A stretch of DNA of 39,966 bases from a virus (lineage: Duplodnaviria; Heunggongvirae; Uroviricota; Caudoviricetes). Shown in pieces: positions 1-39,966 of the stretch. The position numbers and the translations under genes are program-made. The notes beneath the pieces are model-generated. The model searched no databases, was not told the DNA's origin, and worked only from the letters and a program-made list of their open reading frames with translations. The stretch is taken from IMG/VR virus record IMGVR_UViG_2534682349_000001; one strand, given 5' to 3'. Position 1 is the stretch's first letter; each line of letters begins with the position of its first letter.

Positions 1-2
1 TG

Positions 3-1181
3 AAGACACAGGGGCATTACTTTGTTAGAAACCTTTCTGGAAATCCTATCGGCGGATGGGTCTATGTTGATGTGACTGGGAATAATAATCGAGTGAAACA
101 GGAAGTGTATCAGGACAATGGTTACGAACATCGATCTAGACGATGGACTGGTAATGGTTGGACTGAATGGACAACAGATGTAAATAATAAAAATGTCGTT
201 TCGCAAATTAATATTACCCCTGATCAGATTAAAATTGCTTCAAATAAGATTGTTATTGATGGTAACACTGATATTCATGGTGATTTAAGAACTGATAGGG
301 TTCGTCTTGTTGGTAAAAATGGGGCTATTGATATGACTGGTGACACTGGTATCAAGCTAACCAATAATGATGGAAGTTCAATGTTATTGGGTAGATCAAA
401 TATTGATTTGATGTACAAGAATGATTTCCGAATGAATATTGATAGCTCATTAATGACTATTTATCATCGAAATAGTTTTATCAATCAACAGAATCCAATA
501 GCAATTTTAAATATTGGATCTGCCATCAACAAGGAAAATAAAAAATATCGTGGTGCCAGTATTAGATATAATCCTGGAAATTTAGATAATGACCAATTAA
601 GTGGAGCCGATACTTTAACCATTGGCTATAATTCGAGCATAGGGAATATCACGACTCAACTTGGATTTGGTTCTAGGGATTTAAAGCTGAGTAACGGAAC
701 CTATAACGTGAGAAAAGGTGTAAATCTATATGACGATTTAACAGTCCAACCTTATCAAAGAATTAATGTTGGATATGTTGATCAAGAATCAGATGGAAAA
801 TTTTCAAACGATCCATTGATGATTCATCGAATGCAATGGGGAGCTTCTTCTCAAGCTGATCGCTATCAACCAACAATAAGACTTGGCTATAGCAAAGACA
901 GTATGGGAAGTGCGGGAGTAACCTTTCTATGGAATCAAGTAAAGCCCTTTGGGAATAGGGATATAAGTGATTTAGGAGAAATTTGGTTTAACGGACAAAG
1001 ATTTGTCTTTGGTTGGGCTAGTCATGAAAGAATGTTTAATAACCAGAATCAACCAGCGTTTATGAGACTCGATGATAAAGGCGGAATTATGTCTGGAATA
1101 GCATTTACTCCCGGATCAACATGGGATTTGGGATCAGGAGCATGGAATATTACAGCATCGGTAATGAATCATGGGGGTTAA
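3..1181 (+). CDS. Tail fibre / host-specificity protein, C-terminal part (5'-truncated by the window)
   Basis: The frame is open from base 3 (KTQGHYFVRNLSGNP...) through the listed GTG at 72. It has a pyocin-knob-like segment (...EHRSRRWTGNGWTEW) followed by VSQINITPDQIKIASNKIVIDGNT, typical of Lactobacillus phage fibre proteins. Confidence 0.75.
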   Translation, partial: KTQGHYFVRNLSGNPIGGWVYVDVTGNNNRVKQEVYQDNGYEHRSRRWTGNGWTEWTTDVNNKNVVSQINITPDQIKIASNKIVIDGNTDIHGDLRTDRVRLVGKNGAIDMTGDTGIKLTNNDGSSMLLGRSNIDLMYKNDFRMNIDSSLMTIYHRNSFINQQNPIAILNIGSAINKENKKYRGASIRYNPGNLDNDQLSGADTLTIGYNSSIGNITTQLGFGSRDLKLSNGTYNVRKGVNLYDDLTVQPYQRINVGYVDQESDGKFSNDPLMIHRMQWGASSQADRYQPTIRLGYSKDSMGSAGVTFLWNQVKPFGNRDISDLGEIWFNGQRFVFGWASHERMFNNQNQPAFMRLDDKGGIMSGIAFTPGSTWDLGSGAWNITASVMNHGG

Positions 1182-1187
1182 AAATAT

Positions 1188-1505
1188 ATGTATAAAGTAG
1201 TGCGGCTTGTTAAGACAATTAAAGATAATGACGGAAATAACATAGCCACAATTCAAGTAGATTTAAATGGAGACGGATCAACGCCAGATCCCTTGACTGC
1301 AATATATGGTTCTGCTCAAATTATAGGATTTAATGACGATGGATCTCCAATCTATGACATGGAACTTAAACAGCGGATTAAAGATGAGAAGCAAAAATTT
1401 ATGGCAGAAGCTATAAAAGAACAGAAAAAGTTATGCATTGAGAATGGTGTTGACCCAGATTTAGTCAACATCTTGAATGCTGAAAAGAAGGTAACTAATG
1501 AATAA
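1188..1505 (+). CDS. Hypothetical phage protein (fibre-adjacent)
   Basis: 105-aa ORF tightly packed after the fibre gene and overlapping the next ORF. Confidence 0.75.
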   Translation: MYKVVRLVKTIKDNDGNNIATIQVDLNGDGSTPDPLTAIYGSAQIIGFNDDGSPIYDMELKQRIKDEKQKFMAEAIKEQKKLCIENGVDPDLVNILNAEKKVTNE

Positions 1506-1710
1506 TCAACAGCAACAAGCAGGAAAAGCAGAGAAAGTAGCAAGTAAGTTAATTAACAAATTGGCATTAACAGAATTGGAATTAGTTAATCGTGAAGTTG
1601 ATATCGATGAACTTAATGCGAAAGTTCAACAATTAACTCAGGCTAACCAACAACTTTCTGCTGAAAATCAACAACTTAAAAGTAACCAAGAAACTAAAAC
1701 AGAAGAATAA
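1498..1710 (+). CDS. Small coiled-coil phage protein
   Basis: 70 aa, heptad-like (LNAKVQQLTQANQQLSAENQQLK); the start overlaps the previous stop. Confidence 0.7.
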   Translation: MNNQQQQAGKAEKVASKLINKLALTELELVNREVDIDELNAKVQQLTQANQQLSAENQQLKSNQETKTEE

Positions 1711-1731
1711 AGAGAAAAGGGGAATATTAGC

Positions 1732-2007
1732 ATGGCTTTACGCAAAACTAAATCAACATCACTAACTGGTGAATCAGTAATTAATGGAACTACAGTGGTG
1801 CGTATGACTGCTAGTTTATCAACTAATGGCGGCTCAGACTCAGTAAATCAATATGTTCAAAATGTAGATCTATATAATGCAAACAAGCGTGATGTACGTA
1901 AGGATATTTCTGCATTTCAAGAATATGTATATGAACAACAAGATGCTATTGACGCAGAACTTGAAGCTGATAAAGAAACTGCCGATTCTGAAAAGAAAGA
2001 CGCTTAA
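1732..2007 (+). CDS. Conserved hypothetical phage protein preceding the holin genes
   Basis: RBS AAGGGG. MALRKTKSTSLTGES...YNANKRDVRKD resembles small genes seen between fibre and holin in lactobacillus prophages (recall). Confidence 0.75.
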   Translation: MALRKTKSTSLTGESVINGTTVVRMTASLSTNGGSDSVNQYVQNVDLYNANKRDVRKDISAFQEYVYEQQDAIDAELEADKETADSEKKDA

Positions 2008-2021
2008 TAAAACAAGGCTTT

Positions 2022-2064
2022 TATCAACATATTTGAACTTCGAAAGTGCCTAATATGTTGGATA
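2022..2064 (+). other. Intergenic stem-loop without U-tail
   Basis: TATCAACATATT (2022-2033) pairs with AATATGTTGGATA (2052-2064) with one bulge. A perfect 12-bp palindrome CCTTAATTAAGG follows at 2091-2102. Confidence 0.5.
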
Positions 2065-2127
2065 TTTCGTCGCCTAAGAAATTTACAGTTCCTTAATTAA
2101 GGGGCGGCCATGATCGGTGGTGACAGC

Positions 2128-2394
2128 ATGGATAAAGATAAAGAGCTTGAACTACTAATGGATATTCAAGAAAAAGTCGGTCGAATTGACGAGAGACTTA
2201 AAAAAGTTGAAGATACAGATCGCAAAGCGGAAGAGGCGATTCGTTTAAGTGAAAAGAATGAAGAAAAAATTGTTGAGCTTTCCGCAGCAGTTGAAGAACT
2301 TAAGGAAGGTCGAAAGTGGACCCAAAGAACTGCCATTGGTGCCATTATCAGTGCCGCAATTGCAGTTTTATCTTGGATTCACCCGCCATTCTAA
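2128..2394 (+). CDS. XhlA/hemolysin-family holin accessory protein
   Basis: RBS GGTGGTG before ATG 2128; N-terminal coiled coil and a single C-terminal TM segment (TAIGAIISAAIAVLSWI); directly upstream of the holin. Confidence 0.7.
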   Translation: MDKDKELELLMDIQEKVGRIDERLKKVEDTDRKAEEAIRLSEKNEEKIVELSAAVEELKEGRKWTQRTAIGAIISAAIAVLSWIHPPF

Positions 2395-2407
2395 AGGGGT
2401 AAATAAA

Positions 2408-2665
2408 ATGAAAAAAGTATTGAATTTAATTAAAAATAAGGTAGTTAAGCCAGATGGAACACTTAATGGGAAGATCATTAGTGGTTTGATAGCACTAATC
2501 ATTGTATTTGTACAACAAATCTTTGCCTGCTTTGGAGTTCAACCCAAAGGTGATGTGACTGCTTTTGTTGGACTTGCTAATACAGTCTTAACTATTCTTG
2601 GATTGGTTGGAGTATTAAGCGATCCAACACCTGTGGAAGTTCCTGTTAAGACAGAAAATAAATAA
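2408..2665 (+). CDS. Holin (phiLC3-like, two TM segments)
   Basis: RBS AAGGGG and ATG 2408 (the 2249 start in the track overlaps the previous gene). Two hydrophobic segments (IISGLIALIIVFVQQIF; AFVGLANTVLTILGLVGVL) followed by SDPT. Confidence 0.85.
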   Translation: MKKVLNLIKNKVVKPDGTLNGKIISGLIALIIVFVQQIFACFGVQPKGDVTAFVGLANTVLTILGLVGVLSDPTPVEVPVKTENK

Positions 2666-2670
2666 AAAAT

Positions 2671-2720
2671 GTTACCGATAGATGCAATTTTGTGACAGCG
2701 CTTGCATAATTTGGTAGAAT
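2671..2720 (+). promoter_or_regulatory. Promoter with conserved 26-bp dyad element, copy 1
   Basis: GTTACCGATAGATGCAATTTTGTGAC (2671-2696). -35-like GTGACA, 17-bp spacer, extended -10 TG-G-TAGAAT (2712-2720). Confidence 0.75.
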
Positions 2721-2759
2721 AATCGGTGTGGTACGAACGGGAAACGGAGAGTACACGAA

Positions 2760-3368
2760 TTGGTACAATTTAATAGTTTTTATAATGATCCAAATAATCG
2801 ACAAATTCTTGAGGTTATTAATACACCTACGGGTGCTGTTACAATCTTTGAACCATCAAAAGATGATGTTAATAAGATAATGCAGCTCAAAGAAATGGTA
2901 GATGCATTTAACCAAGAAAATGCCGATGAAAATCTACTAGATATTAATGGAACTACAATCTTAAAGGAACTAATTCCTCTTCTTACAGATTTGGAAATTG
3001 ATCCAGATATGACTGATGAGGAAATGGCTCAAATTATTGAAAATCCTACAGTGGAATTAAGTTTAATTACGTCAGTACTTTCAAGTGTAGTAACGAATAT
3101 CTATACGTTAATGATTATGAACTTTAAGAATAATCTAGAATTACGTAATATGGTAGATCAAACTGAAGAGATTTCTGATAGTGCTTTAGCTATGTTTATT
3201 TCTAAACAGTCTAAGACTGACGAGGGACGTAAGCAAATCGAAGAGATCAATAAGCAATCAGATAAGATCGTTAAGATGGAAACGGCTATTAAACAAGCTG
3301 AAGAAAAAGAAAAAACAAACGCAAAACCAGAGGAAGAGTCGCAAACTTCCGAAAAACAAGCTGGTTAA
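2760..3368 (+). CDS. Putative tail assembly chaperone
   Basis: 202-aa acidic helical protein with RBS GGAGAG and TTG start; first gene of the tail operon, upstream of the tape measure gene. The call is positional. Confidence 0.5.
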   Translation: MVQFNSFYNDPNNRQILEVINTPTGAVTIFEPSKDDVNKIMQLKEMVDAFNQENADENLLDINGTTILKELIPLLTDLEIDPDMTDEEMAQIIENPTVELSLITSVLSSVVTNIYTLMIMNFKNNLELRNMVDQTEEISDSALAMFISKQSKTDEGRKQIEEINKQSDKIVKMETAIKQAEEKEKTNAKPEEESQTSEKQAG

Positions 3369-3387
3369 TAAAAATAAAATGGTACAT

Positions 3388-3449
3388 AAAAATAGCGCAA
3401 GTAATGAAATGGACAGGAGATAGTCCATCTTTTTGCTTACGCTATTTTT
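3388..3449 (+). other. Long imperfect inverted repeat (27-bp arms)
   Basis: AAAAATAGCGCAAGTAATGAAATGGAC, loop AGGAGATA, then GTCCATCTTTTTGCTTACGCTATTTTT. Could be a terminator or a processing stem. Confidence 0.6.
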
Positions 3450-3473
3450 GATTTTAAACAAGGAGGTTATTTT

Positions 3474-3998
3474 ATGTCTAGTTTTGTTATTGAAGGTACT
3501 TTAACCGTAGACATAAGTGGCCTAGAAGGATTGGCAGGAGAAATTCGCTCTGTAAGTATTAAGGCGCTTCAGGGTGAAATAAGAAAAGTAGCAGATCAAA
3601 TATTAAGAGAATTAGTTGAGAAAGATTGGCCGGCAGGTCGGGCTTCTCCAGGATACGTTTCAACTGGTGAGTTAGTAGATGCCATCAATGTAACGGGTGG
3701 TGGGACTAGTTTATCTATTGAAATGGATGGTTCTCGTATGAGTATGAGTCCTCCAAGCACAGGAAATAGTGCAAACGGAGACTGGGGTGGAATTGAAAGC
3801 TGGGGAATCCATATGGGTGTACAGTCTCAGCCATTTAATGACGAGATGCCAGCATATCTTAACTATGGTGGTGGCGGACTTGTTCCACATCAAGGTACTC
3901 ACTATTTTGATAATGCCTTTTCTAAATATGTAGAAATAATTCCTAAACTCCTTGCTGATGCTCTTCGTGCTGCTGGGTTTGAAGTATCTGGCGCATAA
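3474..3998 (+). CDS. Putative tail completion / HK97 gp10-like protein
   Basis: RBS AAGGAGG; 174 aa. Pattern (N-terminal helix, YVSTGELVDAI, C-terminal YFDNAF...LADALR) resembles gp10-like proteins. Weak call. Confidence 0.4.
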   Translation: MSSFVIEGTLTVDISGLEGLAGEIRSVSIKALQGEIRKVADQILRELVEKDWPAGRASPGYVSTGELVDAINVTGGGTSLSIEMDGSRMSMSPPSTGNSANGDWGGIESWGIHMGVQSQPFNDEMPAYLNYGGGGLVPHQGTHYFDNAFSKYVEIIPKLLADALRAAGFEVSGA

Positions 3999-4010
3999 GA
4001 GGGGATATAT

Positions 4011-5039
4011 TTGAAACGAAAAGAAGGATTAACGTATCAAACAAAAAGCGATAGAAAAATCGTAAGATACGCAACGAAAGCAAGAATGGCAAAAGTAAAT
4101 CCTAAAAACATTAAGATTTATGAGCGCTATCTTAAGAGTCGAATCATTCACAATTCTGACGTTAAAGATACTACATATAAGGTTTACCATTCTTATATGA
4201 ATATTTTCATGTGTTATATCGCAGAAGAATGGGATAATTTTTATCTTTTAGATGAAGATATGCTAGAAGATGAAATGATTGATGTAATGGAAGGTTATAT
4301 GGCTTTCCTTGCCGATGAATGTGGTAATGGTAAAAAAGTCATTAACACTAAATTAAGTGCTGTATCCAGTTTCTACCTATGGGCAACTAGGCGAGGAATG
4401 ATTCGAAGTCATCCTTTTGATGGAAAATTAGACCGTATTAAGAATGCTCAAGATGAAAAGAAGATTTCAGTTCACTTTTTACACGAAGACAAGATTAATC
4501 AAATCTATAAAACTCTTGAAGAAGAAGCGGAACCTGAGGGAGCAAGATATGATTATCAAGATAGGTTGATCTGGGAGATTGCTTTTTATAGCGCTTGTCG
4601 TATTGGAGCATTGTACAACTTAAGCCTTTCTAATCTGAAACTTGATGAAAATAAGTTTGTCGACATTAGAGAAAAGCGTGGAAAGAGAGTTGAAGTTCCA
4701 TTCACAAATGAAACTAAGGAATTAATTAAGAAGTTCCTTAAGTGGCGTGAGGATAATGGAATTGATACAGATGCGTTCTTTGTTAATCGCCTAGGTGGTC
4801 ATATGAGTAAACAAGCCATGTCAATCCGTATTCGCAAAATAGGAGAAATTGTTGGTGTTGGTGATTTCAGAGCTCACAGTATTCGTAAGAGTCGATTAAA
4901 CCAAGTTGGGCAAAAGAATATTGAATTAGCCAAGCAATTAGCACACCACGAATCAATGGATACAACAGCACGCTTCTATATGGAAAAGAAGAGTGAAACA
5001 GCAACATTGAAAGAAATCGACGCATTGCTTTCAGAATAA
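4011..5039 (+). CDS. Tyrosine recombinase (XerD-like; positional equivalent of SPbeta YomM)
   Basis: Catalytic set present: R197 (SACRIG), K (EKRGK), H289-x-x-R292 (RAHSIR), H312/313 (LAHHES), Y323 (TTARFY). N-terminal SAM-like core-binding region. Confidence 0.92.
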   Translation: MKRKEGLTYQTKSDRKIVRYATKARMAKVNPKNIKIYERYLKSRIIHNSDVKDTTYKVYHSYMNIFMCYIAEEWDNFYLLDEDMLEDEMIDVMEGYMAFLADECGNGKKVINTKLSAVSSFYLWATRRGMIRSHPFDGKLDRIKNAQDEKKISVHFLHEDKINQIYKTLEEEAEPEGARYDYQDRLIWEIAFYSACRIGALYNLSLSNLKLDENKFVDIREKRGKRVEVPFTNETKELIKKFLKWREDNGIDTDAFFVNRLGGHMSKQAMSIRIRKIGEIVGVGDFRAHSIRKSRLNQVGQKNIELAKQLAHHESMDTTARFYMEKKSETATLKEIDALLSE

Positions 5040-5084
5040 AATATCCATTTTATAAAGTTGTAATTAATAATTTTATACTTTAAA

Positions 5085-5128
5085 CCGCAGAAGAATGGTA
5101 CAAACGCAAAATCATTTCTTTTAGGCGG
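5085..5128 (+). other. Imperfect stem-loop overlapping the tape-measure RBS
   Basis: CCGCAGAAGAATGGT pairs with ATCATTTCTTTTAGGCGG with bulges and G-U pairs; the 3' arm contains part of AGGCGGGTGA. Confidence 0.35.
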
Positions 5129-5138
5129 GTGAAATATA

Positions 5139-8100
5139 TTGGCAAGTAAAGAACTGTCAATAAAAGTTAAAGTTAACCTCCCAACAGCAGGGGAAATTGA
5201 AAATCAGATTCAACATTCTCTTCGTGGGTTAAAGGATATTAAGGTTGACGCAAATGTAAAATTAAAAGTTGGCAAACTTGGCAATCTCAAACGCCAACTA
5301 AGAAATGCTCTTGGTAAAGAAAACTTTAGAGTAAACGCAAATGTTAAAGTACATGGAATGTCCGAATTAAATCGGGTGTCCAGTAAATTAAAAGAAATTA
5401 GACGTTTAGCAAATGAACCAATTAAGTTAAACGTTGATATGGGTGGACATAATTTTGATAAGTCCATCGAAGAGGCACGGCGAAAAGCTAATAAAGAGTT
5501 AGAGAATACTAATCCTAGAAGTCATTATTCTCGAGCGGCGGTTGATGTGCAAAAGGAAATGCGTGCTCAACAACGTGCTATTGAAAAAGCACAACAAGAG
5601 TATTTAAAGCTCCAGAATCAAGCTACTAAGGCTAGTGACGAACGTATTCGACAAAATATACAACATTATGCTAGTCAAGTTGCTAAGCAACAAGAGCAAG
5701 CTGAAATGCGGTATAGAATGGTTGCGAATAAGGCTGGCTTGAGTGATTCAGAAATTAGCAAAAACGTTCTTGGTTTTAGAGAACAGCCTAAAGCGCGCAT
5801 GACTCTCAAGAACACTGAAATTGAACAACAGTTAAAAAGAGATGCAGAAGCCTTTAGGAGATACAAAAGTGCATTAAATGACGTCACGAAAGCGCAAATG
5901 ACCCTAGCAAAAGGTGGCTTAGGTGACAATGTATTTGCCGAAGTTCAGAGACAAGCTGGGGCGGCAGAAAAAAAGGTGCGATCTCTTGAAAGTGCTATAA
6001 GAAAAACAAAGTATGCATCTCAAGCATCAGATCTTAGAGATGCCTCCGATGCAAGAATACGAATGGCACGAGCCCAAGCCGCAGATCGTGAAAATGTAAA
6101 GGTGCGTCGAAGTAGAAAATCTTCTGCTGGCATGATGAATACCTTAAACACTTGGGACGTATTACAAAATGGTATATATGGAGCCGCTGCTGTTGTAAAT
6201 GGTTTAAATGAAGTTGATAAGGCCATTACAAAAGTTACAAAAGTTGTTCCCGACAGTCAAGCAGCAGTAAATAGATGGAAGAAGAATATCTATAAGGATG
6301 CTTCAGAAGTTGGTAAGACTGCTCCAGAATTTGCTGCCGCTGTAGAACAATGGGCAACAGCTGGATATAATCTTAAACAATCAAATCGTCTTGCAAAGGC
6401 GTCAGTTATGGGTTCTTTCGTTGGTGAAGTGCCTGTAGAAGACATGGTTAAGTATATGTCTGTTCCAATGAAAGCTTTCCAAAAGGAAGGTATTAAATCG
6501 AAAGACATTATTAACGCAATGAACCAAGTTTCTAACAAACATGCCATTGAAATGAATGACTTGGGGGCTGCATATCAGAAAGCTAGTTCAACAGTTGGTG
6601 CTACTGGGACTAAGTTCTCACAACTAACAGGTATTATTACAGCTGCTCAAGAAGGTACTCGTGCGGGTGGAGATATGATTGGAACCGCATATAAGACGAT
6701 TGGTTCACGTCTTGCTAAGATGGGTACTGGATTAACAAAGCAGGATCAAACCCGTGCAGCGTTCTTTAAGAAGTTGGGTGTTGATTTAACTGACAGCAAT
6801 GGAAAGTTGAAATCTACTTGGCAAATTATGGATCAGTTAGGTAAGCAATGGGATAAGTTAGATAGTAAAGACAAGAATACGGCAGCTCAATATGCCGCTG
6901 GAGCGAACCATGCTAACATTTTCCAAGCTACGATGGATAATTGGAAAATCGCACGTAAAGCCATGAAAGAAGCACAAGCTCAGGTTGATTTAAAAGATAA
7001 AGATCATGGATCGGCATATCAAGAATTTGAGAAGCAAAAGCAATCTATCGAATTCCAGTTAGCTTCATTAAAGAATACATGGATGTCATTCTTAAACAAT
7101 ATATCTGGTGGTAGAGAAGGAATTTCCCAAATTCTTCAAAGTCTTAATGGAATAGGATCTGTTGCAGATAAACTTGCTTCAAATAAATTATTCTCACAAG
7201 CTATTAGATGGGGTGCAATCACTGCTGGAATAGTTATGGCACGTAACGCTATAACAGGAATGGTTAAAAGCTTTGCAAATATTGGAAATGCTGGAAAAGG
7301 AATTGAAGGTCTTAAATTTAAATTTACTAATGTTGGAAGTTCTGTTTCTGAATTAAGGGCAAAAATTCATGAATTAAGAGCAGAATTAGATGGGTTAAAT
7401 ACCAAGAGTCTTAAAGTAAAGAATCCGCTAGATAAAAAGGCTAAAGGACGAACCCGAGGGCAATATACAAGTAAGAGTGGAGACAAGATTAATTATTCTA
7501 TTCCGGGGAATAATGTTCTTCAGACAAGACAAGGGGCTAAAAAGAACTATAAATTATCTCGGAATTCATCAAAAGTATCCTCTGCAAAGCAGCTCGCAAA
7601 GGATAACGAAACTTTAGCTCAATCTTATTCCAATTTAACTCCAGCAATTAGTAGAACGGAACAGAAAATGAAGGCTCACAATGAGAGCCTAGGCAAAGGT
7701 GCTAAAGCTACAGCTAAGCTGGGAAAAGTTATGGGTGTAGCCGGAAGTGTTATGGGAGTAATTGGTAGCGGACTTGGTGTCGTTGGATTAGGTATTGATG
7801 CGATTACTATTGCGTCAGGAGCCCTAGAGATGATGGGTGTTCATCCATGGAAGTTAATCCAAAATGCAATCAAGCCGGCTCAAGCTAATGCCGAAGCGTT
7901 TGACAAGTCTATGCAAAAGATACACGGTACCATATCTGAAACAAATGGGAATTTACAAAAAAATATTCTTTTTAATGGTACGGCTGAGAAATCCACAAAG
8001 GGTCTAACAGGACTAAAGAAAGCTTTAGATGGGGTAACAGATGGTTCTAATCAACTTTCAAAGCAGGACTGGAGTAAATTTAGAAAAGAGTTTAATTCTA

Positions 8101-11100
8101 TAGCGAAAGCGAATGGACTGAAGCTTCGAGCAGATACTAATAACATTGAACTCTTACGGAGTCAATGGAATGATCTTAAGTCAGCAATTCACGATGTTAA
8201 TATGGAGCAGCTTAAGGCTGGTACAAAGGATATTGACAAGGAAAATAAAGCTGGCAAAGAATTAGATTGGGAAAAACAAAGAGGAAAGATTCTCAAGTCT
8301 AATAATGAATATCTTAAAGAGCAAAGACGTCTCGAGAAACAACGTAAAGATGATAAATATAATTCTCTTCCATCAAAAGCGTCGGATATTGATAGAAAAT
8401 ATGACAAAAAAGAATCTGAAGCTAGAATTAAGGCGTTAAATAAGGCAAGAAATTCTGAACAATATCAAGAATGGGCACAGAATTATGAGGATTATGGAGA
8501 TGCCATTCGAGGACAATATAAGAAATTATCTTCTGCTATAAATGCTGGTGTTTTTGACAAATCTGATTATCGAAGAATGACCAGAGGACAATTAAATAAG
8601 GTGCAATCTGCGCAGTCAGTTAATCTTCAGGCCGCTGCCCGAGCAAATAAGATCTGGAACGATGTTAATAAGATTATGAATAAGAACAACGGTCTTGGTA
8701 AGAATCAATTAACATTGACTAAAGATCAACAAAAGTATTTAGCAAAGAATGTTAAAGGGCTTGAGGGAATTTCTTCAAAAACAAGAGAATGGAACGCAAA
8801 TCAAGTCCAAGCATTTAATAACGCTCAAAAGTCATTTAAAGATAACCTAAAAAAACAACAAGGGACAATGCAAGATATTTTGGAGGCCAATGGTTATTCT
8901 TCGACAGCAGCAAAGAAGCGAGTTAAAGCGTATGACGGATCTGGAACATCATTTGTCGATATAATGGGTAACCAAATTAATGGTAGAGAACTGTTAAATG
9001 TTGATCCTGATTTTTATGCTACTTATGGGAAATCATGGAATGCCGTCATGGAGCAAAATACGAAATACTTGCAAGAGCATCCAACGGCAGCTGCACAAGC
9101 ATTAATAAATGATCAAGGTGTTCTAGATACAACTCAACAGGCCCGAATTGAAGGGTCTATGATGATGAAATCCAAGCAATTCCAGGGATATAATTGGATG
9201 AATTCAAAAGGAGAGTTGAATCTACCTAACTTTATTTCTGATTTAAAAGGCGTTAAAGGTTCTAGTGACCCTTATTCCTTAGTAAATGCTTTGGGTGATG
9301 GTAGCATTAAAAGTGATGCACAATTTGGAAAAGGATTAAGTTATGCTCAATTAATGCTTAGGCTAAATAAAGGCAATACTAAGAACAAAGATGTTAAAGA
9401 TGCTATTCAAAACCTGAGGAAGAATCATGGGGAAAAAGAGACGGATGATATTCTTGATCAATTATATAATGATGGTTTCTTTGGTAAAACAGGCTCAAAG
9501 AAAGCAAAACAGCAAAGAGACAATGCACAAAAATATAATGATAAAGAATTAGATTCACGTGGAAGAGAGAAAAATAAGCCTAAAAGACAATCAAGTCAAA
9601 AAGAAAACAAAGAAGACGACAAACCATGGTACCAGCAAAAAGCACCTGGAAAGAATTCACTTACTAAGGCATCAAAATTCTTTAAGAATTTAGGGAATAT
9701 GAAAACTGGAGCAGGTCAGAAGCAACTTCAAGACTTTATGAAGAATGTTAAGAATGGCGCAAAAGATTTTGATTGGAAAAGCTTCTTAACGGGAGGAATG
9801 AAGTTAGGAGTTGCAGGTACCGATGGAAGTATAAAAGGTGCCAAATTACCTAACATTTTTAAGAAATTTAACCCATCTAAGATGTTCGATGGACTAAAAG
9901 GTAAAATGCCTGATTTTTCTAAAATGTTCAAGGGTGTTAAGATGCCCGATATAGGTAAGGCCTTTAAGAATATTAAAATGCCCGACATTAGTAAATCATT
10001 TAAGGGTCTTGATCTCAAAAATCCGTTTAAAGATTGGAAACTTCCTAAGGGATTAGAGAATCCCCTCAAAGGCTTTAATTTGCCTAAAAATATGTCAAAT
10101 CCGTTCAAAAATTGGAAAATACCAAAAGGGCTTAATAATCCATTTAAGAATTTTAAGCTACCTAAGGGAATGACTAATCCATTTAAAAACTGGAAGATGC
10201 CTAAAGGTCTGGGAGACCTTTTTAAGGGAAGTAAGAATGATCCATTTAAAGGCATGAAGGCATCCTTAGATAAACTTTTTGGTAAGGGTGGTAAAAACAA
10301 CAAAGTAAAAGTTGATGCTGATACCAAATCTGCCGAAAAGAAAGTTAAAGATCTTGGCAAAGGCAAAAGTAAAGCTAAGGTTAAGGTTGATGCTGATACA
10401 AAAGACGTTGAGAAGAAATTAAAAACATTAAGTAAGAGTAAAAATAATAAGGCGAAAATTAAAGTTAGCGCCGACACAAAAGACATAGATAAAAAACTTA
10501 AATCCTTTAGTAAGGGAAAGGATAATAAAGTTAAGGTTAAGGCAGACGCCGATACCAAGAGTGCTGAAAGCAAATTAAAGCATCTTGGAAAAAATGCCAA
10601 AGCTAAGGTAAAAGTTGATGCTGATACCAAATCTGCTGAAGGCAAACTTAAAAGTATAGGTAAAAATACAAAGGCAAAAGTAAAAATCGATGCTGATACT
10701 GGTAGCTTGAAGAGTAAGATTACCAGTGCTGTTCATGGCGTAAATGCCAAAGTAAAAGTATCTGCTGATACTAGTGGATTAGTATCAAAGATTAAGGGTG
10801 CTGTTAGTGGAATTCACGCAAAGATTAATATCACCGCCTCTGGAAATGCCCAGCAAGTAATTAATCAAGTTAAGAGTTCTTTATCTGCTCTTCATGATAA
10901 GGCTATTACTATAACAGCTAACGATAATGCTACTGGTCCAATTAATAGAGTTAAGTCTGCTCGAAACTCTTTGAAGGATAAAACTATTCATATTAAAGCC
11001 GATGTTGGTGCAGCAATGGCCGGCATTAGCCAAGTTAGAGGTGCTTTAGCAAGTATTTCTGATAAAACAGTCCATATTAATGTTGTAAAGAATGAAACTA

Positions 11101-14100
11101 CGGTAAGTAGTAAGAGTAGCAAGTCTAAATCAATGGCTATTACCCCAGAAAATTCACAGCCAGTCAGTCCTATGACTTCTATGTCTGTCGTTGCAGGAAA
11201 TCCTGCTATGAATGTAGCCGTAAATAATGGTGCTGCTAATATAGGTGTTGATACAAATTCTGCAACTAATGGTGATAAAGTAAGCGGAATTGCTACAACG
11301 GATCGTTCTGATTCAACTCAAAAGGTTAGCGAAGATTATTGGCGTTATATGGGGAATGAGCTTTACACAGGATTGTCGCTTGATGAAAAAGTTCAAAACC
11401 TTGAAAATGCAGTAACTAAAGCTGATGAAGACATGGACAAGCTTATTAATCTTTCAAAGCAGAGGATTGACTTAGACAATAAGCGAATTGCTTATCAAAG
11501 AACTATGCAGAGCGCCTACCAGCAACAAATTACCGATGTTCTTAATGAGTTGCATAAATATGGTTTCCAAACAAATGGTAATCAGATTACTAATCTAAAC
11601 CATGCAAAAGACATTACTGGCGATAATGCAAGTAAAGTCGATGAATTACTTGGGAAATATCAAACTGCTTATCAAAACTTTTCTGAGGCTACAAAGAAGA
11701 TTGATGAGTTGCAAACAGATATTTGGCAACAAGGTAAGAATCAACAAGATTACAACAACACTAAAGATCAAAAGATGGTTGAAAAGTTACAACGTGAATT
11801 AGAGCTTGTGACTACTGCTATTGATAATCAGAAAAATATTCTTGAACGTGAAGGTAATTCACTAGAAGATAGTGATTATCGTATGAAGTTAAAGAATAAT
11901 TCTGATCAGATTTATGCTAAGTCCGAGGCAGTTCAACAGTTGTTAGCTGAATTTAATCAATTAAGTATTGCTAATTTTGTTGGTACAAAAGATGCCGATA
12001 ATGCAAAAAATTTAGCTGATTCTTTAAGCCAAATTCGTGATGCTATCATGGAAAACCTTGATTCTATTGATGAGTTAAAGAAGAGTATTCGGGATATTCA
12101 ACTTAATTCTATTATTGAAAGCCTGTCTAAATACACCGATAACCTTAGCAATAGTATTGACCGGCTAAAGAACAATGTAACAAATCTTCAAGATGGTTTA
12201 TTGAGCGGGACATCTTACAACGACCTTATGAGTAGTAATTTTGATGTTGTTAACCTTAATCAAAAATCTGCTTATGAAAAGAGTGTGGCCGACAAGATTT
12301 CATTAGAACGTCAATTAGACAGTGCTTTGGATCAATTCGCTAGAAAGAACGTTGATCGAACGGCGCAAGTAGCCAATGATCAACTACAAATTGAGGCACA
12401 AAAGTATAACGATATGCTTTCGATGGCAATTAACTATGCTAGAGGTGCACGTAATGAAGTCGGGGCTATTGATGTTAAATACAATGTATCTGTTGAATCT
12501 GACAAGATTGAAGTTCCTAATCTTACCCATAATCAAGAATATGTACAGTCCTCAATTGCTTATCAGAAAGAAATGAATGAATTAAAAGCTGAGTACAACC
12601 GTTTAATGGGCGAAGCTAATACTGCTGAACAAAAAGAAGCAATTAATTCTGAAATGATCTATAAGCAATTAGAACTCCAGGAAAAAGTTTACAAGTCCAT
12701 GATTGAAGCCGATCAAAAGGCGATCAATGATTTACGTGAACAAGCTAAGAATCCAGATATGACTACTGAACAGCTTAAAACGATAACCGACCAAATTACA
12801 GAGTATGAAAAGAATGTTATTGATGCCCAAAATAGCATTAAGGACGCTGTTAAGAATCGTTTTGAGTATGAAAAGTCTCTTATTGATAAGAAAATTGATG
12901 AGTATAAACGTGCTAGTGACACAATAAGTACTTTAGTAAGTATTGCTGACACACTCCATTTAGAGGGTTCAACCCAAGCCGCCATCATAAATCAGCAATA
13001 TGCTTCTACTTATCGTGAGTACAACAATTACCTTGATTTACTCCAAAGACTTCGAAACGAGTTATCTGGATACGAAAAGAATTCCTACGAATACAATCAA
13101 TTGAAGGCAATGATTGATGAATATCAAACTTCGCTTGATAGCACAATGTCTTCGCTTATGGATATAAGTAAAAATGAGTTTGGCCAGACTCTTGATTCCA
13201 TTCAAAAGGAATTTGAAAAGAGTGTTAACAAGGGAATGACCGCTGATCAGGCTAAGTTCGACCAAGATGTATGGTATAACCCCATGCAAAAAGAACTTCG
13301 CCTTGAGGAAATGCGGTTAAAGATTGTTGAGTTGGAAGATAAGACGGTTGAAAAACGTATAGCTGCTCTCGACGCCCAGGAGAGAATGTCTAAAGCGGAA
13401 GCCGATTACGTTGATAAGCAACTTGATTTGGCACTTGCTCAACAAAAACTTGACAACACTATAAATAAAAAAGACGTCCGTTACCTTGAAAAAGATAAGG
13501 ACGGTAAATTCAACTGGACTTATATTGCTGATCAAGCAAATGTTGAAGAGGCACAAAGAGCTGTTAACTCCGCAAAACAAGCCCTTGAAGAGTCTAAGAT
13601 TTCCAATCGAAATGATTACATTCAAAAAGTCAGTGAGACTATTAATAGTATCAAGGATGGTTCGATTAATCAGGAAGAGGCTCGGAAACGTCTCGAACAG
13701 TTAAATGATTCATATAAGTTTATTCTTAAAGATATTCCTACTTTTGATATTGCAAAAGTTGAAGATATCATCAAGGCCTACAATGACTATGAAAAGAAGA
13801 ATAGCGACATATTAAATGACTACAAACGAAGCGTTAAGCCAGAAGTAACACAAGGCTACGAAACAATTGTTAAAGGATTCGGAGATCAGTTTAAAGCTGT
13901 ATCAAAAGATCTGGGCGAGATTTTCGGAAAGCAGTTAAGAGAAGCTCTTAATCTACCAAATGGTATTCGGAATGCATATGGTGATGGAAATGATAAATCG
14001 CTAGTTATAAATGGAGATCTTAATCTTGAATTACCTAATGTTAAGGATGCCAATGATTTTGCAGAAGCTCTTAAGACATTGCCTCAAGTAGCAAAACAAT

Positions 14101-14120
14101 ACGCAACAAAGAAAATGTAG
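5139..14120 (+). CDS. Tail tape measure protein, 2993 aa
   Basis: TP901-family TMP core (EVDKAITKVTKV...AVEQWATAGY...IINAMNQVSNKHAI...IGTAYKTIGSRL), long coiled coils, hydrophobic GA-rich segments, and position before the baseplate genes. Confidence 0.95.
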   Translation: MASKELSIKVKVNLPTAGEIENQIQHSLRGLKDIKVDANVKLKVGKLGNLKRQLRNALGKENFRVNANVKVHGMSELNRVSSKLKEIRRLANEPIKLNVDMGGHNFDKSIEEARRKANKELENTNPRSHYSRAAVDVQKEMRAQQRAIEKAQQEYLKLQNQATKASDERIRQNIQHYASQVAKQQEQAEMRYRMVANKAGLSDSEISKNVLGFREQPKARMTLKNTEIEQQLKRDAEAFRRYKSALNDVTKAQMTLAKGGLGDNVFAEVQRQAGAAEKKVRSLESAIRKTKYASQASDLRDASDARIRMARAQAADRENVKVRRSRKSSAGMMNTLNTWDVLQNGIYGAAAVVNGLNEVDKAITKVTKVVPDSQAAVNRWKKNIYKDASEVGKTAPEFAAAVEQWATAGYNLKQSNRLAKASVMGSFVGEVPVEDMVKYMSVPMKAFQKEGIKSKDIINAMNQVSNKHAIEMNDLGAAYQKASSTVGATGTKFSQLTGIITAAQEGTRAGGDMIGTAYKTIGSRLAKMGTGLTKQDQTRAAFFKKLGVDLTDSNGKLKSTWQIMDQLGKQWDKLDSKDKNTAAQYAAGANHANIFQATMDNWKIARKAMKEAQAQVDLKDKDHGSAYQEFEKQKQSIEFQLASLKNTWMSFLNNISGGREGISQILQSLNGIGSVADKLASNKLFSQAIRWGAITAGIVMARNAITGMVKSFANIGNAGKGIEGLKFKFTNVGSSVSELRAKIHELRAELDGLNTKSLKVKNPLDKKAKGRTRGQYTSKSGDKINYSIPGNNVLQTRQGAKKNYKLSRNSSKVSSAKQLAKDNETLAQSYSNLTPAISRTEQKMKAHNESLGKGAKATAKLGKVMGVAGSVMGVIGSGLGVVGLGIDAITIASGALEMMGVHPWKLIQNAIKPAQANAEAFDKSMQKIHGTISETNGNLQKNILFNGTAEKSTKGLTGLKKALDGVTDGSNQLSKQDWSKFRKEFNSIAKANGLKLRADTNNIELLRSQWNDLKSAIHDVNMEQLKAGTKDIDKENKAGKELDWEKQRGKILKSNNEYLKEQRRLEKQRKDDKYNSLPSKASDIDRKYDKKESEARIKALNKARNSEQYQEWAQNYEDYGDAIRGQYKKLSSAINAGVFDKSDYRRMTRGQLNKVQSAQSVNLQAAARANKIWNDVNKIMNKNNGLGKNQLTLTKDQQKYLAKNVKGLEGISSKTREWNANQVQAFNNAQKSFKDNLKKQQGTMQDILEANGYSSTAAKKRVKAYDGSGTSFVDIMGNQINGRELLNVDPDFYATYGKSWNAVMEQNTKYLQEHPTAAAQALINDQGVLDTTQQARIEGSMMMKSKQFQGYNWMNSKGELNLPNFISDLKGVKGSSDPYSLVNALGDGSIKSDAQFGKGLSYAQLMLRLNKGNTKNKDVKDAIQNLRKNHGEKETDDILDQLYNDGFFGKTGSKKAKQQRDNAQKYNDKELDSRGREKNKPKRQSSQKENKEDDKPWYQQKAPGKNSLTKASKFFKNLGNMKTGAGQKQLQDFMKNVKNGAKDFDWKSFLTGGMKLGVAGTDGSIKGAKLPNIFKKFNPSKMFDGLKGKMPDFSKMFKGVKMPDIGKAFKNIKMPDISKSFKGLDLKNPFKDWKLPKGLENPLKGFNLPKNMSNPFKNWKIPKGLNNPFKNFKLPKGMTNPFKNWKMPKGLGDLFKGSKNDPFKGMKASLDKLFGKGGKNNKVKVDADTKSAEKKVKDLGKGKSKAKVKVDADTKDVEKKLKTLSKSKNNKAKIKVSADTKDIDKKLKSFSKGKDNKVKVKADADTKSAESKLKHLGKNAKAKVKVDADTKSAEGKLKSIGKNTKAKVKIDADTGSLKSKITSAVHGVNAKVKVSADTSGLVSKIKGAVSGIHAKINITASGNAQQVINQVKSSLSALHDKAITITANDNATGPINRVKSARNSLKDKTIHIKADVGAAMAGISQVRGALASISDKTVHINVVKNETTVSSKSSKSKSMAITPENSQPVSPMTSMSVVAGNPAMNVAVNNGAANIGVDTNSATNGDKVSGIATTDRSDSTQKVSEDYWRYMGNELYTGLSLDEKVQNLENAVTKADEDMDKLINLSKQRIDLDNKRIAYQRTMQSAYQQQITDVLNELHKYGFQTNGNQITNLNHAKDITGDNASKVDELLGKYQTAYQNFSEATKKIDELQTDIWQQGKNQQDYNNTKDQKMVEKLQRELELVTTAIDNQKNILEREGNSLEDSDYRMKLKNNSDQIYAKSEAVQQLLAEFNQLSIANFVGTKDADNAKNLADSLSQIRDAIMENLDSIDELKKSIRDIQLNSIIESLSKYTDNLSNSIDRLKNNVTNLQDGLLSGTSYNDLMSSNFDVVNLNQKSAYEKSVADKISLERQLDSALDQFARKNVDRTAQVANDQLQIEAQKYNDMLSMAINYARGARNEVGAIDVKYNVSVESDKIEVPNLTHNQEYVQSSIAYQKEMNELKAEYNRLMGEANTAEQKEAINSEMIYKQLELQEKVYKSMIEADQKAINDLREQAKNPDMTTEQLKTITDQITEYEKNVIDAQNSIKDAVKNRFEYEKSLIDKKIDEYKRASDTISTLVSIADTLHLEGSTQAAIINQQYASTYREYNNYLDLLQRLRNELSGYEKNSYEYNQLKAMIDEYQTSLDSTMSSLMDISKNEFGQTLDSIQKEFEKSVNKGMTADQAKFDQDVWYNPMQKELRLEEMRLKIVELEDKTVEKRIAALDAQERMSKAEADYVDKQLDLALAQQKLDNTINKKDVRYLEKDKDGKFNWTYIADQANVEEAQRAVNSAKQALEESKISNRNDYIQKVSETINSIKDGSINQEEARKRLEQLNDSYKFILKDIPTFDIAKVEDIIKAYNDYEKKNSDILNDYKRSVKPEVTQGYETIVKGFGDQFKAVSKDLGEIFGKQLREALNLPNGIRNAYGDGNDKSLVINGDLNLELPNVKDANDFAEALKTLPQVAKQYATKKM
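9903..10227 (+). repeat. Coding tandem repeats in TMP: 3 x 12-aa KMPDxxKxFKxx, then about 5 x 13-aa KLPKGxxNPFKNW
   Basis: Read directly from the translation (KMPDFSKMFKGV/KMPDIGKAFKNI/KMPDISKSFKGL; KLPKGLENPLKGF/NLPKNMSNPFKNW/KIPKGLNNPFKNF/KLPKGMTNPFKNW). Confidence 0.9.
10302..11090 (+). repeat. Coding tandem repeats in TMP: about 11 x 24-28-aa KVKVDADT-helix units
   Basis: KVKVDADTKSAEKKVKDLGKGKSKA and successive copies, degenerating into KINITA/KAITITA/KTIHIKA units. Confidence 0.85.
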
Positions 14121-14122
14121 TC

Positions 14123-14155
14123 AATTTGACCAAGGTTTAACCTTGGTTGTACATA
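14123..14155 (+). repeat. 33-bp direct repeat with internal palindrome, copy 1
   Basis: AATTTGACCAAGG-TTT-AACCTTGGTTGTACATA. Confidence 0.9.
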
Positions 14156-14238
14156 ATTTTTAATCTTTTATTTCTTTTCCATATTAGATATGGGAATATG
14201 TTAAAGGTATATTATTTGTTTCTATGGAGGAATTAAAG

Positions 14239-14754
14239 GTGAAAAAAATAAAAGAGTTTATGATTGACCATAAAATTATGACTGTTCTTTGCTTTCTTAT
14301 ACTAATATGTGCGATTGTTGGTGGAAAAGATTTTATAGACCAGTATAGGGAGCAACAACAGTTTTATGCAGAACATCCTTTAGTAAACAAGGTTTATAAA
14401 TATCATTTTAGAGAAAAGCCGTATAGTGGACCTTGGGCAGAAGGTACGTTCTATTATGTTTTCGGTGACCAAGAACATCGGAATGAAGTGGTTACTGTTT
14501 ATCACGGTGGAATAAAACGTGTAAAAGAAATATTGAATAATAAAGATAAATACAATAAGGAATTCTCTGATAAGGCTGAGAAATATATTATCAAAGATGG
14601 GAATAAATTAATCATTGGAACTGGTGATCTTGATGATGGTTACTCGCATCAGGTAAAAAAAGGGGAGAATTGGGTTGGAAGTTATGATTCCAACGATAAA
14701 AACGAAGAAATACCAGGTGAGATTCATAAAACAACACCAGTTAACATAAAATAA
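14239..14754 (+). CDS. Membrane-anchored accessory (moron-like) protein, function unknown
   Basis: RBS GGAGG (14226-30) favours GTG 14239. N-terminal TM segment IMTVLCFLILICAIVGG, then a soluble domain. Lies between two 33-bp direct repeats. Confidence 0.75.
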   Translation: MKKIKEFMIDHKIMTVLCFLILICAIVGGKDFIDQYREQQQFYAEHPLVNKVYKYHFREKPYSGPWAEGTFYYVFGDQEHRNEVVTVYHGGIKRVKEILNNKDKYNKEFSDKAEKYIIKDGNKLIIGTGDLDDGYSHQVKKGENWVGSYDSNDKNEEIPGEIHKTTPVNIK

Positions 14755-14774
14755 TCAATAACATAAACATATTT

Positions 14775-14807
14775 AATTTGACCAAGGGACAACCTTGGTT
14801 GTACATA
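14775..14807 (+). repeat. 33-bp direct repeat with internal palindrome, copy 2
   Basis: AATTTGACCAAGG-GAC-AACCTTGGTTGTACATA; 30/33 identical to copy 1, with differences only in the hairpin loop. Confidence 0.9.
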
Positions 14808-14838
14808 TCAAAAAATAAAAAGAAAGGAGCTGAATTGG

Positions 14839-16470
14839 TTGACGCAACCAATGCTAAATCAGGCGTCTAATTACGATGCGAAGAACTCATATACATTCAC
14901 ATTTACGTATTTGGGCGCAGAGCATACGACAACGAATACATTATCAATTCGTGAAGACGGTCCAGGAACAAAACCTGTCTACGAAAAGGATCAAGTTTCG
15001 CTAGATAAAAACCACATTTTACCAGCAAAAACTCTGAACAATGGTACGGCATATCTAGCAAAAGTTCGTGTTAAGCTCAAAGAAGGCTATTCTGAATGGT
15101 CTCCAGAGATTAAATTTACGTGTTATACAACACCACGAATTCTATTTGACACGATTGATCAACATCAATTTATCTATACGAATGATGTGTTAATGTCGGC
15201 TATTTATACACAAGCACAAAATGAGCCTGTTACGTCATATCAATATACTCTTTACGATCAAAGACATGTTGCTTTAGTTAAATATCCAATTCGGAAGCCA
15301 GAAAGAAATTCACCAACAAGATTTTCAGAACGTGTTTCAAATATAAAAAAAGGTAAATTATATTACATTGGATTGAAGGTAGTAACAGAGCACGGAATTA
15401 TTTATGAGCAACTTCAAGAGTTTACTGCTCAATATATTACGCCATCTGTATCGGGTATTATCCAGCCAACAATGAATAAAGATGACGGACAAATAGTCGT
15501 TGACCTTTTCCTAAAACAATTGTTAGGAACGTCAGCTCGTGCTTACATTCCTCATCGTAAAAATGATAATGCTGATAACTATACATATTGGAAAGATGAT
15601 TATGTCTTTGTCCCAAAAGAAAACCCTTTGATTTATACTAAGTTAGCGATGGCGAAAGCGAGTGATTGGATCGGAAAGTTCTGGGTAATGAATGTTCAGA
15701 ATGGATTATTCCTAGACTTCTCGCCAGCCGAAGATAGAGGACAGCATATAAAGTTCTATAAACATGATGATTATATTACCTGTGAAAAAGAATTTGGACA
15801 GATTAAATCCAGGACACGTTCTAATGTAATTAAGGATTTAAAACTGCGTCCTTTCTATATGTTTGTATATGTTAAGGAATATCGAGTTGAAATAAAGATA
15901 GTTCCTGATCAGACATTCAAAGATGATGATTGGAATGAAGAGTTATCCAAAGAAGAATTGTCTCAGTACGGTGAAATAACTAAAGAAACTCAACAAATGA
16001 TAGACGCAGCAGAAGCGAAAATTAACGCTGCAAGACAAAGGCTCCAACAAATCCACGATGAACATTGGCAACAATACATCACTAAGGTAGAGCAAGCAAT
16101 ATCTGACGCCAGAGCACGTATTTTAGGACAAAATGAACTACGCGATCGAGTGATGGAAATTGACGACCAGTATTGGGACTACTTTGAAAATACTGAAATG
16201 ATTAACTACTGGAAGGAATTAGCAAAGGCAGAACGTGAGTCTGAAGCTAAGTATGAAATCTATCGTACCGAATATGAGCAAAGAATTAATGATACCTTAT
16301 CGGAGATTAAAAGTGGTGCTATGACGCTTGATGATGGTCGATTGAAACTAACCCAATACAGCCTTGTATATAGTTTTATTTTACGTGAAGTAATTGATTT
16401 TAATGATACTAAACTGACATTAGATGGTCTTCAAGAGCTCTACAATGATTATTTACAAAAATATAAATAG
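14839..16470 (+). CDS. Baseplate/distal-tail protein with Fn3/Ig-like N-terminal domains and helical C-terminus
   Basis: RBS AAAGGAG and TTG start; Fn3-like signature (YLAKVRVKLKEGYSEWSPEIKF); follows the TMP. Confidence 0.6.
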   Translation: MTQPMLNQASNYDAKNSYTFTFTYLGAEHTTTNTLSIREDGPGTKPVYEKDQVSLDKNHILPAKTLNNGTAYLAKVRVKLKEGYSEWSPEIKFTCYTTPRILFDTIDQHQFIYTNDVLMSAIYTQAQNEPVTSYQYTLYDQRHVALVKYPIRKPERNSPTRFSERVSNIKKGKLYYIGLKVVTEHGIIYEQLQEFTAQYITPSVSGIIQPTMNKDDGQIVVDLFLKQLLGTSARAYIPHRKNDNADNYTYWKDDYVFVPKENPLIYTKLAMAKASDWIGKFWVMNVQNGLFLDFSPAEDRGQHIKFYKHDDYITCEKEFGQIKSRTRSNVIKDLKLRPFYMFVYVKEYRVEIKIVPDQTFKDDDWNEELSKEELSQYGEITKETQQMIDAAEAKINAARQRLQQIHDEHWQQYITKVEQAISDARARILGQNELRDRVMEIDDQYWDYFENTEMINYWKELAKAERESEAKYEIYRTEYEQRINDTLSEIKSGAMTLDDGRLKLTQYSLVYSFILREVIDFNDTKLTLDGLQELYNDYLQKYK

Positions 16471-16488
16471 TGAAGAGGTGAGGGTCTT

Positions 16489-17529
16489 TTGATTATAGGT
16501 GTCGATTATTTTAACTATGGATTTGACCAACAATTTTATGACACCCCTATTCCAACCTCTGAGATTGACGAGGTTATGATGGGGGCTGGAATGTATGATG
16601 AAATGTTTATTAGTGTGGATACAACTTTAGATGATTCACAAACCAAACCAGCTCAATGGAATCTGAAAACTATTATGGACGCTAAGTTTAATAATTCTCT
16701 TGAAGCTGGGAGTATTGACGGAGCTGGTCATATTGTCACCAAAATACAATGTTATCGTCGAGAATACATGAGCACGAATACGGATTGGCAATTAGTAGCG
16801 CAATTTGATTATGATGACCATTATAACCTTTATACGGTAGTTGATAGATTCATTGAAAATGGCAAAACATATGAATATGCAGTTGTTCCATTAGCCAATG
16901 AAATTCAAGGTGACTTACAAGTTGGCCCACCAATTGATAGCAAGTTTTATGGCTCCTTTATTTCTAATCTAGGTTCGAATTATTCAATGAACATCGACTT
17001 CAAGTTCTCGGATTTAGTTTGGAATTCTAACACGAGTACCAGTGTGCCGCTTAATGGTCAATATCCAATAGTGACGTTTGGAAATGCAAACTATCGAACT
17101 GGTACAGTTTCGTTCTTACCACTTACTCCGCAACAAGAATTTGGTTATGAAAACGAGATTGATCCACACGCCGAATACATTAATAGAACTAATGTTATTG
17201 ACTTCCTTAATGATGGACAAACAAAGGTAATTCGTCGTGAAGATGGAGATATTATTGTTTGTGCAACACATAATATTAAAACTACTCCGAAAGATGAAAG
17301 TCTTGAAGCTATTTCTACGGTAACATTTGATTTCACTGAAATAGGTAAATTAGATTACAACACCATGGAAAAAGCGGGATTAATTGCTGATGCAGGTAAA
17401 TCTGTCTACACATACGATGAAGATGGGAATATTAAGTGGAATCAGGAATATATTGCTGAAGATGGTTCTATTCAATCTAGAACTAGATATAGAAATTCAT
17501 TCTTATATGAACGAGATAATTTGAAGTAA
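16489..17529 (+). CDS. Putative distal tail (Dit-like) / baseplate protein
   Basis: RBS GAGGTGAGG; Fn3-like segment (VDRFIENGKTYEYAVVP) then a beta-rich Dit-like region (YPIVTFGNANYRTGTVSF...VTFDFTEIG); position. Confidence 0.5.
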   Translation: MIIGVDYFNYGFDQQFYDTPIPTSEIDEVMMGAGMYDEMFISVDTTLDDSQTKPAQWNLKTIMDAKFNNSLEAGSIDGAGHIVTKIQCYRREYMSTNTDWQLVAQFDYDDHYNLYTVVDRFIENGKTYEYAVVPLANEIQGDLQVGPPIDSKFYGSFISNLGSNYSMNIDFKFSDLVWNSNTSTSVPLNGQYPIVTFGNANYRTGTVSFLPLTPQQEFGYENEIDPHAEYINRTNVIDFLNDGQTKVIRREDGDIIVCATHNIKTTPKDESLEAISTVTFDFTEIGKLDYNTMEKAGLIADAGKSVYTYDEDGNIKWNQEYIAEDGSIQSRTRYRNSFLYERDNLK

Positions 17530-17541
17530 GAGGGATAAAAT

Positions 17542-19638
17542 ATGCCACTGAAATACAAAAAGCCCAATTACAATGAAACGTTATCGAATATTGTAAATGG
17601 GCTTGAAGAAAAAGTAAGTGGTCGAGCAGCAAGTGTTTTACGACAACCAATTCGCAACCTTCAAACAACTATTCAAGTGTTGGATAATGATGGCTCCATA
17701 ATTGATACTATTACTGGAAAAACAACTGGTGGAACTATTAATTATGATGCAACCTCATTGATACGACGAACGGGAACTTTGAAGATGGTTGTTGATCCTT
17801 CATATATGCCAAATAACAAAAGTGTTTTTTGGTTTGATAAGAAGTTTAGAGTCTATCAAGGAGTTGTTGATTTATCTCGTTTCCCCAGAGAGGCAGTTAA
17901 CTTTTTACTAGGAACGTTTTGGGTTAACGAATCCTCTCTACGTTTTGATAAAACAACACGTGAAATATCAGTTACGTTAGCTGACAAAATGACCTTATGG
18001 GACGGCCAGGGACTAGAAAATAAACTCAAAATAAAGCGTGGAACACCTATGAGTGATGCTATCAGAGGAATCATGGAATTAGTGGGAGAAACAGATTTTG
18101 GGTATATGTACACCAGTAATGGTGAAGAAATCCTTCAGTACGATTACGAAAAGGAACCGGGCACTTCAATCAATGATATCATTGAAGACTTTCGTGATAT
18201 GTACATGGATTTTATCTGTGGCTATAATTCTCTTGGTCAATTTGAGTATCGGAAGTTGCCTATTCAAAAGGAAGAAGAAATTCCTAAGCCTAAATGGGAA
18301 TTTGATGCAACTTCACAAGATAGAGCAGATCTTACCTTATCATTTCAAGAAAGCTACGACTTAAAGAATGTTAAGAACAGATTTGTTGTTATTGGGTCCA
18401 CATCAACCAAAACAGGCTATACACCTAAGGGTTCAGTAAAAATTACTGATACAAATAGCGAGTTTAATATAGATGCTATCGGAACTAGAACAAAGGTTAT
18501 CCAAAATAGTGATCTAACAAATGATCTACAGTGTGTATCTCAAGCACGATATGAAATGTGGAAAGCTGCACACTTCCAAGAAAAAGTAAGCATTGATGTT
18601 TCTCCAGTTTACTTCTTGCAACCCAATGATGTTATTCTGGTCACCAATCCTGTAACAAAAAAAGTATATCAGTACATGATTGATACTATTCAAATTGACT
18701 TAGCTGTCGATGGAATTATGTCAATTGACGCTCATAAAATGTACTTTGTTAAGCCGGATTATGGTGAGGCAGATATGCCAATTGTGGCGGCTATCAAAAA
18801 TGGTATCAATAAATTAGGCTGGTTGTCACTTCCAGAAGAAAGGATTAAGGATACGTATGGTATTTCCGCCGATGGAAAGAATTACTTGAGTATACGATTC
18901 GTCGTTGATGAAGAAGGTGGATGGCAAGCAGAAACAACTGCGTATAACACTTCCAGAAATCAAACACTAGAAATCGACCTTCGAGATTTTGAAAAGCTCA
19001 ATCTTAAGGATGAAAATGGTGACGTTGGTAGATCTAAAGGTGATTATGCAGATCGTGTACTCGGACATGAAATGTTTCATGCAGTATGTAACGATTTCTA
19101 TGGTGCGGTTAAGACGATGGATATGCCTGTATGGTTTAAAGAAGGCTTTGCAGAGTTACTTCATGGTGGAAAAGATCGTTACGTAACAATAACGGGATTT
19201 GAAAGTAAGGAAGCTAAGAAACAAGCGCTAATTAAGCGAGCTAGGAACCAACTAAATGGAACATGGGAGAGTACATCAGATGACTATGTAGCTGCTTATC
19301 TGATTGCTTGTGCTATGTATTATTTGGTTGGTGATTTAAATGGTCTTCATGACATGTTTCAGCGACTAGAAAAAGAAAGTAACTTAAATTTGAACTTTCT
19401 GTACAAAGCATTACCTATTACTGAATCGGCAGGTCAAATCTTCGATAAGGTAATTGATAAAATGCAAAAGATGCCAATTTGGGATTTCTTAAATGACCCT
19501 ACAGATGTAGACACATGTTCTATTGGTGGAAATCATATGCTTAATATATATGACAGACCACTTAGTCCAGAAGATGTGTTTAACAATCAGACGGCAACAA
19601 CTGATTCATTAGGATTTAAAATTAAGTTCGACGAGTAG
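17542..19638 (+). CDS. Tail hub/Tal-like protein with C-terminal gluzincin metallopeptidase (flagellinolysin-like)
   Basis: The N-terminal ~410 aa resemble phage tail hub proteins (probably DUF5048-type). The C-terminal part has HEMFH (aa 509-513) and the third zinc ligand E534 in WFKEGFAE. Confidence 0.75.
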   Translation: MPLKYKKPNYNETLSNIVNGLEEKVSGRAASVLRQPIRNLQTTIQVLDNDGSIIDTITGKTTGGTINYDATSLIRRTGTLKMVVDPSYMPNNKSVFWFDKKFRVYQGVVDLSRFPREAVNFLLGTFWVNESSLRFDKTTREISVTLADKMTLWDGQGLENKLKIKRGTPMSDAIRGIMELVGETDFGYMYTSNGEEILQYDYEKEPGTSINDIIEDFRDMYMDFICGYNSLGQFEYRKLPIQKEEEIPKPKWEFDATSQDRADLTLSFQESYDLKNVKNRFVVIGSTSTKTGYTPKGSVKITDTNSEFNIDAIGTRTKVIQNSDLTNDLQCVSQARYEMWKAAHFQEKVSIDVSPVYFLQPNDVILVTNPVTKKVYQYMIDTIQIDLAVDGIMSIDAHKMYFVKPDYGEADMPIVAAIKNGINKLGWLSLPEERIKDTYGISADGKNYLSIRFVVDEEGGWQAETTAYNTSRNQTLEIDLRDFEKLNLKDENGDVGRSKGDYADRVLGHEMFHAVCNDFYGAVKTMDMPVWFKEGFAELLHGGKDRYVTITGFESKEAKKQALIKRARNQLNGTWESTSDDYVAAYLIACAMYYLVGDLNGLHDMFQRLEKESNLNLNFLYKALPITESAGQIFDKVIDKMQKMPIWDFLNDPTDVDTCSIGGNHMLNIYDRPLSPEDVFNNQTATTDSLGFKIKFDE

Positions 19639-19685
19639 ATTTTATTGAGGAGGACATTAATACATATGAGAGGAAGTTGTATTAA

Positions 19686-20420
19686 ATGTCGAGATCTACT
19701 TTTCCGCAAAAGATAGATGTATTTAGAGAATTATTTGATCTTCCGGCAAATCAAGTTGCAAATGCACTAGAATTGCAGAGATTAAAACAAAAGACAACAC
19801 TAACAAATGATGAACAAAACCAAATTTCCGCATTAAGTGCCCAACTACAAGATTATATGATTACACCTGAAACCATGAATAAACTTCAGGACGCAATTGT
19901 AGAAATTGAGACATTCTTTGATGGGAATGTAAGAAAGTATATTCTTGAAAAGCAGAAAGAATGGGACACCTACGTTAACGATTTTGATTATGTAGGTGAA
20001 TGGGACGCAACGAAGAAGTTCAAGAAACATAATCTTATAACATATCAAGGTGCATTATATATTGTTACAAAAGATGTGGTAGCGGATAGGCAACATACAC
20101 CAGATAATGATTCCGATCATTATCGGCCTGCATCTAGTAAGGGTGACAAGGGTGATATAGGATTAAATGCTATTTTTAAGGGTGAATGGAATGGAGCTAC
20201 TAGCTATAAGGCTGGTGATGCCGTGTCCGTTCGTGAAGGCCAAAGTTGGCGCCCGTTAGATTTAGTATTTATTGCTAAAAAAGATAATCAAGGTCAAAAG
20301 CCAACTATAGGTGCTGCAAGTGATTATTGGTTCCCATATCATAATTTAATTATTGTTCCTAAAGAATATGCTAACTATAAATTTCATCCAGATATTCATC
20401 GAATCCAGATAGTTGATTAG
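19686..20420 (+). CDS. Baseplate/tail structural protein with C-terminal carbohydrate-binding-like repeats
   Basis: MSRSTFPQKID...ITPETMNKLQDA N-terminus resembles SPbeta-like tail genes (recall); two GEW-x5-Y-x3-(D/N)-x-V/I repeats. Confidence 0.55.
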   Translation: MSRSTFPQKIDVFRELFDLPANQVANALELQRLKQKTTLTNDEQNQISALSAQLQDYMITPETMNKLQDAIVEIETFFDGNVRKYILEKQKEWDTYVNDFDYVGEWDATKKFKKHNLITYQGALYIVTKDVVADRQHTPDNDSDHYRPASSKGDKGDIGLNAIFKGEWNGATSYKAGDAVSVREGQSWRPLDLVFIAKKDNQGQKPTIGAASDYWFPYHNLIIVPKEYANYKFHPDIHRIQIVD

Positions 20421-20430
20421 AGGTGGGAGA

Positions 20431-20820
20431 ATGGAAGTTAGCGAACAACAAAAAGGATTATTAGAAGCCATGCGAACAATAGCTCAGCATGAAGCACAAC
20501 GTAATTCAGGGCCACAGTTTCAAACAGGTGTCGTGGTGGAAGATCCTGCTGGATATAAATGTATTGTCAGAGTGAATGATACCGAAAAAACATGTACTTT
20601 GCCAGAACATTTGCATGATTGGGTAAGCAAAGACGATATAGTTCAAGTTTGCGATATGTATGGGAATGGTGCTGAGCTAATTGTCACTGGATCTTCTGGA
20701 TCAATAAGAAAGAAAACATTGGTTGTTAACGATGAAGATAAAGATAAGTTAACTGGTGGCGTTACTAAATTTGCAGATGATAGTGGAAATTTAACCGATA
20801 ATACACTAACGCTAGAGTAG
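20431..20820 (+). CDS. Small baseplate protein, possible OB-fold spike-like
   Basis: RBS GAGGTGGGAG before ATG 20431; QTGVVV...KCIVRVN...DDIVQV pattern. Positional call. Confidence 0.35.
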   Translation: MEVSEQQKGLLEAMRTIAQHEAQRNSGPQFQTGVVVEDPAGYKCIVRVNDTEKTCTLPEHLHDWVSKDDIVQVCDMYGNGAELIVTGSSGSIRKKTLVVNDEDKDKLTGGVTKFADDSGNLTDNTLTLE

Positions 20821-20834
20821 AGAGAGGGTATTAA

Positions 20835-22190
20835 ATGGCTGTAAAAAGAGCAAAATATTTAGTTGCAGATGATGAATATCATTTCGTAACAGACGACAAG
20901 GCTCTTAGAGTCCTAGATTCAAATAATAATGAAATTGGAACTTTTAGAGAATTAGGCTTTGAGGGAAAATTAATCACAAGTGGTGATTATAGAGATATAA
21001 AGCATACGGGTGTGTACCGAATTAAAGGCGTGGGAGGCTTGCCTGGAAATATACCGGGAGATAAGGAATCCATTCTGACGGTTACATCGATTGGCGCTCA
21101 GAACAATCCGGAATTGACCTTCTATAAGGTAATAAGTCCTAACGGAGTAATTTTAGAAAATACTGTCTCACGAAGTAATCAGTCTGGATGGGGATCTGGT
21201 GGTGTTGATTTACGGAATACCATTACAAGTATTAACAATATTATTGGTGATATTTCAAAACTTCAGACAGATTCCAAGAATATGACTGGGGCAATTAATG
21301 AGTTAAATTCCAAAATAAATAATGTATCTGGCAACTCACAAAGTGGGTTGGAGAGCTTAAAAAAAGATAGCGACAATAGATATTTATTCAAGTGGGGAGA
21401 TACGGTTAATGGTGATCTTTCAATCAAGTTTGGAGCGAAATACAAACTTCGAGGTAAGAATGGTCATGACTACAATTTAGCTTCTATTGACGACAATAAT
21501 AATATCCATATTGGCGATGCAGACACTAACTTACATTTTTGGGGTAATGATAATCCTACTTTTAATGGTAAAAAGATATTTACTGAAGCCAATGTAGGTA
21601 GTGGATCTGGACTTGACGCCGATAAGCTTGATGGGATTGACAGCTCTGGCTTCTTAAAGACTAATAGCGATGATACTAAATATAGTGGTCTTCGCATGGA
21701 TAAACGGAACATTCACTTCAATATCAAAGATGGCGAAAATACAGAAACAGGATTAGTTTTTGATAAGAATAATAAGTGGACTGCTAAAGTTGTTGCAACC
21801 GATATTGGTGATGTCCATATTCAAACAGGTGGTAAAGAGTATAAATATCCTCCATTTACGTTCAATCAAGATCGTAATTTTGTTCAATATGGTGGTATGC
21901 ACGTTATTCGAGCCAATGAGCCACAAATTAATTTTCAGACATTTGATGAAAAAACTGGAAACTTTGATAAAGGAGTAGGGTTTTTCAAGCCAGCATGGGA
22001 TCAAGGATCATTGGCAGTTGGAAATTGGAATACTTCTGAAGTTGTTGCTCAATTTGCTGTTGGAGCCAATCATGAAGCAGTTAAGCTGAATCACTCTCCT
22101 TACATCGGTGACCATAATAGAAGATTATTTATGCAGGACGAACAGCCTAGTGGAGACGTTCCAGTGGGATCAGTCTGGATTGGTATTTAG
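20835..22190 (+). CDS. Tail fibre protein
   Basis: Knob-like segment (IKHTGVYRI...SGWGSG), coiled coil, the LDADKLDGIDSSGF fibre motif, and C-terminal QDEQPSGDVPVGSVWI. Confidence 0.75.
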   Translation: MAVKRAKYLVADDEYHFVTDDKALRVLDSNNNEIGTFRELGFEGKLITSGDYRDIKHTGVYRIKGVGGLPGNIPGDKESILTVTSIGAQNNPELTFYKVISPNGVILENTVSRSNQSGWGSGGVDLRNTITSINNIIGDISKLQTDSKNMTGAINELNSKINNVSGNSQSGLESLKKDSDNRYLFKWGDTVNGDLSIKFGAKYKLRGKNGHDYNLASIDDNNNIHIGDADTNLHFWGNDNPTFNGKKIFTEANVGSGSGLDADKLDGIDSSGFLKTNSDDTKYSGLRMDKRNIHFNIKDGENTETGLVFDKNNKWTAKVVATDIGDVHIQTGGKEYKYPPFTFNQDRNFVQYGGMHVIRANEPQINFQTFDEKTGNFDKGVGFFKPAWDQGSLAVGNWNTSEVVAQFAVGANHEAVKLNHSPYIGDHNRRLFMQDEQPSGDVPVGSVWIGI

Positions 22191-22203
22191 GAGGTAGTTG
22201 TAA

Positions 22204-22893
22204 ATGCCATTTGTAAAATATAGAGGAGCCAATGGAGAGTGGATCAAACTTGGCGGTGGAAATGTTCGTGTGTCTAATGGGCATACGTGGATTCCGCCAC
22301 GTGCAAGAATTTGGAATGGTCATGAGTGGTTGAACTTGCTAGAGGAACGTAAAACTACAACTTGGGAAGCAACCTGGAGCGAAGGCTATTGGGGACCATC
22401 TAAAGGAAATCTTGCTCATACCCATTATAATTCGTTAGTAAGACACGATCGGCTATGCCAAGGAAACTATTTACCCTACCACGACAACTTTATTGGCCGT
22501 CAAGGTCGAGAAGGTGGTATGTTTGGTGTCGATATTGAAAATATGCGTAATGAATTACAAGGAAGTAGGATAGAAAAAATAGAAGTGTATCTCCACGTTC
22601 TTCATAGTGGATATTACTCAGGGACGGATATAATCGTTGGGGCGCATAATTGTCGTGATTGGCAAGATAGATTTAGCCAGATTAATTATGGAGTAGCGTC
22701 TGCGCGTTATTATCGTCGAGATCAGGGGCAATGGATTACATTGCCTAATTGGGTTGGCGATAACTTAAGAGATGGTAAATTAAGTGGACTTACAACTTAT
22801 GCCGATCAACCAGACCTTTGGCATTATGCTTACTGTGCGGGTATCTGGGATGGCTGGAAAAAGCCAAAGATTCGCATTACATACTGGAAATAG
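22204..22893 (+). CDS. Distal fibre / receptor-binding-like protein
   Basis: RBS GGAGG; Trp/Tyr/Gly-rich beta-sandwich-like sequence (TTTWEATWSEGYWG...IEKIEVYLHVLH...GQWITLP) typical of siphovirus minor tail C-terminal domains. Confidence 0.55.
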   Translation: MPFVKYRGANGEWIKLGGGNVRVSNGHTWIPPRARIWNGHEWLNLLEERKTTTWEATWSEGYWGPSKGNLAHTHYNSLVRHDRLCQGNYLPYHDNFIGRQGREGGMFGVDIENMRNELQGSRIEKIEVYLHVLHSGYYSGTDIIVGAHNCRDWQDRFSQINYGVASARYYRRDQGQWITLPNWVGDNLRDGKLSGLTTYADQPDLWHYAYCAGIWDGWKKPKIRITYWK

Positions 22894-22894
22894 A

Positions 22895-22956
22895 GTGTTA
22901 AATATTTTTGTTGTGTGTTATCATATTTATATAATCACAACGAAAATATTTAACAC
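22895..22956 (+). promoter_or_regulatory. 21-bp inverted repeat enclosing a TATAAT, upstream of the endonuclease
   Basis: GTGTTAAATATTTTTGTTGTG, 20-nt loop with TATAAT (22930-35), then CACAACGAAAATATTTAACAC; one mismatch, which is a G-U pair in RNA. Confidence 0.7.
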
Positions 22957-22973
22957 GAGAATTGAGGGGTTAG

Positions 22974-24310
22974 ATGGGAAAAGATTGGTCTATTGATTTT
23001 GATGCCAAATTGCATGATAAATTCGGGGCGATGTTGTAAGACTTGAACCTTATGTGAATAAGAGTACAACAATTAAATTTAGACATAAATGTGGAAATGA
23101 TTACTATGCAGTTCCACGAGGAGTGCTAAAGAGTAAGGTGGGTTCATGTACTAAGTGTAGAAAACGAAATACAGGTTGCCGTAAGAAAAAAAGTAATGAT
23201 GATTTTAAGCGGGAGGTTAAAGCACTAGTTGGTGATGAATATTCTTTTTTAGACCCTTATACAAGAGCACATGATAAGATACGTTGTCGACATAATAAAT
23301 GTGACAATGTATGGCTAGTAAAACCCAACGCATTTCTAAATGGAACCAGGTGTCCAAATATAGATTGTATTCCTAAAAAACCATACAAAAATCGGGCACA
23401 GATTGAGCGAGAAATTCGCAATAAGACTAATGATGAATATCGTATGGCAGAACCATATAGGGGTGATGGTGAAAAGATCCTTTTTATTCATAGATATTGT
23501 GGGAATAAATGGAGAATAAAACCCAATGATATCCTTAATGGTCACGGATGCCCAAAATGCACAATGACACAACAATGGAGTACGCAAAGACTTGCTTGTT
23601 ATATTACAGGCATAACCCATGGAGAATATGAACTGCTGAGCGAATATTCGAGTATGTCAGAGCCAGTAAGAATTAAACATAATAAATGCGGATCAATATA
23701 TTCGACACGACCAGCTTCATTCAAAGAGGGGCATAGATGCTATAACTGTGCTATGAAGCAAGTTGGTGAATTAAGACGAATATCCTCCTATGAGTTTTAT
23801 GAAAGAGTGTATAAGCTATTGGGTAGCGACTATGAAATAAGTGAATTTAGCACAAGAAACGAAAAGGTATTAGTGAAACACAAGAGGTGCGGAAACCTTT
23901 GGAAAACGGCTGCAAAGAATATTTTGTCTGGTTCAGGTTGTCCATTTTGTAAATCCTCTAGAGGAGAAAGAGTTATTAATTTATGGTTAAAGTCACATAA
24001 TATTCAGACAGAATATCAGAAGAAATTTGTAGACTGCAAAGATCAGCGTTCACTCCCATTTGACTTTTATCTTCCCGATTATAATTTGGTTATTGAATAT
24101 GATGGAAGACAGCATTTTCAAGGGTATGACTATTTTGGTGGAGAAGAAGCCTATAAGATTCGTCACAAACATGATTTAATCAAAAACAAATATTGTGAAG
24201 ATAATAATATTAATCTATTACGTATTCCATATACGGTTACCGGGGAAGACATCGGTAAAGTAATTCAGAATAAATTAGATGAATTAACACAACTCGATAA
24301 AGTTGCTTAA
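22974..24310 (+). CDS. Free-standing zinc-ribbon-repeat endonuclease with Vsr/DUF559-like nuclease domain (homing-endonuclease-like); one-base frameshift near the 5' end
   Basis: Five H-x1-2-CG...CxxC modules and C-terminal FDFYLP...IEYDGRQH. RBS GAGGGG and ATG 22974 give MGKDWSIDFDAKLHDKFG, which continues in the -1 frame as GDVVRLEPYVNKSTT at the G4 run 23025-28 (about 445 aa if joined). Confidence 0.8.
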
Positions 24311-24367
24311 AATTAAATACTAAAACTAAGGAGGACAAAATAAAACACTCGAAAGGAGCAATTTATT

Positions 24368-25674
24368 TTGTTCAAGAAGTTTCTAAAAAGAATGATAATA
24401 GTCATTGCTACTATTATTCTTGTTATTCCTATTTTTTCAGGATTAGCAGGTGCAGATGCCAGGTCATATGGACCTGATCTATCAAAATATCAAGGTGCTT
24501 ATGCAAGTAAGCCTTATGCGCGAGATCAGTTTGCAATTGCACAAGTTGGTGGATACGTAAATGGTTATTTCTATGACCAATGGACATATCCAACACAAAT
24601 TAGTTCAGGTATTGCTAATGGGTTGAGAATGCACACTTATATTTGGTATCAAGTTGGTGGAAATGCTCAATTGGGGAAGCAGGTTGTAGATCATTTTCTA
24701 CCAAAGATCCAAGCGCCTAAGGGGTCGATCATTGCATTAGATTATGAAGATGGAGCATCTTGGGACAAGAATGCTAACACAGAAGCTATTTTAGCTGGTA
24801 TGCGTGAAATTAAGGCTGCGGGATACGAGCCGATGTATTACTCATACAAGCCATATACCCTGGCTCACGTTGACTATAATCGTATTATTGCTGAATTCCC
24901 TAACTCTGGATGGATTGCAGCATACCCAGATTACAATGTTCGTACAGAACCATACTGGGGTGTATTCCCTTCACTTCCAGGAATTAGTATCTACCAATTT
25001 ACTAGCACGTATCGTGCTGGCGGTTTAGACGGTAATATTTCATTAGCACCTAATGGTCGTGACATTACTATGAGCGGTTACGTCAATGGAAATTCACAAA
25101 AGCCAAAGACTGAAACTCCTGCAACTGAACAAGGTAAGCAAATTCATAAGGATACTCATAACTACACTGTAAAATCGGGTGATAGTTGGTGGGGAATTGC
25201 CAACAAGTATGGAATGGAAATGAACGCCTTAGCACAATTGAATGGCAAGACCATTAATGACGTAATTCACCCAGGACAGGTTATTCGTGTTGCTGATAAG
25301 GGAGAAGGTCAATCTGTTTCAAACAAGGTTAACACTACCCCGCACAACCAAAGCCAGTGCAACCAGCAAATAACACTCAATATTACACTGTTAGATACAA
25401 CGACTCATTCTGGTCCATTGCGAACAAGTATGGCATGAATATGTACACACTTGCTGCTAATAATGGATTAAGCATTAACTCAGTTATTTACCCTGGGCAA
25501 CGCTTAAAGGTGAGTGGTAACGCACAAGCAACTCAAAAGGTTCACTATGTTAAATATGGTGAAACGCTAAGCGGAATTGCTGCACAGCTCGGAACTACTG
25601 TATCTCATTTACAAGCAGTAAACGGAATTCGAAACGCTAACTATATCTGGGTCGGCCAAAGAATCGCTGCATAA
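24368..25674 (+). CDS. Endolysin: signal peptide + GH25 muramidase + 3 LysM, split by a one-base frameshift after LysM1
   Basis: GH25 motifs GPDLSKYQG and IALDYE; LysM1 YTVKSGDSWWGIA. The -1 frame from the C4 run 25338-41 gives the linker PAQPKPVQPANN and two more LysM domains (about 435 aa joined). Confidence 0.9.
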
Positions 25675-25712
25675 CATATTCGTTTGTAAAACATGGGTTT
25701 TATAAACTTTTG

Positions 25713-25751
25713 TAGAGTCGCGAACTCAATATTCACGGCTCTATGTACATA
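25713..25751 (+). other. Stem-loop followed by TGTACATA
   Basis: TAGAGTCGCGAA-CTCAATA-TTCACGGCTCTA, then TGTACATA; no U-tail. Confidence 0.5.
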
Positions 25752-25824
25752 AATATATTTATACTAATTCACCAATTAGTAGTTAAGGAGGAAAAATTAA
25801 TTACTCATGAGGTGAAGTAAAGAT

Positions 25825-28800
25825 ATGAAATACTTAACAACATATCTTGATGACGAAATTAATTTCAAATTTGGCAACAATGGATCAATTATTGAATTGA
25901 AAGCCGTTGATGACCATGCTGTAATGAGTTTTTCTAATGAAGAAAAACTCTTAATTCGGATTAAAAATGAAGAATCTTATATTAAGACTGTCCCTGTAAC
26001 AGCCAAACGTAAGATTATTCAACTCCCGACCAAGTTATTAAAAGACCTAACGGTAGGTCAGTATGATGTTGAGTTATGGCAAGGCGAAGGTGATGATCAA
26101 GTTATCTACCCTGACGAAGGTTTTCTTAGATTAAAGATACATGGTAACGCGTCACAAATTGATGGTAGTTTGGTTTCTTCTATTACTCTTGCCGATTTTG
26201 AAAAGAAGTTTAATGACCTAGCTCAAAAGATTGAGGATAAATTAGAGAAATTACCAGATATCGATGGGAAGAATATTAGCATCGATGTGAAAGTAGTTGA
26301 TGGCAACCTTTGTATTAACGGCAAAGATACAGGAATTAACCTAACTGCCAAGGATGGTAGAGACGGAAGAGATGGACATACGCCAGAAATCACTGTATCA
26401 GATGCAGGTACACTTGTTGTTGATGGAATTGACACTAATAAATCTTTAATCGGTCCTAGAGGTGAGAATGGACTTCCGGGCAAGGATGGAGTTGCTGGTC
26501 AAGATGGTAAATCTGCCTATCAAGTAGCTGTCGATAATGGGTTTGATGGGACAGAGGTCGAATGGTTACGCTCATTGCATGGAAATGATGGCCTTGATGG
26601 AAAGTCAGGTAGAGACGGACTTCCAGGACAGAGTGGTAAATCTGCCTATGAGATAGCTATCACAAATGGATTTACGGGAACTGAAACTGAATGGTTAGAA
26701 TCTCTTAAAGGACGAGACGGACATGATGGTAAAGATGCAAATGTTGATTTGTCAAAATATCCAACTAAGGACGAGATAGCTAATCAGTATGTTCAAAGAA
26801 CTGATTTACCTAATATTATTTTAGATACAGATCAACGTACACTAATAATTAACAATAAGGAAATTAAGATTCCGAACAGTATTGATCTATCTAATTACGC
26901 TCAAAAGTCAGAAATACCAAACATTGTCTTCGATGTAGAAAATAATATGCTTACCATTAATGGTAATGAAGTTAAGATTCCTAAGGACGTCGATTTATCT
27001 GTATATTACACAAAAGCAGATATTGACGAAAAGATTGCTACAGTCCAATCTGGTGGAAAAATAGATCTAAGCAACTATGTTACACAACAAGAATTGTCAG
27101 AATACGTAAAGAAGACTGATATTCCAGTTGTTCCAGATTTAGCTCCTTATGAAACTAAGGAAAATGCTGAAAGAACTTATGCTACTAAAGAAGAGGTTGC
27201 TAATATTCAACTAATTCCAGGCAAAAACGGTCTTTCAGCCTATGAATTAGCCAAAAAAGATGGATTCCATGGTACAGAGATTGAATGGTTAGCATCCTTA
27301 AAAGGAAAAGATGCTAATCCTACACTAGTTCTTAATACAATACACGATAAAGGTTTTTGGGGAGATACTACGATTCGGAATAGTTTTGACCCTCAAATAA
27401 ATATAGTAACAACAAAACCGTTAAAAGTAGGGAATTTAGCATCTATTACAATTGACAATGTAGTTTTACCTGGAAAAGCTGCGATTGGGGTAGGAACTCT
27501 TGAGGGTAGCACATATACTTTCGCTTATTGTAAAGTGGCAGATCTGTCTGTGGGAGATACAACTATTCAATTAGATTGGCCTATTCAGAACGATAATTAT
27601 TACCTTTTTGTTTCTGGAAAGCCATTCCAAACAAGAGGAAATGGAGATGTCGATGCTGGTAGTCGATTTAAGTATATGCTTGCAGATACAAGAAATTATG
27701 ATACCGGAAATCGAATTAAAGTAGACGGCGAAAGTTTAGGAAGCTTCAAGTATAACTTTGTCTTAAACTATACAGGAAAAACAAGAATTGATTTAGAGCA
27801 AATCTTGAAGAATACGATGCCGTATGCTAATAAGAAAATTACGTTTTTGGGCGACTCCGTTACATCAGGTGGAACAACTAGCAATGGGAAGCAAGCATTT
27901 AGCTATGTTGATTATCTAAAGGATTATTTGGGTGCCGAAATAACCAACAAGGGATTAAGCGGTTCAGTAATTACAGAAGGAAATATCGAAAACCAAACGC
28001 AATCATTTGTGTCGCGGTCAAACCAAATACAGGATCAAGATTTTGTAACTATTTTTGGTGGAATTAATGATTTTTGGTTTAATTCTCCTTTGGGAAGTAT
28101 GAAAGACAGTTCTGACAACGTTGAGACCTTCTATGGAGCATTAAAATTTTTAGTTGAGAATCTAAGTAAGAAAAATCCTAATGCACATTTTCTATTTGTA
28201 ACTCCATTAAAAGAGTGTAAAGAAGGAGCTCCACATACTTATGAGGATAATAACAAATTTGTTCTTTATAAAAACCGTGCCGGCTTCACAGAAGAGGACT
28301 ATGTAAATGCGATTAAAGAGGTTGCAGCATACTACAGTGTTCCAGTATTGGATCTATTCAACTCTAGCAACATGAATCCATACATTGAATCGCAACGACA
28401 ATATTTCGCTGACGATCTTCATCCAAATCAACTGGGGGCACAACGATTAGCATTACTAATTTCTCAAGTAATTAATAATGGAGTTTCTTCTGGATTTCTA
28501 CGGGGAGCAAATGGGAAATCAGCTTATTACCTATGGTTAGACGCTGGTAATAATGGTACAGAACAAGATTTCTTAAACTCACTTAAGGGTTTGCAGGGTG
28601 AGTCGGGGCCTGCTGGAAATAATGGTTCGGATGGAATGTCAGCTTATCAGATTGCATTAAAAAATGGCTTCTCTGGGACAGAAGCAGAGTGGTTAAACTC
28701 TCTTAAGGGTAAAGATGGTACCCCAGGAATTCAAGGTGCCCCAGGTGTATCTGGCAAGGATGGGCAACGAGGCGAGAGCGGGCTTTCTGCTTATGAAATA

Positions 28801-29460
28801 GCAAAGAGCAATGGCTTTATTGGTTCCGAGCAAGATTGGCTAACTTCACTTCATGGTCGAGATGGTATTGATGGGAAGTCGGGCCAGAATGGAGTTAATG
28901 GATTATCTGCTTATGAAGTTGCTCAAAAGAATGGTTTCTCTGGAACAGAACAAGAATGGTTGGCTTCACTTAGAGGAGAACGAGGTAGTGCGGGTATCCA
29001 AGGGGTCCCGGGAGAAAGTGGTAAAAGTGCCTATGAGACTTGGAAGTCGTTAGGCAATTCCGGCTCAGAACAGGATTTTGTAAATTCACTTAAAGGTGAG
29101 TCAGGTAAGAATGGCTCTGATGGCGTCAGAGGCGAGACTGGGCAATCAGCATATCAATTATGGTTATCAAAAGGTAATTCTGGTTCAGAAGATGATTTCT
29201 TGCAATCATTAAGAGGAAGTAAAGGGGATACTGGTTCTAGGGGGAGTGATGGAGTCCCTGGGAAGAGTGGATTGAGTGCTTATGAAATCTGGAAAAATGC
29301 AGGACATCAAGGTACAGAGCAAGATTTCCTTAACTCATTGCGAGGATCTCAAGGGGAAGAGGAAGTCAAGGAGTACCGGGGCCATCTGGGAAAGATGGTC
29401 TTTCAGCTTATGAGGTCGCAAAAAGAAATGGATTCACTGGAACTGAAAAAGAATGGATAG
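25825..29460 (+). CDS. Collagen-like stalk protein with SGNH/GDSL hydrolase domain (5' part of a frameshifted fusion with GH32)
   Basis: N-terminal domain typical of lactobacillus phage collagen-like proteins (YDVELW...IYPDEGFL); Gly-X-Y and SAYE repeats; SGNH blocks GDSVT, NKGLSG, GGINDF and DDLHPN (about 27826-28480). Confidence 0.85.
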   Translation: MKYLTTYLDDEINFKFGNNGSIIELKAVDDHAVMSFSNEEKLLIRIKNEESYIKTVPVTAKRKIIQLPTKLLKDLTVGQYDVELWQGEGDDQVIYPDEGFLRLKIHGNASQIDGSLVSSITLADFEKKFNDLAQKIEDKLEKLPDIDGKNISIDVKVVDGNLCINGKDTGINLTAKDGRDGRDGHTPEITVSDAGTLVVDGIDTNKSLIGPRGENGLPGKDGVAGQDGKSAYQVAVDNGFDGTEVEWLRSLHGNDGLDGKSGRDGLPGQSGKSAYEIAITNGFTGTETEWLESLKGRDGHDGKDANVDLSKYPTKDEIANQYVQRTDLPNIILDTDQRTLIINNKEIKIPNSIDLSNYAQKSEIPNIVFDVENNMLTINGNEVKIPKDVDLSVYYTKADIDEKIATVQSGGKIDLSNYVTQQELSEYVKKTDIPVVPDLAPYETKENAERTYATKEEVANIQLIPGKNGLSAYELAKKDGFHGTEIEWLASLKGKDANPTLVLNTIHDKGFWGDTTIRNSFDPQINIVTTKPLKVGNLASITIDNVVLPGKAAIGVGTLEGSTYTFAYCKVADLSVGDTTIQLDWPIQNDNYYLFVSGKPFQTRGNGDVDAGSRFKYMLADTRNYDTGNRIKVDGESLGSFKYNFVLNYTGKTRIDLEQILKNTMPYANKKITFLGDSVTSGGTTSNGKQAFSYVDYLKDYLGAEITNKGLSGSVITEGNIENQTQSFVSRSNQIQDQDFVTIFGGINDFWFNSPLGSMKDSSDNVETFYGALKFLVENLSKKNPNAHFLFVTPLKECKEGAPHTYEDNNKFVLYKNRAGFTEEDYVNAIKEVAAYYSVPVLDLFNSSNMNPYIESQRQYFADDLHPNQLGAQRLALLISQVINNGVSSGFLRGANGKSAYYLWLDAGNNGTEQDFLNSLKGLQGESGPAGNNGSDGMSAYQIALKNGFSGTEAEWLNSLKGKDGTPGIQGAPGVSGKDGQRGESGLSAYEIAKSNGFIGSEQDWLTSLHGRDGIDGKSGQNGVNGLSAYEVAQKNGFSGTEQEWLASLRGERGSAGIQGVPGESGKSAYETWKSLGNSGSEQDFVNSLKGESGKNGSDGVRGETGQSAYQLWLSKGNSGSEDDFLQSLRGSKGDTGSRGSDGVPGKSGLSAYEIWKNAGHQGTEQDFLNSLRGSQGEEEVKEYRGHLGKMVFQLMRSQKEMDSLELKKNG

Positions 29461-29470
29461 ACTCTTTGCG
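28501..29470 (+). repeat. Eight tandem ~38-41-aa units (Gly-X-Y)n-SAY(E/Q)xxxxxGxxG(T/S)Ex(E/D)(W/F)xxSL
   Basis: Seven units lie in the 25825 frame and the eighth continues in the -1 frame after 29358. Three more units occur earlier in the gene. Confidence 0.85.
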
Positions 29471-30947
29471 AAATCAAAACTTTAATAAAACGACTATAAA
29501 TAAAATATTTGATAAATACTCAAATAAGTTTCATATCAATATGCCAGATAATGGTTTCCTAAATGATGTGCAAGGGGCATTCTATCGTAATGGTATATGG
29601 CATATGTATTTCCTGTATAATGCTGACGCAAAATATAATGTAAATGGCGATCAAATTGGCGGCAATGGAACTGAATGGTACCATGTTACCACGAAAGATT
29701 GGGTGAAATGGAATTATGAAGGTGTCGCAATTCATAAATACAAAACCGCCTGGGGAGATGTTGCTTCTGGAACTATTTATATTGATTTTGATAATCGGTT
29801 TGGCAAAGGTAAAGACGCAGTTATTGTATTTGCTACAGCCTATGGCGGTGACAAGGGTCAGAATGTAATGGGGTATTACTCAACAGATAACGGTTACACA
29901 TTTAGTCCATTGCAGGCAGATCCAATTCTTCGACATGTCGGTGGATCAGATACCAATTTCAGAGATCCATACTTATTTAGAATGGGAGATACATGGGTTA
30001 TATATATGGCTGAGGGAGATAAATTTGGAATTTATACTTCAAACAATCCTCTGTCTGGATATAACTATATTGATGGTTATTTTGCGCCACACGCATTGTT
30101 AGAATGTCCATCGCTGTTTAAGTTAAATGTAAATGGAGATCAAAATAATCAAAAATGGGTATTATTCTATGGGGGTAATGGTGGAGATGATGCTACTACG
30201 GGAACTTATGCTTCTGTAGGGTATTTAACAGATAAATATGTATTCAAAGCTGAGCAGGAAAATATTCGTGTTGATTATGGTCCCGATTACTATGGTGCAA
30301 AAATGTTTTCAAATGAATTTAATAATAATGATTTTGTATATAGTGATGCTTGGTTAGGCAACTGGGGATATGCTACGAAGGTTCCTAATAATGGAAGAAT
30401 TGGGGCTATTTCAACCACAAGGAAAATTACTTTAAGGAATGAGAATAATAAATATACTTTGAATACTGAAATTGTCGGAGTATTTCCTGATTACCTTGAT
30501 AATCCGATTGTGGGTACAAATCTAAAAACTAATACAGGGCTACCTATGTTTAAAGGCGACAGTTTTTATTTGAAATTTAGAATTAAAGATGTTCGAAAAT
30601 TAAATGAAAACATGACGATTAAATTAGTTGGGAATCAATACGATTCTGATATGTTGTTTAACTTTAAGGATAATAATGTTAAAGTTCATCGATATAATAG
30701 CTCTTTTAATAATAATGATATCTATGGTAGAGACAGAATATTTAGCACCAATCTTGATAAAGAAAATGATTTGTGGATTGAATTGCTTGTCGACCGAACT
30801 TGTATAGAAATGCGCTTGTCTAACGGCGATATTTTTACAATGACAAAATTCCCTGCTGGACGGAGTAGAGAAAATATATGTGTTAGCGCAGATAACACAG
30901 TCAATTTCGATTATGAATATTATCAAATAATTCCACAAGAGGTGTAG
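29466..30947 (+). CDS. GH32 fructan hydrolase, levanase (LevB)-like; 3' part of the fusion (frame open from 29334)
   Basis: Catalytic motifs FLNDVQ (nucleophile D), FRDP and LECP. GNGTEW, GVAIxKY, YSTDxG, MAEGxK and KWVL match my recall of B. subtilis LevB. C-terminal beta-sandwich (ELLVDRTCIEM). Confidence 0.9.
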   Translation: MRNQNFNKTTINKIFDKYSNKFHINMPDNGFLNDVQGAFYRNGIWHMYFLYNADAKYNVNGDQIGGNGTEWYHVTTKDWVKWNYEGVAIHKYKTAWGDVASGTIYIDFDNRFGKGKDAVIVFATAYGGDKGQNVMGYYSTDNGYTFSPLQADPILRHVGGSDTNFRDPYLFRMGDTWVIYMAEGDKFGIYTSNNPLSGYNYIDGYFAPHALLECPSLFKLNVNGDQNNQKWVLFYGGNGGDDATTGTYASVGYLTDKYVFKAEQENIRVDYGPDYYGAKMFSNEFNNNDFVYSDAWLGNWGYATKVPNNGRIGAISTTRKITLRNENNKYTLNTEIVGVFPDYLDNPIVGTNLKTNTGLPMFKGDSFYLKFRIKDVRKLNENMTIKLVGNQYDSDMLFNFKDNNVKVHRYNSSFNNNDIYGRDRIFSTNLDKENDLWIELLVDRTCIEMRLSNGDIFTMTKFPAGRSRENICVSADNTVNFDYEYYQIIPQEV

Positions 30948-30951
30948 ATAA

Positions 30952-31222
30952 ATGTCAAAAATAGTATATAAATTGAATACTGAAAATGTATATATTTCTG
31001 CAAGACAGGTTGAGGATACATATCACCCCGACAAATACAACTGGTATTTTGGTCATGAAGGGTAACTATAATGGAATTTCAAGTAATGTAATAACTGTTC
31101 AAGATACAAATTCTAAGGTTGTAATTAACGGTGCTGCTAATAATAATTGGGTTATTTACAGCACAGAGGGATCAGCGTTCCAGGATGGTGGAAACCAGTC
31201 AAATAAGAATATAGGTATTTAA
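30952..31222 (+). other. Small ORF pair (30952-31065 with good RBS; 30986/31055-31222 in the +1 frame), possibly one broken gene
   Basis: RBS GAGGTG then ATG 30952 gives 37 aa; the listed 78-aa ORF overlaps it in another frame. Confidence 0.3.
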
Positions 31223-31229
31223 GAATTTT

Positions 31230-31264
31230 AAACAGTCTTCTTTACAGGAGACTGTTTTTATTTT
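31230..31264 (+). terminator. Rho-independent terminator ending the late region
   Basis: AAACAGTCTTC-TTTACA-GGAGACTGTTT followed by a T-rich tail. Confidence 0.85.
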
Positions 31265-31390
31265 ATTCAGACGGTTTACAGCAAAAATTACCGTCAACTA
31301 TATGGTATAAAAAATATATTCTCAATAAATAAATTTTTTATTTAGAAATTTATTGCCATTTGGTAATAAATTAGGAAAGGATGTTTGAAA

Positions 31391-31567
31391 ATGCTCAAAC
31401 AATCTTTAATTAAAGTTTTCGAGAAAGTAATGGGATATATAGTTGATTACAGTATAGTTATTCTTTATTTGGCGACAATTTATTTGATTTGGAAAGCCTT
31501 TAATATTCATCCGTTTGTCACTCTTCCAGTCATGGCATATGTAAGGAAGCACTTTGTAAAATCTTAG
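31391..31567 (+). CDS. Small membrane protein (about 58 aa) in its own transcription unit
   Basis: RBS AAAGGA; hydrophobic core YSIVILYLATIYLIW...FVTLPVMAYV; possible extended -10 TG-G-TATAAA at 31303-11; terminators on both sides. Confidence 0.5.
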   Translation: MLKQSLIKVFEKVMGYIVDYSIVILYLATIYLIWKAFNIHPFVTLPVMAYVRKHFVKS

Positions 31568-31573
31568 TTTTAT

Positions 31574-31605
31574 AAAACACTCAGAAGAAATTCTGGGTGT
31601 TTTTT
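31574..31605 (+). terminator. Rho-independent terminator
   Basis: AAAACACTCAGAA-GAAA-TTCTGGGTGTTTT plus extra Ts. Confidence 0.85.
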
Positions 31606-31627
31606 CTTGAAAATTAAATAAAAAATT

Positions 31628-31678
31628 GTTACCAACAGATGCAATTCTGTGACTCGCCTCTACCGTTTTTGATATAGT
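31628..31678 (+). promoter_or_regulatory. Promoter with conserved 26-bp dyad element, copy 2
   Basis: GTTACCAACAGATGCAATTCTGTGAC (31628-53). -35-like GTGACT, 18-bp spacer, extended -10 TG-A-TATAGT. Confidence 0.75.
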
Positions 31679-31703
31679 AACGAAAGTGAAAGGGGTTAGA
31701 AGC

Positions 31704-32753
31704 TTGCAAGCAAAGGAATTAAAGGAATACATATTAGCTGATACAGAAAGACTTTACATAATTTTACGTAATGCAGGATTTCATGATTTCCGGGAGCGAG
31801 CTGAAGAAATTAGGTGTGCTTTACCTAATTATACTAATCCTACGGGTGTCATGATTAAACTAAATAATTCATTAAATACATCGCTATTTGAATTGGGGTA
31901 TTCCGGGGATATCTTTGGAGCTCTAGGCGTTGTTCTTGAAAAACAATTTTATGAGGTGATGAGCTATATCCATGGCTTATTAGGACTATCCAGCAAGCAT
32001 GTTGCTAACTCATTTGATCCATTGGCGACCTTAAAGAAGTTGTCGAAAACCACTACTACTCAACATCGTCGAATAACAAATAATAAGTTATATGATAAAG
32101 GGGTTTTAAATAAATTTGTCAATGGGATTCATGCATCGGTAATTGAAGAAGGAATTTCCCCGGAGATTGCTCGACGTTTTGATGTTATGTACGACCCACA
32201 CTTAGATCGAGTTATTTTCCCGCATTATGACTGGAATGAATTTGACAAAGTTGTTGGTGTTCAAGGACGCTCAACGATGTCTAAGGCCGAGCTTGAATTA
32301 ACGGGTACACCAAAGTATCTGAATTACATTAAGGATTATTTCAAATTATTAAATCTGTATGGATATAATCAAGCTCATCAAAATATCAATGATCACAAAC
32401 GGATAATCTTATTTGAGGCTGAAAAATCAGTGTTAAAAGAATTTACTTTGAGTCGAGGAGATGGGGTATCAGTAGCCTTAGGTGGACACTCAATTAGTGA
32501 ACAGCAAGTTGATTTTATTCTACGCAAGTTACCTGTCGACGGGGAAGTGATTATTGCATTTGATCATGACGTAATGACTAAGGAGCAAGAGGGAGAAGAA
32601 TATATCTTAAATCAAGCTAAGAAGTTCTCTCCATTCCGTAAAACAAGTTATATATTTGATAGTTACAATATTTTGGGCGAAAAAGATTCGCCAATAGATA
32701 AGGGTAAAGTGATTTGGGATCACTTATTGAAATGGAGGAAAATCATCAGTTGA
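31704..32753 (+). CDS. dnaG: Phage DNA primase (TOPRIM)
   Basis: RBS AGGGG before TTG 31704 (GTG 31686 is an alternative); VIFPHY...VGVQGR, IILFEAEKSV, IIAFDHD and KDSPID motifs. Confidence 0.85.
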   Translation: MQAKELKEYILADTERLYIILRNAGFHDFRERAEEIRCALPNYTNPTGVMIKLNNSLNTSLFELGYSGDIFGALGVVLEKQFYEVMSYIHGLLGLSSKHVANSFDPLATLKKLSKTTTTQHRRITNNKLYDKGVLNKFVNGIHASVIEEGISPEIARRFDVMYDPHLDRVIFPHYDWNEFDKVVGVQGRSTMSKAELELTGTPKYLNYIKDYFKLLNLYGYNQAHQNINDHKRIILFEAEKSVLKEFTLSRGDGVSVALGGHSISEQQVDFILRKLPVDGEVIIAFDHDVMTKEQEGEEYILNQAKKFSPFRKTSYIFDSYNILGEKDSPIDKGKVIWDHLLKWRKIIS

Positions 32754-33940
32754 GATTAAATAAAGAACAAAGAAGGGCTTTAGAAAAGAAATACGGGGTA
32801 GATAGAATTTGGAGCTTCTCACGTCTTCAAACATTTCACAATTGTATTCAGGAATATGTGCATCTATATCTTCGTCATGATGTGCCACGAACAGATAATG
32901 TTTACACAATTTTTGGTAGTGAAGTTCATGACATTACTGAAGGGCTAACTAAAAAAGAATTTGATTTAACTTCAGCTAAATCTTTATGGGACAATTTCGT
33001 AAAACGTTGGGAAAATGACCCCGATGGATTAAGATTTGATACTGAGAAGATTAAACAAGGTTATATTGGAAATCTCGGTCATTACTTTACTCATACAAAT
33101 ATTCCGGAAGGAAATAAATTCCACACAGAATTACCTGTTATGACTAAGGTTGGTGGGACAAAAGAGAAGCCTCATTATGTGTTTGTTGGATATATCGATA
33201 CTGAATACATCGACAAAGAAGGTAATGTGGTTTTGGTGGATTATAAATCCTCAAGTAAATCTAGTTTTTCTAAGGCAAAACTACCGGAAAAGTCTATGCA
33301 ATTAATGCTATATTCCATTGGTATTCATCAACAGGAAAACATTCCTTATGAAAAAATCAAAGCACGCTTTGACATGATGAAATATGTAACTGTCCATTAC
33401 AAGCAAGAAAATGGTAGATGGAATACCAGTGTGCAAGAACGTTCGATTTGGATTCTAAAAATGCAAAAGAAATTGGAAACCAAGTTAAAGAAATTAGGTA
33501 TAGACAAAGAAGAAGCAAGAAAATTGATTCAAATTGCTTCACTTGCGAATAATATGAATAACCTTCCCAAAGAGGTTCAAGATCAATTTTATATAACTAA
33601 TTATTATATTGAACTAGATATTAATGAAGACGACTGCAATGCTTTGTTGAGAAAGATTGAAAAACAATGTGATGAAATCATTGAGTTAGAACAATTATCA
33701 CCAGATGCGCAAGATAGTTTTGCCGATGTAAATCATCATTATAATCCAGATGATTATTATGATAAAAAATTATGCGCATACCACACTTCTGCCAAGTTTT
33801 TGGAACAAGAGAAGACATTAATTGGCGAAACACAGCCGAAATTTAAGATTGAAGATAAGGGTAATAATATTCTGGATTTGTTTAAATCTGACAATAAGGA
33901 ACGAAATGACGAAACTCTTATGAAAGAGTTATTTGCTTAG
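32750..33940 (+). CDS. PD-(D/E)XK nuclease (RecB/Cas4-like exonuclease)
   Basis: RBS GGAGG and TTG overlapping the primase TGA; WSFSRL, GSEVH, GYID...VDYKS and QLMLY motifs. Confidence 0.85.
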   Translation: MRLNKEQRRALEKKYGVDRIWSFSRLQTFHNCIQEYVHLYLRHDVPRTDNVYTIFGSEVHDITEGLTKKEFDLTSAKSLWDNFVKRWENDPDGLRFDTEKIKQGYIGNLGHYFTHTNIPEGNKFHTELPVMTKVGGTKEKPHYVFVGYIDTEYIDKEGNVVLVDYKSSSKSSFSKAKLPEKSMQLMLYSIGIHQQENIPYEKIKARFDMMKYVTVHYKQENGRWNTSVQERSIWILKMQKKLETKLKKLGIDKEEARKLIQIASLANNMNNLPKEVQDQFYITNYYIELDINEDDCNALLRKIEKQCDEIIELEQLSPDAQDSFADVNHHYNPDDYYDKKLCAYHTSAKFLEQEKTLIGETQPKFKIEDKGNNILDLFKSDNKERNDETLMKELFA

Positions 33941-33955
33941 ATTAGAGGTGCTAGT

Positions 33956-34501
33956 TTGAAGAAAATCCATTTAATTAATGTTGATACAAGTAACGGTGCA
34001 AACGAAGAGGCAGGAACATGCGAACTATGTTTCTATACTATGTGGTGTGATAATCCTACATTTATTTTTGAAATGAATGGTGAACGTATTGCTATTGATG
34101 GATACTGGTGGGATTGGGGCGACTATTCTGAAATATTTATTACCAACACCGTAGATTTTGGATTATGGTTAGACACACAGGAGTTTGCTGATGATACTAA
34201 TTTTAATACCGATTGGTTACTAGATATTGTCAATAAATATAACAGAACTGTAGCTCAAACAGGGTATAAAGATGTAAACGGCAACCCAATATATATGGAC
34301 TCAAAACTAGTTGTTGAATTCAATCATAAACAAATTGAAGCCTATATTGAGTACGATGGATACAATCCAGAGATATCTTTTGTTAATCCATTTACTAGTA
34401 AATATGAATATTTAGAAAGTGATGATTATGGAAATCTAAAACCTTATAAGGTTATTAGATTAGAAGAGCACACTGAGAAGGAAAATAAGACAACAGTATA
34501 A
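33956..34501 (+). CDS. Hypothetical protein with YopX-like C-terminal motif
   Basis: RBS GAGGTG; QTGYKDVNGNPIY resembles the YopX motif QxTGLKDKNGKEIY. Confidence 0.5.
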   Translation: MKKIHLINVDTSNGANEEAGTCELCFYTMWCDNPTFIFEMNGERIAIDGYWWDWGDYSEIFITNTVDFGLWLDTQEFADDTNFNTDWLLDIVNKYNRTVAQTGYKDVNGNPIYMDSKLVVEFNHKQIEAYIEYDGYNPEISFVNPFTSKYEYLESDDYGNLKPYKVIRLEEHTEKENKTTV

Positions 34502-34512
34502 GGAGAAATTGT

Positions 34513-37500
34513 ATGAGCTATAACTACTGGCTTCCTCTTCATATGCACGATTTTTATAGCAACAATTCATATTTTGAAATTGTGACGGGTGTCAAGGATT
34601 ATATCGAATATGCAAGGAGATACAATCTGCCGGCTGTATGTATTACTAATCATGGAAATATCAGCGGTTGGGTACAAAGAAAGCGTGATGTTGAAGCAGC
34701 CGGGCTGAAGTACATTCATGGTATGGAAGGATATACCACGATGGATTTAGAAGATAAAAATCGTGGATATCATACTATTATGATTGCAAAAAATTATGAT
34801 GGCGTTAAAGAGATTAATCGTTTATCCTCAAAGTCATTTAATCGTGACGATGGACATTTCTATTATCACGGAAGAATCACTTTTGATGAACTTCAACAAG
34901 TTGTTTCAAATGGAAATATTATTATAACCACCGCTTGTCTTGCTGGACCAATTGCTCAAAACTTAGCCTCTTCTGATATGAGTGATGAAGAGAGAACGAG
35001 TCGCAATAATGTATTACGACAATGGATAGAATTAGCCCGAAATAATCGCGATAACGTTTATCTTGAAGTTCAACCTCATGACAATGTGGAGCAAGCAGAA
35101 TTAAATAGTGTTTTACAAGATTATGCTGAACAGTATAACCTACAACTTATCGCTTCTAACGATATTCATGCTTTAGATCAAGATCATGATCGTTTACGTA
35201 AGATTATTAAAAAGGGCAAGCGAAATGGTTATGACAATGATGATCAATTCGAATTGTGGTGTAAGACTCGCTCTGAGATGGTTGATGAATTCAATAAACA
35301 GGGAGTATTAACACAAGAGAGCATCCAAAAGGCATTGGACGCCACTGTTGATATTGTTAATTCTGTTGAAAATTTCGAATTAGATAGAAATCCTAAGTAT
35401 CCACAATTGTATGATAATCCAGAACAAGAATTTCAAAGAAGAATTAAACATGGGCTGCTAAAACGAGGTATTGATAAACTTCCCGCAGATAAACGCCAAG
35501 CGTATATTGATCGTGTTAATTATGAGTATAGTGTCTATAAGCATAATGGTGCGATTGATTACATGTTATCACACCAAGATATTATCAATGCGGCTAAAGA
35601 GCATGGTATTCATTTTGGTCCTGGACGTGGTAGTGTTGGTGGATCTTTGATTGCCTATCTATGTGGTCAAACAGAGATGGATTCACTAAAGTTAGGGTTG
35701 AATTTTGAACGATTTATGAACCCAGAACGTGTTAGTCTTCCCGATATTGATGTGGACGCATTTAGCAAGGACCAAAAGTGGGTGCAACAATGGATTTTAA
35801 CTAATCCTAAATGGCACGCTGCGTCAATTATGACCGCCAACACCTATGGACTAAAAGCTGCCATTAAAGCAGTCGCAGATGGTATGGATCGTTATGCTGG
35901 TAAACCAGCATATATTCAATCAATTCGCAACCAAATTGGTGCTGATGGTGTTGTCCCAACCGAAGTGTACGAAGAACATCAACAATTGATTGATGACGCT
36001 AAAAAGGTAGTTGGTGTAATCGATTCATTTGGGCGCCATGCCGCAGGTATAATTATTGATACAAATACCATTGACGATATGCTTGGAGTACAGACTATTT
36101 CTGGCTGGGATTATCCAGTAACCCAGATAGACATGGGAGAAATCGAATATTTAAAGAATATTAAGTATGACGTGTTAGGACTAGATAATATAGGGCTAAT
36201 CTCACGTGCCGCTGAATTAGCAGGGATTCCATTCCCCACACCAGATAGTGATTTTATTGATTTTGAAGACGAAGCCGTATGGAATTCAATGAGAGAAAAC
36301 AACATTGGTGTATTCCAAATGGAAGGAGATCGTGCAGGTAAATTACTGCGTGATATGTTATCTCCAGAAACTATTCGAAATATTCACTCTAACGAAACGG
36401 GTAAAGATGTTAAATACATGGACTTACTGAGCCTCGTTAATGCAGGACAACGCCCAGCAGGTTCAAGTTATGTTGATGCGGTTACTCATGGACGATTTAA
36501 AGATAATGGTCATTCAGCACTAAATAAGTTCTTAGCTCCAACATTAGGACAGCTAGTTTATCAAGAGCAATTAATTCAATTCTTGGTTGAATTTTGCGGT
36601 CGAAGTGCAGGCGAGGCAGACGTTCTAAGACGTGCGGTGGGTCATAAGATCAAGTCGGTCATTGACGAAGAAGTTCCAAAGATACATAAAGACTTTATCA
36701 ATACTATGGTTGCAAAATACAATGATTCACAAGAACATGCCGAAAAAATAGCCGATGATTTCATTCAGGTTTTTATGGACGCAGCTAACTATGGTTTCTC
36801 AATTAATCACTCCATGGCCTACTCATATATTGGATATATTTCGACATGGTTACGCTATTATTATCCGCTTGAATGGTGTACGGCTGCCTTCCAAATATGG
36901 GAGGGTAAGCAAGAAAAACTGAATAGAGTGGTTAAATTTGCAAAATCAAAAGGAATTTCCCTAAAACCATTTAAGTTTGGTAAGTCAAAAAGTAATTATT
37001 ATATGGATAAGCAAAATAAATCTATATATGAGGGAACTGCTTCTATCAAAGGCGTATCAACGAAAGCGGGCGATGAACTTTATCTTATAAGTGATAAACC
37101 AAATAAAAAATTTACAGACTTATTGATGGATATTTATGATAATTCACAAGTGGTTATAAAAAATATCCTATATTCTCCTAAGGCTCTTTACAATAAGTTT
37201 AATGAATCAGAATTAAAGGAAATTGATTTAATTGTGAAAAATGAATCTGATAAAGTTAAAGTCCAAGAGCCCCAAGGGTTTGCAATTATTAGTAAAGACA
37301 TGATAAATTTAATATTGCTGAACTTCTTCTCTGATTTTGGTTCGCCGAAGAAGTTAAAATCTGTTTATGAAAAGTTTCATAAAACTTACAAGCCTAAAAA
37401 TAAAAGATTCGTTGGTAAAAGCCAAAAATATCACGAATGTTTAGAATATGAAAAGTCGTTAGACGATGATGACTTCCCATTAATTACTACGCTACAAAAC

Positions 37501-37815
37501 GAATATGACTTACTAGGTAGATGCCTAACTACTAATAGTAATATTCCATCTAATTATGCTTTTGTTACCAGTTTAGTAGTAAGAAGCAATAAGGTTATTG
37601 TGGGATTGTATTCAATTAAACACGGGAAAGAAATCAAAGCGTTTATTTCTAAGAGACTTTATAACTCAAGTAGTATCGCAAAAGGAGATCTCATCAAAGT
37701 TGGTGATACTTCAGCCCGACCGAAGACCATTATGCAAGACGGTAAATGGGTGAAGAGTAGGACTGACAAGGACTTATGGATCGACAGTTTTGAACATGTT
37801 AACAAGGCTAATTAA
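34513..37815 (+). CDS. dnaE: DNA polymerase III alpha subunit (family C, PHP + polymerase)
   Basis: PHP motifs (LHMHDFYS, ITNHGN, GMEGY, SNDIHA), GPGRGSVGGS, PDIDVD, KYDVLGL, YGFSINHSMAY and a C-terminal OB-like region. Confidence 0.95.
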   Translation: MSYNYWLPLHMHDFYSNNSYFEIVTGVKDYIEYARRYNLPAVCITNHGNISGWVQRKRDVEAAGLKYIHGMEGYTTMDLEDKNRGYHTIMIAKNYDGVKEINRLSSKSFNRDDGHFYYHGRITFDELQQVVSNGNIIITTACLAGPIAQNLASSDMSDEERTSRNNVLRQWIELARNNRDNVYLEVQPHDNVEQAELNSVLQDYAEQYNLQLIASNDIHALDQDHDRLRKIIKKGKRNGYDNDDQFELWCKTRSEMVDEFNKQGVLTQESIQKALDATVDIVNSVENFELDRNPKYPQLYDNPEQEFQRRIKHGLLKRGIDKLPADKRQAYIDRVNYEYSVYKHNGAIDYMLSHQDIINAAKEHGIHFGPGRGSVGGSLIAYLCGQTEMDSLKLGLNFERFMNPERVSLPDIDVDAFSKDQKWVQQWILTNPKWHAASIMTANTYGLKAAIKAVADGMDRYAGKPAYIQSIRNQIGADGVVPTEVYEEHQQLIDDAKKVVGVIDSFGRHAAGIIIDTNTIDDMLGVQTISGWDYPVTQIDMGEIEYLKNIKYDVLGLDNIGLISRAAELAGIPFPTPDSDFIDFEDEAVWNSMRENNIGVFQMEGDRAGKLLRDMLSPETIRNIHSNETGKDVKYMDLLSLVNAGQRPAGSSYVDAVTHGRFKDNGHSALNKFLAPTLGQLVYQEQLIQFLVEFCGRSAGEADVLRRAVGHKIKSVIDEEVPKIHKDFINTMVAKYNDSQEHAEKIADDFIQVFMDAANYGFSINHSMAYSYIGYISTWLRYYYPLEWCTAAFQIWEGKQEKLNRVVKFAKSKGISLKPFKFGKSKSNYYMDKQNKSIYEGTASIKGVSTKAGDELYLISDKPNKKFTDLLMDIYDNSQVVIKNILYSPKALYNKFNESELKEIDLIVKNESDKVKVQEPQGFAIISKDMINLILLNFFSDFGSPKKLKSVYEKFHKTYKPKNKRFVGKSQKYHECLEYEKSLDDDDFPLITTLQNEYDLLGRCLTTNSNIPSNYAFVTSLVVRSNKVIVGLYSIKHGKEIKAFISKRLYNSSSIAKGDLIKVGDTSARPKTIMQDGKWVKSRTDKDLWIDSFEHVNKAN

Positions 37816-37898
37816 TACCGTGGGAGGCTAATTAGTTCTTATTGGTGTGCGGATGGAAGCTGCTAAACACATGAATCCCAAATAATAAAAACAGGAGC

Positions 37899-37944
37899 GC
37901 CTCTCTTCCATAGTATAAAAATGCTATGTCTTCCCAAGAGAGGC
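37899..37944 (+). promoter_or_regulatory. Stem-loop that sequesters the RBS of the 37953 gene
   Basis: GCCTCTCTT (37899-907) pairs with AAGAGAGGC (37936-44); inner hairpin CATAGTA-TAAAAA-TGCTATG. Confidence 0.55.
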
Positions 37945-37952
37945 AATTTATA

Positions 37953-38381
37953 ATGAAGACTTTCCAGGTTACTATTACTAACGAATGGTTTAATGCAAAC
38001 GAAGAATTAATTGCAGTTGTACAACAGTTATATGATTTGCGTACAGCTTTACTTAAAACAAAATCATTGGAGGGCTACAAAGCTTACTGTAATTGCTACG
38101 CCAAGATAAACGCTCTATTGCGCAAGATAACTAAGACTGAAACAGCTAATGTGATGCTATGTAAGGTCGAACGTGGTATCTGTTGGATCTTAGAACTTAA
38201 TTATCTTGAAGATGGAGATTCTCCAATTGAAATCTATGATTGGCCGTCTATAGAAGAATTAAACGAAGAAGGCCTAGATACTCTCAAGGGAGAAAATATT
38301 ACAGTAGTTCGCCTAGACGAAGAACTAGAAGATAATGACGAAGAGGGCTTTATCGAAGAATTAGCGGACGAATTTGAATAA
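37953..38381 (+). CDS. Acidic hypothetical protein (142 aa)
   Basis: RBS AAGAGAGG before ATG 37953; strongly acidic C-terminal half ending DEELEDNDEEGFIEELADEFE. Confidence 0.7.
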   Translation: MKTFQVTITNEWFNANEELIAVVQQLYDLRTALLKTKSLEGYKAYCNCYAKINALLRKITKTETANVMLCKVERGICWILELNYLEDGDSPIEIYDWPSIEELNEEGLDTLKGENITVVRLDEELEDNDEEGFIEELADEFE

Positions 38382-38402
38382 TAAGGTGGACTTATAATAA
38401 AT

Positions 38403-39767
38403 ATGATAGAAACAATCATTAATGACTTAAAAGCAATTGTTGATGAAATTAGTGCGGAGAGCTCTAATAACAACAAAATTACTATCTTAAAGAAGAATGC
38501 GGATAATGAAGAGTTCAAAAAGCTATTAAAGTTTGTCTATGACGACTTTGTTCGTACAGGATTATCGGTAAAAACGTTGAATGAAACCCCAAGATCAAGT
38601 GTTATAGCCACGGATTATACTGGCGACTATACTCTCGATGGTTTGATGAATTATATAACGGAACATAATACCGGGACCCTATCCACTGTATACTTGATTC
38701 AAGACTTTGCTTCATTATTTGATGATGACACTAAGCAGTTTATCTATCAAATTTTTGGTAAAGAATTAAAGATCGGTATCACGGCTAAAACTATTAATAA
38801 AGCGCTAGGCAAGGGATTTATCCGTGAATTTAATGTTCAGTTAGCACATCCGTATCATAAGTATACAGAAAAGGTTCCAGGCAACGAATTTACCTTAACT
38901 CAAAAATTAGACGGTCATAGATCTGTGTTCATTGTTAAGAATGGCAAGGGGCAATTCTATACTCGTAAAGGATTACCTATTAATGGATTAGAGATACAAA
39001 CAGAACAAGCGTTAAAACTTGCTGATTTGCTTGGAAATCATGGTGCTGAAGACTATGTATTAGACGGAGAACTATTGTTATCTAATGATGAGAATATGGA
39101 AACAAAAGATTTATTCCGTGCCACCTCACGTATATTACGTAGTGAGACTGCCGATAAGAGTAATATTCAATATAATGTCTTTGATGCGTTGCCCACTAAG
39201 GAATTTGAGGAAGGCAAATCTGAAAATCCATTTGACGATCGTAAAAGCTTCTTAACGATGGCTTTTAGCGCCTTTGATTACAATGAGACACAACCAATTG
39301 ATCATATTCATCTTGTTAAAGATTTATATGTGGGTTCTGATATTTCAGTGATTAAAGATTTACAACAAAACCTAGTAGAGCCAAATGGTTGGGAAGGGCT
39401 TATGCTGAATCTTAATAATGAATATTATGTAACCAAGCGAACAAGTGGATTGCTTAAAATTAAGGAGTTCTTTGATGCTGACGTCTTGGTGAAGGATATA
39501 TTCGAGGGGACCGGCAAGTTCAAAGGAACCCTTGGCGGAATTATTGTTGATTACAAAGGATATGATATTCGTGTAGGCTCTGGATTTACAGACGCTGATA
39601 GAGGATATTATTGGAATAATCCAGATGAGATTATTGGCAAGATAGTTGATATTAGCTATTTTGAAGAAACACACAATCAAAACAACAATGATATTAACCT
39701 AAGATTCGCAACATTTCTCTCAGTAAGATCTGATAAGACACCTGCCGATATTTCATATGAGGTTTAG
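38403..39767 (+). CDS. lig: ATP-dependent DNA ligase
   Basis: Nucleotidyltransferase motifs KLDGHR (I), VLDGEL (III), YNVFD (IIIa), EGLML (IV) and LLKIK (V), plus an OB domain (VRVGSGF-type IRVGSGF; NLRFATF). Confidence 0.95.
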   Translation: MIETIINDLKAIVDEISAESSNNNKITILKKNADNEEFKKLLKFVYDDFVRTGLSVKTLNETPRSSVIATDYTGDYTLDGLMNYITEHNTGTLSTVYLIQDFASLFDDDTKQFIYQIFGKELKIGITAKTINKALGKGFIREFNVQLAHPYHKYTEKVPGNEFTLTQKLDGHRSVFIVKNGKGQFYTRKGLPINGLEIQTEQALKLADLLGNHGAEDYVLDGELLLSNDENMETKDLFRATSRILRSETADKSNIQYNVFDALPTKEFEEGKSENPFDDRKSFLTMAFSAFDYNETQPIDHIHLVKDLYVGSDISVIKDLQQNLVEPNGWEGLMLNLNNEYYVTKRTSGLLKIKEFFDADVLVKDIFEGTGKFKGTLGGIIVDYKGYDIRVGSGFTDADRGYYWNNPDEIIGKIVDISYFEETHNQNNNDINLRFATFLSVRSDKTPADISYEV

Positions 39768-39796
39768 AAGAAACAAAAAACTTTTTCAAAAAAAAC

Positions 39797-39847
39797 GTTA
39801 CTGATAGATGCAAATCTGTGACTTGCCTATCTTGAATTTTATATAAT
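39797..39847 (+). promoter_or_regulatory. Promoter with conserved 26-bp dyad element, copy 3
   Basis: GTTACTGATAGATGCAAATCTGTGAC (39797-822). -35-like GTGACT, 18-bp spacer, TATAAT (39842-47). The downstream gene starts at the window edge. Confidence 0.75.
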
Positions 39848-39966
39848 GACTGAGCATTGAGATATGAATTCTTAATGCTCTTTATTTTATGTTTAGTCAC
39901 AACAAAAATACTAAAATAAATTAATTGTGACCTGAAAATTAATACATAGAACGAAAGGAATGTCTT

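Follow-up and report, generated by a model that had tools for sequence, protein, structure and literature searches.

Phage depolymerases are mostly known as β-helix tailspikes. Phage receptor-binding proteins may also carry an SGNH esterase, with one example in the deacetylating tailspike gp63.1 of coliphage G7C, in which an esterase on a virion appendage modifies the surface polysaccharide and leaves its backbone uncut. As for fructans, the only phage levanases described are, to our knowledge, soluble enzymes of Bacillus phages. LevP and PghP of phage phiNIT1 have been described as soluble, non-structural enzymes (PMC6966330), and the genes of the LevP type (LevP is an endo-levanase with homologs in SP-10, SPO1-like and BSP phages) are stand-alone ORFs of 477-483 aa that have neither anchor nor stalk. 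On the cellular side, LevB1 (PDB 9h8i, of the Bacillus LevB type) is a secreted enzyme. Among appendages, the BppU protein (ORF48) of lactococcal phage TP901-1 and the BppU-like anchors of 80alpha and NF5 are trimeric baseplate components of siphophages with an N-terminal Ig-like domain followed by a helix, and collagen-repeat tail fibres are annotated in the Lactobacillus delbrueckii phages Ld17 and Ld25A. The fibre considered here is encoded in a 39,966-nucleotide phage sequence (IMG/VR record IMGVR_UViG_2534682349_000001, hereafter the window), and represents a new arrangement of such known parts; the known phage GH32 enzymes, of the Bacillus phage LevP type, are free-standing proteins. The best explanation of the locus as a whole, to which we assign a probability of roughly 0.7, is a single gene, split by an assembly error, for a two-enzyme collagen-like fibre of a Limosilactobacillus phage.

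In the window, this gene is listed as two ORFs. The first (25825-29460, frame 1, 1211 aa) keeps a repeated pattern of Gly-X-Y runs and SAYE..NGF.GTE.EW..SL units until ...NSLRGSQG, after which it reads EEEVKEY... up to a stop at 29460; in the -1 frame, which is open from 29334, RGSQGVPGPSGKDGLSAYEVAKRNGFTGTEKEWIDSL is followed by an uninterrupted reading frame through the GH32 domain to 30947. The second ORF (493 aa) was listed separately from a TTG at 29466, for which the preliminary description had noted the absence of a ribosome-binding site, and indeed no Shine-Dalgarno-like sequence was found upstream of it. Rejoining the two frames needs one additional base within 29353-29358, and that description's claim of one gene missing one base there is borne out by other DNA: two assemblies (L026, ENA contig ERZ13696056 NODE_25, 127.8 kb; L029, Logan SRR13827520) have an extra G behind 29352 and 0 mismatches otherwise, the contigs of two runs from a different mouse-gut study (X2 and X3) have the identical extra G, i.e., G5, and more distant relatives have one extra A at this site (GAAAGA or GAAAAA). 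All relatives and other assemblies examined are in frame across it. The search for intact homologs that the description had suggested returned single genes throughout (P0003, 939 aa; P0056, 1667 aa; P0284, 1707 aa), so that the description's refuting condition of two separate genes fails; an intact ORF called at 13624-18747 of L026 has the predicted length of 1707 aa. P0056 is 94.9% identical to the joined product from end to end, and the GH32 propeller 3' of the break is 100% identical to it at the protein level. Both reading frames belong to a single gene (25825-30947), which encodes a modular fibre protein of 1707 residues.

The split into 1211-aa and 493-aa products is almost certainly an error of this assembly, in which the G5 at 29353 was called as G4. 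Over 20.7 kb (12204-32890 of the window) against L026, and over 13 kb (17344-30385) against L029, there are 0 mismatches and the same three one-base gaps, all of them G5/C5 runs given as four in the window (23024, 25337 and 29352), which break a 445-aa zinc-finger gene, a 427-aa endolysin gene and the fibre gene. Because both assemblies may share the window's source sample, the second study's runs alone count as independent. Were the frameshift real, this phage would make a 1211-residue fibre with 34 out-of-frame residues at its end and no GH32 head, in other words a natural null allele. Head loss does occur, as is evident from a sister lineage in which TAG replaces, in frame, the Gln codon of GDKGQNVMGYY within GH32; this genuine null allele was found in six contigs from several samples. 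Moreover, the 1211-aa product is present letter for letter in the ESM Atlas, though possibly from the same record. However, three independent frameshifts, one of them in the endolysin, without any substitution over 20.7 kb do not make a credible natural history, and the propeller beyond the break has kept its full identity to P0056, so that we consider a real frameshift very unlikely. The position of the break within a homopolymer would also suit slippage at the G run, either transcriptional or as a programmed -1 ribosomal frameshift, giving a short headless and a long GH32-tipped fibre, and phage tail genes with two products via frameshifting are common. This candidate was nevertheless rejected as extremely unlikely: the two-frame arrangement is not conserved in relatives or other assemblies, no slippery heptamer (X XXY YYZ) exists around 29350-29360, and two unrelated genes of the window show a one-base loss of the same kind. 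The break of this assembly has already reached protein databases as the truncated 1211-aa product, and records of this sort, which here also breaks the endolysin and a third gene, conceal long modular genes.

Table 1. Features of the fibre gene and its cassette, in window coordinates.
Feature	Residues	Position	Strand	Remarks
Fibre cassette, 5.85 kb		25707..31552	+	In window, L026 and L029; absent from L022-L025, L027 and L028
Promoter-like site TTCACG-16-TATATT		25732..25759	+	Consensus match only; ahead of fibre gene; weak
Shine-Dalgarno-like GAGGTG, 10-nt spacer, ATG of fibre gene		25809..25827	+	
N-terminal anchor	1-145	25825..26259	+	Ig-like β-sandwich (1-110), then helix (122-141)
Proximal collagen-like region	178-304	26356..26736	+	GXY runs and two SAY..NGF.GTE.EW..SL units
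DLSxY..K.EIP repeat region	305-497	26737..27315	+	Followed by third SAY unit
β-rich domain	498-660	27316..27804	+	
SGNH/GDSL esterase	661-892	27805..28500	+	GDS Ser678, Gly713, GGIND Asn748, DDLH Asp863 and His866
Distal collagen-like stalk	893-1218	28501..29477	+	Eight GXY + SAY units; contains the break
G4 run		29353..29356	+	G5 in other assemblies; single-base loss splits fibre gene
GH32 catalytic β-propeller	1219-1545	29478..30458	+	Asp1248 nucleophile (FLND), Asp1381 (RDP), acid/base Glu1427 (EC)
C-terminal region of GH32 head	1546-1707	30459..30947	+	Presumed β-sandwich; includes stop codon; contiguous with homologs over full length
Terminator-like hairpin, 12 pairs then T-run		31230..31257	+	After fibre gene and small ORFs

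Profile, fold and motif checks agree with the domain order first read from the sequence, namely anchor, collagen repeats, β-rich domain, SGNH esterase, eight-unit stalk and a GH32 head with intact motifs (Table 1). The N-terminus is common to the window fibre, P0003, P0056 and P0284, and shows no hydrophobic signal-peptide-like stretch. In a profile search, the anchor matched phrog_4440 (E 4.8e-30, residues 13-142), whose label “tail fiber protein” is a family name and not an experimental result; the 212 representative proteins that share it measure 100-1583 aa in full, and all have it at their very N-terminus. In VIA, the best structural match of its predicted AF2 model (pLDDT 84) is TP901-1 BppU (4v96_AL, Z 9.7, rmsd 2.8 over 103 residues), with generic or unrelated Ig folds reaching Z 9.4, and further matches include 3uh8 and the 80alpha baseplate (both Z 8.9) and the NF5 baseplate (Z 8.5). 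Both 4v96_AL and 3uh8 are aligned N-terminus to N-terminus. Apart from the small margin over generic Ig folds, the fibre differs from BppU-type proteins in that no match to Pfam BppU_N (PF10651) was found in it at E 0.01, although this family is recorded for related SGNH proteins whose N-termini differ, and in that it belongs to a large phage and is encoded outside the baseplate block.

Along the fibre, short collagen-like Gly-X-Y runs (eleven uninterrupted runs of 3-9 triplets each) alternate with 22-residue SAY..NGF.GTE.EW..SL units, and the whole ORF scores 37.9 bits with Pfam Collagen (PF01391), against a cut-off of 27.2 bits. The same unit, at 30-48% identity in pieces, occurs in the fibres of the L. 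delbrueckii phages Ld17, Ld25A and LL-K and in those of large Staphylococcus and Pseudomonas phages, but none of these records has a GH32 head; nor was a GH32 found in Lactobacillaceae phages among 50,697 phage records. The region of residues 305-497 gave PHROG matches to tail proteins, albeit short ones only, and the β-rich domain, for which no PHROG match was obtained, is found only in relatives with at least 95% identity and has an AF2 pLDDT of 25-57 and Atlas scores below 0.85. In the distal stalk, SAY motifs are located at residues 899, 939, 988, 1028, 1068, 1108, 1151 and 1194, and P0056 lacks exactly one 40-aa unit of it (residues 897-936).

The SGNH domain is recognized by PF13472 (E 1e-21) and matches phrog_5240 “tail fiber protein” (E 6.6e-44). 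Across 60 aligned homologs, there is no or next to no variation in the residues of blocks I, II, III and V (G676-D677-S678, G713, G746/N748/D749 and D863/H866), and the AF2 model (pLDDT 84-98 over residues 661-890) adopts the three-layer α/β/α flavodoxin-like fold. Its nearest solved folds in Foldseek, 7bxd (E 1e-20, TMt 0.84) and 3dc7 from L. plantarum (TMt 0.83-0.85), are uncharacterised bacterial SGNH proteins. In comparison with gp63.1-type tailspikes, the host envelope is another one, and the esterase forms an internal bead that is followed by a stalk and a second enzyme.

That second enzyme covers positions 3-303 of the 307 of the GH32 propeller profile PF00251 (E 1.1e-42, 147 bits against a cut-off of 22.1), and matches phrog_21583 “levanase” (E 5e-38). 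The preliminary description placed it nearest to the LevB endolevanase, and its closest solved relative is LevB1 (9h8i, E 1.8e-41 over head residues 16-337), with an invertase next at 7e-26; the motifs FLND, FRDP and LLEC all align with KNDPQ, FRDP and IIEC of LevB1, to which the predicted phage levanase has a modest identity. The 162-residue C-terminal region is conserved in homologs, and PF08244, on record for several of them, stays below the threshold (E 0.01) here. With LevP-type enzymes, which align to about 90% of the head at 28-30% identity, the fibre has in common a phage GH32 with ND, RDP and EC motifs, a large myophage as carrier and a fructan-producing Gram-positive host, but its GH32 sits at the end of a collagen-like protein of 1707 aa that also bears an esterase. 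Judged from its sequence, the head appears closest to LevB-type endolevanases, with a complete Asp/Asp/Glu set, and the choice between levan and inulin, or between endo- and exo-cleavage, is not legible at this level. It might be directed not at host levan but at inulin-type or dietary fructan, or work chiefly as an adhesin, binding fructan and retaining virions in biofilm or digesta: L. reuteri strains produce either levan or inulin with synthases that are hard to distinguish by sequence (PMC4667477), the motifs of GH32 enzymes do not reveal their substrate specificity, and no NCBIfam equivalog scored above cut-off for the head. Yet both the nearest solved and the nearest phage relatives (LevB1 and LevP) are endolevanases, and all three catalytic residues are retained, including in relatives at 55-66% identity, which argues for catalysis over binding alone; such a different role of the head is improbable. 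The head is also a candidate enzyme for producing levan oligosaccharides.

The phage itself is a myophage of the 128-138-kb class that infects Limosilactobacillus (reuteri/caviae group) and comes from mouse-gut samples. Homologs of the fibre are located in L. reuteri and L. caviae assemblies, the sequencing runs with matching DNA are mouse and pig gut metagenomes, and the nearest genome available contains a GH68 fructansucrase gene. L. reuteri strains are levan or inulin producers, and an ftf mutant of the rodent strain 100-23 colonises worse in competition; Ftf-made fructan is thereby a factor in the gut colonisation of rodent L. reuteri (PMC4667477). The gene is part of a cassette that separates the endolysin from the replication genes, with GTTTTATAAA(A)C at both borders. 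In relatives without the cassette (around 95% nucleotide identity), the alignment ends at 25706 and starts again at 31553, the two parts overlapping by 24 nt, and in the nearest virus record this position is occupied by an IS30-type transposase. The promoter-like site ahead of the gene is considered weak, because such sites in the window are not more numerous than in shuffled sequences. The fibre gene is entirely missing from close relatives whose 229-aa baseplate-region protein is identical and, since these relatives share the baseplate genes, the fibre is accessory and not an essential receptor-binding protein.

Collagen-like repeats are generally trimeric, and on this basis the fibre may be a homotrimer. 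Three chains would assemble into a collagen-like trimer, a dispensable side fibre attached through its N-terminal domain to the baseplate; its distal GH32 heads would cleave the β-2,6-fructan (levan) that hosts of the L. reuteri group produce from sucrose, the SGNH beads would strip O-acyl groups off a second polysaccharide of the cell envelope or EPS, and both enzymes together would let the virion tunnel via the biofilm matrix to its receptor. We infer this joint mechanism with somewhat better than even odds. Because the gene lies outside the baseplate block and is absent from close relatives, the intact protein could instead be a trimeric soluble complex, freed at lysis to clear fructan around neighbouring cells in the manner of LevP and PghP of phiNIT1. 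The position after the endolysin, in a cassette equipped with a separate promoter-like site and terminator, would suit such a complex, as would the soluble, stand-alone character of the known phage levanases (PMC6966330). Placement on the virion is favoured by the anchor family, annotated as tail fibre, whose constant location and highly varied distal parts form the pattern of an attachment domain, by its best fold matches, which are the N-terminal baseplate-anchoring domains of TP901-1, 80alpha and NF5, and by the presence of BppU_N in related SGNH proteins; besides, a stalk of about 1200 residues has no obvious benefit for a free enzyme. Release at lysis is accordingly rather unlikely.

On the side-fibre reading, a GH32 tethered by collagen-like repeats in series with an SGNH esterase would widen the range of enzymes that may be displayed on phage appendages. 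More tentatively, at slightly less than even odds, this would be the first GH32 fructanase on a virion: a dispensable, cassette-encoded side fibre with an esterase bead and a levanase tip in series, letting a gut Limosilactobacillus phage bore into its host's sucrose-derived fructan biofilm, with collagen units as joints for the swapping of heads and unit numbers, and with cassette loss and nonsense alleles yielding mixed populations of degrading and non-degrading virions. Proteins annotated as “GDSL-type esterase/lipase family protein” of Limosilactobacillus reuteri (P0057, P0058 and P0050) share the anchor, β-rich domain, SGNH domain and stalk, but carry as distal head a right-handed β-helix (PF18835, PF05048, PF13229) and not GH32. 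P0058 is 84% identical to the fibre over residues 1-1097, and P0050 is 98.2% identical over residues 1-1218, from where the β-helix head replaces GH32. The same stalk thus occurs with either head and in varying unit number, suggesting an additional role of the collagen units as joints for recombination. The four natural variants (fibre-plus, fibre-less, β-helix head and amber-null) offer a ready comparison for the effect of matrix-degrading fibres on phage-host biofilm dynamics.

The stretch at 25825-30947 is a single gene, whose product carries a collagen-like stalk behind an N-terminus of a tail-fibre family and which lies in a modular, dispensable cassette. In the window, it appears as two open reading frames (ORFs) of 1211 aa (25825-29460) and 493 aa (29466-30947). 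The first is built on a repeat in which a short Gly-X-Y run is followed by the stretch SAY..NGF.GTE.EW..SL (the SAY unit); this pattern is lost after ...NSLRGSQG, where unrelated sequence runs to a stop, and the frame open from 29334 carries the repeat on exactly (RGSQGVPGPSGKDGLSAYEVAKRNGFTGTEKEWIDSL), with no stop before the GH32 domain (PF00251, E 1.1e-42). On L026, a 127.8-kb contig (NODE_25) of ENA assembly ERZ13696056, the called ORF is exactly 1707 aa long and its junction reads RGSQGGRGSQGVPG. The preliminary description had taken the two ORFs for one gene, on the grounds that the repeat resumes in the -1 frame up to GH32, and had counted eight collagen units between the esterase and GH32. 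The single ORF of L026 and the relatives, all of them in frame, bear out the one-gene claim, the description of the repeat is right in every detail and the count of eight holds; the observation is confirmed and its interpretation supported.

The break itself is almost certainly an assembly artefact. At the junction, the window reads CAAGGGGAAGAGG, the Limosilactobacillus caviae contig L012 CAAGGGGAAAGAGG and the relatives L019 and L020 CAAGGGGAAAAAGG, the relatives being in frame. Logan contigs from four runs were compared over window positions 28900-29900: three of them (X1, a possible source of the window, plus X2 and X3, both of a second mouse-gut study) differ from the window only by one additional G behind 29352, and the fourth, from a dust metagenome, shows eight SNPs and an extra A behind 29356. 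An identity look-up of the intact protein encoded nearby (22204-22893) retrieved L026 as well as L029, a 13,045-bp Logan contig of run SRR13827520; this run and assembly ERZ13696056 are the window's probable source. Aligned over 20,690 and 13,045 bases, respectively, each differs from the window by no substitution and by three one-base gaps, at 23024, 25337 and 29352, all in G5/C5 runs shortened to four in the window, and a gene is broken at each. Thus, one G short of G5 at 23024 leaves a treble-clef zinc-finger protein (DUF4379/DUF5889; gene at 23054-24310) with a later start and 418 aa instead of the 445 aa of other assemblies; one C short of C5 at 25337 splits a GH25-LysM endolysin (24368-25438 and 25357-25674), which is a single 427-aa ORF in both L026 and L029; and the G missing at 29352 splits the fibre gene. 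Three frameshifts without any substitution, one of them hitting the endolysin, are implausible as natural history, which is why the artefact reading is adopted, and the frameshift is of annotation interest only. Programmed frameshifting is ruled out, since every relative is in frame and a slippery heptamer is absent. A systematic collapse of every G5 run is likewise ruled out, six such runs remaining in the window. An exact-pattern scan of IMG/VR for the junction, with G4, G5 or the extra A, returned 0 loci. Downstream of the break, 10-11 nucleotides differ from L019 and L012, those against L019 falling in 7 synonymous and 4 non-synonymous codons, too few for a selection test. The truncated 1211-aa product of 25825-29460 is found letter for letter in the ESM Atlas, and the artefactual ORF has therefore already entered a protein resource.

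Domain organisation of the intact 1707-aa fibre protein (P0284, encoded on L026; numbering as in this protein)
Feature	Residues	Character	Match
Anchor	1-145	Ig-like beta-sandwich, then helix	phrog_4440 'tail fiber protein', E 4.8e-30
Proximal collagen-like runs with two SAY units	178-304		
DLSxY repeats with third SAY unit	305-497		
Beta-rich domain	498-660		
SGNH esterase	661-892		PF13472, E 1e-21
Distal stalk	893-1218	eight units	
GH32 head	1219-1707		phrog_21583 'levanase', E 5e-38

Both enzyme domains retain intact catalytic sets, as judged from alignments. In the SGNH domain, the blocks GDS (Ser678), Gly713, GxND (Asn748) and DxxH (Asp863, His866) vary little or not at all among 60 homologs; the preliminary description had read them as intact. 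Its model is confident, and the nearest structures, 7bxd (TMt 0.84) and 3dc7 from L. plantarum, are uncharacterised SGNH proteins of bacteria, with carbohydrate esterases ranking lower. In most homologs, this domain forms the C-terminal tip of proteins of 700-950 aa, several of which carry Pfam BppU_N, whereas in the window's fibre it is an internal bead. In the GH32 head, Asp1248 (ND), Asp1381 (RDP) and Glu1427 (EC) align to the endolevanase LevB1 (9h8i), which is the best solved relative (E 1.8e-41, followed by an invertase at 7e-26), in agreement with the earlier recognition of intact motifs and a LevB-like enzyme. For the GH32, SGNH and anchor parts, every NCBIfam model fell well short of its cut-off. 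The beta-rich domain found no PHROG match and only Protein Atlas scores below 0.85, and its AF2 model reaches a pLDDT of 25-57 because coverage comes only from near-identical sequences; its candidacy as a carbohydrate-binding module is unsupported.

An exhaustive profile-free search found the anchor in 212 representative proteins with total lengths of 100-1583 aa, always at the extreme N-terminus, which is the distribution expected of a domain that serves attachment and whose distal partners can be exchanged. The best fold matches of its model (100 sequences, pLDDT 84) are N-terminal baseplate-anchoring domains, namely TP901-1 BppU (4v96_AL, Z 9.7, rmsd 2.8 over 103 residues; 3uh8, Z 8.9), followed by baseplate chains of 80alpha (Z 8.9) and NF5 (Z 8.5). 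Since generic Ig folds reach Z 9.4, the modelled likeness to a BppU-type baseplate-anchoring domain is a lead and not proof; a profile search of the PDB, started from the anchor alignment, gave nothing meaningful. Read by eye, without a predictor, the N-terminus has no hydrophobic stretch resembling a signal peptide.

Two readings of the protein's role have to be weighed. The main rival, considered unlikely, is an enzyme set free in soluble form at lysis: the gene is located after the endolysin, and LevP and PghP in phiNIT1 set a precedent (PMC6966330). At a probability of roughly 60%, we favour a side fibre of the baseplate, which would assemble as a trimer and dock at the baseplate, its GH32 tips cleaving host fructan and its SGNH beads de-O-acylating a second polymer, envelope or exopolysaccharide (EPS), so that trimer, docking and both activities together would speed access to the receptor. 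As to the host, homologs with a species name are found in assemblies of L. reuteri and L. caviae, and phage contigs of this kind occur in L. caviae assembly GCA_021168645.1 and in L. reuteri isolates. The stretch is contained in metagenomic runs of mouse gut, pig gut and faeces, along with one of dust. The nearest genome (2.1 Mb) carries a related phage on a separate contig and has an 804-aa ORF for a GH68 fructansucrase. L. reuteri strains convert sucrose to levan or inulin, and loss of the fructansucrase gene ftf in rodent strain 100-23 abolished EPS production and impaired colonisation in competition (PMC4667477).

The fibre gene is real and joins known modules in an undescribed arrangement. 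In a set of 50,697 phage records, GH32 is confined to Herelleviridae of B. subtilis, a few human-faecal contigs that lack annotation and one Enterococcus phage, where the match is weak and partial (E 7e-4); none was found in Lactobacillaceae phages. In the Bacillus phages, the gene stands alone as an ORF of 477-483 aa that matches from its first residues, in contrast to the window's GH32, which is the tip of a 1707-residue fibre. A full-text literature search yielded no paper that joins GH32, tail fiber and phage, nor a description of a reuteri phage levanase.

Single-ORF proteins combining collagen and GH32 form at least 8 clusters at 90% identity (570-939 aa). P0003, from a 123-kb phage contig in an L. 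caviae assembly, is 98.7% identical to the window's fibre over its first 302 residues and then passes straight into the distal stalk, skipping the esterase block; P0056 (1667 aa) aligns over the full length at 94.9% identity, with exactly one 40-residue unit missing; and P0050 (1625 aa), 98.2% identical over residues 1-1218, has a beta-helix head directly after the final ...EW..SL unit, a design shared by P0057 and P0058 of L. reuteri. On this evidence, the repeat units act as exchange joints. In the unrelated P0117 (939 aa, ENA), the GH32 N and C domains are followed by a C-terminal SGNH esterase, and the pairing of esterase and fructanase therefore recurs in a different architecture. Megablast with the fibre gene and with window 1-25000 found no match in the 50,697 phage records.

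From sequence comparison, the fibre is accessory, and natural populations gain, lose and inactivate it: its cassette is present or absent among relatives, its locus is replaced in the nearest virus record and a sister lineage carries an amber allele. The cassette spans 5.85 kb (25707-31552), both borders have GTTTTATAAA(A)C in common, and it is absent from relatives with about 95% nucleotide identity that encode an identical 229-aa protein just upstream. A DNA search did not find the fibre gene in the nearest genome and virus record (G001, G002). The virus record doubles as contig 2 of a 2.1-Mb genome. At the locus (L011 7309-9172; G002:C1 ~47300-49170 in the virus record), both instead hold an IS30-type transposase (HTH_38 and rve) and a SUKH-1/SMI1 immunity-type gene. 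In the sister lineage (L013 7985-8003; L014-L018), an in-frame TAG replaces the Gln of GDKGQNVMGYY in the GH32 propeller, between nucleophile and RDP, giving ORFs of 1102 and 358 aa; all six contigs, drawn from five ENA assemblies and one Logan run, share it, and a search for a suppressor found no tRNA at all in the window or the loci of three relatives.

Several minor features surround the gene. In the baseplate block, a 244-aa protein (19686-20420) gives a CBM5/12 match below threshold (E 3e-5, 24.4 bits against a cut-off of 26.2). Homing-endonuclease-like genes (NUMOD4 and HNH_3; L013 3708-4508, L022 15891-16952) vary in position among relatives, occupying either the endolysin/fibre interval or that between a PD-(D/E)xK gene and DNA polymerase III alpha. 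Directly 3' of the fibre, 30952-31222 is one 90-aa ORF in L012; the window, L026 and L019 have it as two ORFs of 37 and 55 aa, split around a C4/C5 run near 31016, and the split occurs in independent assemblies as well. It is possibly a gene in decay, with a part in fibre assembly or an accessory function. Inside the cassette, 31385-31567 encodes a 60-aa hydrophobic, by direct reading membrane-like ORF, kept as a 58-aa ORF in L013 and L026.
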